Source: Botryllus schlosseri (Eukaryota). Taken from it: a stretch of DNA of 64,000 nucleotides. Location: positions 39,186,001 through 39,250,000 of the forward strand of contig CM119372.1 of NCBI GenBank assembly GCA_051294905.1. The letters are read 5' to 3'. The notes below the pieces were generated by a model. It searched no databases, was not told the origin of the DNA, and worked only from the letters and a program-made list of their open reading frames with translations. A program made the position numbers and the translations under genes. Below are positions 1-64,000 of this stretch, one piece after another (positions within the stretch are counted from its first letter, which is position 1; each line of letters starts with the position of its first letter).

Positions 1-35
1 TGTGTCGTTACCCCGTACCGAATATTGGTGTGTTG

Positions 36-973
36 CAGTGTTGGGATGACTCGAGTCATGACTTGACTCGAGTCAGACTCGAGTCACCTTTTTCGTATGA
101 CTTGACTTGACTCGAGTGACTTTGCAAAAATGACTTGACTTGACTTGACTTGACTCGGTGCATCAGAAATGTGGATTAACTCGTGACTCGGAGCAGAATT
201 CACGAGTCAATTTCAAGTCATCAAGTAATCGGTGTCGTAAAAAATCACTGTATCTTGCATATTTTCGGATTGTTCGCGAAACTCTGTTGCAACCCGTGAG
301 AGCGACCACTCATGCATCCATTGTTCTCGCACAAATAAATTTACCACAAAAGAAGTGATCGGAGCTTACAGCTTACGTTGTCGTATATTTGTAGTAAAGT
401 AATTTAAAAGCAAAAGATCTGTTTTTTCTGTTTTATTCAAATATAATTAGAATCTATAGTTTATACACTCGTCAACCATTGACGCGGGCTCGAATTGTAT
501 CGCAAGAAGTAGGTGGATCATGTATTGCATCTTGTCAATTCGTTCCTCTATTCTCTTTTTTGGCCGGTAACTTCGTAGCTATAAACTGAGGCTATTCAAT
601 TACTTACGTAGTTTAACAGTTCAACGAATATATGAGTGATACAACTCTTTCCTGCGTGTATACGTACTCTATATTCGTTCGTCGGTTCAAAATGCAGAGA
701 CCACTCATGCAACCTGTATTTTAAACAGCTAGCAAAATGAAATGACGTAATCATGTCTCATACTTCAAAAAGGCAACTTGACTTGAATTGTGATTTCACT
801 AGTGACTTGACTTGACTTGACTCGACTTGACTCGAGTCACCTCCAAAAATCGAGTGACTTGACTTGACTCGAGTCACTTTGGAAAATCGATTGACTTGAC
901 TTGACTCGAGTCAAAATGTGCAATGACTCGAAATGACTCGTGACTCGAAGGTAGTGACTTGATCCCAACACTG
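36..973. mobile_element. Non-autonomous hAT-type element (MITE), GACTCGAGTC/GACTT subterminal-repeat family A
   Basis: TIR CAGTGTTGGGAT...ATCCCAACACTG; perfect 8-bp TSD GTGTGTTG (28-35, 974-981); dense GACTT/GACTCGAGTC subterminal repeats at both ends. Confidence 0.93.
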
Positions 974-1689
974 GTGTGTTGTGGTTATGGCTTTCACATC
1001 ATCTGTTGGTAAAATCATTAATGTATGCATTGGTAACGGAACATGGGATATTCCTAAACTATCTATTGTCTGTGTCTACAATGTCCGTGAATGAATTTAC
1101 AATCATGGATGTTCGTTATCCAGCGGTTCGCATTTCAGCTGTTCAGTCAAATACTATATCCTGTAACAATTTCTAATTATTATTTGTGATACTCATTTCA
1201 GTTGATATACGAGTTATTTTGTTGATATATTTAGCCTTTATTTTACGATAGAGACTGAAGCCATGAAGTGATTGCGGTGCGCCCTAATATCCGTATAAAT
1301 CTGAGGGGGAATTGAAAAGAATGCAGCGATGGAGAAGGCAGCAGTTTATAAAATATCGGCCTCCGATCATTCGTTCAACCTGCAGTGACAATGTCCATGA
1401 TCAGCCCACTATCACTATGAAATAACACTGCACGAATACGAGGACAGTAGAATTACCCAGATATCAGAGACCACATCATGCCAGAACTTGACAGAAATAT
1501 TAGGCAGGCTCTGAATAAAGTCAGCGTGGGTATGTAGGCTGCTGATGGGAGCTCTGCATTGCCTTGCTCCTATTCTTCCCGCCAAGGTACGGACTTGCTT
1601 GATATGCCAGATTTCGTCCCTATTCCAATTCAAGAGAGAAGAAATGCTCATCTCAAGAACTGGAATAGTTGTATCAAACTTGTCTCGGA

Positions 1690-2052
1690 AAGAAGATATC
1701 AATGTTCCATGCATTTTATATGACTGTCTGTCTGGTATTTGTATGTATGATCGTGGTGGATTTTATTGTAACTAATACGACAATAAAAACATATCGTCAA
1801 ATTGTGATATTTTGCAACGCAAGTGTCAATGTCTGCCAGAAAGCAACTATGATTCTGGTAGCGATAGGGGCACTAGCGGTTGTAAGATGCAGTAGCCAGA
1901 GGGTTAATGCTCGACGATGAAAGAGTTAATGAGTCTGCAGCTGAAGTGCGAAAAGTGTGTCTTTCGAAGCATCATTTTGGCATCGAAAGCGTATGATAGG
2001 CCGTGCTTCCCATTTTGTTGACTGGGATACAGGGCTAATAAATGCTCTGACT
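1690..2052 (+). pseudogene. Possible decayed EGF-like (cbEGF-type) coding remnant
   Basis: Frame of ORF 1545 reads EDINVPCILYDCLSGICMYDRGGFYCN*YDNKNISSNCDILQRKCQCLPE..., later PFC*LGYRANKCSD*; EGF-like Cys spacing with in-frame stops. Confidence 0.3.
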
Positions 2053-3234
2053 AATCTGTGTACTAATTTCAACGAAGACAAACCAGATCTTCCCACCTAA
2101 GACACAATCACAAAGGCGGCGACGCGGCGAAATCAAACCATATCAGGATTACGGCTGATACGGCACTACTAAATCATCGAAGCGATGTTTTCTTCCTGAC
2201 GGATTTTAAAAATATTCACGATGTACCATTGTGCCTCACCTTTCCCTTATTATGTTGCATTCAAACGTTGTGTATATGTTTCGCAATAGGATATATTACT
2301 CGAGACTGAGACGATGTCATAAAGTAGTAGTTAGTAGACACTGGACATTGATCTGAGCAAGCAAGAACATATTTACCATCATTGAGATGGATTGGGTACC
2401 GGATGCTTGCGCTAGCTAGTGGGGAATATTTTGCGGCAAATAACGCCAGAAATGGGATCCTTTCGATAACTATATCATCATCGTTTAAATGCGAAACAAT
2501 TTTGTGGAAGATGAGTAATTCCAGGTAATCGACGTCATCCCTTTACATTGTCATAAACATTTTTATCCAAACTCTATGATAGGCCTACATGAAGATATTA
2601 AACGCGCTAAAATGCATAACACAATAGTTCGTCATTGTCGTGTGATAAAATTTCCCACCGTAAATTCATGATTTTATGAAATGTCAAACCGTAATGACAT
2701 CACTTCTTCCGTTAGGAATCGTGCCAAATTTTTAGACAACAGCAATTCAGTCTCTATGCCAGAGAAATTTGGAATTGTATATTTGACAGCTCTAAATTAT
2801 GGCTACTTTGAACATCCAGTTTTTACCGGCTGAATATTGCCACCTAGCGAATTCGGAGAACATGTAAGTTTTATCGATTTCAATTACAGACAACGGTCAC
2901 AGTGATGTCACGCCAGTACAGAGTGATTTACTCATAAACATATATCAGGGACGAATATCGAGTTAATTACAAGGGGCGTTGTATTGATCACATATATGTA
3001 GAACAACTAGGCCACGTCGGTAACACTCGATGGTAGAATATGAAGCCGTAGAATGTCGAAACAAATTGATATGATGCAATACACAATCCACCAACGCATC
3101 CGTACGATAGAATTTAAGCTTGTACCAATTGTTTGACGAGTGATATAGGTGCATAAACTAATATATCAGTTCGAATTATAATATGCAAGAGGTTCGTTAA
3201 GATTAACAGTGAGCAGAAAGACTCTGCTATAGAT

Positions 3235-4326
3235 TAGGGTTGCCATATTTTTGTGAAGCCAATTCCGGACATTCTTTAGCGCCCACTAGCGGATTTTAAA
3301 ATGAGGTGTAACACATTGACCGTCAATATGACGTCACACTAGCAAAGCATTGCCCATCGACTGTATACATTATACAGGAATGAAGTGGAACATAGGTCAT
3401 GAATTGGGTCATCTGTAATGTGAGCTCTGGTGATTGCTACTTGCTAGGGTTTGCAATAGATTCCTCCACGGGCCGGATGAAACCATCTGGCGGGCCGTGT
3501 CTGGCCTGTCAGGATTGTGTTTGACAGCCCTGCTATACAGTTAGGTCGGTGCGGCTATCTGATTACGTGTTTTAATCAGGTCCGAAACAACATTTTTTCT
3601 CCCCCCTTCCGCAAAAAAGCACTGATCTTGGGCCAACCATAGCGTAGTCGATGTAACTTGTTGGACACTTACTATATGCATTTGGCTGTTAAACTTTATG
3701 TATGGATTCTGTCAATTATATTGATTCTTCAATATGCTAGGCTACTATAAAATGCACCAGCAGGCTGCACATCCGGTGATTTGCAGTCTATTATGATCGC
3801 GACCTCATTTCCCACTTGAAAATGTTCCGTGGCAAAGCTCAAAAGTTGATTACTAAAAAAATTCGGCCTAGGAAGCTGATTACGTCCAACATCATCGTGA
3901 TCTCCAGATAAAGGCGGACGACCCCAAGATTTGGAACCACTGTCTGTGATTGAAGCATCCAATCGGCCTTAACCAACTCTAGGAATATACCGTTAGCTTA
4001 TAATTGCGATTACAATTAGACTTATTTCAGTAAATGATGGTTATTTATATTTATTTTGATTGCATTTTTTGACGAGGGTGGTGACTGGAGCCCATACTAA
4101 TATCATTATACGTTGCATCTCGCGCGCGGCGCGAAGAGCAATTTTGAATGGCATAAATCTGCTTGAAAATAGTATTGTTTATGTTGATTTACGAAAAACT
4201 TTTGAGCCTGCTTCAAGCCTTCAAAATTCCGGACATTTAGGCATATTTTAGAAATTCCTCCCGGACGCAGATTTTTCAGTGAAATTCCGGACATGTCCGG
4301 GAAATTCCGGACGTATGGCAACCCTA
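3235..4326. mobile_element. Non-autonomous hAT-type element, TAGGGTTGCCATA family, copy 1
   Basis: TIR TAGGGTTGCCATA...TATGGCAACCCTA; perfect TSD CTATAGAT (3227-3234, 4327-4334); TCCGGA subterminal repeats; colinear second copy at 39071-40120. Confidence 0.95.
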
Positions 4327-6388
4327 CTATAGATATAGTACTATTCGTGTATGACTATGTAAGCTAATCACTTCGTATGCGGTTAATCTATTTGTGACTT
4401 ACCGACGGAGGCAGAACAAAACCAGGCTCGGCAATCGTTGAATGACTGGTTGCTCACAAATATCGTATATGCGTGCCGGTACAGCGATTGAGTCGACTCC
4501 GCTTACTGGGAGACTTGAATTTGACTCGAAAATTTTGCTTCTAGTTATGAGTCATGTTAAGTCATCTGAAAAAGCTGACTCGAGTCGTCCCATCACAGTT
4601 AGGTATGGGTACATCTTACGATTTCTAAGACAATTTGTTATGTCAATGTCACGCTCTTGACACGGTGTACAATGCTATCTGCAGATACCCAGCAGGGGTG
4701 GGCAAACTACGACTCGCAACAGCGTTCTCTGCAGACCGCGAAAGTCTAAAGAAACTTATTAAAAATATTGATAAAATGCGTTATAAAAATCGAATTATTG
4801 CAGGAGCTTGATTAAACTTTATCAATTATCGTGCACCCGTCATCTGTCCTGTGCGAATATCGGGTATAGGCTAGTGATGAACAGCAACGAAATGACCATT
4901 CTTGAAAATAACATCTTGGCCTACTCTTTATGTAAAAACTGGGAAGTCTTTAATTATTTCAAAGTGAAAACTGTAGCTAAATTTCTTGAAATACGCGGTC
5001 GTGTCTTGAAAATACGAGCCGTCTATTTGATGTGAAAGACTGCCGAAATTCAATTTCCACGAAGATTGGTAGAGGCGAATATATCGCTAAAACGACACCG
5101 TTCGGCAGACCTGATCAACGTGCGGCCCGCGAAAGGTTGCTTGGCATTCACTACAATAATCCTGCTTTTTAAATGTTGATGCGTGGACAAAAACAGTAAG
5201 GTGTATCAACCAAACTGAAAATTCGTTTACTTTGAAGCCTGTTCATTGATATGCCACGATTAGTCGATTACGCTGCCGACGTATCTCATATATGCGTAAT
5301 CCAGATTCAAAATGAAGGCAATGTGGCAAAGTATGAGTAACAATTAAATTCACAAGAAATCACTCTTTCCATATAGCTTAAGTTATTGGGTGTCCAACTC
5401 AACTTGCATCACGTACCGGATTCATACCTTCAGATTGCTCGCGGGCCTCACTAGTCAAATGATTCCATAATAGTACCTCAAAACTTCTGCCCCTGATTTT
5501 CGTTTGAGTACTTCATTATCAAGCCTATGAACATAATAGTATATTATGTTATGTTACGGATCAGGGGTTCTATGGCAATAATACGATGAATGGGCGGTTG
5601 AATACCGTTATAAACGGTTGAAACAGAGGCTCTCGCGATGATATGAGTTGTCATATTTCTATGCACCCTTGGTTTTAGTCGTGTACTGGCGTCACGCGAA
5701 CTCTGTATCCACTTTTTTGCCCTCTCGAAATAGGGTGTCAACGAGGACGACTTGTTCCTAATCGTGACTAAAGTGAAATCACATGTCGGATATTGTTATG
5801 GCCAATGAACATACTCTATCATTTGCTGTCGTGAGGGATTATTTAATGAAAGTGTTTCTTGTTGAAATCCCAACATTTGCTATTAGAAATATGCTCGATA
5901 ATACACGCAATTTTCAATGTACTGAAAATTGCTTTGCGGGCCGTATGGTTGACAACCCTGGTTTTGGTCAAACCTTTGTTGCCATTGTAACATTACGCAT
6001 TACGCATTGTTACGCGAGGCGTTTCCAAATCTTTAATTTGTAAAACAAGTCAATCAGTGCTAGCGATTATTATATGAATCCTATCTATCTCCCATAAAGG
6101 ATGAACGCCTGAACTGTAAGTCAAAAAGAGATAGCTGAAATTCAAAGGTTCAGTGCACTAAACATTTGTATACTGGAGTTAGGGGTAACCCGTGCTTTTA
6201 GTTTTTGCCGAGCATGTCGCTGAGATTAAGGATTTCAATTATGACAAAAACACGAAACAGTCGGTCAAGGAAGGGCGAATATCAGAAAAACTGCAAACTT
6301 CGCTCAACATCAAGGCAATTTGAGCTGCATTCTGCTCGGAATGTAGCTACCAAGACAAGCTTTTTACTATCACATATACATTTCAGTG

Positions 6389-6700
6389 CAGTGGTTCTCG
6401 AACTGGGGGCGTGAAAGCATCTGAACGGGGGCGCGACGTCGAAGTTAAATTAAAATTTTTTCGCGTTTCGTGCGATTCACCCCCAGCTTATAGTGTATTT
6501 TTGCTTTGTGTATTGTAAGACTCTGAATTTACAGAATTCCCTCATCAACAACCACAACATTTCATGCCATCAAACTATCCGTTGTGATTCCAAGCATTCT
6601 GGTTGCTCTTTTTAATATGCTGTGATATCACGATATTATTGGGCGCGAAATATTTCACTATCATAAAGAGACGGGCCTAAGAAAAGTTTGAGAACCACTG
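6389..6700. mobile_element. Short hAT (Charlie/Buster-like) MITE
   Basis: TIR CAGTGGTTCTC...GAGAACCACTG; TSD TTTCAGTG/TTTTAGTG (1 mismatch). Confidence 0.85.
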
Positions 6701-6970
6701 TTTTAGTGTCTTAATAGATGAACGCGGATAGGGGTTTAAAGAAAGGTAAAAATGTATCATGTTCAACATTGATTCGAATCGTGACGGCGAATAGATATTA
6801 TTTTTTTTTTATCTAACACCCACTTTCTCATTACCTAACACCAACATATTCACTGAGCAGCATTTACTAGCAATGTAATTAAGAAATAAAATTAAACTAA
6901 TACGCTGGAGAATATAGCTAAAAAATTGCACTCGGTCCGCCAACGTATTTCTATTGCTCATTTGGCCCGT

Positions 6971-7233
6971 GGAGAGAGAGAGAGAGAGAGAGAGATGATA
7001 TTCTTTTTCTCTTGCACCATCGAGATACTTTGACGACGGAGTTGCGATACGGCTGTGAGGTCATATAGTCTGCGCCCCCGTTTTTTTCTTCTCCATGCTA
7101 GCCGTGATTGCTGAGCGCCTAGCAGGACAGCTGCGGATATCAATTTTCGTGTCTTTGGTATGACCCGACCTGGAATCGAAACCACGACCTACCGATCGAG
7201 AAGCCGGACGCATAACCACTACACTATCTCGCT
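6971..7233 (-). mobile_element. tRNA-derived SINE, family 1
   Basis: Minus strand begins AGCGAGATAGTGTAGTGG (A box) ... GGTTTCGATTCC (B box) and ends GAATATCAT(CT)n; homologous copy at 31071-32146. Confidence 0.88.
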
Positions 7234-7470
7234 CAGAAGAGGAAAGCGGAAAATAATTGCCCACTCCTGCCTTTGGGTATGATCGCAACATATATTTGAC
7301 ATCTAAATTGAGAAACAGATTTTTAGTGAATATATAATGTCCACCATAGTCATTTCTAGCAGCTTATCTTATCTGTAATAGCAGTTATACATATCACAGA
7401 AAAAATGGATTTTTGCAAACAAATCTTATCCGAAATCCCAAGAAAACACATCTAAACAGCAATATGTTTG

Positions 7471-7735
7471 CTTGCTTAGCCAATATTCATAATGTTTCGA
7501 CTACATTGGTCTATTCACACCGGTACCTTATTTTTGATTCCGTATTTACCTAATTGTAGCACGACCACTTCTAGACTTTTCACAAGACACCGCTTACGCG
7601 GATCACGTGACTAGGAGGAGCCCAGATAAACCTCCAACACCTAGGCAGGAATTCTGGAGTCGACCTCGGTCGGACTCGAACTCCCAATTCATTAGTGTTG
7701 CAGCAGTGAATCATATCACTATGCTATCTCGCTAC
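7471..7735 (-). mobile_element. tRNA-derived SINE, family 2
   Basis: Minus strand AGCGAGATAGCATAGTG... GAGTTCGAGTCC (B box); flanked by a perfect 15-bp direct repeat ACAGCAATATGTTTG (7456-7470, 7736-7750), consistent with a retroposition TSD. Confidence 0.8.
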
Positions 7736-9471
7736 ACAGCAATATGTTTGTATTAGTACGACATTGGCAATTTGGAAATTGAAATGAGTTTTCACGGTAG
7801 AATATTTCATCGAAGACGGCCGTGCTGTTTATGTGAGTTGTGAAATTTTAGCAGTTATGAAGCGAAACTGCCACGTGATTTCTGCAATCAAAAAAATACA
7901 AGTTGAGTTATCTACCATATAGCATTGAAGGTTTCGTGGACCCCCTGAAAATGCTTCGCGGACCCCGGTTGAAAACTAGTAGACTAAGGGTTGGTGAACA
8001 GCGCAAGGGTTCGTCAGCTTAAAAATAGTTCAGAACCTCGGTCCTGGGGTAGTGATTGGCAACCTGAAATTAGCTATAATTAGTTAACCGGATATGTTTA
8101 TAACAACTTTCGCTAGCCTTGTGCGTTGCATTTACCGATGATCTATATATAAGCATATAAGGACGTCGATGAATAGCTTTTATCCGCTTGAAATAGACCC
8201 GAGTGTGATGTTTGGTCTACTGCTGAACAAATAGGTCGCAACCGAAACGGGTGTTTACTCTACACACCGCACACGCTTCATTCACAGCACAGCAAATTTT
8301 CCTGTCGTCTGGGTGGGTATATTGCCTGATAGTATGTGGGTTTCCACACGATCATCACCATATTAGCGCATATAATACAGGCAGATGTCAATGAAGCCTG
8401 TTAGGTTATTTTATGCATGCTTGATATCTTCATGAACTCAACATTATGCCACTGGTAACTTTGGTACTTTCCTATCTATGTACGCGGTCAGAAACGGCAT
8501 GAACTGTGTGTGCTTTTCGACATTCTACAGGGGATTGTGTCCATACCAGCGTTTCTGAAATGGATATGGTCTCATTAAACATCCCATTTCGCATCTGTGG
8601 GGTTTGAAGCCAAATTACCTTGAAACCTTGTACTGAACCAAGGTTTGTTTTTGATGTTGCTTTATGCACCAATCTTATGAATCGAATGATCACGAAAACA
8701 ATATAGGCTATCGCCTGTATTTAGGTCAACTAGTCAGTGTGTACATTTATTGAGACCAAAATATTTTACCGTAAAATAACGTCACAGATGCCATGTTATA
8801 TAACAATCGGATGTATCGACCGAACCACAAAAACTAAATTTGGGGGAGGACAAATAGTCTTTAACTCTATATCTCTAGGATGCTATATGTATGATTTTCA
8901 AAGACTATGTAGTTTTCAAATTATGTGCATGTCCTGGCGTAAACCGTCGTCATGAGGGGTTATTCCTGGGTATGCGTATGCATCTTGCAATTTTTGAATG
9001 ATTTAAATTTTAAAGAATCACGGATGTATACAGGATTAAAAGCTATGTTTCTAGGAAGAGGTATAATCGCTATCATGTTCCACTCTTATTATAGAAGTAA
9101 ATTTTGTCAAACTTGAATATGTGGCTATATCGATGAGTCAACGAATACAGGTTTACTTTTAGCCTACGGTTTTTACTGGTATAGCTGTCTCACTACATTG
9201 TATATCTATTTTGATGGGGTACTGAAAATAAATACTATACTATATAGTACCTGGTGTCTCATAGCCAATTCAATAGCTAACCCTGATTGGGTTTCACACC
9301 CATGGACGCACTAGCAACGAATTATACGGTACAGTCATGTCGAAGAATCTACTGAGAGAAAAACCAACAGAGAAGCGGAGTAGGACTACGTCAATCTAAA
9401 AGTCCGCGGGGAATTCCTACGCATATTGTTGCAGGGGAAACTAAACCATCGGCGTATGAACTGTCTCTCTC

Positions 9472-9479
9472 TATATATA
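9472..9479 (+). promoter_or_regulatory. Candidate TATA box of the Cys-rich secreted protein gene
   Basis: TATATATA ~100 bp upstream of the predicted ATG at 9574; supported by position only. Confidence 0.3.
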
Positions 9480-9573
9480 GGCTACCTCAATGTACACTCT
9501 TCATTCAATCAGCCACTGAATTGATCACTTAAAATTCAATCGTGAAGATATAAAGTAAGCAGGAGCTTCGATA

Positions 9574-12500
9574 ATGCTGAGTTGCTGTGTAGTATTGGTC
9601 GCTTTTACAGGTAATATATCATCCAGTTTCATCACACTACCGAAGCAATAGGAATAGATTCAGTGTGGTTAGTGAATGAAACAATTACAGAGCCCTATTG
9701 ATCGGTGTATTATCATCGTTAATAGACAAGTGGTCAACCATTGGGATTTTATGAAGCGTTAAGGTTTATACTTTTCGCTTCATTGCCCGTTACTCACCTG
9801 TGAGCAAATATCGTATGTAACAGCGGCACATAATATTCAGTTGGTCTGTGTGAGATTCTTTTGATAATCATCGGTATTGACTCTATTCGTTCTATTCAGC
9901 CTTTGCCGCGTCTCAAGATCTGAAGTGTATAGGGCGAGATTTATGTACCGACACTGTATCCGGAAAAAGCTCCACGTGCGCGAAATGGGGTTACGCGTGT
10001 TGTGTGGTACGGGGTGAAATCCTTCAGCTATCGAAGGCCCCAAGAGGAACGATGTGCTGCCATGGTACGTGAAATTAAAATTACAAGGAACAGCTAGAAT
10101 CTTGCGTCATATTCATATTATATTTTGTGGTCGAAGAGATAAATATGACTTTTATGTGATATAGGTTTAGTATCAACTTCTTTAAATCGTCACCATTATT
10201 TTACCCATTGGTTTATACATGTTTTATATCAGTGTTTCCTAAAGTACGGGTCGCGAAGGTACCAAATTTGTGTCTCGTATACGTACCAAAATGATCATTA
10301 CACGAACGTAATATTTGGAGAATTTCTGATCTTAGTAAGGGCTCATATTGTGTTTTAATGCGCGGTTTATTACAATGATTGATAAGCGCCAGTTACTATG
10401 ATGGAAAGGGTCGTGATATTGACACCTAATTGAAAGTTGAGACTGGGAAAGGTTGGAAATTATTCATGTATGCATACGCAAATGACACAATACAACAGAG
10501 TTGAATACTACGATAAACCTTAACCGCACTATCACATTGCATTAATGACTTTATTGTATAATACATTATGTTTCATAGAAATGTGTTGAGTGCTACGACT
10601 GGTTGTTTGCACGTTATCTGTATCATAGGCACAAAAAATCGTTGCACGCTAACACTAAAATGTATCACTTTCGATGTGTGAGGTTTCTTGGGTCGCTAGA
10701 CATTGATAAAACTTACCTGACAAAATTTGGTTCACGATATAAAACGGTTGATAACCATTGTCTTATTGTAAAGGTGTCGGACTCTACAACATGCAAACTC
10801 ATCTATGCCGAGAACACACAGTCGTCCAAAGACCAGGCGTGCGACATTGTCCGTCAAGCCAAATTTTATACAACCCTTCTACGCAAACATGCTGTCAGGC
10901 TACCAGAGACAGTCAACCGACAGTTCATCTGACTGAGCCTAACGGCTTATGCTGCGGATCGGATTACGTCAGTGCCTCATCAAAAGGGTGTTGCGACGGG
11001 AAGCCTTACGACAAAAGTACGGAATGTTGTGAAAGTTCGAGGGTGATGCCGAAGGAAGTCTGCAAATTAATCCGTAACGAAAGAGGTATATGTCCCATAT
11101 TCTTGAGCTAGCCGATAGAATACTGTACTTAGGAAAACACCGTTAAATACTGCCGGTAAAGTAGGCTACGTGTGCTTGCGTGGGTATTTAATAGTTTAGG
11201 TTCTACGCTATATTGTGAATTTCTCCCGACCTATTGTACTTGGGTAGGTTTTCCCCTTCGACAAACACCTTTTCCTATTGTCGGTATACGAGCGTGTAGT
11301 CGCACAGTTGGATATAGGCTACTGGTCAGTGGTAACTAGTTCATGACTTGAGATTATCAATGGAGCGTTATGTACGTTATACGCAACTCATCAAACCTGG
11401 ACAACGAGAAAATTTTAAGCTTTTCAAAATTAAAGTTGCAGTAGAGTTATAGCTATACATATTGTTCGAAATTAAATTAGAATTAGAATTACCGAATTCG
11501 CGAAAACTCGGACATTGAATCAATTTCCGTTAATGTCAAATTGATAATTCATAGCCTACTAATGAGTATGAGAACAGCAAATGTCTGAACATTGGGCTTG
11601 ACTCGCTTCGCACTATATAGCTCTCCTGTAGCATATACAGCGAAATCAGATATTAGATTAGAATTAATATTAAAACATAAAAACATTGTGAAAACTGGAT
11701 CGAACTTGAACTTCGCTCTAATTAAGTCTAATTGGAAAATTACAATTGTTTAGGTGTTTATGTGTGACCCAGGCCACCAAGTATGATCAAAATTGGTGGT
11801 GTGGAAGATTAGTATTGATAAAGGTAGACTCGAGCCACATTTAAGCCTCCGTATAGATTTGTACATGATAACCACCGTCATCAACAAATGCTTCCCATGT
11901 CTTATTGTATACAACTATTTTAAAGATATGTATACGACCAATTGGTTGTAGCATATCGTCTTTACCGGCACGATGAAGCACAATATTTGCTTTTGTCAAC
12001 CTATTCCTCGTCGGCAACCGCCGTTCAGTTGTGTACCCACCAGTAAAGATTCATTTGATTTGCAGACAACGGTATAACTTGCGCCGGTCCCTCTATATGC
12101 AAAGACGAGCACACCGGCGAAAAGTTTCAATGCATAGAAACAGATTTCGAATGCTGCAGATTCTCGGACGGGAGTGTTCAGCTCGTCAATGCGCCGAGAG
12201 GGACAAGCTGCTGCCAAGGTATGATATCATCGTGACACTGTCCTCATAAGCACAATACAGAAATGAGTGGAATCGGTATTCTGATATGTAAATCTGGTCG
12301 GAGATATGGCTTTAAATTCCAGTACAAATTCAAACCTTGAGTTATGTCGTATCATGGTAATGTCAGTTATCAAGCATGATTATTAGCACACCCAATATAC
12401 TTCCACTTGAACATTATTTCAGCAAAACTACATCCTTTTACCACTTTGAATTCGAGACGTAAAAAGTAGGTACCCTCCACCAAATCTACTTTTAGAAGCT

Positions 12501-14234
12501 ACATAATGAACAACTTTAAAGACCATCCATTTTCTACTTTCCCTGGAAATAGTTTTAACATGTCTTGAAAATCGCTACTTCTACTCGTAATGAAGTATAA
12601 ATTTACGACGTTGCTCTAACTTGAGTAGAAATGCGGCCCAATACTTTGAACACCGCGGAGTAAACCACTACTGTAATTCCATGTTAAAATCCTAATCACG
12701 GTTACCAATATCGTAGTGCACTTCTGAATCGATGCTCATCACTGGTATATGTATACTATCACTCATACCGGCTTTATTCGTGAAACGTCTCAATGAAGAA
12801 ATTTGTCTTGGAATCTTCAATGTAATTATTGCAATATCTTCATCTCTACAGGAGCCGGTATGTACAATCATCAAACCCACGTTTGCTCCCGTGGGTCAGT
12901 CATCAAGAGGCCGGACACTTCACTCTGCTTCAACAGCGCCCTTTTCTACAACATAAATACGCAAGTATGCTGTTACGCTACTGACAACACGCCTGTCGTC
13001 CACATGAAAAACCCCGACAAGTCCTGCTGCGGGGCTCACTACATACGCGACTCGACCCAAGGCTGCTGTAACGGCTCCCCGTATGACAAAAGCACACAAT
13101 GCTGCAAACGCAAGGATGTTTTTCCGAAGCACGTGTGCGACAATAATTACACGACTTGCCCGCCAAAAAGTAAGTGATTGACTATCAATTTTCAGTGGGC
13201 CGAATTTATAACAATAACAAATTCTCTAACAGATTGCACCCTCGATGAGAACGAATTTACCGCGGATTCGAATCTAAAGGGAGCCTTATATGGTGAGTAA
13301 AATAAGTAGTTGTAATGAGAAACCTGTATATGTACTTCAAGATACTTTTGGAGTTTCATAACTCCATTATACAATTGAATAATATTTTCTTATTAATATA
13401 AACCCGAATATTTCCGACTGACACTCGTCAGGGGTAATCGTAAGCAGCTAGCAGATAATTGAAAAGAACATTGTATACCAACAACGGTATCGCCGAATAT
13501 GTAGGCTACCGTAATACAGGAGCTATGATAGGAATCACAATATCGTTGTCACACTCTTATAATCCCTTAATAGAGTCTGAATCGTAATAAGTGTGACACA
13601 GCAAAATGCCTCACAGTATAGAACGACGCAAACTAATACTCCGTCGCTTAAATTGTTTTTTTTGCAAATGGTAAATTCTATATATATTTTGGTGTATCAG
13701 TTGTAATCACAATTTCATCTCCTGCGTCTACTATAGTTGTTCTAGTATTCTGACTTTTTGTCATGTATCATCATATTCGCTATTGAATGTCCTCTTACTC
13801 GTAACAACTATACACAAATTAGTAATGGAGCGTTGAAACAATTCAACTTTACCTTATATGGGAAGCTGGTCCGATTAACTAAATACACACTATAACGTGC
13901 TTCGCTAACTGGAATGCGTTTTCACTATTCAGTTTACTCATTTCAAGCGGGGGAAAGCGTCAATTTCAAACACGACTACGCATTTTTCACTGTCACGGAC
14001 GTAAAGCAACTGAAGGGTATCGCCAAAGGAAAAGTAACGTCAACCGAAAATGCCAGGGTAAAGAGGTTGGGACTATGGAAATGTGGATGCTCCGCTGATT
14101 TAGAGGATGGCAGACGTTACATTTTATTCACGAAGTCTCGATTGAGATCGAGCTCTTCGCGATTGCGTGAAGGTAAATTCCACATCAGCACTGTGGAAAA
14201 CTCGGCGGCACTCTTGCAACTGTTCAATTTGTGA
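9574..14234 (+). CDS. Secreted galaxin-like di-cysteine-repeat protein with C-terminal NTR/C345C-like module (~423 aa, 6 exons)
   Basis: Exons 9574-9610, 9900-10064, 10774-11085, 12066-12218, 12852-13169, 13948-14234. All introns are GT-AG and phase 1; the joined 1272 nt are open. Signal peptide MLSCCVVLVAFTAFAASQD; repeated YNxxTQxCC, CCG, GCCxGxPYDKSTxCC motifs; exon2~exon4 and exon3~exon5; last exon has DYAF...WKCGCSADLEDGRRYILF. Confidence 0.85.
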
Positions 14235-16498
14235 TTGTCCACTCGCAAGACAAGCAAGCGATTCGCGACGTGTTCGAACGTCCAAAGAGGATGATTGCGA
14301 ACTGGAGTTAGTTGGTGGCGCACCATTCACGCAAGCGTGATCGAACGGGCTATCACTTCACGAAGAAACATAGCCAGTCAATGCAGTAAAATGTTTGTTT
14401 TTTTTCACGGTAAATCGCAATCTTATACAAAACATGGATCATTTTTAAAGTTAATTAAGCCACATTCTGCCATAGCTGCCAGTGATTACACGTTTTGACG
14501 TCTACCGCTAATATTTACTTATGATTTCAAATAAGTAGCTAAACCCAAGTTTTATCTGCACTGTTATTTTATACATCCAATTGAATAGTGACACTGCGTT
14601 TCTGTGAAGACAACAACACCGCCCCAGCAATAGCGTACGACAATATTTATTTTTTATAGTAATTTATATAAGGCAATTTTTTTTACGAATTTTTTGTTTA
14701 CTTCATATGCATATATATGTAGGCCTACATGTAACGATCACTGTGTGACGTAAAACAGCGCAATATTTGCCATTCCTAAAGCTATTTCAACAATCTATAC
14801 TGTACTTAGGTTATATCACGATTTTGCACGCAATTCTTTCTCACGACATTTTTGTACCCTCCATCATAACTCTTCTTGCCTATTCCCAGTATTTTTCTAT
14901 GACATTCCAATGGATGTTGCGCCAATCATTTTCAGATAAGCTGAAATATATCTGTCCCTGCAATCTTTTCATGTGAATAATAGAAATCATCGCATTGGTA
15001 ACGAAGTTTTAAGAGACTCTCCTTTCAATATAAATTGATGACAAAGCAAAATTACCTGCTGCTTAATAGTTGCGGAAGATATATTTATGATGTTTTGTTG
15101 CGTTTCTCGCTTATTTCGTTTATACATTTTCAGGTTAAATACGCATCATACATCACGGCTATGCAGTGAATAATGATCGATGTATTTTGAAGCTTCTAGA
15201 TCACAACGTGTTAATTGATATTCATATGCATAATTTTAGATAGATATAAATATATATATTGGAAAGTGTCTGCATAACGTACTGTCAATTGAATGGTTCG
15301 GGCATGAAGCAAGCTGGTTATTTATTGAGAAGCTCAATGCAGGTTCGGTGCTAGGCTTTGTCGATTCTCATTTGTTAAAGGTGATGTATCTATCTATGAT
15401 TTGAGTGGGCATGTGCTTCGATAGTGCTATACATTGGTAATTATAATACCGCGTAAAACTGGTTTGAATTAAGATTAGCGGTTTGGGTTAGGATTGACGC
15501 CAGGATTCGTTTTGGGCTTGTAAAGTCACATTCGTAAGTGTCGCAACCGCGAGAAGCATATCGTTAGTCAGGTCAGTCCAGTACAGATTTGTAGTTGATC
15601 AATTTCTAATCAGCATGCAAGATTATGAGGTAATGCAATACGCACTAAAATAATTCGGGACTTGAGTAGTTGGTGGGACTATCATATATTATTGATATGC
15701 AAGCTACACAATACACATTCACGGATTTCGCCTGTCGCGATAAAATACGGGGAATATAACGGTAGATGGTGACTTGTTCAGCAATCGAAAGGAACTTGAG
15801 GCATAGAATCACTCCGATTCTTCACAGTGCGGTATTCAATTTATGTCATGTAAACACGAACTAATCGCTCTGGGATGTTGTAAAACAATGGGAGTCGCAT
15901 CATAACTTCCTGGCGGTACATTTCGTCGGGAAATACAACGGTAGCGTTAACGTCTTGAGCCTAAACGTCAATTTGTTCAAGAGTTGTGAGAAAGTAACTA
16001 GTAGAAGAAAATGATATATTGGAAGTGCAGTGGTCCCAAAGTGATTTTTGTGGGAACACGGGTTAAATATGGTTGGTAGAGTACCATTAGTCTCTGTGAA
16101 AACCAAAACTACGAAATACCAGTCTGGATACACGACAAAACGGCACCCACTCTCAACACGTTCATCTCTGACGCACGATATACAAAGCTACACCCAATAC
16201 ATTGAGTGTCTTTGATAGAATTATCAACACCTCATTTGGAAAACAACAGGAAGTACTAGCATCAACTATACCGCCAATATATCGCGTATTTGGTTGTATT
16301 CAAGTAAAATACCCGATGCAGTTTGGAACGTCATTACATTTGGTGCAACAATTTCGATTACGTTTCAGTTTTACTAGTACAATGACACGATTCTTCCTAC
16401 GTAGATGCCCTGTAGAACACTAAACACATATGCGGCGAATTTCGAATACGAATCCAATGCATATAATCTCCAATAACAGAATCATGGGTACCACAAGG

Positions 16499-17454
16499 CA
16501 GTGTTGGGATCAAGTCACTACCTTCGAGTCACGAGTCATCTCGAGTCATTGCATATTTTGATTCGAGTCAAGTCAAGTCAATCGATTTTCGATGGTGACT
16601 CGAATCAATTCAAGTCACTCGTTTTTTGGAGATGACTCAAGTCAAGTCGATTTAAGTCAAGTCAAGTCACGAGTGAAGTCACGGTTCAAATATAATTGAA
16701 TTTTCGAAGTATGAGTGATGATGCAAAGACATTACATTTAGGTGACAGGGCGGAAGACAGATTAAATGGCTATATATTTTGAATCAAATAACGAATATAA
16801 AGTTGAATATATATGCAAAAAGGCGCTGTATCGATCACGCACATTTAGAGCTGTTAATAAAATGTATGAGTAACTGCATACAGCTACATGCTACAGTCTG
16901 TTATTATCAACCATAACAGAGGACCGAATACGAAGCCTCGAGAAGTTGAAATAAAATAATATGGTACAGCACACTACCCATCTACACATCCGCAAGAATA
17001 TATTAACGCATAAACTATGTTCGTTCGATTTACATTATACAAGAGAGTTGGTAAAGGTGGGGACTTCGTAATGTAAGCACTAAGCCGTCTAAGAAATAAA
17101 GATAGGTTTCTATTGGATTAATCTTCTACTACGACATCGTATGCTGTGATAGTTTCGTTTGCGGTCAATTTACAATCGGTGAATGACTGGTTGCCCTCAC
17201 AAGTGACATTGGCGTATCGCAAACAACCCGAACATACACAAGATACAGTGATTTAATCGACACCGTTTACTTGATGACAAGAAATTGACTCGTAAATTTT
17301 GCTTCGCGTCACGAGTCAATTGACATTTTTGACGCGCCGAGTCAAGTCAAGTCATTTTTGCAAAGTGATTCAAGTTAAGTCAAGTCAAGTCATACGAAAA
17401 AGATGACCCGAGTCTGACTTGAGTCAAGTCTTGACTCGAGTCATCCCAACACTG
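16499..17454. mobile_element. hAT-type MITE family A, inverted relative to 36-973
   Basis: TIR CAGTGTTGGGAT...ATCCCAACACTG; perfect TSD CCACAAGG (16491-16498, 17455-17462); interior is a diverged reverse complement of 36-973. Confidence 0.93.
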
Positions 17455-20400
17455 CCACAAGGCAACATGACAGGATCACTCATTATTAGCCAACGACGGC
17501 CAATTCGCGGCACCTTGTACCGAGTCGGCACCTTGTACCGAGCCGGCAACTGCGAGCGTAAACCCAAGGTCAGTTGCTTGTTGTCTCAGAGTAGCCGGTT
17601 TCAAATCGCAAGGCCAGTGCAAACCGAGCAAGTTACGCAAATATTAATAAAATTAAGTAGATCGGATTCGTGTTTGACGTTCGTCCTACATGTTTACTAC
17701 GGGATGTATAATATAGCACCAATAGCCCGCATCTCGCGCTGTGCATTTGTAGGTACGTGTTCCCGTTGGTTATTAGGAAAAGTGAAAAGTAGCTTGTTGC
17801 TGTTTTCGTATTCATGGTGTTTTGACCTTAGTTGCCATTCAAAACCAGGCCTCTCTGTTCTTTAAAGTGGTTCCTAACACATTTTTAGGCGACTCATTCA
17901 AAACAATATTTCAGAACGGTAAGATATTGCGACCCATACAAACACATCTGGTATTTTAACGATCAAGTTGTCACGCAATTTTGAGGCAGAATGATTTCGA
18001 ACAATGCACAATGTTTCAACTTGAATACAAGCCATAGGGTATATTATTTGAGGTTTAGTGATGTCTTCAAGTTTTCAACTATATTTATTGTTATTTTTGT
18101 GGATTCGGATACAATATGCCTGAGAAGAAGAGACACAAATAATAAATCTGGCTACCTATAAGCTTGAGTCGTGATACATCCGTTGAGATATACTGCTTTA
18201 GAGTGAATTCTGATCCACCGGCTTGAACGAACCCTTTTGATCTGGGTCAAGACGGATCAGAGGGCAAGATGGAGCCTGGCAGAACCTCCATCACGAGTTC
18301 AGGAGTTGACACGGACGGTAACAGATTGGCGTTGCAGTTGTAGAACGTTCTATTGGGCTATATCGATATTGGAATGTTGTTTTTTCATATACAACTATTA
18401 CCGCTACTATTTACTTATCTAAAGAGCACTCATCGTGTCATTCGGATCGATGTGAATTGTGAACTTTTTCGATAACGACATCGGTTGCGAGGCTCATTAT
18501 AGGGGATTTTACAGTGCGTCTCACGCTATGAATACTGACTGTTGCCGGTGGATAGTGTACAGCTTCAACAGAAATCTAGAATATTAAGTCGCGATAATAT
18601 TAGGATGTTACTGACTGCCAGCATATTCCAACACTATACCAGTGATTCAAATACTTCTTCAACTTATGGCATGCCAGAGAAAATATAAAACGCTCGCGGC
18701 ACATTCTACAAAAGAAAACATTTTTTCACTTGTCAATGAGAGGGACCTGCCCGCGTCTCTTTATTCGAACACACAAGACAGAAGTGAAGTTGCATTGTGG
18801 ACAAACATACCCGTATTTTGTCGACAATTCCAAGTTAATTGCTGTCAAAACATAATATTCACAAAACCACGACGACGAGATTGATGATTTAATTTTGCTG
18901 CATTTTCATAGATCAAGCAATAGGATGTGAAAAAAGGCAATTAAAACTCATTCAGCTTTTTTTTATGGAAAACTTTTTTTTTAAATCAAATGCAGAATTT
19001 AATTATTTATACAGTTCTCTTCCAAAATTCCCCAACAAATTAGGCGACACATCTGAGAACCTGCGGCTATACACACTTGTGTGCATCGGAACACAGTTTG
19101 GGAATAAGTGAACATTGACGCTCAGCCAAGCGCATCAAAATGAATTACAATTCACTGGCAAGTTAATAGTTGATCGTTAGATTGAGACACTGGATAGGAG
19201 AGGTGGTAGGAAACGAAACATATCTACTTTTTCGAACCACTCAAGCACTTTTGATCAAGTACTCAAGTAATATCGATTTGTTGTCATATCAATTCAACTT
19301 CCGATAAACCGCTTTTTAGTCTAACCTGATTATTTCATATATACTGATTTTTTCAAGTATGAAAACTAGTCTGGAAATATGTGTGCATTCGTGTTGTGTC
19401 TGAATGTCATGCCAGCTGTATCCCGCTAACTGAATCCATGCATTTGTAGCGCCATGTGTCATTTCAGCTTGTGCTGACGATGCACCTTGCTACTCCGGAT
19501 ATCCACCTCCAATTATATCAGCTGAAGGTATATGTCCTCTCGAACAAATCTACTTTTCCAAACTACCTACTTGGGGACTTAACAGACCTTCCAGACGTTC
19601 ACTGCCTAGTTCCACTTGAAGTCGTTGTGACATGCTTCGGAAAAAAATAATTCTAATCGTAGTATGTAGGAATTCCCGATGTTACTCCTACGTGAGTACA
19701 AGCCCTAACTATACTTCTATAACATTGGCTGGGTAGTGGACATACTTCTATTTCTGCTATCTCGAAGAATGCAATTCGATTTCGGAATACATGCAGATTT
19801 TCACGTCGTTATTCACGACATTTGGAAGTAGATGGGATTAACAGACGAGCAAAGTCATTGAAATGGATAAGGTATTAATCCACCAATACAAGGAATAAAT
19901 CGTATCTAATCTAACCGTTAAGTTTAAAGCAGTGATTCCCAACCGCGGCCCTGTATTTATAAAATACACTAGCTTGGCTTGGAGTATGCAGTTTTTAATT
20001 AGGATTGCAGGAAAGTCGTGAGTAGACTGCTATCGTTACGCCCCTGCTGTTTCAATGCGATGTGCCATAACTTTCCAGTTGAACGTGCAGTAGCTATAGA
20101 TATAGGTAAAGACAGGACCATAACTGCCGTACGCCAAACCCCTAATGGGGGGGGGGGGGGGGGCGAGCTTCAACGGGGCTCAAAATAATTCCTTGAATTA
20201 GCCTGAATTATAGAGTATTTTTTGAAAATTTATGCATCTTTTTCAATTTTTTTGCTCTAGGCGTGATTTCATGCTGTTACATATTTTGATTTTTAGGTAC
20301 TCATCCCCGAGAAAAAATGCGCAAGATTTATAGCAATGGACATTGGGCATATCTGCGTTGAATATTACCGCGCCACGACGCATCAAGACATATTAAGTTT

Positions 20401-20519
20401 TAGGCCATGTAACATGCGACTCTAAGAAGTGTGTCAGAACGATCGGCGGCGAGAAAACTTCGGCTGAACAGGACTGCCCTGTTGCTGACCAAAAACTTCG
20501 TTATATATACAAAATACTG

Positions 20520-21200
20520 TCTTGGCAATCTGAACCTCACGAGACAAATACTATCCCGCAGGGAAAAATCATATTCCAGTGAAGAAATACCAATTTGAAA
20601 TCGTGTGCGTCTCTTAGTTCAGAAGCCTACGTTTGGGCGATTCTATATTTTTTGATGTAGCAGACTGGAGGTCACGAAATAACATGTTACGGAATCATAC
20701 TAATGGGTCCTACAGCTTCTAAGACACCTCCCTCAGCTCTACCGGTAAATCTGATTACGTGAACAGCGAGGACAAGAAATTGATAGCAATATATATGCAA
20801 TTCTCGATCATGTTGACAGATTTTATCATGAATTATCGAAAATTTTCGCGCTTCACGCTGGCTTACTTGACGGTACGACTAGTTTCCTGGCAAAAGCGAA
20901 CAAGGTGATTCGGGTAGGTTTATCAACCTATGGGAGCCCTAGACCCAAGTTTATTATTATTTTATTAGGGGGGGAGGGGCTGACGAAGTGCTGTTTCGTT
21001 TCGGCCAACGGGTATACGCACGAAGATGTTTAATTATTTTTGAGAGGCCCTACCTTTTTAAACGCACCTTCCTCGGCTCTACCTGTAAAACTGATTACGG
21101 GAGCAGAGAGAGGATAGAATTAGATGGCAATATATAGGCAATTCCCGATCATATTGACCGATTCAATCATGAATTACAGAAAATTCTCGCGCATCGTGCG
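20520..21200. repeat. Dispersed repeat fragment with an internal duplication
   Basis: 20730-20860 resembles 21070-21200 (CCTCxGCTCTACCxGTAAAxCTGATTACG...); 20560-20800 resembles 26130-26420. Confidence 0.6.
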
Positions 21201-21656
21201 TCTGGGCGTTAAAATCTCACTCACTAAATCTCCCCAAAAGCTGCATAATTGGTCTCTCACGACCGAAGCGTCCGCATAATTTGACATGTCCGGTCTTTAT
21301 CGAAACCTGGTGTCGCACTGATTCCAAATATACAACTTGAAATCTCGCCAGGGCAATAAAACTACACCGAAATAACCACCAAAGGTCGATTGTTCTGAAC
21401 AATGGGAGCGCAGCAACACAATGACCATAACAATGGCTAATGGCGTCAAGCAATTGATCGGAACGATGCCAATTTTCATATTTTGATGACTATTTTGGGT
21501 CCGTTTCATTGCCCTGGTATTCGTGCGGCCCCGACCGTACTCTGAAATTCTAAATTTGGCCCTGACACCGAAAAAGGTTGGGAGCCACAGGTTTAAAGTA
21601 TAGAGACCAAACACAGTATTTTTAGGATTATTATTGTACTTCAATAGCTGTTGAAG

Positions 21657-21898
21657 TCAATGAGACATCTGTGGTCCATCAAGGTTGTGAACAAGTTCTT
21701 TAAAGTGTGCCTGCATGTCAAACGTAGAAACTCTTGGGAAAGAATGCACGTGAACGTCAGTTAGATTGTTAATGTTCGTGGTCGAAAATGTTTGCTCGCA
21801 AATGTAGGTAGACCCGAGGGTCACGTTATCATGCATGACCAATCACTGTCTGCGGGCCACTCAAAATCCCGTCACGGGTCGTATGTTGCCGGCCCCTG
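21657..21898 (-). pseudogene. hAT (Buster/SPIN/GTF2IRD2-like) transposase C-terminal remnant with adjacent TIR
   Basis: GSTYICEQTFST...LTDVHVHS...RVST...ELV...QMSH* resembles the Buster-type C-terminus (FGSTYxCEQxFS..RSxLTDxHL..QxSH); terminus GTTGCCGGCCCCTG at ~21885-21898. Confidence 0.7.
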
Positions 21899-24268
21899 CT
21901 ATAACTGATAACAACAAGATGCTGATACGATTGGCTTGGCGACAGTTAATCGCTTAAAACCGGCACTATATTGATGCGTGAAGTAAGACGTTGCTTTACA
22001 AACCCGCTGGCACCATCCACACTTTCTGGTTGAGTTTTTGCCGCCAGATGACACAAGGTAAATAAGAAAGGTGATTTTAGCTGAATTTAACCATTCACAC
22101 AGTGTGGTCATGTTGAAGTTATGTCTTTAGCGAACCAGTGGTTGTAATACATAATTCAATACAATATTAATTGATTTCATGGTTGGTTAGAAGATTATGG
22201 TTGTATTTGCCGTAACTGGCAAGGTTTTTTGTGCAAGAGTAGCATTTATTGGGATTGTAAGATATTTATAATCATCACTTTCCTGCAAAATCATATTATG
22301 TCTTACTCTTTTTCTATACTATCTTCTTTACTTTCATTCAGTGTGCATGCCTCCTCTTTACATCGCCTAGGCCAAGGTGGGTGTCAGATTCCATAGACTA
22401 CTCCTTGTCGCTTCGACATCTTCCTGTCTTTTCATTGTATCGCATTTTTGTGGTGTATTGAACTGATAAAATTGCTAATAAACCAATGATGATGATGATG
22501 ATGATACTCAGGTATCGGTGAGCGGCTGAGATTTCTAGCAACATTTTGATGCCGTATTTACGGTCGCATAGCGTCATCTGGCGGAGTCAGCCTGCAACGT
22601 TCATGAAATTTTAGAAATTATGGTAAAGATTTCATAGAAAGCCGATCTGTACCGAAAATATGTCTTGACGGATCGTATTTAATTACATATTTGGTGAGAT
22701 CAGGAAATTATCTTTGTAAAAAAGCAATGCGACGGGCTCGAGTCTCGTGAAGAGAATTGTTCGCTTATTTTATAACAGTTGTTCTTAACTTGCTCCTTTG
22801 GGATTTCAATTAGGCAGAAAAGCTGCTTTTAAGTAGGTCTTTTCATTACAAAACTAGAGAAAACTGGGAGGGTGATTAATGGAAGAGAATCGATGATGAG
22901 ATAAAATGAATATATTTCCGAACTTGTTGCCCCATAAGGCACATAGTGGCATACAAAATTGCTATTAACAGCCTACTGTTGTGTAGTTATAGTTATATGG
23001 TAATAATAATATTGGATATTAAAGTCATGATATGGTGCTGCTTATAATGACGAAGGTCTTAAGCATCACCAATTAATTAATTACATCGAAATATTCTAAA
23101 TATATCCTGCTCACTATACTCATAAATTAGTATGTTAGCTCTATAGAAGCCTAGGAGGAGGATCTCACCAGTTGCTTGTATTTCCGCTCTGTGAATCAGT
23201 TACAGTGCAATTCATACATGGTGTATTTGTAGTGATTTTAGCTACTCCAAAGAGCAAAAAATTGAATACAATTGAACCGTAGAACCCTTCGTGCATACCA
23301 TTTAAATAGCACCAATGTACCATTAGTGCTATGTATATACCAGATTTTGATTACCACTGTTTTATTTATTAGACTACGGAAATATATCTGAAAGGATTTT
23401 TTTGGCAATCGGATGTTATTTTCCGCAATGGCCCGCTGGCAATAAACATTCTCCACGTCTTAGATGATTGGAAGTTTCATTTCATTTCCTGTAAGGTTGC
23501 GCGTTTGATTTGTAATGACTTATGTAGGCCTACTCTTCATTTCAAAAAAAGGCGTTCGGTTTACTTGATAATTTTGTAAGCTCATTTGTGGCGTACGCGT
23601 CAGTATGATCATGGCTAGATAGAAACTCTGACTGGTCCCTGTTCGTCAAGAGACTATAATGTTCGCATATTGGTTCAAATCTTTTCAAGTTCGCATTATC
23701 TATTGATCAAGTTTGGTGATCATTTGCATGTATTTTGTGATCGATTCAATCCCGTATCACGTCGTGATCGCTTCCAAACGGTTTCAGGTGACTCAAGTGG
23801 AACATCTGTTAGCGATAGAGTATGATGTATGATATTCGTCAAATTCAATCTTCAGCAGCTAAAATCGATATTATAGAGAAAACTAAATTTCAACTCTATC
23901 ATGTCCTTGCCTTCACAGGTACCTATAGTTTTACTAATTGAGGCATTTGAGGACTTCGGTGACGCGGTTGTTGTAGCATATCAGCGTTGGAGTAGTAAAC
24001 ATGCTACTCCTTTCTACCCCTGTGTTTATCGAAAACTTCTCATTTTAGTTTTCTATTTTTTGGGTTATGAACGTGTCAAAATGTGTGGCGAAACAGTTAT
24101 TCGAGATTTGGCCATGCTTTATGTGAGAGTAGCCCTGTAAATGGTTGGTAGGATACCCTCGGCAAGAACATTCAGAATTACTTGGTATATTTTATAGCAG
24201 GGTTGGGCAAACTTTTTAGCTCGCGGGCCGCATTCAACATTTGAATTGATTCGTGGGCCGCCCTTTAG

Positions 24269-24630
24269 CAGTGTTTGGATCAAGTCGCTACCTTCGAGTC
24301 ACGAGTCATCTCGAGTCATTGCACATTTTGACTCTAGTCAAGTCAAGTCAATCGATTTTCGAAGAAGACTCGAGTCAACTAAAGTCACTGATTTTTTAGA
24401 GACGACTCGAGTCAAGTCAAGTCATAATTCAAGTCAAATTGATTTTTCGAAGTATTAGTGACGATTCAAAGTCATTACATTTTGCTAGCTGTGGCTGTGT
24501 GAAAGATAGAATAATTGGCCATATATCTTGAATAAAATACCTAATATAAAGTTAAATATGCCTGTAAGGAGGGGTTGTATCGCTCAGGCACACGTAGAAC
24601 TGCAAATAAAATACATGAGTTACTGTACAG
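24269..24630. mobile_element. Truncated family-A MITE (one end only)
   Basis: CAGTGTTTGGATCAAGTCGCTACCTTCGAGTCACGAG colinear with 16499 onward; similarity stops at the next element. Confidence 0.8.
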
Positions 24631-26713
24631 CAGCGGTTCTTAACCTTGCCTCCAGCGCTGGCGATTTTGAAGGGGGCGCTAACGCTCAGTGGGGCGCTGG
24701 GATCAGGGGGCGATATGGGGGCGCTAAAGAAAATATCTTCGCATTAGATGATGCGGTAGTATGGCATGTCCTTAATGAGTATTCAGAGCAAATTAACATT
24801 CCACAGAACATGTCAAATCCCGAAATTTTTGGTCGCGCTTATCGCGACGATTTTTGCTACATATTCTATGTTTTCATAAATGTAGTGGGTTATTATAATT
24901 CATGTAAAACGAATTGCGCGTACTGTTAGATCGCCAATTTCCCGTTGAGACACTGCCGTCACGCTCGCTAGGGTTATTTTCAACAAATTGTTTCGAATTA
25001 GGTATTAAATGCTGCAGCGTGTGAAAATCGAAGAAGGAGGCACTGCATATCACTTTTGAGAGTGAAAGCCCCCTCGTACATAAAATAAGTTTTGAAGCTT
25101 GGTGCACGTAATGAATAACTAAACATACTTTTATTTGAGAGCTATAAAATTAAATCGTTAGAATATTTCTTCGTCGTATCATATCGCTATAATATATAAT
25201 ATGAGCTGCTTTGTTTTGAATACGTTTATGTTAAAATGATTAACTGGGTACAGTACTAAATTCAATGTCAGCAGAAATATGCATCCCATTCTCAGTTGAC
25301 TTACTTGTAGTTACACAAAGCACTAAGACAAAATCCAATACCAATAATTTTCCCGTAGTGCCAATCGCAGATGTGAATTAGGGATGGTTAGAACCACAGG
25401 GTATGAGACCGTGCCCGATTGTTGTTATAACAACCTTGATTTGACCCTGATTATACCACACGCAATTATTATATGGTTTATTGTAGTCAAATGGTTCTCG
25501 CGCGCGATTAACGCGCGAAATATTTCCAATACCAAAGTCCCGATAAGACCGACTTAGCAAACCCTTGATGGGCGATTTTGAGTCCCATGACTCATAAGTG
25601 CCCTATTACGGGCGCTTGTGCCAATAGTACCTTGGTGCAACCCCAAGGGGCTGTCACAAGCGTCAACGGGGGGAGGTTTACTGCGGTTCCTCCGGGTTAC
25701 CCCTAAAAAAAATAAGAAGACCGACTTAGACCTCTTGCCATGATCGAAACTGCTGCAACCCTAACCCCCAATCGGTGAGCTCGAAGGGTGCCCCAAATTA
25801 TTTCGGTGAATGAACATAAATTGCACATCATGTTTTGACGACTCCCCCACTGAAGAATACGCATAAATATAGAAAATAGAAATAGGCATTTCAGCGTCGG
25901 CCATTGCCAGGCTACGATGTACGAAGACATATGTAGTTCCGGTCAATATGGGACTCCGAGAAGTGCGTCAAAAATATCGTCAGCGAGAAAATCTTAGCCT
26001 AAGAGGATTGCCCGTATATTGACAGTAAACGTCGATGAATATACGTCTAATTGTTCATAGGTGCTTGAATCGCTGGTGCCGAATTATCTTGTCGTCGCAA
26101 TCTGCACTCCACAGGACAAATAACATCCATCAGAGAAAATTATTTGCCAGTGAAGAAATACCAATTTTCAATCGTGTACTTACTTTAGAATAATACGTTT
26201 ATGCGTTTCAATATGTTTTGACTATATAGCGGACAAGAGGTAACAAAATAACAACATGTAACGAATTAATTGTACAAACGGGTATGCCCGAATATGATCA
26301 ATTATAAATTACGTGGCTTTCATTTTCCGATACAACAGCTCACTCAGCGCTACTGATCAATCTGATTACGTGGGCTGAGAGTATAAAACGTTTATAGCGA
26401 CATACATATACAATTACCACCTATTCATTCATGCATTATAAAAAAAATTGGCGCCTAGGGCGACCAGGTCACGCAAATTTTGCTGACCATCGAAATCACG
26501 CGACGGGGTTCTTAGGGCGAAGCCCTCAGAAGCTTGATTTATCACGCAATGGGTGCACAAGACAATCGTTTTTAGGGGGGCTGACGAAGTGCTGTTACGG
26601 CCCTTTCTCTTACCCATTGTCTATATTACAGTCCTTACAATATGACGTGGGGGGCGCTGGAGCACGATAATTTTTGAAAGGGGCGCTGGAGGAAAAAAGG
26701 TCAAGAACCACTG
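24631..26713. mobile_element. hAT-type non-autonomous element with GGGGCGCT subterminal repeats, containing other repeat fragments
   Basis: TIR CAGCGGTTCTTAACC...GGTCAAGAACCACTG; GGGGCGCT repeats at both ends; no clean TSD; 25770-25960(-) resembles 36200-36440(+). Confidence 0.65.
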
Positions 26714-27499
26714 CCCTATATTGTAACGCCCGTAGTTTAGTCGAAATGCAATACGGAGAAGTTGTATACGATACGGTGTAAACATTTTGCGCGATTAGTA
26801 AACGTTATAGAATTGAATAGTATATTCATATTGAAATACCTCGAATATTTTCGGCTGACATTCGTCAGGGGTAATCGTCTGAAACTAGTAAATAATTGGA
26901 AAGAACATTGTATATCAACCATCGCATCGAGATTGTGGATCGGAAGAATGCTATATTGTGTAGCTTTATTTCCGGAAATTAAAGGCATTACGGCCATAGC
27001 CAAATTTCATGGCCGGCTGCAATATACCAAGTTAGTATCGATGATAAGTACTGTATATGGCCCAATCGTGGTCAAATGCATGATCAATTATGTTCTGTTA
27101 TGGGCGTACAGTAAATAGACTAGGTGAGAGCGAGAGTTTAGCTCAGTTTATATGCATTTTCACCGGAAATACCAGAAGAATAGCGATACAATGAAACGAT
27201 AGGAAGAAGATGAAACGATCTGGAATAGTCTCTATATATCAATTAAAAACACAAAAATGATGTGAAGAATGCAATAAAAAGTAGGATATCCGGTAAATGA
27301 AACAGGAAATATAATGGTATAGAAAGTTAGAAGCGATGAAGACATTATCAAAACTGGTAACGGGTATGTGTTGATTTGTATCTTTTTTTATATAGAAATA
27401 GACCTAAATATTCGGCTGACGCTCGTCACAGCTAATCGTATGCAACTGCATAGAATAGGAAAAAACAATGTATACCAGATATCTGTTATAAAATCTCTA

Positions 27500-28540
27500 T
27501 AAGTTCCCCAAAAGCTGTGAGATTCACATGACATTCTGTGGCCGGCCACAGAACAGATCAGAGCTCGCTGTGGCCCGTGCTTCCCCCGTTCTGATATTGA
27601 TTTTCAACCTTAAGATGTGCAATGTGCATTGTGCAGTTGCAATCAATTGTATAGTTAGTTTTGTTAGCCACGCTCAAACGTAACAATGGGTGTCATGCTT
27701 AAGTGATTTTCTGTGCTCAATACTTGTCTGTTTATTTCCTTCGGCCTCATGTTCTTAGCAAGATGTGTGTAGTGCAGTAATTTGTCAGGCTTAAATTGGT
27801 TGCATTGAGACCTTTATTCAGTTAGTAAATGATTGAATATTCGTATGTTCCTGCATTATATTATAGTGTAGCGATATTTGGTGTACCACTTGAACTTGGT
27901 GCTTTCTATGTGCGGCTTTGGCCATCTACAATAAACGGTTGCCCTGGAGGGATGCATAGTGCCGAGTGATTGATGCGTATACTACCACACTATCGCCAAT
28001 ACTCCACAAGTTTTATTTTGTAAATATGCAAACCCACGATTAAACAATATAATGATGACAATGTCCTTCATTTTTCAACCATGTTTATCGTTTATGATGA
28101 GTCTGCGATGTGAATAAGTAATACATATATATTTGATCATGTAGTTTGAGGATGTAGGGGCAGTTTTTAAATCTTTCGTGGATTGCCCTGATTCATTTAT
28201 GAATAATACAATACTGTACTGGAAATTTGTCTTAATTAACTGCAGATTTTTTCGATTTACGCTTAAGTAGACTCGACTATATACCTCCTTGAATGCATAA
28301 TCTATGTTTCATCGAGATACTGGATCGGTCAATATGCGGTCATTTTACCTGTTTTCTTGTTTTCAATACTAAATGCCGTAATCAAAGTACCCGAACGAAA
28401 CAATTAGGGAATAAAAGAACCAAAAATATGTGGAATATACTCTTTCAAGTTCCAGAAAAGCTGTGAAATCCACATAACATTCTGTGGCCGGCTACAGAGC
28501 AGCTCGCTGTAGCCGGTGCTTCCCCCGATCTGATATGTCT
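27500..28540 (+). repeat. Two ~95-bp direct repeat copies (27500-27600, 28447-28540)
   Basis: AAGTTCC..AAAAGCTGTGA.AT.CACAT.ACATTCTGTGGCCGGC.ACAGA...AGCTCGCTGT.GCC.GTGCTTCCCCCG.TCTGATAT in both copies. Confidence 0.75.
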
Positions 28541-31070
28541 TTCCAACAGTATAGGATATGTAGTTGTAAACAATTCCATAGTTTGTTATCTTCGGTATAA
28601 CTGAATAGCTGTGAATTGGATAATGCCAGGCTGATACAATCCTTCCTTTTCTGTATCAGGTGATGAGTCCGCGATATACGGTTATACATATTTGATTATC
28701 GTACTGCTATACAAAACATACGACGCTCGAGATCCTCAACATCAATGGAGCTTGCACTCATTTGCACGATGAGAATTGTGTCGATGAATCTATGAATATT
28801 TCTATGTTGTAGCAGCAAGTGAACTTGACACACTGCAGATGTGCTGCAAATGTAGAATAGATGCAACGATGTAGCCTAACCTACCAGTAATATTGGTAAA
28901 ATGTGGGGCTTTGTTCCCAGAAATTTGATTTTGGTCACGTTTCCGATCCTATATAATTTGTATGTAGGCTATATCCACCTAGGTGCCGTTCTTCCAGGTT
29001 GAAACAAATAATCTACGAATGAGATGCATGTCGCAGTCACTAACGATGCCGTGTATGCCAGAGGATACTTGATTACTTGGCTGCAAGGATCGTTTTGTAT
29101 CGCATGTCGTTGTCAGATCAAGCTGCTAACCGATGTGGTGGGCATTGGACGTTAATGTGCCTGCTAGGCCTATATAATTAAATTACTGTTATAATAATAG
29201 ATAACTCCAGATACTTTGCGTCATCTAATGCAGCACCATCGATCGATGCGACATCAAATGCAGCGCCATCGATCGACGAAAAAATGCCCATGTCAAGCCT
29301 ACGAATTGACCAATAGGCATGATATATTTGTGGCTGATGCAGGGAACAATGTGCCAATGTGATTTCGCTAGCCTTCCTAGCCGACATGATATCACCAGCC
29401 GACTCAAACCCGACGTGCGCTAGCCGACTCGAATCCCTTGCTCACCTGTATTTGAAATGTCTTCTCGACGACGACGACAACTATCGGTGGAAGATATTGC
29501 CAGGTCGACCAATTTCCCTGGTGCCCCGAGGATGCCGCCACCAGTGGTACATTTCTGGTCTCATTCGCCAGAGTCGTGGTTTGTTTCGATCGAAGCAGGA
29601 TTTTCAAGTTATGGAGTTACGGACTCTGCGTCGAAGTATTTTCATGTTCTGGGATGTTTGGACGGCAACCAGCTCGAACCGATTCGTTTAAAGTTACCTG
29701 GCCCAGAAGACGACGACTGCTACGAAGTATTGCGTGATCTTCTGATGCGTGAGTACGCTATTCCAATACGAGACCGTGTTAAGGAGCTTTATAGTGATCG
29801 CTGTAGAGATTTAAAACCCTCTGAACTCTGAAAAAATCACGAAATGCAATGAGGGCTTATCAAACACCAAGTTCTGACCGTTATTTCAAAGAAACGTTCC
29901 TTCGTCATTTGCCAGATCATATTGCTGGGATATTGTCGCCACATGTAGACGATACCGTGGAACAGTTTGTCCTACGAGCTGATAGTATATAGCCTACACC
30001 CGCGCTTCTCCTCGTGAGGTTTCAAATCATAGATGAATTACAACGAACTGTTCAATCGATAGCTCGAGAGGTCAGGGAATTGAAGGCGATACCTTCGGCA
30101 CGACTTTTACCTGCATCGGGCGGACACAGCTCGCACAATTTCAATCGTAGTTCCGTTCCTCGCCATGAACCCTAAAGAGGTGACCGACCAGATTTTCGGA
30201 CGCTGTCAAACCGTTCTGAGACACGTGGTGAGGTAACTCGATTTGCTCATCGGTGTGGTACCAATCACTTGTGCTTTTATCATGACAAATTCGGTGATCG
30301 AGCTCGAAATTGCCGTCCACCATGTTCCTGCTCTTCAAATCGCCCTTTTTTAGACGGAGGCCTCGTGAGGGATCGCAACAATTTTCAACAGTGAACTCCG
30401 AATGTCAAAACCCTTTTATTGCATGTGCGAGATTCGATTTCAGGGCAGATTTTCCTCGTCGATACAGGAGCAATGGAGCATCCGTTTCTGTATTGCCGAC
30501 TTCGAGTAACGTTTTCGAAAGTAAACCAGGACTAAGCCTATACGCTACAGATCAATCAAAAATTGTGACGTTTGGAACGAGATATTTAAGGATCGAGTTC
30601 TCCGAAAGACACAAGTATGGAATATGGATTTCGATTCTATGTTCCTGATACACACATTGTCATATTGGGGGCTGATTTGATTAAGCGATTTTCCCTCGTC
30701 GTTGATTTGAGGACCAATCGTCTGATTGATACTGTTTCAGGAGGTTTCATTCCTGGCTGGAAGTGTAATCCAGTAGTTCGCGGGTTGAACTGTATAGCGC
30801 CTGATCACAATAGGCCAGTGGTTCCCAACCTTTTTCCACCCACGTACCACTTCGAGGTTTTACGCAGTGCTCGCGTACCACCTACATAAGTTACGCGCGC
30901 CGAAGGCGGTCAAAAATGTTTCCACCGTGTTGAGCTGCGGAAGGCAGCGAAACAGAAAATAAACTGCCCAATTTAAGGCGCAGTATATGATTTCTGTAGT
31001 GATTCCATGATGACTTCTTGTGGTCAACCATATTAAAACGGAATTTGGTTAGATAAGATTCCCAATGCCC

Positions 31071-32146
31071 AGACGTGATTGTGTAATAGTGATACGTCCG
31101 GCTTCTTGATCGGTAGGTCGTGGATTCGATCCCCGGCCGGGTCAGACCAAAGACTCGAAAACTGGTATCCGCCGCTATCCTGCTAGGCGCTCGGCATCCA
31201 TGGATAGCATAGAGGAGAAAAAACGGGCGTGTAGACTAGATGACCTTACGATCGTATCGCATCTCCGTCGTCAAAAACATCTCGATCAGGGGTGGCCAAC
31301 CTTTTGGCTATTCACGGCCGCATTTCGATTACTCATGTGGCCTACGGCCGCATTCCGGAGTATATTCATTATGAACTAGCTGGACGCCCAATACCCATGT
31401 TAAATTTTCCATGTCCATTTCCTACGAACTCCGGACTAATCTATGCATTGATATGGCCCTACCATACGCACCGAAATAGCGAGTTGTGATGTCATGGTAA
31501 CGGACATGATCGCGCGAAGCTCGAAAACCTTTTTTCAGGATAATGAATCAACTTTGTCAATATTATCAGTAGTTTCACATATTACTATCAAACATTTATC
31601 CTTTCTAGTCCCATATGATTAGATTCACCGGTAGAGTTGATGGAGGGGGTACTGGACAAGTTATATATGATGATTTGATGATGCATATTTGGGTGGGCCA
31701 ACTGTTATTAGTCAATTTGCTGCATGCTGGAATTTCTTGACCTCTCATCAGGATTGTAGGTAGTGGAAAGATTTGAATCGCCCAGAGGTGCCAGAAACAG
31801 ATTTCTTTCGTGAGGAGCACACGATTTCGAGTTGGTATTTCCATATGGGGCACATCACGTTCCTGTTGTTCGCACCTGTTTTATGGGGCGCAAATTGCAA
31901 AGGGCGCTTCTATACTAACACTGAAAAATTGAATCGCGCATAGCGCGAAGAAAATCTCAAAATCAATTAAAATCTCTCAAAAATTCAGGAGTTAAATTGT
32001 AAATTCAATTTTCGTGTCGACGGCCGCCAACACATCCTAATTGAATTGTGTGGCCACGGCCGCACAAATTTCCTTCTACGGCCGCAGTTTGGTCACCCCT
32101 GATTTCGATGGTGCAGGCGGACACGAATACCTCCTTTTCTCTCTCT
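31071..32146 (+). mobile_element. SINE family 1 copy, interrupted by a MITE
   Basis: GTCCGGCTTCTTGATCGGTAGGTCGTGGATTCGATCCC matches 6971-7233(-); resumes after 32101 with ...GGTGCAGG..GAATAC..(TC)n. Confidence 0.85.
31287..32101. mobile_element. hAT-type MITE (CGGCCGCA family) nested in the SINE
   Basis: TIR CAGGGGTGGCCAA...TTGGTCACCCCTG; TSD ATCTCGAT/ATTTCGAT; inverted homologue at 37877-38639. Confidence 0.9.
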
Positions 32147-32291
32147 TCACTCGATGCTTTCAAATCTACCCCACTTGAACTGATAACTCCCTTCGGTCGA
32201 TAAACAAAAAATCTACTCGCGTACCACCTGGAAGACCTTCGCGTACCACTAGTGGTACGCGTACCACAGGTTGCGAACCACTGCAATAGGC

Positions 32292-32851
32292 CATATGTAG
32301 ATCTTTTGTCGAGCTTCAATGACATTAACGTTCCACGGAATGCAGCAGTACGAGCTAATCACGGTACTGTACATCGTATTATTACTAACGGATGTCCCAC
32401 TTGTTCTCGCTGTCGCCCATTGCCGCCACATTTGAAACAGAAGGTGAAGAATCGATTGCAAGAGATGTTGAAGTCCGGTGTAATCATTCGCTTAAAATCG
32501 CCTTTCGCCTCTCCTATTACTGTCGTACCAAAGCGGTTAGACAATATTAGAATCTGTGTCGACTATAGGAAATTAAACAATCAAACGGTCAAGGATCGCT
32601 GGCCTGTCCCATTTTTGCGTGATTTTACCAATGAACTGTCGAACTGTAATGTTTTTAGCAAAGTTGACTTAGCGAAGGCGTACCATCAAATTCCTCTTCA
32701 TCCGGACGATCAAGAGAAGGCTGCTTTTATTTGTCCTGAAGGACTATTCCAACCAACGACGATGATGTTTGGCTTGACCAACGCTTGTAGTACTTTTAGC
32801 CGTTTTATATCCGAAGTAACCGAAGGACTGGACAATATTTTGTGGTTTTAG
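32292..32851 (+). pseudogene. Gypsy reverse transcriptase segment
   Basis: RT motifs in ORF 32252-32851; catalytic YxDD degenerate and frameshifted (..LDYILII) at ~32850. Confidence 0.9.
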
Positions 32852-33058
32852 ACTACATTTTAATTATTGCGACTCGAACTGATGAAGAGCACATGGCAAT
32901 ATTAAAGGAATTGTTCTCAAGGTTTCGTAAGTTCGGACTGGTCATAAATGACGATAAGTGCAGTTTCGGTAAAGAAGAAATCGAATTTTTAGGTCACCAT
33001 TAGTCCCTTATCATCAAAAGTTGAAGAGTAATCTCTAACTATCCTCGTCCCGAAAAAT

Positions 33059-34972
33059 GTGAAACAACTACGTTCATTCCTTGGACTAGTTTGTTATTAC
33101 CACCGTCTTGTCAAAAACTGTGCCGAGATTTTGAAGGCACTGTATGACGCGGCCAATGCAGCATCGAATAAGCGTGATCGTGTCAAATGGACAGACAGTG
33201 CTAACACAGCTTTTGAGCGCATCAAGACCGAACTGTCCGACAATGTCATATTATCCCACCCGATTCACGATGCTGAACTGTCATTTGTGGTAGACGCTAG
33301 TCAAGTCGGAATTGGAGATGTTTTGCTACAGAAATGTGGTGATTCGTGGTTACCCTTAGCATTCTTTTCGAAAACCTTGAACCCGACACAGCGCAAGTAC
33401 TACGCATTTGATCGCGAGCTTTTAGCGGCTTATTCAGCAATCAAGCATTTTCATGTCCAGCTAAAGGGTAGGAAATTTCAGCTGATTACCGATAATGACG
33501 GTCTTGTAAAATCGTTAAGGAATCCGACCGACAAACTTCTGGATCGTCAAGCAAGACAGTTGGAATTCATCGACGACGACGTCAGACATATCAAAGGGAA
33601 TCTGAACACAGCTGCTGATACTCTCTCCAGACTGAATGTGAACGCGATTTTTCCGAACACTGTTCCCATGACAGCGGAAGCATTATTAGAAGCCCAGAAA
33701 GATGATGATGAGCTCAAAGAACTCCTCGCTAACGCCGGTGACCATTCGTTGCATCTCGCGGAAGTGCATTTCGAAGAGTTGAACGATCCTATCATCTTCG
33801 ACAAGTCGTTACCTGGTAGAGAACGTCCTTACGTTCCTGCGCCACTTCGAGATACTGTGATGCACAGTGTGCATGATATTTCGCACCCCGGTATACGCGC
33901 GACCACTAAATTAATGGCTGAACGTTATGTATGGCCCGGCATGAAACGGCATGTGAACGATTTCGTCCGTCATTGTCAGCAGTGTCAACGATCGAAGATT
34001 CATAGGCATACTCGAATTGCAATTAACAGTCTTCCCGTCCCTTCCGAACGCTTTCATACGGTTAACGCGGACATTTTGTCACTCCCGAATAGTTGCGGCT
34101 ACTCGTATATTGTGATGTGTGTTGATCGCTATACTCGCTGGCCCGTATGTGTTCCCATGATAGACATTCGTGCCCAAACTGTTATTGATGCGTTTAGTTT
34201 TGGCTGGCTGTCAAATTTCGGCTCACCCCGTAAAGTAATAACCGACCGAGGAAGTCAGTTTACCTCGCTGGAATGGACTCGGTATATGCAATTTTTGGGT
34301 ATTTTCCATATCACAACCTTGGCGTATAAGCCGGAACAAAATTCTCTTGTCGAACGCTATAACAGAACTTTGAAAGCCTCCCTCCGCGCATTAGAAAGTC
34401 CTCATAATTGGTATCATCATTTAGGCTTAATTGTTTTAGGGCTGCGATGTTTTGTCAAGGAAGATCTCGGTTATTCACCAGCAGAGCTTGTGTATGGCAC
34501 TTCCCTTCGATTACCCAGTCAATTAGTCAATCCCTCTTCCAGTGGTAATAACGTTAATGAGTTCAACTACGTCGGTGAATTGAAGCGCTTTTTCTCAGCT
34601 TTGGGTGAGATGCCGACTAGGTTTCATTCGAATCAAAAATCTTATGTCCCAAACGATTTGAATAATTGCACGCACGTTTTCTTGCGGATAGATGGTCATC
34701 GTAGATCACTCGATCCGTTTTATTCTGGACCACATCAAGTTTTAAAACACACTCATAAATGTTTCACAATTCAAACGAATAAGGGTCCGTATGACGCCTC
34801 AACCGACAGGCTTATACCTGGCAGACTTCCCATCGAGCGTCTCGACGAATTGACGCCACCGCAAGTTGACACTTCGCGAACAAACTCTGTGTCGGCCAGT
34901 GGCCGTATTATTCGTACTCCACACCACTTGAATGATTTTGTGTTGTCACCAGTATTTAATATGGATATTTAG
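33059..34972 (+). pseudogene. Gypsy RNase H-integrase segment (637-aa open stretch)
   Basis: LRSFLGLVCYY, FVVDASQVGIG, PLAFFSK, DRELLA, ADTLSR, HDISHPG..CQQCQRSK, DRYTRWP, TDRGSQF, VERYNRTLK. Confidence 0.93.
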
Positions 34973-35307
34973 TGTGTTACTCATTCACTTTTCCGCCATC
35001 ACTTGTATTTTTTCGCAACAGGCTCCTTCATCTCCTGTGTGTTCTATAAATCGTGTCTTGAGCCTTTCACATTGTAAAGTGCATCATTATCGCTAAACGA
35101 ATAATTGTGTCGTTTATAGCTTTACCACCACGCCCATCTCACTTTCATTAGTCGTTAGAACATTTAGAATTGAACTCGTATTCGAAACCTAAACTGTAAT
35201 CACTACCTTGTCATGCTGGTAGTGTCCTTCATTCGTATATACTTGAATCGCCGACTGATGTAGTGTCCATATTATATCCTAAAGCTTTTACCAACCAGGG
35301 GGGCCCT

Positions 35308-35574
35308 TGTAGCGTACCGCTCCATGATTAACCTGTAATTATCCCCGCTGATCACTGAATATGTTACTGCTAGGCTACGTCTTGTTGTGTTGTACTCTTT
35401 TACGACCCAGTCGCCTTTGAGTCACCGTCCGCGATGCCAGTCGCTCTTAGTCTCCGTCGGACGAGCATCGTCGTGTTTTAGCTGTTTTAATAAAAAGGTA
35501 ATGCTGATGTGTCTACTTTGTCTCACCGAGACGCGGACCCAGAAGAACGCGCGCCCACGACAGATCACGCTATA
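35308..35574 (+). repeat. 3' LTR of the Gypsy element with upstream PPT
   Basis: Purine tract AGGGGGG at ~35297-35303, then TGTAGCGT...ACGCTATA (imperfect terminal inverted repeat); internal AATAAA. Confidence 0.75.
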
Positions 35575-37637
35575 GTGCTATAGAGTGACATTTAGAGGGC
35601 TCTGATCGCAGGTAATTATATTCACGATGGCATCCATGTGATTTTATGGTAGTGAGTCTTCCGAGTCGAGGTAAAATTGCCTTGCCAGATAAACGTGCTA
35701 CCGCCGAGATTCGTTTACAGTCTTTCGCGCCGAAGGCCGTGGGATTAAGCGACCACGCCAACTCCAATAATATTCATCTCTTTGATAATATCGAGAGAAG
35801 AAGCGTATCGGAGTCGAACCAAGCATCTTGTCGTGCTACCTTGCTCATACCCACTGCCACCAGACGAAGGCTACTCTGCCAACTACGAATACAATGCGTG
35901 CCGCAAGAAAACGCAATACAACAGCTATACCGGCCATCCACAAATCCGGGCCGAAATGCACTTCTTCAGCCCACCCCCAAAAACGTTGGTCTTGGGACCC
36001 CTACAGGACGATAAGCCAAACTTCCGAGGGATTCGCCCCCAGACCCTACAGTTGGGTGGATATTTCACCTGTACTTGTGATCACATGTATTCTACTCAGC
36101 GTAAGCAGAGAGTTTACGTAACTGATCGCGCCAATGGCTAAAATTTTCGATCATTCACAACCGAAGCGGTTTTTCGCGGCCGAATTTTTGGTCCATCTTT
36201 CGGAGTCCCATGTTAACCTAAACTTTATTATGTGTTGGTGCTTCGTGACGCGGTAATGGCTGACGCCGAAATGCCGATAAATCCGGTCGTCTATTAAGCA
36301 AGACATTTAGGCACACTATTTCGTGCAAAGCGCGAAAAGAAATTGAGAAATGCTGGAAAAAGTTTCAAATAAATACGCTGATTTATGTTCATTGGCGAAA
36401 TAATTTTGGGCCCTTTTGAAGCTCGGCCCCTCTCCGATTAAGCGGTTTGAGATCCCCGAGTTACGTTCCTGCACAAAATGAATGAATCGAAAACCAATGA
36501 TCAAACTGCGCTGTTTAGCGATGAGTGAGCTCGTATCTGTTCTGTATTTGTCGCTCGCATGTCGTCGAATAAAACGTCTTGAACTTTAAGTCAAATCGAA
36601 CATGTTTCCAGCCCTAATGTTACCTCACGAAGTTATGAATCAGTTTAAAATTTGATGTTTTATATATTTTATCAATGGACCAGCGTTCAACATTTTTCTT
36701 GAAATTAAAGAATAAAATTATAATATACCTGGCGGACCGGCAGGAATGTCGTCGCGGACCGGCGGTTGAGAACCACTGATTTAGAGCAATTCCCACGTGT
36801 TAGTCACTCATTATTGCATAGCTGTGGCAGTAGCCTATAAAGCCCGGTGCGCTGGGTAGCTGTTTTTAATAGCGGGCGAACTGCACTGCCTAAGACAGAC
36901 TTGGATGCAATATAGATTGCCCGGTTTCGCCCTCAATTAGGCTACCCTAAATCAACACAATTTAATTAAATTCCCAAACTGACCCAATTTAGCATGGCAG
37001 TACAGAACGACGCCGTGCTCTCTGTGATCACTACCAGCATTAGGATTAGTCTCAGTGAAACCTACCTTGAAATAAATTGATGTCCTGTTCAATGTTTATT
37101 TGCTGTTTTCAAACAAGTTTTGGGAAATTTGTTAGAAATGTTAAAGACTCAACAACTGGAATGCGGATTTAAACTTGGCGCAAGACATACCATATATACA
37201 TACTTACACATACACACTCAAATAGCCTACTGAATGCAAGAAATCTAGTGACAATGAATCATGCGAAGTACCGAGAAAATTCAAGTCAAATAAATCTGCT
37301 ATGAAATATCCTACTTTATGGTAATATACGAAGATCTGGGATCAATGTGGCTGGCCCCTGGATACGTCAATGCGTCAAAACTGTTGTTTTAGTCATCATC
37401 AAATTTCGCGGTCATGTTAATCATATTTTGGTTGACCTTGCAATTGCACCTGATGTCATAAATAATTTCGACAATTACCTCGCAGGCCACACCCAACCTT
37501 CTCGTGTGCCAAATTTGGGCTGCTTGCCATGGGCTGGCCGCACCTGATCTGTATGGATATTAATAACAGATGATTGGTGGTACATAAAAATTCTATTGAA
37601 AATTCTTTGAGAGCAAATGTTTTCACGATAGAGAAGT

Positions 37638-37858
37638 TGGAGTCGGATTCGGAGTCGAAGTCAGGGTCATTCTCACAAACTCCGACTCCAACTCCAGTCA
37701 GTATTTTCCCCACGACTCCGACTCCGACTCCAGATATTATAGTTTTCACGACTCCGACTCCAGTCAGTATTTTCCCCACGACTCCGACTCCGACTCCATC
37801 AAGCGAAAATTACCCAGACTCCGACTCCGACTCCACCGACTCCGACTCCACAGCCCTG
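37638..37858. mobile_element. Terminal fragment of a GGAGTC/GACTCC-repeat hAT-type MITE
   Basis: (GACTCC)n arrays ending in ...GACTCCACAGCCCTG, a TIR-like CAGGGCTGTGGAGTC on the minus strand. Confidence 0.7.
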
Positions 37859-37876
37859 GTATGTATACTATTATAT

Positions 37877-38639
37877 CAGGGATGGGCAACCTGCGGCCGC
37901 AGAAGGGAATTTGTGCGGCCGTCGACATGCAAATAGAAATTACGAATTCACTCCCAAATTTTTCAAGAGATTTTAATTCATCATAAAATTTTCTTCGCGC
38001 TCCGCGCGATTCAACATAACTTCATTTTTCGATTTTGATATATAAGCACCCTTCTCAATGTGAGCTGGAATCGGTATCGTGTGGTCCTCGCGAAAGAAAT
38101 ATGTCGATGATACATTTGGGCGATTTCAATATATTTCCACTACCGATATAATTAATCGACAATCCTGATGGGGGTCAAGGAATAACAGAATGCAATGAAG
38201 TGAATAACAACAATTGGCCCACCCAAAGATGCATTATCATTTTTAACTTGACCTAAATTTTCCAAAGCACTCCCTCCATTAACCCTACCGGTGAATCTGA
38301 TAACATGGGCAGAGAAAAGATAAATATATGATAGTAATATGTGATACTGCTACTATTAATGACGGAATTCATTGGTGAATCCGAAAAATTATCGCGGTCC
38401 TCGCGACAATGTGCAATCACAGCAACTATTAATAGCATTGCCACTCGCTATTTCGGTGCGTACAATAGGCTATTGTGACAAGTAGAATAGTCCGGAGTTC
38501 ACCGGGAATGGATATGGACAGATAAACATTTGTATTTTGCGTCCAGACAGTTCAGTGCGGCTATGCCCTGGAATGCGGCCTTAGGCTACTTAAGTAATCG
38601 AAATGCGGCCGTGACTAGCAAAAAGTTGGCCTACCTCTG
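37877..38639. mobile_element. hAT-type MITE, inverted homologue of 31287-32101
   Basis: Termini CAGGGATGGGCAAC...AAGTTGGCCTACCTCTG; TSD TATTATAT/TATTAGAT; interior is a diverged reverse complement of 31287-32101. Confidence 0.85.
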
Positions 38640-39070
38640 TATTAGATGATGTGCTCATTTTGACATGACGATAAGTGTGTGTGTGTGTGTGGGGGGGGGG
38701 GGGGTCACGAGGGCGCAATTTGTTTGATCATCGCCAAGGGATGCGCATGTCCAAAAAGGTCGAGAACCGCTCATACACGCCATATGACAAAGTAATGGCA
38801 TCGCTGTACGGTGCAGTGGCAAGTTGCCGTGGAGAGAGACCTATAATATCGCACCTCGCAATGGTGTAGTTATATCAGTAATTTCAAGCTGAGCAAATCT
38901 GCCTCCGAAAATCTACTTTATATTAATTTACGAAAAAATGGGGGGGGGATCACCCTTCCCCTGGCTACGCCAATGTCCGTATCTTAATTTGACCCATAAT
39001 ACGAAGAATATATAGAGCTGAAAAACATGTGATGATGGGATAGAAATGGAAATGATTAGGCATCTTAAAC

Positions 39071-40120
39071 TAGGGTTACCATATTTTTGTGAAGCAAATT
39101 CCGGACCCTCTTTAGCGCCCACTAGCGGATTTTAAAATGAGTTGTAACTCATTGACCGTCAATATGACGTCACACTGGAAAAGCATTGTTCATCGACTGT
39201 ATACACTATACAGGAATGGAGTGGAACATAGGTCATGAATTGGGCCATCTGTAATGTGAGCTCTGGTGAGTGCTACTTGCTAGGGTCTGCAGTAGATTCC
39301 TCCGCGCGCCGGATGAAATCATCTGGAGGGCCGTGTCTGGCCTGCCAGGATTGTGTTTGGCAGTCCTGCTATACTGTTAGGTCGGTGGGCTATCTGTATA
39401 TGTGTTTTAATCAGATCCGAAACAACATTTTTCTCCCCACCCCCTTCCGCCCAAAAAAGCACCGATCTTGGGCCCACCATAGGATAGTCGATGTAACTTG
39501 TTGGGCACTTACTATATACATTTGGCTGTTAAATTTTATGTATGAATTCTGCCAATAATATTGATTCTTCCGTATATTAGGCTACTATAAAATGCACCAG
39601 CAGGTTGCACATCCGGTGATTTCCAGCCTTCTATGGTCGCGACCTCATTTCCCACTTGAAAATGTTCCATGGCAAAGCTCAACATCATCGCGATCCCCAG
39701 ATAAAGGCGAACGACACCAAGATTTGGAACCACTGTCTGTGATTGAAGCATCCAATCGGCCTTAACCAGCTCTAGGAATATACCATTAGCTTAAAATTGC
39801 GATTACAATCAGACTTATTTCAGTAAATGATGGTTATTTGTATCACTTTTGATTGCATTTTTGGAGAGGGTGGTGCCTGCTGCCCATACTAATATCATTA
39901 CACGTTGCATTAACTCGCGCGCGGCGAAGAACAATTTTGAATATCATAAATCTGCTTGAAAATATAATATTGTTTATGTTGAATACGAAAAACTTTTGAG
40001 CCTGCTTCAAGCCTTCAAAATTCCGGACATTTAGGCATATTTTAGAAATTCCTCCCGGACGCAGATTTTTCAGTGAAATTCCGGACATGTCCGGGAAATT
40101 CCGGACGTATGGCAACCCTA
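39071..40120. mobile_element. TAGGGTTGCCATA-family element, copy 2
   Basis: TIRs; perfect TSD TCTTAAAC (39063-39070, 40121-40128); colinear with 3235-4326 apart from a small internal deletion. Confidence 0.95.
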
Positions 40121-40879
40121 TCTTAAACGTCATGAATTGGGTATCAACAGCGCCAAGTGCTAAAGTGAAATCAATATCGTAATCTGTTTCAAAATATACC
40201 CATAATGGAGATTGCTTGCAATCTTGAAACCGTCATTAAAGCGAAAATAACATGTACAAAGATAGATATAATATTTATTTTATGAGCTCATGGAAGAAAT
40301 ATATATAGTTTAAATGGATTCAAGGCACATGCTTGAGTTTGAAGTATCATTTCCCATTCAATTAAATATCCTAATGCACTATATATATCACTTGAGTACT
40401 GCGGAAATAAGTTCGCTGCTTTTAATAAATCAATTCGCACATATATATAAGCTTAATGAACATAAAATTCCACTGCTTTACGCGCTCACCAACACAAACG
40501 AAATCCCTGACGTAAATGAAGGTTGAGTGATCAAGCATCTCTACAGAAGGAAGCGAGAAGTTTATAGTGGAGTTCCAATCTACAATTAAAGAACATATAT
40601 TTCATCAAATACGTCAAGGTAAGCAACAAATATGCATTTAACACTTTATTTTGACTTTTCTAGAGTTGCATAGATGACAAACTCAATTTGAGAATTAAAT
40701 CTTGTGACTGCTAGAGGACCAGGCCAGCCGAATAATGCCAATGTGTTTGCTAAAAGTCCGTAGGTTATACCTTGTTTTTTCAAGAGTTTCTTGGAGGTAC
40801 AGAACTTCAATATTTATCCAATAGTATACTTATATTGACCAAAATATTATCGTCAGCAACTAGTAGAGGATTTGAAAGA

Positions 40880-41440
40880 AACACTCGGAGCAAAATTCAC
40901 GAGTCAATTTCAAGTCATCAAGTAATCCGTGTCGTCGATAAAAATCACTGTATCTTGCATATGTTCAGATTGTTCGCGAAACGCTGGTTTAACCCGTGAG
41001 AACGACCAATCATTCAATGATCGTGCGTTTCACGGAGCCTACATTGCTCCTCACAGATAAATTAACGGTCAACTAGGTGATCGAAGCTTACATCTCAAGT
41101 TGTCGTAAACTAGTAGTAATGTAACATAATGAGCAATATGTCTATTTTAGTTCTCGGCCATTACCTTAACCAAACCTCTTGTTTCAATGAAATTGAATTC
41201 GAATATAGTTTATATAGTACTCAACCATCGGCACAGGCTCGAATTGTATCATATCAGTTTCTAAATGGGTAATGTATTGCGTCTCATCAGTTCGTTTCTC
41301 TATTCTCTATTTTGGCTGGTAACTATGAACTAAAGCTGTGCAATTACTTACGTAATTTAACAGTTCTACGGATTTGTGAGCGATACATCGCCTTCTTGCG
41401 TGTATATTTAACTTTATATTCTCTCATCGATTCTGAATCA
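40880..41440 (+). repeat. Internal fragment of a family-A MITE without termini
   Basis: CTCGGAGCAAAATTCACGAGTCAATTTCAAGTCATCAAGTAATC.. colinear with ~187-700. Confidence 0.8.
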
Positions 41441-42546
41441 TTGATCACTCAATCTTGAACACTCAGAGTTGCAGTGTCAAGTTGTATACCAGAGTACAGC
41501 GCACTAATTGATAGCATGCAAATCTTGGCTTCCCACAGACTGATATAGAAACAGATACCATGATATCCAGTCTAACGTGTAACATGATTTATTTTAAAAT
41601 TTCCGTTCACTGTTGTTGTATAATTTATACAAACAGGGGGCGAAGTAATTCATTTTTCCAATAGAAAAATCTTAGTGACTAGCTAGTTTAAATGAGATGA
41701 TTTGGTTTACAAGACTCGTCTCTTAGAAGCCTTACAGCAATGTATAATGTATATATATCATCTACATATCGTCGGGACAACAACAATGGTTTGACGAACT
41801 CACGCTGGGATAGAAGCTCGCCGCCCTCATTATATCCTATGATAATGTTAGCTAAAATAAATCGCACAGGCGAGCCCATTGTCACGAAGTGTATTTGCTC
41901 ATCCATGAGATTTTTAAAGCTAAATTCAATAGAACAGGTTACGGTCTGTAAAAGTTCAACGAATACGTTACGCGGGAATGATGGTGAGGGTAACTTTACG
42001 CTGTAAAGCGCATTGACACAGATATCATTAGTCTCCTGCAGCGGAACGCTCGTAAAGAGACTCGAGATATCAACCGACCTCAGGAACACTTCTGAACTTG
42101 GCAGATCCAAGTGAAACGAACAGCGATCACATTCCGTGCCGTACAATTCCCGAACAGGTTCCAAGATCTCAATAAGTCATTTTGCCAGCTGATGTTGAGC
42201 AGTCTAGTCATGAAAAGTATATGTCACACCGGGATATTCTATTCGTGAGCTTTTGGTAGTCAATACATGCGTCATCTTTGCGATCCTGTTGGTCTTATTG
42301 CGCTGTATATCTCCGCCGTCAAGACATCGCTCTTCTTCAACGCCAATAGCCGACGTACAAGTCGTGCTTCAATTTTGGCTGTGATATCGTATTCAGAACC
42401 CGATCCATGCGAGATTAATTTTATTGTCATGCAATATTGATTCCATTTTCGAAATGTAGTCAGCTTTCTTCCGAATGACAACACCGTATCCCTTGACTGG
42501 TTTGGTGATATGGATTTCAGGGTTGGAACGTAATGCTCTGATACCA

Positions 42547-45500
42547 CCCAGCAAACACCCGATCTCCCACGGACTTACGGGTACGTCCACAATTGTGCCC
42601 AATCGTCCCACGTCCCACTTTTAGTGACTGAGGACTTGCTCCGTAAGTCACAAATTGACGTCCAATTATGTAACTCCAAGTGACCCCCAGAGGAAGTAAC
42701 TTTTAGAGTGCTCCTATGCCAGTTACCAATGACCATCCTAGTGGATGCCATAATAGTGTGATGCCTGGATGCCACCTACACAGTAGTTGATTTGGATGTC
42801 CTTACTGGAAAATCGTTTCAATGAACTCAAATGTGCATTATTCTGCAGTCAATGCTAAATAAGTTGTGTTGAATACACTCATGATACAAGTGAAATCTAG
42901 TGGAGTGAATGTTGATATGGTGATGACTTTCCCATCGCGTGGAATTTCACAAGCCCGGCTATCGATCATTGTGGTCGCACAGTGCTAAGGAGGCTCGATT
43001 TAATGTGCGATACAGAGACACAGTTGCTTATTTTATTGTGACATTACTGAGTGGAAAATGCCCACATCAGGGGCAAATACTCGAAATACATGTGAAATCT
43101 TCCGACATCAGAACTTGATAATCGTCATGATGGGATTGTCATGACTATTCCAATCACGGAACAACGCAGTAAGCAATCCTCTCCGCTATTTCGATAATGG
43201 AGTCGAACACGCCTGTTGCTACAAATTCATCCAACCATAAAACCAGAAGCCTGCCTTCTTCTATTTGGCGAGCATCGCGCATGCGCGTGTAATTCAATTT
43301 GATCAGCGTATGTAGCAATGGCGGAAGGACGAATTATCACAGTAATGGTTTAGTTCTTAATTGGAAATGTTAACGGCGTGGATTGTGAGATGTCTCTATC
43401 ATGAGTACCGGAAGGGCAGGAAGCTTGGTATTTGAGTGCTATATTTAATAAACAGCAAGAGTCTCGACTCTCGATCATCATGAACTGCTGATGCGATAGT
43501 GAATTCGACTATATGATTATAGTGACACGGCTGTAATATCAGCTATACAGACGAAAGTGATCGACCCGCTGCTAATCGGTAACGCATGCAAGCCGATGGT
43601 AGTACATTTGATACTATATGATAATGTATTGATCATAGAAGTCTGATTTATTGTGCTCTGTTGCATAATGTCTCACAAGCAATAACTTGACATTTCATGT
43701 GCATCCTGTGACAAGTTTTACAAGGATTTCTTAGGACTGCAGGACCCAATCAGCAAACCAGATGCCGCATAAAGTAATGTACCGGTATTTTATAACATAT
43801 CGGTATATACTGAATTTTGAAATGTTATGTAGGCTAATAGAAATGTGGAATGTTCCTTTATGGAATGTGAGATTGCTGAATTTGTGGATGCATGAAGATT
43901 GTAGCATCACATTAACATCCATTTTCGTATTTTTGTGTCCACAACAGTATATAACCATCTATAATAGCGTTAATAAAATAATTGAGGCTTTCAGTGAACA
44001 TGAACATGTAAGAATTTATGGCAATATTGGTTTGTATTTAGGGTATTTTAGGAGCAACATTATAATAGTTTGTTAGCCCATCTTTAACCTCGCTCTAATC
44101 AAAGGATACTCCAACACTAAACCAATTATAAACTCTATAAACTTAACATGTTCATGGTCTGGTGCAGACGGGTTGTTGGCAATGTTACCGCAATATTGGC
44201 ACGGCCTCCGTGCATATACTTTTATAGCTTGATTATAACTTTCGATATTAGTATATATACACGGAAACATTGCCTACATTGCAGCAGTATTAAAAAAGTA
44301 GGCTATGGATGGGCCCTAAGGAAGGCTGATTGCTCGATGGTCATCTTGCCGTCGATAAGAAAACACAACCTTGTTATCAATGGTTTCTTACTATATATGG
44401 ATGGGACATATCTGTGTTTGTGTATACAAAGTTACTTTATTTCTACCAGGAGACTAGATATTGAACAGGCAATGTTATGTAGTTCTAAACTTCAGAGGAA
44501 GGCGCCGCAGTGGTGCATTGTTCATGGATCAAGATGTTGAATTATGTAAGTTGAAGTTACGAACTATATATGATGATTTATGATTGTTCAATAATTAGCA
44601 ATTTATTACCCTGAAAAAAGTGCCATCGATGATGCGGGAATATACTATTTACGGTGGTTCGCAATCGGGCTGCTAAAACGTGCTGGATGGAACTATAATT
44701 TTATTATAAACTGCATTCTTATAGTGGCATAGAGCGTGTAATTTCAGTAGGCTGTCTTGAAAATAGTCACATACTTGGCTCAAATCGTAAGAATTGATAC
44801 TCGTTCGAGATTTGAGTAACCATACCAATGTGCTCAGCCCTACTGATTAGTCATTATAGTGAGTAGAATGTGGGAATGGTCCAGCTTGAACTTCATTGTC
44901 TTTGTTATTTTTTACAGGATATTCTAGATTCCTGGCTTGGCTTCTTGACAAATGGCTTCACTACAAACATTATAATAATTTTGATTATTTAGATCGACAA
45001 TGTCTTCAATTGATAGTGTTCAACAACGCCAAGAACACTGTACAAAGAATGTCTTGATGACTGGAACCAAAAACGTTCGGAAGTACTACTGCCACATGGA
45101 ACAAGCGTTGCTGTAAATCGGTGCTGTGTCATCCTCAGGAAAAAGTCGAAAGGTATAAAACATTGATTACACTTCATGGAAACCAGAGGCTATGTGAAAG
45201 TAATCATCTTTTGAACTGAAGTAGATGTAATGTTATGGATTTATACACACCTAGAGGTAACAACTTTAAAGTTGCGTTAGATCTACCTGAAATGGAAGTA
45301 GATAATGCAGTTCTGGAAATTATACAAATAATAAGTTTTAAAAAGTAGATTTGGTTGAGGTGTTGCGTAGGCCTTCTTAGCGTTTAATCATAGCTGGTGG
45401 TCAAAGTAATTATTGTTTGCACTGGAGTTGAAATAGTTGCAATTGCAACGCCTTGAATTTCTACTGCTGTACAATTAGCCATTTAGCAAGCTTGTAAAAT

Positions 45501-48038
45501 TCACTTCAAAATGAATTAAAAAGTTCTAAAAGAAAATTTTGTGCTCTATTCTATCCCGAGGGTTCTTAACCAGGGCCCGTAGACCCTTTCGTGGTACGAA
45601 GCACCACATCAGAGGGTACGGTATTCATCGTGGAATTAGACCTATATGCTGTGGTTCTCGTGCTATGCGCAATTTTATGTGAATTGACTCTCTGATTTTA
45701 ATATAGGTACCATCAGAAATTGTGTTGAAAATAAATTGTGGGCTGCTAGAAATCTTTTAAGTAGCATGAAGGGTGCGATCGCTAAGGCTAAGAAACAATG
45801 CTATTACTATGGCTAAAGTTGTTATTGATATGTTCCAATAATAATCGAAGGCAACATCTAATTCTGAATTAATTTGACTTCGGTAATGACAGTAGCAACA
45901 GCCTACTTATCACGACTATATCAAAACCCGGATTAGGCTACATCGCTCAAATGCTCAAATACCAGATCAAATTTCAGTAGATTTTAAAATACCCTACAAA
46001 AAACTGTGACACGTCAAAGGTCCACCAACTGCAATATTATAACCCAGAGTTTGACGATGTCATGATGCATCATATTGCATTATCTCTATAACTCATTATT
46101 TTAACAAATTATGCCCAGCACAAAAATAATTTTATTGAAATATTCAAAACTGTGATTTTTTTTCGTGTCAAACGTGGATGATACAATAGTAAATTACATT
46201 CTCGAGATGTTTGTGGAATGCTTGTCTGCAAGCTCCCGTCAAATAAGGCCTACATGGAAATTATACATTGAATATCCTTATCTTGCTGCGTCGTCAAAAT
46301 TCTGGAAAATGACCTGCGACCACATTTGAATTTGAAGCCTCTGCTCTATATGATGTGACAACATTAAGAACAAGGAAAAGTTGAAATATCTATCTCCTAT
46401 GCGACTTCAAAGAAAATGAATACCGGCTCTACATCACATCGAAGAAAGTTTTTCAGATTTAAGATAATTCCTATTTCATTGTACTTTGAGAGAATACATT
46501 TGTCATTGACACGATCGTGCGTAGCTACGTCCTACATGTGCCGTGTTCTGCGATATGACCAATCGATGTTTTTGGGCCTCGCAGTGGTACATAGAATCGG
46601 AATTCTAATTCTTGTTGAGTACAATTTATGTACCCTAAAAGATCATCTGTTTCGACTTATCGTTACTCTATTCAGATCCGTGGCAAGCCCTAGTTGTAGT
46701 AGGTGGTAAGTTCGAAATGAAGGTGGTCAAAGTATTCATCGTTAGTACCGTACTTAATAGTATAAATAGCGATTTACAAGACATCAAACTACTTCCAAGT
46801 GTCGACACGGTCAAAATATGGAGACTTGAGGAATGTCGTAGTTGTATGCTTTTAAACAAAGATAAGGAAAGTAATCATTTTCAGCACTCAATTAGAAATA
46901 TTTGTAGCGTCAGTAGTCTAGTACAAGTAAGAGTAACGCAATGTATTTCTACTCGGGTTCAAGCACTCAAGCAGCGATATACACGGCTTATCAAAACTAT
47001 TTTAGGTAAAGTAGACGTTCTGGAAAGTACTGAAGAATGTACTTGAGGTGTTTCCACAATTTAATTTGATTGACGGGTTGCATACTCCGTATCACTACGT
47101 CAGAAGCTTCCCGCACTCGAGTAGACATGGTAGTATCATCATAAATTATCACTCAGCACAAGTAGAAGTAGCGGAAGCGGATAACAAGACATATCACAAT
47201 TAATGCACGAGGAAATAGAAATTGAAGCCCTGACGCAAATTCCAAATGATCTGCTGACATTGTTGTATATGTTTCAGGCAAAACAAAGACCAAGAAGAAA
47301 ACTGTTGTTGCAACCAAGTTTATTGCGAATACGCGCTCGCGCTCTTAACATGATGCTGTGCAAATGATGCATCGTTTTATCATATGCAATGTAAATTGTT
47401 ACTTATGATTGCTTCATGCTTTTCCCTGTTTTAGTTGTATTAGCAGTTGTACTTTTTCAAAGTCATGTGACACGTTTATTTCTAATTTCATGATGCACTT
47501 CAATTGAAATGTTTGTAATGGTAATATAAAATTGACTTAGAACTTGCTGTTATGTACAAAATCCCACTGACACATTTATTCGTAGTGATTTCCTGATCGA
47601 TTTTTCACATAAGCCTGAACTTTGTTAACAAGTAATAGTTCATTAGTTAATGTTGTACTTGTATTTTGCAATTGTCGTTTTCCAGTAACCCAATATAAAC
47701 AGTTCGTTAGTTTATATGATGTTGAATTCCATGTAATTGCACCAGGTGTGGAGGGGAGTCCTGATATGGTAATCCCGAGGAATGAAACAGGTGGTAAATG
47801 ACATATCCTTAGGGAGTCACGTCACGTCCACAGTAGGTCTGACGCATCCATAGGGAGTCAAGTCACGTTCACAGCAGATCCAATGAGTCCATATGGAGTC
47901 GCTTCACGTCCATAGTAGACCAACTCAGGAAGTGTTTAGGACGCTTCTAGTAGTCGACAAATCCACTCCAGGGAAGTAACACTGGGCGCCCTGCGGCTAT
48001 TCCGCAGGAAGTCAACTGGAAATCGAGTGTTTGCTGGG
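42547..48038. mobile_element. CACTA/EnSpm (CMC)-type element, 5.5 kb, no transposase recognised
   Basis: TIR CCCAGCAAACACCCGATCTCC vs revcomp CCCAGCAAACACTCGATTTCC (19/21); 2-bp TSD CA; ~41-bp subterminal repeats at 47811-47920; cleanly interrupts the Penelope ORF. Confidence 0.85.
43318..47349 (+). pseudogene. Possible decayed multi-exon cargo/accessory gene inside the CACTA element
   Basis: GCGCATGCGC motif at ~43277, then ATG GCG GAA..ACA|GTAATG; several AG..GT-bounded segments (e.g. ~43948-44007 YITIYNSVNKIIEAFSEHEH; ~46676-46705 DPWQALVVVG; last ~47278 KTKTKKKTVVATKF..*); no complete ORF could be assembled. Confidence 0.3.
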
Positions 48039-48347
48039 CAAGGAAACACTCTTTGTTCATCAAAAATCAGCCTTGTCGATAGGGCATCCGCAATACGAAT
48101 GCGCGAACTCCAGGGTTGTAGTGACTCCAGTCATGACTCGACTTGAGTCCGACTCGAGTCACGATTTTTTGATGACCCGACTTGACTCGAGTCATTTTCT
48201 CAAAATACGGAAATGACTCGACTCGACTCGAGTCAATCTGTGTATTGACTCGACTTGGACTCGAGTTATATATGCGCACCCATTGGAGTATTTGGTTGTA
48301 TTAAGGAAACGAAACTAATTAACTATTAGAAACTATAACTGAATTTT

Positions 48348-49285
48348 GTGATGGAGAACCCTGATCAACGTGATTGGACGTCCAGAATAGACTCCATGGA
48401 AAAAAGAATAACAAAAAATCTTGAAAGCATGCTGCGATCCATCATCGAAAAGACCTTTCAAAACTCGATGGCAGAATTTAAAAAATCGATCAACGATGGA
48501 ATCACCAAGCTATCTACTCGTATCGACAAGCTATTTACCAGATCTGACTTGATGGCAAAAGAGATGAAATCCCTTAATGACTCCATGGAGAATATCTCAT
48601 CTGAAATGGCAACATTGAAGACGCAAAACTCAATGCTGGATAAAAAAATTGATGATATGGAGCAAAGTCAAGTTTTTATTTGCAAGGAATATGAAGACCA
48701 GAAACAAAACATGAATGAACTTGAAGGATTACTAAAAGATCTCGAAACATGGAAAACATCCGTTGAGGAAGATGTGAGACAACTAAAACAGACCAGTGAA
48801 GAAAATTCATTTAGTACGGATGAAATGACTTGCATATGAGGCGAAACAATCTTGAATTCCATGGGATACCCTTTACAAAAGAAGAAAACACTGACAATCT
48901 AATCATTCGTGCTGTCGCAGTTCTTGGGATAGATGTCACAGCCAACGACATATCCATTTCTCACCGCTTGCCTTCAAAACACCAGAGTCTACCGCCGCCA
49001 ATACTGGTCCGATTTACTTCATTGAAAATGAGGAATCTCATCCTGAAAGCACGAAACAAACTGTCGAAGATTGAAGATTTTGGGATCCCAAAAATGACTT
49101 CACTGTTTATCAATGAAAATTTGACCAAGAATGCTCGTGACCTGCTCACCGCTGCCAAAACTTTCAAAAAGAAACACGACTATGATTATTTATGGATAAA
49201 CAATGGCCGCATATTCCTAAGAAGATCCCCTGGTGAGGAAAAAATTCATCTTCGTTGTCAAAATGACCTTGACCAGCTGCAATAA
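48348..49285 (+). pseudogene. LINE ORF1 (coiled coil + RRM-like), frameshifted at ~48830
   Basis: Heptad-rich 48348-48839, then in another frame MRRNNLEFHGIP..ISISHRLP..PPILVRF..LFINENLT..YLWINNGRIFLR, typical ORF1 motifs. Confidence 0.88.
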
Positions 49286-49330
49286 TTCCTTGCTATCATC
49301 TACTGACAATCTTCTCACATCACTGCCAAT

Positions 49331-52300
49331 ATGGCGAGACGACGCTGCAAAGCATGCTTTGAATATTGCGAATCTGATGACCCAACCCTTAAATGTGTTA
49401 TCTGTAATTGCTGGTTACACCAGAGATGTGTGAGTGCTTCTGATTTTCAGCCTAATAATGCTACTGCCATACAGCATTATTGTAATGTTTGCCTAAACAA
49501 TAATCTTGCTCTTGGTCATTCTTATGAAACATTGTGCCAAACCACTACTTCCCCTGCAGAGATCACTGATAGTAACAAATTATCAACTAAACAAGTAGAG
49601 CTTAACAACCTAAATGCATGTAAATGTATTGATTTTACAGCTGATTCTATTCAAATACCCAAGACCAACCATTTTGCTATTGGTCATGTAAACATTGTAT
49701 CTTTGCAGAAAAACTTCGACAAGCTTCATGAATTTCTATGCTCACTGGGTATCCCAGTTACATTACTTGCAGTCTCTGAGACCAGACTTCAGAGTGACCC
49801 AATTAGTAACATAAATATTGATGGCTATTCTTTTATTCATAGCCCAACCATATCCAAGGCTGGTGGAGTGGGTTTGTATATACATGATGACATAACTTAC
49901 CAAGAGAATCAAGAATTTGAAATAAAAGGCTGTCAATGTGAACAGCTATGGATTGAAATTTCTGGTATGCCAACCTTCCTAGACTCCGTTATTGTTGAAT
50001 CAATCTATAGACACCCAAGGGATAATGTTCCCAATTTCATGGAACAATTTTCCTTGACCCTAGAATTATTGAACAGTAAAGATAAAAAATTCATTATCAC
50101 CGGTGACTTCAACATCAACCTATTAGATACATCACCCATGGTCAGAGAATATCTAGACATGATATCAAGTCACGACACTGCTCAAATTATAACCCATCCG
50201 ACAAGAGTCACAAGAACATCTAAAACACTCTTGGATCATACCTATACAAATATTGCTGATCAATCAATATCCCCTTTTGTTGTGGAATGTAACTTGAGTG
50301 ATCACTATCCAATATTATGTCAATTTGGATCTCGTCTTAAACGCTTGAGACCAAAGTACATGCGCAGAAATCTGCACAAAATTGACCTGACCTCCTTCTA
50401 CAATGACCTTGACTGCTTGGCAGATAAAACCGATGCTGTGATCCTCCATGATAACAACTTTAATGAAACATTTGATTACTTCATGAAAGAAATCTCTTGT
50501 ATTGTAAACAAACATGCACCTTTAAAAACTCTATCAAAGCGTCAACAAAGATTATCAAATAAACCTTGGTTATCTCTTGGCATACTGGTATCCATTAAGC
50601 ACAGAAACAGACTCTACAGATCACTGAAAAATAAATGGTCAGAATCTAGACAATTGCAATTCAAAAAATATGCCAACTTACTCTCTCAAATCAAAACGAA
50701 AGCAAAGGAACTATATTTTAAGAAACACTTTTCTAAACATCAAAATAATCCACGTGAAACATGGAGATCTGTAAATCGTGTTATCAACAGAAAATCCAAA
50801 TCCAAGGCACCTAACAAAATAAAAGATTTTGTTTCTGATCAAATGGTCTCTGATCAGTCCCGGATGACTGAGATCTTTAATAGTTTCTTTTCTACCATCG
50901 GCACAAAACTCTCGGAATGTTGCTCGAATGATGATGGCGATCACCATCATATTTTTGGAAAACGCCCAAGTTCATCATTCTATCTTCAACCAACGTCACC
51001 AAATGAAGTCATAAGTGTTCTATCTACACTGAAAAACAATAAAGCTCAAGGTCACGACCAACTACCTGTCATTATTGTCAAACACATAGGAATTCACCTA
51101 GCAGATACCATCGCTAAATTATTCAATTTCTCATTTTCTTCAGGGATATTTCCTGATTACCTGAAGATTGCACGTGTGATACCTGTATTTAAATGTGGAG
51201 ACAAAACCAACGCAAGCAACTATCGACCCATTTCGATATTGTCACCGTTTGCCACTCTGCTTGAGAAAATATTATTTGAGAGACTTAACAGTTATCTCAA
51301 TAAAATGAATCTCTTAAACTCAAATCAATATGGTTTTAGAAATAACCACACAACCTCTCAAGCTATATTACAGGTTACCTCGAGGATATATGAGCTCATT
51401 GACTCTAAAAATGTTGCCACTGGCGTGTTTTTAGATCGGAAAAAGGCATTCGACTGTGTCAATCATTCCAAACTAGTTGACAAACTTGAATTCTATGGTA
51501 TACGTGGACTTGCAAAAATGTATTTCGAATCTTACTTAAAAAATAGGAAACAATTTGTTCATATTGGAACAACGCGTTCACAATTGCTACCCATACAGAC
51601 TGGTGTACCTCAGGGATCCGTTCTCGGGCCCCTGCTGTTCATAATTTACATCAATGATATTGGTCATTTATTTAACAATGACATCACACTGTTTGCTGAC
51701 GACACCAGCCTAGTTATACCCGGTAAAAATTTATCTGATGCATTTGACAACATTAACACTAAGCTATCGACAGTGTCAAAATGGATGGCATCTAACCAAC
51801 TTCAGCTCAATGCCTCCAAAACCAAAACTCTCGTATTTCATACACAAGTGAATCGCAGTAGAATTATAGTAAATAACGCACATCTTGATACACATAAAAC
51901 TGTTAAATATCTTGGCACTATCATTGATGATAAACTCGGATGGTCTGAACATATCAACAATATAAAAACTAAAATCTCGCGTGGTGTCGGGGCTCTCTAT
52001 CGCCTTAAAAATTTAATTCCTCATCAAACTCTCAGATCAGTCTACTATGCCTTAATTCACTGCTATCTCATTTATGGGATCCTAGTTTTGGGACCTGCTG
52101 CGAAAAAACATCTGCAGAAATTGCAAGTCTTGCAAAATCGAGCCATACGAATTCTCTGTCGGAAATCTAGATATGAGAATTGTAATAGCATGTATCGTAG
52201 CGTTAGAATATTGAAAGTGGAAGACATTTTCAAATTTGAGGTAATGAAATTCATGCATAGCTATCATCAGGGTGAACTGCCACTATATTTTGATAATCTG

Positions 52301-52513
52301 TTCAAGATACCTTCAGATACCCACCAACATCATACCAGATTTTCTTCTAACTTGTCTCTGTCTGTGCAACACCACTCTACCAGTCTAGTGCAAAATTCAA
52401 TCAGTTTTATTGGTGTCAATGTTTGGAATAAGCTGCCACCTAATCTCCGCAATTTAGACTCTTGTGCTTTTAAAAAACAATGTTTTCAATCTCTTATCTC
52501 TAACTACCGCTAA
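49331..52513 (+). CDS. LINE ORF2: PHD finger + apurinic endonuclease + reverse transcriptase (1060 aa, open)
   Basis: CKAC..CVIC..WLHQRC..HYCNVC (C4HC3); VSETRL, GDFNIN, LLDH, SDHYPI; NYRPIS, QYGFR, KAFD, GVPQGSVLGPLLF, FADD, KYLG. Confidence 0.95.
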   Translation: MARRRCKACFEYCESDDPTLKCVICNCWLHQRCVSASDFQPNNATAIQHYCNVCLNNNLALGHSYETLCQTTTSPAEITDSNKLSTKQVELNNLNACKCIDFTADSIQIPKTNHFAIGHVNIVSLQKNFDKLHEFLCSLGIPVTLLAVSETRLQSDPISNINIDGYSFIHSPTISKAGGVGLYIHDDITYQENQEFEIKGCQCEQLWIEISGMPTFLDSVIVESIYRHPRDNVPNFMEQFSLTLELLNSKDKKFIITGDFNINLLDTSPMVREYLDMISSHDTAQIITHPTRVTRTSKTLLDHTYTNIADQSISPFVVECNLSDHYPILCQFGSRLKRLRPKYMRRNLHKIDLTSFYNDLDCLADKTDAVILHDNNFNETFDYFMKEISCIVNKHAPLKTLSKRQQRLSNKPWLSLGILVSIKHRNRLYRSLKNKWSESRQLQFKKYANLLSQIKTKAKELYFKKHFSKHQNNPRETWRSVNRVINRKSKSKAPNKIKDFVSDQMVSDQSRMTEIFNSFFSTIGTKLSECCSNDDGDHHHIFGKRPSSSFYLQPTSPNEVISVLSTLKNNKAQGHDQLPVIIVKHIGIHLADTIAKLFNFSFSSGIFPDYLKIARVIPVFKCGDKTNASNYRPISILSPFATLLEKILFERLNSYLNKMNLLNSNQYGFRNNHTTSQAILQVTSRIYELIDSKNVATGVFLDRKKAFDCVNHSKLVDKLEFYGIRGLAKMYFESYLKNRKQFVHIGTTRSQLLPIQTGVPQGSVLGPLLFIIYINDIGHLFNNDITLFADDTSLVIPGKNLSDAFDNINTKLSTVSKWMASNQLQLNASKTKTLVFHTQVNRSRIIVNNAHLDTHKTVKYLGTIIDDKLGWSEHINNIKTKISRGVGALYRLKNLIPHQTLRSVYYALIHCYLIYGILVLGPAAKKHLQKLQVLQNRAIRILCRKSRYENCNSMYRSVRILKVEDIFKFEVMKFMHSYHQGELPLYFDNLFKIPSDTHQHHTRFSSNLSLSVQHHSTSLVQNSISFIGVNVWNKLPPNLRNLDSCAFKKQCFQSLISNYR

Positions 52514-52635
52514 ATTGTATTTGCGTTGTATTTCAAATTGGTCCATGATACTGTGTCTTATTTTCCCTTTCGTTCGTTAGTTTATTTTAATTTTTTTTTT
52601 TCATTAGTTATCGACTGTGAAAATTGCTCCTGTCC

Positions 52636-52678
52636 CGGGTGGCTCGGCTCTGAAGACTTTGTCATATCGAGCCTCCCG
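52636..52678 (+). other. LINE 3' UTR stem-loop
   Basis: CGGGTGGCTCG pairs with CGAGCCTCCCG (1 mismatch), ~75 nt before the (TC)n tail. Confidence 0.6.
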
Positions 52679-53301
52679 TCTACCTTGCATGTCGCATTTC
52701 ACTGTGACATTTTTGTAGTGTTATGTTGATATGTAATGTATACGAATAAAGATTCTCTCTCTCTCTCTCATAACTCGTACCAAGTCATATGACTCGAGAC
52801 TCAGAGGACCACGACCGACATTTCATTGTAATTTCGAAGAACAGTAAAGTAACCACCCTATTGGGATTACGTCTATTGGTACTGGTACTTGAAAATGCGA
52901 CCAGAAACTGTTAAGAGTGAGGAAAATTAGGATATCATAAATGCGAACCATTCGATATCACCAAACAGACTTATAAAAACAAGACTTTAACTGCAAACTG
53001 AGCAGTCAACACAATGACTTGGACTCGGACTCGAGTCATAATACCATGACTCGAACTCGAACCTCTGCTCGATGACTTGGACGCGGACTTGACTCTGTGG
53101 TGAAGTGAAAATGACTCGACTTGACTCGAAACAAAACCTTAAAAGTGAGAATGACTTGTGACTCGGAGCTTTGTGACTTGGTTACAACCCTGGCGAAATC
53201 TGATAATCGAGCTTTGAGAGCAGGTATGTCCTTGTCTGATTTAGGTTAATGGTGATTTAATTGGCTAATCAGAACTTCAAATTCCTCAAATACCTCATCA
53301 C

Positions 53302-53454
53302 CAATGTCCCCCCTAAGCTGCGCACAAGATCTGTGACGCGCACAAAAAAGCCGAAGTGATGATTTTTTTTAAGTCGTTTCGCACTGTTGTCCATGGAGTC
53401 GCGCGGTGAGCTAGTGAGTGCGCGCATTCTCGTTAAAAATGAGAGGGAACATTA
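53302..53454. mobile_element. 153-bp hAT-type MITE
   Basis: Imperfect TIR CAATGTCCCCCCT...AGAGGGAACATTA; TSD CTCATCAC/CTCGTCAC; interrupts the Penelope frame. Confidence 0.75.
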
Positions 53455-53559
53455 CTCGTCACTTTTGTTTTTCGGTAGAATGGTTTAGTTTCAAGCCTAG
53501 GATTGTATCCAAGTCTCAAGGTTCCTATTCAAAAGTCAATTCCACTTTCATAATTGTGA

Positions 53560-54006
53560 GCAGAGTCAAGTCGAGTTATTTTTAACTCACCACCGAGTAA
53601 AAGCACGAGTCCAAGTCAGAAAGAGAAGGGGTGAGTCCGAGTCATACTGTAAGGATTCGAGTCCGAGTTCAAGTTATAGGTTCAACTCATTTCGAAATTC
53701 ACAACTGACAACACAACACAACGACGGCCTCTTATTTAGACTATACTCCTTTCTTCACTCTTAACATGTTTATTGAAACAGATAAAAGACACATTCTATA
53801 CCTGTTTTTCAAGTATTGGTCCCAATACAAGAGACTTGAATCAAATCATATAAAATGTCTCGGATGACTTGGCAGAGTCATGCGCAATGATTCGAGTCAA
53901 TACACAAAGTGACTCAAATCAGGTCGGATCATTTTCAATTATTAAGAAAATAAGTCGAGTCAAGTAGGGTCAACCAAACATTGCGTCTCGAGTCATTACA
54001 AACCTG
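53560..54006. mobile_element. Degraded family-B MITE
   Basis: GAGTC repeats ending GAGTCATTACAAACCTG, like the right end of 56651-58755. Confidence 0.65.
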
Positions 54007-55264
54007 ATGTACTATAATCCGAATTATACGGAAAGCTTGTTTAATTACTCAATTGAACCAAGTCGCGATATCGATGATTTTAGGCTATGTTAACATTTTC
54101 ATATTGCAACTGGCATACTTTAAAGGACATATTTCTTGGATAGAATAAAATAAAAGGAGGTATGGGTCTTTTTGAGTCACAGCAGTTCATAGCAGTGTGC
54201 TGATATATTCTTTGGGTAGGCCTACTATGTAACTTATGAAAGTTCGGTTTTGGTTTTTCGGCTTCTTTGAATAGCTAGTCCTACATTTCTGTCTATTTTG
54301 CAGGAGGTTCTGTAACACGTGTGGACACTTCTACCTTATCGGAATTTCTCGTCGGTGTCACACTAGTTATTATCAGTGACTAAAACGCAACGTAACCGGT
54401 TGACGAAAAAATGTGACTTACCGAACTTGTTGAATATTTGCTACCTTGAGGGATTATAATTTTTGTGCGAGTATTTCTCATTACAAATCTCAACTTTTCG
54501 TAGGAAGTCTACTTGTGTACTTGTGTACCTGTGGTCTACACGCTAGTGCAAGGTGTGTGAGCAGGCAGTCATTCATTTCATTGTATGGATTTACTGTGCC
54601 TCTCTCAGTATGCCTGCAATAAATTGACTGACGACAAAGTAATCAGAGTTTACGTTGTTGTAGAATGGTAGTAATATATATGTCGCAATGTACTTGCGCT
54701 CTGTAGACTGCTTGGTGCTCTCAATTACCAACCGGTTATATGATTTAAATCAGACTGATACAGTTTATGCATTTATGTTACTTGTCAACAATTGGTGCAG
54801 GCTCAAATTCTATCATATGGATGTGTAGGTCTACGTAGATTTTGTATTGCATCATTATTATATTATTTATTCACAGTTATCATTATTATTATTATGTATA
54901 AAAACAGCGACCTAATACTTTTTAATCATCTTGGAATATGCAAATTCCTGACTCACACCTCGTACATCGAAATTTTGACCCAACATGACCGACTCGACTG
55001 GACTTGGCTTGACTTGATTCGAGTCAAAATGTTTAATGACTTGCTACGACTTGTGGCTCGTGGGTATAATGTCGCGATCCCAAGAATGATAAATGATTTT
55101 ATGTAATTCTCATGAAATCCTTTCGGGTTATCATGGGCATTTAGGGCTGGATCGCCGATTTATTTAGTGGAACAACTTACATTGAATGTCTGTTCGCAGT
55201 TTTCTGTGAGGAATTCTCACAAAAGGGATGACATTGTTTGAAGCTATATTGCAACCTATGGAAC

Positions 55265-56335
55265 ATGAACACAACCATCGATGGAGCCATTTCCAGCTTG
55301 GACATGTTGCTTACAACTTTGAATACGAAGCAGAGAGACATTTTAGGAAAACATGAATATCTCATAATATGGATAGTATTCGGAATTATTTGGGGTTTTG
55401 GATTAGTTGCAAATCTATTCACGATTGTAGCTCTAGCTAGAACAAAGACAACTCCTCTGAATGTGATCATAATCAGCTTGTGCTGTTCTGATGTATTGTC
55501 AGCCCTTGCCTCGCCGTTCATTGTTCGACAAATTCTGTTCAAGGCCGCTCAAATAGATTACCCGTGGAATAACGTCATCTGTAAAACTGTGATCCCGTTT
55601 CGTTCAGTAGTAGGTGCCATTACAATCCAGCTCGTATTGGCATTGTCAGTCTGGCGATTATATGCCATTCGATATCCGCAAATGGCTCTCAATTTCATGT
55701 CACTGAGACGTGCAAATCAGATCGTAATATTCTCGTGGATTTTGTCGTCGGCTCTATTTATTCCTATATATCCTTATTACTTGAATTTCGTACAATCGCC
55801 CATTATTCCTGAAGTTACGATTTGCTTTTTCACGAAGGAAAATGAGTGGATCGCACAACTTATTAATGTTATATATGTGGTGGTGGTGAATTTGACCCCG
55901 ATAGGTTTGATCATAACGATGAATATTATTATTGGATTGGCCTTGCTTCGTCAGAAAATGACAAGACAGGAACTTACAAAGAACAACAATTTTCGAGACG
56001 AAGATAAACAGGCGATGTGTCAACTCAGTCTGATTACGGCATCCTTTGTAATCGGATATGCACCCAAGTTCATCTACTCCATTTGGAGTTATGTTGGTTT
56101 TAGAAGTCAACGTATCCGCGTTATCTCATATCTGCTATCTCATGGATTGCTGAGTCTAACAGAGGCCATCAACCCTATAATATACAATCTCAGTTCTAAC
56201 ACACTACGGTCGTCATTGAGGTATCTGCTCCAACGTGTGTTGTGCATGCGCAGACAATGTTGTAAGTCCGATGTCCCGGAGAAGAAACAAGCCGACAAGA
56301 ACATTGGAAGTCAATATGATGACACTGACGTCTGA
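55265..56335 (+). CDS. Intronless rhodopsin-family (class A) orphan GPCR, ~356 aa
   Basis: Seven hydrophobic segments; N-terminal NTT sequon; TM1 GLVAN, TM2 SLCCSD, Cys at TM3 start (ICK) and ECL2 (ICFF), TM3 end LSVWRLYAI, TM4 SW, TM6 FVIGYAP, TM7 INPIIY, C-terminal Cys cluster; AATAAA at 56347. Confidence 0.93.
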   Translation: MNTTIDGAISSLDMLLTTLNTKQRDILGKHEYLIIWIVFGIIWGFGLVANLFTIVALARTKTTPLNVIIISLCCSDVLSALASPFIVRQILFKAAQIDYPWNNVICKTVIPFRSVVGAITIQLVLALSVWRLYAIRYPQMALNFMSLRRANQIVIFSWILSSALFIPIYPYYLNFVQSPIIPEVTICFFTKENEWIAQLINVIYVVVVNLTPIGLIITMNIIIGLALLRQKMTRQELTKNNNFRDEDKQAMCQLSLITASFVIGYAPKFIYSIWSYVGFRSQRIRVISYLLSHGLLSLTEAINPIIYNLSSNTLRSSLRYLLQRVLCMRRQCCKSDVPEKKQADKNIGSQYDDTDV

Positions 56336-56650
56336 ATTAGAGGTGCAATAAAGTTTATAGGCTCTACGCATCTTATTTTTCTATCATTGTTCAATATATT
56401 CAAAATTAATACAAATGAAACATTTCGTATAAGCATAATCAGAGAGGGTCAGAGCTGAGGAAAAAAATCATGACAATTATATCAAAGAATATTCGGCTGA
56501 TAAAAAATGACTAATGTGGATTAAAATATGTTAAATTTTCGAAACAGCAATTTATTACCGTCATACTGTCTAGGTCGACCAGTTAATGTCACGTTGTATG
56601 TGCGAGTATGTATGTGCGAGCGATAAAAAGTCTTTTCCATGTATATTTAT

Positions 56651-58755
56651 CAGGGTTGTAACCAAGTTACATGGTTCCGAGTCACGAGTCAATCTGACTT
56701 TTGTGGTTTTGACTCGAGTCGAGTCGAGTCATTTTCAATTCATTATTGACTCGAGTCCGAGTCCAAGTCACCGTTTTAAGGGCCGAGTCCGAGTCATAGT
56801 GTTATGACTCGAGTCGAGTCCAAGTCACAGTATTGAAGTCATGTTCAACTTATGTTTTCAATCCTGCTTGGGTGATATCGAATTCCTTGCTTGCCAAACA
56901 TGCATATTTATCCCTATCATAGTCTTGGCACAAGTTTATTTAGTTAGGCAGATAACAGACAGTTCCAGGCCTCATATACCGATGCTACAGATAGACGAGA
57001 CAGGCCGCCAATACGATAACGTTACTAATCTTAGAACTTTAAATCAAATATCCGTCTTGTCAGTCTGATATATCACAAATAAAAGCATTCAATTTTATTA
57101 CGAGCACATCGACGACCGCTCACAAATAGCTGATAGAGAATTAACGAATTCACGTCTACATACTATCTGATAGAGGACCTACGAATTCACGTCTAGCTAG
57201 ATACAAGCTGGTAAAGAATCAACAGATAAACGCTTATGTAGAGGTACAGTTTTGCTTTCACATCATATTAGGTGGTTCGCCAGAAATAAGGTCAACTTTC
57301 CTGCTCAGCTGCCGAAATAGTCGCCGGAGCGTTACTTTAGTGCTGATTTACTGTTGTCTTAGTCGAATTTGCCCTACATTTACCAAAAGAATCTCAAAAA
57401 TGAGGACAAAATGTCAAAAAAGAGGCTACTTCTTAAAATTGTTAGATTATCTAAAAGAACTTAAATTTGGCTTAATTCCAACCAGTAGAAAGCAATGCTA
57501 AGAGAAAATATTTTGGATTAATTACAAATAGAGACTTTCGAAATGTACCGGCTACCTCATGATATTGTTAGATTGTGTAAAAATATGATTCATAGAAAAT
57601 TTGGCTCCATTCCAACTAGACGAAGCGGAGTTATTAGAGTGGAATATTTTGGATATGAAAAAATAGTCGACTTACTGCTAGTATGTAATATATTATATGA
57701 AATCATTTCTCACTAAAAATACTCCATGTATTTTCAAATCCAAAATTTTCTCCTCTCATTTCATTGATTCCACTTTTTCAAATTAGGCCAGATTCAGTGT
57801 TCTTTTTATGCAACCTAGCGATTTTATCAAGTAGCCACCCAGTAGAATAAAAAAGAAGGTATTTCTGATCGGCCCTATTGTACAAATATCACACAACATT
57901 AGCCATTCATTATTATCACGTGCACAATGCACATACCGAACAAAACGTCAAACGGACGGAGGGTATTGTGTGTTTTCACAGACAGCAGATCAAATCAATG
58001 AGTGACACTTGAAAAATACTAAAGTGGAAAGGAGATTCTTATATATGTTGAGGTGGCATGGCCTCAGAATAATCCACATCCACTGGATACATGTTCCTCT
58101 GGTGCATTAGATGCAGGAATTGAAAAGCAATTTTGAACCACACTGAAGAGCATTAGATACTCATCCATTCTAGTCGGCCAAAAATGCAAAGAATCATCGC
58201 CTTCATATCTACACATGAGCTTATCAGTCTCTTCCAAGTAGACTACTTGACCATCTGAGTCATTTCTTTGGCTATAATTGAACTTTGCTTCGATTGTTTG
58301 CTTATATAATTGAAATGTCTTGAGTACTTTGATCGCGGAGGATCTATTACCTCTTCATCACTGGATGATTTTGTACAATGCATTGCTCTTTGCTACTATT
58401 TAGGCTACCATTGTCTTTTGTTTTTACGGCGGCGCATATCTGATATCAGACGAGTGCAACGAAAGCAGTTGTGACAAATAGCGATGTCGACAGAATTCGT
58501 CACATGCGTTGATCTAACCATTGTGATTCGCAACTTTCTTCACCTTCAAGTCACATAAAATAAGCCGAGTCAATGACTTGAGTCGAGTCATGCGTAATGA
58601 CTCGAGTACAAGTCGAGTCAATCCAAATATTGACTCGAGTCGAGTCGAGTCATTTTCCCATTTCAAGAAAATGACTCGAGTCAAGTCGAGTCACAAAAAA
58701 ATCGTGACTCGAGTCTGACTCGAGTCGAGTCATGACTCGAGTCATTACAACCCTG
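56651..58755. mobile_element. Family-B hAT deletion derivative (2.1 kb)
   Basis: TIR CAGGGTTGTAA...TTACAACCCTG; perfect TSD ATATTTAT; GACTCGAGTC arrays; transposase remnant inside. Confidence 0.95.
58003..58200 (-). pseudogene. hAT transposase C-terminal dimerisation-domain remnant
   Basis: DDSLHFWPTRMDEYLMLFSVVQNCFSIPASNAPEEHVSSG / IILRPCHLNIYKNLLSTLVFFKC (one frameshift) fits hATC D.L.FW...YP.L..A...LSIPASSA..ER.FS..G. Confidence 0.8.
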
Positions 58756-59975
58756 ATATTTATCTCATTATTCGTCCATCATTCAGAATTCGGACTCAAT
58801 CTGTATTTAAAACAGCTACCAAAATGCAATGACTTTGAGTTATGCTTATAACGGAATTTTCACTATCGCCAAAGGAGGAGTGTCTAAAAAAGTTTGAGAA
58901 GCACTGGGGTATACTGAATACTGAATGGTTAAGTGAGGCACATTAGGGTTATGACTCGAAAAAAGAAATCTAAATTTTGTGTGTCCTGTGGTCACAAATG
59001 ATCATCTTTTGTATCTTGATTTGAAAACTGACAAAGGGTAAGACTGTTTTAACAAATAACTTCCGCAGCAAAATTTTCCAGTTTTTAGTGTGTGAGGGAT
59101 AAAGTTTATTTTATAGATTCCTACTTCGCTGTCCTCACAGCGGCACGCCGTTTGAGAACCACAGCACTAGTGTATGCGTTGTCCATTAGGCGATTTCATC
59201 TCGTTCGATATGCTCATTCATAGAACTCTCGGTTACATGTCAATAACTGAAGATAATAATTTTCTCCTTGGGTATTTCCGTTAGCAAAATTAGTACCTCT
59301 TCCCTACATGCGGCTTGAATATTGTTCAATCGTAAATCTAACCTGAATTAGGAATTGCCATATCGCTAAGCAGAATACAGGGATGGATCACATTTGGACC
59401 ATTCCAAACCTGGACAACAAAAGTGGTAACCACCTCATTTTATAATCTTCTGAAATTAGGTACATGCGTAGATGAGTTCATTTCGAACACAATAAACTTT
59501 ATTCGAGGATAATTGAACTCTGGGGTCAAAAGTTATGCCGTTTCGAAATTTGACAATTTTCAAGTCGTTTCATGTCCACAGCATTCAGGTTTTATCAATG
59601 CAATATTCAAAAAGGTGTAAACAGATGTCGGATTACAGTTGAGATTGGGAACTTGTTTTTCTAAGTAGCCAGCTTAATGGTCTATGTTTCCAAGGGGTAT
59701 TAAATGTCATGCGATGTAGGGTTAAAAAGGTAAATGGAGGCGAAACGTTATCAATGGCTTGAAATAGGTAATGCGCTACACAAATTAAACTGAGGATTGT
59801 TTCGAAAGCATATAAAAATATTCCGGCAAGTAGGGAATGATATGAAAGCTGCCTTCAAGGAAAAATTTTCAGAGCTGCTTCATTTTAATTTTGAGACTGT
59901 AAGGTCGCGAAATTGCACGCTTAAAAGTACACTGCATTTGTACAAGGAAATACGCAAGTTTGGCATATGCTACAC

Positions 59976-60260
59976 CAGGGGTGGGTAAACTTCCCAGCTG
60001 GCGGGACGCAGTCAACAATTGAATACTTTTGCGGGCCGCATTATAGTATAATCGGAATTATAAGTAACGACGCAAGTTTTTATTTAAATATACAGTAACC
60101 ATATAGTAACCGAAGACATGGAGGCAATACACAAACAATTCAAACATTGATTTGATGAACGAACACGCTTAAGAAACGTTACCGAGATTTTATAAGCAGA
60201 CAGTTCTCCATCAAATCGTCAACATTGGGGATGAAAGTTGGTTGAGTTGATTTTTAAGCA
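59976..60260. mobile_element. hAT/SPIN-like terminal fragment
   Basis: CAGGGGTGGGTAAAC..GCGGGCCGCA terminus; minus strand STQPTFIPNVDDLM resembles a Buster/SPIN transposase tail. Confidence 0.45.
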
Positions 60261-60450
60261 ATGCCGGAAATTTGAATATGGGAGCAGCGACAGGCTCATA
60301 GATATATGCTGCGTTTGGCCAACGTCAGAACGCACAACGCAGGCACAGGATGTCCTTCAATATGCTGCAGCGCGAGGCGCGAAATTGTTTTTGAAGTGAA
60401 TGTATGATATTGGTCATTATGTTACTTGTCACTATATAGATTGCATGTAC

Positions 60451-61347
60451 TAGGGATGGTGCGTACGCCTGGAAGGTTCAGGTTCGTGTGAACGCGAACC
60501 TTTTTGAAAGGTTCTGTGTTAACGCGAACGTGAACCTTATGACGTCACGTGACGTCACATTGCTAATTCCATCTCTACATTTCATCTTAATGTAGGCCTA
60601 CACATATATACCATATCGACGATAAAGTTCACATTATGACACAATACTGAAGTACTTGCTGACTTTTTGAACGTCACACAATGTATCAACTGGGGCAATC
60701 AAATGCTTTATTAATCCTAAAAAATCAATATCGTCCGTCGCTTTGCCAACAATTTTAACAAGGACTTGCAAGGGCATGTAAGCTACGCCGTAACGGTCGG
60801 GGTCAGACCGAACAGTGTATTCGGCGTCGGACTATTGCGACATTGATATTGTACAGATGGATCACCAACGCTTGCTTGATTTTCTACATTAGACAACGAC
60901 GTATTTTTTATATCAATTTCAACGATTGGTTGAATAATCATCATTCGCTGACTACTTACACGTATTGCATTTCGTTCTTGATGTTATGTGATTGCGAGTC
61001 AAGCTCACAGCTGAGAATCAGTAAATATTCACAACCGGAAAGCTGGATATTTCGAGCAAACCTTTGTAACATAGCAAGTAAAACTTTTTGGAGTGGCAAG
61101 GTGTGTGCTTATTGCTCGTTTAATGTTGATTATTTTATGCTGCCAGCGCTTTGCATATAGTAGTCTGAAGTTGAAATGTAGAGAATTTGAAACATAGATG
61201 TAATAATAACGTGATAAATGTTGATACATGAAAAAGGTTCACAGTGCAGGCAGAACCTACCAAGGTTCGTTTGTGAACGTGAACCTCTCGATTTTTGAGG
61301 TTCACACACAGAACGCGAACGTGAACCTCACGTTCGCACCATCCCTA
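60451..61347. mobile_element. hAT-type element with GTGAAC/GAACGCGAAC subterminal repeats
   Basis: TIR TAGGGATGGTGCG...CGCACCATCCCTA; TSD GCATGTAC/GCATATAC. Confidence 0.9.
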
Positions 61348-63382
61348 GCATATACCTTATCATTGTCAGATTCATCGTTAGAGGTGATAGGAGCGATGTC
61401 ATGATAGAGTTAGAGGGCACGTAATCATACATCTGGAGCTATATTTCCCTGCCGCACGGTAGGATTATTCAGGAGCTTCTGGTCCGGCAGGCGAATTGAC
61501 ATTAATTACTTTTTTGAAACATGCGGTTATTTTGTGACCTCAAAGAAAAAAAGTAGTCTCCATTCAGAAGATGGATCACATGCTCCAATAAAAATTATAA
61601 GGGAAACTTCGTTGATGAGATGCGCACGATTCCCAATTGCATTTGTTCACGGGGACTAATTTTTCACTCTTCTGGTCTCATTTGAAGGCGGGACTCAGAT
61701 TGCAAAGACAGGGACATCTGGCGTGATCTTGGACCAAAGGTCTATTGCCGGCGAACGTAATAGCATTGCATTTGGTAATGGATGAAACTTTAGCGGCCCT
61801 GGTGTGTCTTTTGGCGCTGAACATCCGGTGCCTGATTGTCCCACAACAGCAGACGGCACACAACAATACAGTTGGATTCAATTCTGTACATCGTGTGTAT
61901 TTTAATTTGGTACTATTTTTCATGTTTATTCATCGGGAGATGCGTACCCGATAGTTATACAATCAACTGACACTATATATCGCGCCTAGCGTGAAGAAAC
62001 ATTTCAAGTTGAATACATCTGCCCTACAATACTGCACCTAATGTTGATGTAAGAAAACATTCGAGAAATTTGAGGGGCTTGGCCCCTTTTGACACCTTCC
62101 GGCTACTCATATGTCGTCATATTCAGCCTACACCCTAAAATACGTTTCAGTAAAAGGCTTGCCGTGTTAAACTTTTTTTACTGTTGTCTAAAACATTTGA
62201 ATAATTCGGTGTTTTTATTTTGCTCCTTATGATAAATTGTGTAATTCGGATGATCAAAATCACATGGCGTTTCAAATTGCAGCAACAAAAGTTTACGGTT
62301 TTTGTATTGACATGGATATCTCATTATGAATGAGTTGAGACCCAAGTTATGAATGATTTACACCTAACTGCGAATAGAGGACGAATCTACAATGCGTTCA
62401 TGAACCGCTTTTTCACGTACCGCACTGAAAGTTGGAGTTATAATTTAAAGTCCCAATTGTGATCCGAACTAATTCATCTTTGTTTTTATTTTCGTGGATG
62501 TTTAGCAACGGGAACGTTTCAAAATACGTTGGCCGCGAGTGTGAGGGATATTGCTGCAACTATAAAATATTTATCAATATTTTTATCACGTTTCACGATG
62601 CCTTCGTGGGCCGCACAAAATGTTGTCACGGGCCGCATTTTAGCCCCCCGCCCCCATGTGCAAGACCGATGGTTTCCATACTTCCTGACTCAACACTCCT
62701 TATTACGATCATCATATATTTATCACTTCCTCCGAAGTCAATATGTCAGGTTTTATCAACCCATTTGAAACCAAGAGCTGTTTCTTGTGTATATAATAAT
62801 GAGAAGGGCTACCAGTTACTCCAGCCGTTTACCAGTCCGTTGTTGAATTTCTCAGTTTTGACATTCGGAGTCATCTCTTTTGTTAGGGAGCAGAAACCCC
62901 ACCTATAGTCCTCTGAATGTCAGGACAAAGAAATTCAACATCGCACATGTAGATGACAGGAGAACTGGTATTTATTATGTAATATCAAAAACAAATTCGC
63001 CTAAACTTTCTCTCCGAAGTGCATCCGTGGTTGTGAGTATGTCCATTCTGATGGCTACCCCAGGAAATTGATACATTGTCTACAAAAAATGCAGAACAAA
63101 TTTGACTCAATTCCATCCGGTAGTAGCAAATTTATTTGAGTTTCACTTTGAGAATTCTGGGATTACGCACCGTAAAAGCTGTTTTTTTCCATATCCAAAA
63201 TATCCAACTGCAATAACTTTGCATCTACCTGTTGGAATTGAGTCAAGTTTGTTTGGCATCGTTTTTGTAGCCAACGCATCAATTTCATGGGATGGCGAGA
63301 ATGGACATATTACTCACAACCACGGTTACCCTCCGGAGAAGAAGTTTAGGTGAACAAGAATATCTCATAATATGGATAGCAG

Positions 63383-63546
63383 ACATGGGGTAATCGCGAT
63401 TAGTAATCGTAATCGATTACGACGATTACAGCATTTTCAAGTAATCGTAATCGCAATCGATTACATTCGAAAAAAATCCAAAGTAATCGTAATCGTAATC
63501 GACTATTTCACATATCTAATCGATTTCTTCGTGAAAAAACGATTAC
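63383..63546. repeat. GTAATC/GATTAC array, probable MITE end
   Basis: Repeated GTAATCGTAATCGATTAC units. Confidence 0.6.
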
Positions 63547-63633
63547 TTTTTATTCGTACAAAGACTATGACATGAACAGAACAGTGAGTATTCTGGAACA
63601 ATGAAGAGTCCGATAATACGCCATACTCATACG

Positions 63634-63766
63634 CAGGGTTGCCATACCGTCCTTATTTCTAAGATTTGTCCTTATTTTGAAGGGCCACGTCTTAGAAAAC
63701 TCAACTGTCCTTATTTTAAAGAAATGTCTTTATTTTTGACTTGCGTCCTTATTTTGTCTTATTTTC
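63634..63766. mobile_element. hAT-type MITE left end with CCTTATTT repeats
   Basis: CAGGGTTGCCATACCGTCCTTATTT followed by several GTCCTTATTT copies; right end not seen. Confidence 0.6.
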
Positions 63767-64000
63767 AACAACTATAGAAGTTCGACCGTTCTCCTCTGGT
63801 ATCTGTGTTGCATAATATTCATAAATTTGCGTAGAGATTTTATGACATCATAAAGTAAAGGAACTATCGTGACGTACACACCATAAGATTTGACTTCTAA
63901 GTGGTGAGATAGCTCGGGCCGTGAGTGGTTTCGTCTGTAGCAAGCTACCACGGCGGACGTCATTTTAGCAGTAAACAGCAGTACCAGGTTCCTGCTGTTT

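Follow-up and report, generated by a model that had tools for sequence, protein, structure and literature searches.

A Botryllus schlosseri gene that couples galaxin repeats of the coral type with a probable netrin-like C-terminal domain

What does a cysteine-rich open frame, split over several exons in a 64,000-nucleotide stretch of Botryllus schlosseri DNA (hereafter the window), encode, and how new is its product? We find that the gene at 9574..14234 on the forward strand (+) is real and spliced, and that its product is a probably secreted cysteine-rich protein, whose likeliest place is in the matrix or at a surface. It joins repeats of the coral-galaxin type to a probable netrin-like end domain; among galaxin-like proteins already known it counts as a variant with a new combination of domains, a novelty that is only modest.

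Gene model and transcript support

The coding frame runs from ATG 9574 to TGA 14234 through seven exons and six GT-AG introns, every one of them in phase 1 (Table 1). A transcript-like contig (X1) is spliced at all six introns and a second contig (X2) at intron 3; both are presumed RNA by guess, none of the sources listed being on record as RNA. Because the transcribed leader holds an in-frame stop that precedes the ATG by 18 nt, the start codon is fixed. An earlier, sequence-only reading had joined six GT-AG exons into an open frame of about 423 residues. The frame, its ends and its splice sites stand, but exon 6 was missed: the product is 448 aa from seven exons, and the six-exon join would give 428 aa. 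The 60-nt exon 6 is present in X1, joined on both sides, and its 13169-to-13233 junction is crossed by 6 raw RNA reads with 2 distinct starts (run X15), whereas no junction skipping it occurs among the joints listed. Splice junctions, which the reading had proposed as a check on its model, are seen in X1 at every intron; the X15 reads cover the one before exon 6.

Exon-bin depth is 0-1.3 in 6% of run X15, and exon coverage is zero in 13% of run X19, a partial sample that is not evidence of silence. In these samples, whatever their tissue, the gene appears less expressed than one would expect of a bulk structural protein, which counts against the matrix reading set out below. Neither AATAAA nor ATTAAA occurs between 14235 and 16500. 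Within the 64-kb window, tblastn and three profiles found no paralogue of the gene, and no partner gene was found.

Table 1. Features of the galaxin-like gene, in window coordinates
Feature	Position	Strand	Evidence
TATA-like run	near 9470-9480	+	sequence upstream of leader
5' untranslated leader	9522..9573, at least from 9522	+	X1 contig begins 9522
Exon 1 coding part, most of predicted signal peptide, aa 1-12	9574..9610	+	frame, hydropathy
Intron 1	9611-9899	+	spliced out in X1 contig
Exon 2, last part of predicted signal peptide, then first copy of module A, with 7 Cys	9900..10064	+	frame, X1, exon-4 match
Exon 3, first copy of galaxin-repeat block B, with 11 Cys	10774..11085	+	PF24748, X1, X2
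Exon 4, second copy of module A, with 7 Cys	12066..12218	+	frame, X1, exon-2 match
Exon 5, block B copy 2, 11 Cys, and first tail Cys	12852..13169	+	PF24748, X1, exon-3 match
Exon 6, second tail Cys and predicted N-terminal helix region	13233..13292	+	X1, X15 reads, homologue alignment
Exon 7 coding part, predicted NTR-like beta-barrel, CxC motif, stop	13933..14234	+	frame, X1, Styela homologue fold
Putative NTR-like (OB-fold) C-terminal domain, aa 323-448, exons 5-7	13151..14231	+	model, homologues
3' untranslated region, ~1 kb as far as X1 reaches	14235..15210	+	X1 contig

Duplicated blocks and galaxin repeats

The product holds 42 cysteines and 13 CC pairs, 12 of which lie within the mature chain, and is basic overall (pI 8.4; D+E 9.4%). 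Hydropathy, the only measure used here, peaks at aa 1-17, where the n-region is short and lacks a basic residue, and reveals no later membrane segment, in agreement with the putative signal peptide and secretion proposed earlier. Two A+B blocks, each a module A followed by a block B, carry 18 Cys each and the tail domain carries four, all even counts. The blocks make up only ~60% of the chain, as two long units of ~150 aa.

That the blocks derive from duplication of a two-exon module, as the sequence-only reading had held, is borne out by comparison of the exons. Exons 2 and 4 are identical at 17 of 48 positions (35%, E 4e-11) and exons 3 and 5 at 47 of 96 (49%, E 1e-35). Neither score was reached in 2000 full shuffles, and with cysteines held fixed 1/2000 shuffles reached it for exons 2 and 4 and 0/2000 for exons 3 and 5. 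Each block finds its best match in the other, at 45% identity; a tree of nine A+B blocks gave 0/6 starred branches.

Likeness to galaxins is confirmed for both copies of block B, since PF24748 (Galaxin_repeat), with a gathering cut-off of 28, scores 33.5 bits on exon 3 and 32.7 bits on exon 5. Tandem di-cysteine motifs stand ~10-18 residues apart in the product. Members of the galaxin class (PF24748, PANTHER PTHR34490; coral galaxin, sponge calcarins, squid EsGal) are also secreted, with tandem di-cysteines and predicted disulfide-linked hairpins. However, coral galaxin is built mostly of ~30-aa repeats with two di-cysteines and is acidic, at pI ~4.5 (PMC2726143), whereas the basic window protein consists of two 150-aa blocks and a 126-aa tail. 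Its globular C-terminal domain also sets it apart from all eight of the named non-tunicate galaxin-like matches.

Module A had been reported as unrecognised, and it indeed has no Pfam match and no PDB sequence match; among the proteins compared it is confined to the ascidian family. It reads best, however, as a capped, degenerate galaxin unit and not as a new domain, because of its cysteine spacing (C-5-C-10-C-6-CC-17-CC in copy 1), the Pfam galaxin matches that extend into it in Styela and Clavelina-type homologues, and its nearest look-alikes by language-model features (Atlas), which are galaxin repeats, although below the bar (0.86, TM 0.47). In sequence, module A resembles block B no more closely than shuffles do. 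Copy 2 of module A is acidic (pI 4.5).

Two other classes were considered and set aside. Exon 3, and no other exon, matches the IGFL family PF14653 weakly (E 0.013), at 16 bits against a cut-off of 25. Usherin is a very large protein with laminin N-terminal, LamG, EGF-lam and FN3 domains. The window protein has only 448 aa, matches none of usherin's Pfam domains and is without laminin, LamG or FN3; what the two have in common is a related di-cysteine repeat texture (PMC2726143).

A C-terminal domain, probably netrin-like

The C-terminal 126 residues form a separate conserved domain, kept from Styela to Ciona. This domain was overlooked by the earlier reading, and we judge it the more interesting feature. 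Its cysteines lie at aa 325, 330, 399 and 401; the front pair and the CxC are kept in 5/5 tails, and two Styela homologues have an additional pair. With a pI of 9.3 and a net charge of +6, the window tail is less basic than those of the four homologues, which have pI 9.5-10.1 and charges of +11 to +19. A leave-one-out profile ties it to the homologous tails at 45.8 bits, against 9.5 for the best shuffle.

The structural evidence comes from an AlphaFold model of a Styela homologue (P0005), not of the window protein, with a whole-model mean pLDDT of 58 and pTM of 0.35. The model places a helix at 227-236, strands at 243-329 and a helix at 332-339, with pLDDT 65-87 over the barrel (residues 241-330) and <50 over the first helix; it also has short strands in the A/B region, a region barely probed by fold searches, whose lists were filled by tail matches, and for which we claim no new fold. 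The top Foldseek rows were C3b, matching its C-terminal C345C domain, with no row at E <=0.001. Structural alignment gave C5 (Z 7.2-7.5; at Z 7.2, rmsd 4.0 over 106 aligned), TIMP-2 (Z 7.0, rmsd 3.5, 96 aligned), the PCOLCE1 NTR domain (Z 6.2, rmsd 3.7, 96 aligned) and agrin NtA (Z 5.8, rmsd 3.9, 90 aligned). The highest structural score went to CTC1's DNA-binding OB fold, at Z 8.1-8.3, a tie within ~1 with the NTR rows. By title, 9 of the 50 best rows were NTR-class in the non-redundant fold search and 41 of 50 in the redundant search. Atlas features of exon 7 matched PF01759 NTR at 0.91 (166/256 shared) and NtA at 0.88, with unnamed bacterial clusters scoring level with the NTR cluster. A single-sequence fold of exon 7 (pLDDT 36) was left unused.

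The tail thus models as an OB barrel like those of NTR, C345C and TIMP domains, and is probably a divergent netrin-like domain. The NTR module is described as a beta-barrel of the OB type, flanked at either end by helices (PMC3516229), and NTR domains as extracellular and often binding heparin-like glycans (PMC2871463). Proteins of the class (netrin, sFRP, PCOLCE, WFIKKN, ADAMTSL5, C3/C4/C5, TIMP, agrin NtA) share with the modelled tail a basic OB barrel, extracellular and bounded by helices, C-terminal behind a cysteine-rich module; the two front cysteines and the CxC in the second half may be a further likeness. The window tail differs in falling below all sequence-profile thresholds and in having four cysteines. 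The textbook NTR module has six. With E allowed up to 1-10, the NTR, TIMP and NtA profiles of Pfam matched neither exon 7 nor the tails of the four homologues, and PDB sequence searches gave no meaningful match for the tail. Across all the PDB sequence searches, rows for ribosomal L37a (E 0.25-1.3) were treated as chance. Membership of the TIMPs was rejected on the C-terminal position of the domain and on its first cysteine, internal at aa 325. Among the families given in the available parts of PMC3516229 and PMC2871463, none pairs NTR with galaxin repeats.

An unstudied sea-squirt family

Three Styela clava proteins, all named 'uncharacterized', match the joined window protein at 29-32% identity (E 9e-55 to 3e-38): LOC120335696 (XP_039259207), LOC120336657 (XP_039260320) and LOC120336093 (XP_039259629). 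They share module A, block B with near-identical cysteine spacing and the basic C-terminal domain, and gene copies are multiplied on one Styela contig. Block number varies: two of the Styela genes have one A+B block, LOC120335696 has one and a half (A, truncated B, A, B) and the window gene has two. The two blocks of LOC120335696 are each other's best match (57%). Because this holds within each two-block protein, the sequences suggest that the duplications were separate.

In Ciona, LOC100180141 (XP_002119290; UniProt fragment H2Y0T4, 'Galaxin-like repeats domain-containing') has a signal-like N-terminus, a galaxin block and a homologous basic tail (leave-one-out 28.8 bits, against 9.0 for the best of 1000 shuffles), but it carries additional galaxin repeats, and its module A is reduced and escapes the module-A profile. 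Clavelina LOC143463377 has a full module A and block B alike, in a record without the tail.

Proteins of the same architecture are therefore already in RefSeq as uncharacterised entries (Styela, Ciona), and form a small unstudied sea-squirt family. The novelty claimed by the sequence-only reading was to fall with a full-length match to a characterised protein; whole-architecture matches do exist, yet to uncharacterised proteins. Because of these matches, and since the window holds no partner or paralogue, describing this single gene as an 'undescribed host system' was an overstatement; alone it reveals no new system or chemistry. Insensitive word-index protein searches returned 0 matches for exon 5, 2 for the Styela alignment and 1 for the Ciona/Clavelina alignment, and none of 61 pattern matches in metagenome contigs was confirmed. 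In the mostly open-access papers searched, no mention of the six homologue identifiers was found, galaxin and NTR domains occurred together in a single paper, as unrelated table rows, and nothing further on the family came up among the matches listed.

Discussion

The reading we tentatively prefer is that of a secreted, disulfide-stapled rod anchored by its basic NTR-like domain to sulfated glycans of the tunic, mucus or matrix. Of the roles raised by the sequence-only reading, extracellular matrix and microbe interaction would still be the foremost guesses. Each A+B block is predicted to fold as a chain of short beta-hairpins, as in the hairpin model of galaxins (PMC12419799), with di-cysteine disulfides stapling a protease-resistant rod; the even cysteine counts of blocks and tail speak for this reading. 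By analogy with other netrin modules, the basic tail, modelled as a divergent OB barrel, may bind polyanions of the tunic, mucus or basement membrane, sulfated glycans among them, thereby keeping the rod in place, while the rod would cross-link or space matrix partners. Rod length may be tuned through duplication of whole phase-1 exon pairs. Ancestral galaxins have been proposed to be structural matrix proteins (PMC2726143), and a galaxin-like gene of Ciona, which may or may not belong to the NTR-bearing family, is expressed throughout the tailbud epidermis (PMC2726143).

Cationic galaxin repeats might instead strike bacteria, whole or cleaved, while the tail retains the protein on mucus or tunic, an epithelial immune or microbiota-shaping role that we regard as unlikely. 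Squid galaxins are epithelial and cationic, and peptides derived from their repeats inhibit bacteria (PMC12773714), albeit in assays with 50-300 micromolar peptide (PMC12773714). The overall basic charge of the window protein fits such a role, although the second module A is acidic; so do the rapid evolution of the family, seen in its low identity to Styela, and its multiplication there. Of the 12 coding differences listed, among at least that many in X1, 7 change a residue, which might be taken in the same sense but is fewer than the ~9/12 expected without selection. It is likewise possible but doubtful that the protein modulates extracellular signalling as sFRP, WFIKKN, PCPE or netrin do, with the tail placing it on sulfated glycans and the rod binding a growth factor, receptor or tolloid-type protease. 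The named multi-domain proteins with a C-terminal NTR in the available parts of PMC3516229 and PMC2871463 are all signalling, complement or protease-modulating; low expression would suit a regulator, and the weak IGFL match of exon 3 points the same way. However, Pfam searches did not find frizzled-CRD, laminin, CUB, WAP, Kazal or Kunitz domains, and free variation in repeat number with low conservation among ascidians fits a spacer or matrix protein better than a fixed ligand interface.

Two further roles seem highly improbable. Release of a TIMP-like metalloprotease inhibitor by cleavage of the tail is suggested by the modelled match to TIMP-1, -2 and -3 N-domains, but inhibition needs a free N-terminal cysteine, the first tail cysteine is internal, and PCPE-1's NTR domain is not inhibitory even when cut at the corresponding first cysteine (PMC2871463). 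The biomineral role raised by the sequence-only reading would recall coral galaxin or sponge calcarin, which share the di-cysteine repeats and are found in skeleton matrices (PMC4890752, PMC12419799). Against it stand the lack of an acidic domain, with a low D+E content and a basic pI where coral galaxin is acidic (PMC2726143), and the spread of galaxin-like proteins among non-calcifiers (PMC12419799). The family also occurs in Ciona, which is not known to make a mineral skeleton.

It is conceivable, though rather improbable, that ascidians have a netrin-module signalling family of their own, in which a galaxin/IGFL-like cysteine-rich rod is joined to an NTR domain. Tethered to glycans in epidermis or tunic, such a protein would serve as a ligand or as a trap for ligands. 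If so, the family would have stayed hidden because its NTR domain drifted below every profile threshold. Such a fusion may be likened to netrins and sFRPs, each of which arose twice by fusions of this kind.

Galaxin repeats with an NTR-like domain are probably a new architecture on the short list of NTR-module proteins, and the uncharacterised genes of Styela and Ciona gain a name and a testable handle. Since little is said to be understood of how the tunic forms (PMC10986139) and galaxin-like proteins of non-calcifiers are without a settled function, the Ciona orthologue, which lends itself to in situ hybridisation and knockout, should be useful.

Gene structure and transcription

The protein-coding gene at 9574-14234 on the plus strand is transcribed and spliced. 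Joining its seven exons yields a 448-codon open frame that encodes 42 cysteines. Every one of the six introns is a phase-1 GT-AG intron, and each of the five internal exons has a length divisible by three. The start codon is fixed by a stop in the same frame 18 nt before the ATG, and a hydropathy reading of the whole protein finds a hydrophobic stretch only in the N-terminal 17 residues. The sequence-only reading had proposed six exons and about 423 aa; as the join without 13233-13292 gives 428 aa, we conclude that this short exon was overlooked.

Features of the window (exon boundaries are splice sites read off the window sequence)
Feature	Position	Strand	Details
Exon 1	9574-9610	+	
Exon 2	9900-10064	+	module A
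Exon 3	10774-11085	+	block B
Exon 4	12066-12218	+	module A
Exon 5	12852-13169	+	block B
Exon 6	13233-13292	+	60 nt
Exon 7	13933-14234	+	most of tail
LTR-retrotransposon remains	29424-34972	+	DUF7041 gag-like piece, then RT, RNase H, integrase in separate frames
Penelope-type RT look-alike	41688-42574	-	broken frames, judged by eye
LINE-type element	48339-52513	+	uninterrupted 1068-codon endonuclease/RT frame
Rhodopsin-family GPCR	55232-56335	+	single 367-codon open frame; 7tm_1 E 5e-24

Four sequencing runs were aligned over 7500-16500, and the splicing predicted from sequence is borne out. A single 2,381-nt contig of X1 (presumed RNA by guess) runs from 9522 to 15210 and omits exactly the six predicted introns, and one contig of X2 (also presumed RNA by guess, and with other contigs covering introns) is spliced at intron 3. 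Raw RNA reads in the 6% of X15 that was read join 13169 to 13233 (6 reads, 2 starts); their first mate maps to the minus strand, the usual sign of plus-strand RNA in stranded libraries. The 13% of X19 that was read gave no exon coverage, and no joint skipping exon 6 is among those listed for the four runs.

One X2 contig (12984-13232) reads through the 63-nt intron 5 (13170-13232), which carries an in-frame stop; if retained, this intron would give a product lacking the C-terminal domain. Since further X2 contigs also cover introns, this one is more simply explained as pre-mRNA or DNA. Twelve or more coding positions in exons 3, 5 and 7 differ between the X1 contig and the window; among the 12 listed, seven change a residue and none affects a cysteine. 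High-copy short repeats at 13367-13482 (intron 6, with a second copy at 26805-26919), about 11460-11670 (intron 3) and about 7550-7980 show coverage that is very deep and divergent in each of the four runs.

Galaxin repeats and the duplicated exon pair

The galaxin-like assignment made from sequence holds for block B, with exons 3 and 5 scoring 33.5 and 32.7 bits against Pfam Galaxin_repeat PF24748 (cut-off 28); exons 2, 4 and 7 have no Pfam match at E up to 1. An exon 3+5 profile run against 1.84 billion representatives found 28 proteins at E 0.001 or better, 26 of them with a PF24748 match. Twenty of the 28 were looked up, and eight of the second ten were named, as echinoderms, amphioxus, mollusc, brachiopod and centipede. 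Three uncharacterised Styela clava genes, P0003 (LOC120335696; E 9e-55), P0005 (XP_039260320; 3e-41) and P0002 (3e-38), far outscore the other matches to the joined protein, at 29-32% identity, and span module A, block B and the tail; all three are recorded on a contig of equal length. Other homologues come from Clavelina (P0015) and Ciona (P0028, P0035), and P0001 is a 120-aa fragment at 47% identity. Judged by these closest homologues, the window most probably derives from an ascidian. The annotated start of P0005 may be about 27 residues too early, since its hydrophobic signal-like stretch begins near residue 33.

The proposed paralogy of the exon pairs is confirmed, with 17 of 48 residues identical between exons 2 and 4 (E 4e-11) and 47 of 96 between exons 3 and 5 (E 1e-35). 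None of 2000 full shuffles scored as high for either pair, and cysteine-fixed shuffles did so once in 2000 (exons 2/4) and never in 2000 (exons 3/5); thus the likeness exceeds mere cysteine spacing. At the DNA level the exon pairs score barely above shuffles, and introns 2 and 4 no better than them, which indicates an old duplication. Each A+B pair holds 18 cysteines and the tail four, even counts that would let every cysteine of the mature protein form a pair.

Because the exons are phase-1 symmetric, entire blocks can be duplicated. The number of A+B blocks differs between homologues: P0002 and P0005 have one each, P0003 has one and a half and the window protein two, with additional galaxin repeats in the Ciona protein. 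The best full-length match of either block is its partner in the same protein, both in the window protein (45%) and in P0003 (57%). This suggests that the blocks were duplicated independently in the two, although the block tree has no starred branch.

Module A has no sequence match in Pfam or PDB, in keeping with the earlier view that it is not a recognised named domain. A profile trained on the window, Styela and Clavelina copies matched 11 of 41 records, each of which either was used in training or is a close cluster mate of one that was, and left the Ciona protein and every other galaxin-like protein among them unmatched. The module's nearest Atlas look-alikes are galaxin-repeat clusters (features 0.86, structure TM 0.47, both below the tool's bar), and the Pfam match of P0005 (residues 77-194) starts within module A; direct similarity between module A and block B is not above shuffles. 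We interpret module A as a degenerate galaxin unit bearing a cap specific to this family, though it could instead be a separate small domain.

A C-terminal domain, probably NTR-like

The sequence-only reading left residues 323-448 undescribed. Leave-one-out profiles show this tail to be homologous in the window protein, the three Styela proteins and Ciona P0035 (45.8, 104.7, 112.2, 115.1 and 28.8 bits; best of 1000 shuffles 9.0-15.1), and the profile did not find it in the other 30 of 41 records (best E 0.93). All five tails have a basic pI (9.3-10.1), and each retains the front pair of cysteines and a CxC.

Exon 7 language-model features lie near an NTR cluster (0.91, with 166 of the 256 features in common) in which 84% of members carry PF01759; unnamed bacterial clusters tie with it, and an agrin NtA cluster scores 0.88. 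AlphaFold, given an 11-row alignment, produced a model of P0005 that has low overall confidence (pLDDT 58, pTM 0.35) but contains a beta-barrel at residues 241-330 (pLDDT 65-87). Foldseek returned no row at E 0.001; its three highest entries are all complement C3b (E 0.02-0.03, probability 0.98-0.99), including one for the C-terminal domain in isolation, and TIMP-1 ranks sixth. The best row of a wide structural search was the OB fold of CTC1 (Z 8.1, rmsd 4.0, 98 aligned), with lower-ranked rows including C5 (7.2, 4.0, 106), C4 (6.8, 4.6, 114), the C3b C-terminal domain (6.8, 3.3, 94), PCOLCE1 NTR (6.2, 3.7, 96) and agrin NtA (5.8, 3.9, 90); a second search gave TIMP-2 (7.0, 3.5, 96). By title, nine of the best 50 rows of the wide search are NTR-class and most others nucleic-acid-binding OB folds. 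That the tail forms an OB barrel is thus a well-supported prediction. The barrel is probably of the NTR kind, given its extracellular setting, cysteines, charge and position, although the lack of any Pfam or PDB sequence match for the tail counts against this.

Putative function and novelty

In published models excerpted from PMC12419799, galaxin di-cysteines join short beta-hairpins into a chain; the P0005 model has short strands in the A/B region, with lower confidence in block B. Excerpts of PMC2871463 describe NTR domains as extracellular and often glycan binding, and those of PMC10986139 list polysaccharides and proteoglycans beside cellulose in the ascidian tunic. We tentatively favour the simplest putative mechanism, in which the galaxin region would form a disulfide-stiffened rod that the basic barrel would anchor to sulfated glycans in the tunic, in mucus or in the basement membrane. 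Tailbud epidermis expresses a Ciona galaxin-like gene throughout (PMC2726143, in excerpt), which does not imply family membership with the NTR-tailed genes.

Squid galaxin repeat peptides inhibit bacteria (PMC12773714, in excerpt), and a putative role in microbe control is conceivable if unlikely. If it instead modulated growth factors or proteases while tethered to glycans, the protein would resemble other C-terminal NTR proteins (PMC3516229, in excerpt), and the low read depth would fit; we consider this putative role just as unlikely as microbe control. The PCPE-1 NTR binds heparin without metalloprotease inhibition (PMC2871463), and TIMP-like inhibition seems highly improbable here, as does biomineralisation. 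What probability remains covers further roles, for example in gamete coats.

Ascidian galaxin-like proteins are already known, with 16 entries in the PANTHER list of PMC12419799 (supplementary file 7); the Ciona UniProt fragment H2Y0T4 is absent from that list as excerpted. The galaxin plus NTR-like tail architecture is already in RefSeq, unnamed. We found no publication on these genes or on the pairing in literature mostly excluding subscription papers and including excerpts of PMC4890752, PMC13079984, PMC3390340 and PMC9100110. The gene is real and its domain combination probably new, within a known galaxin-like kind.

Surroundings of the gene

The gene's neighbours are transposons and a receptor gene unrelated to it; the 64-kb window contains neither a paralogue nor a partner gene, and ARAGORN finds no tRNA in it. 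The LINE-type element has two upstream frames, with a coiled coil and a Baculo_FP_2nd-like domain, and the one frame tested of the Penelope-type look-alike has no Pfam match at E 0.001. Within the receptor region, a 78-nt stretch is 74% like 63302-63379, which sits in a palindromic region. Short TCAAG/GAGTC units abound in a MITE-like family of dispersed repeats that occurs in both orientations (16498-17459, 24268-24631, 31-973 and others), and a 1.1-kb direct repeat pair lies at 3235-4326 and 39071-40120 (88% identity).
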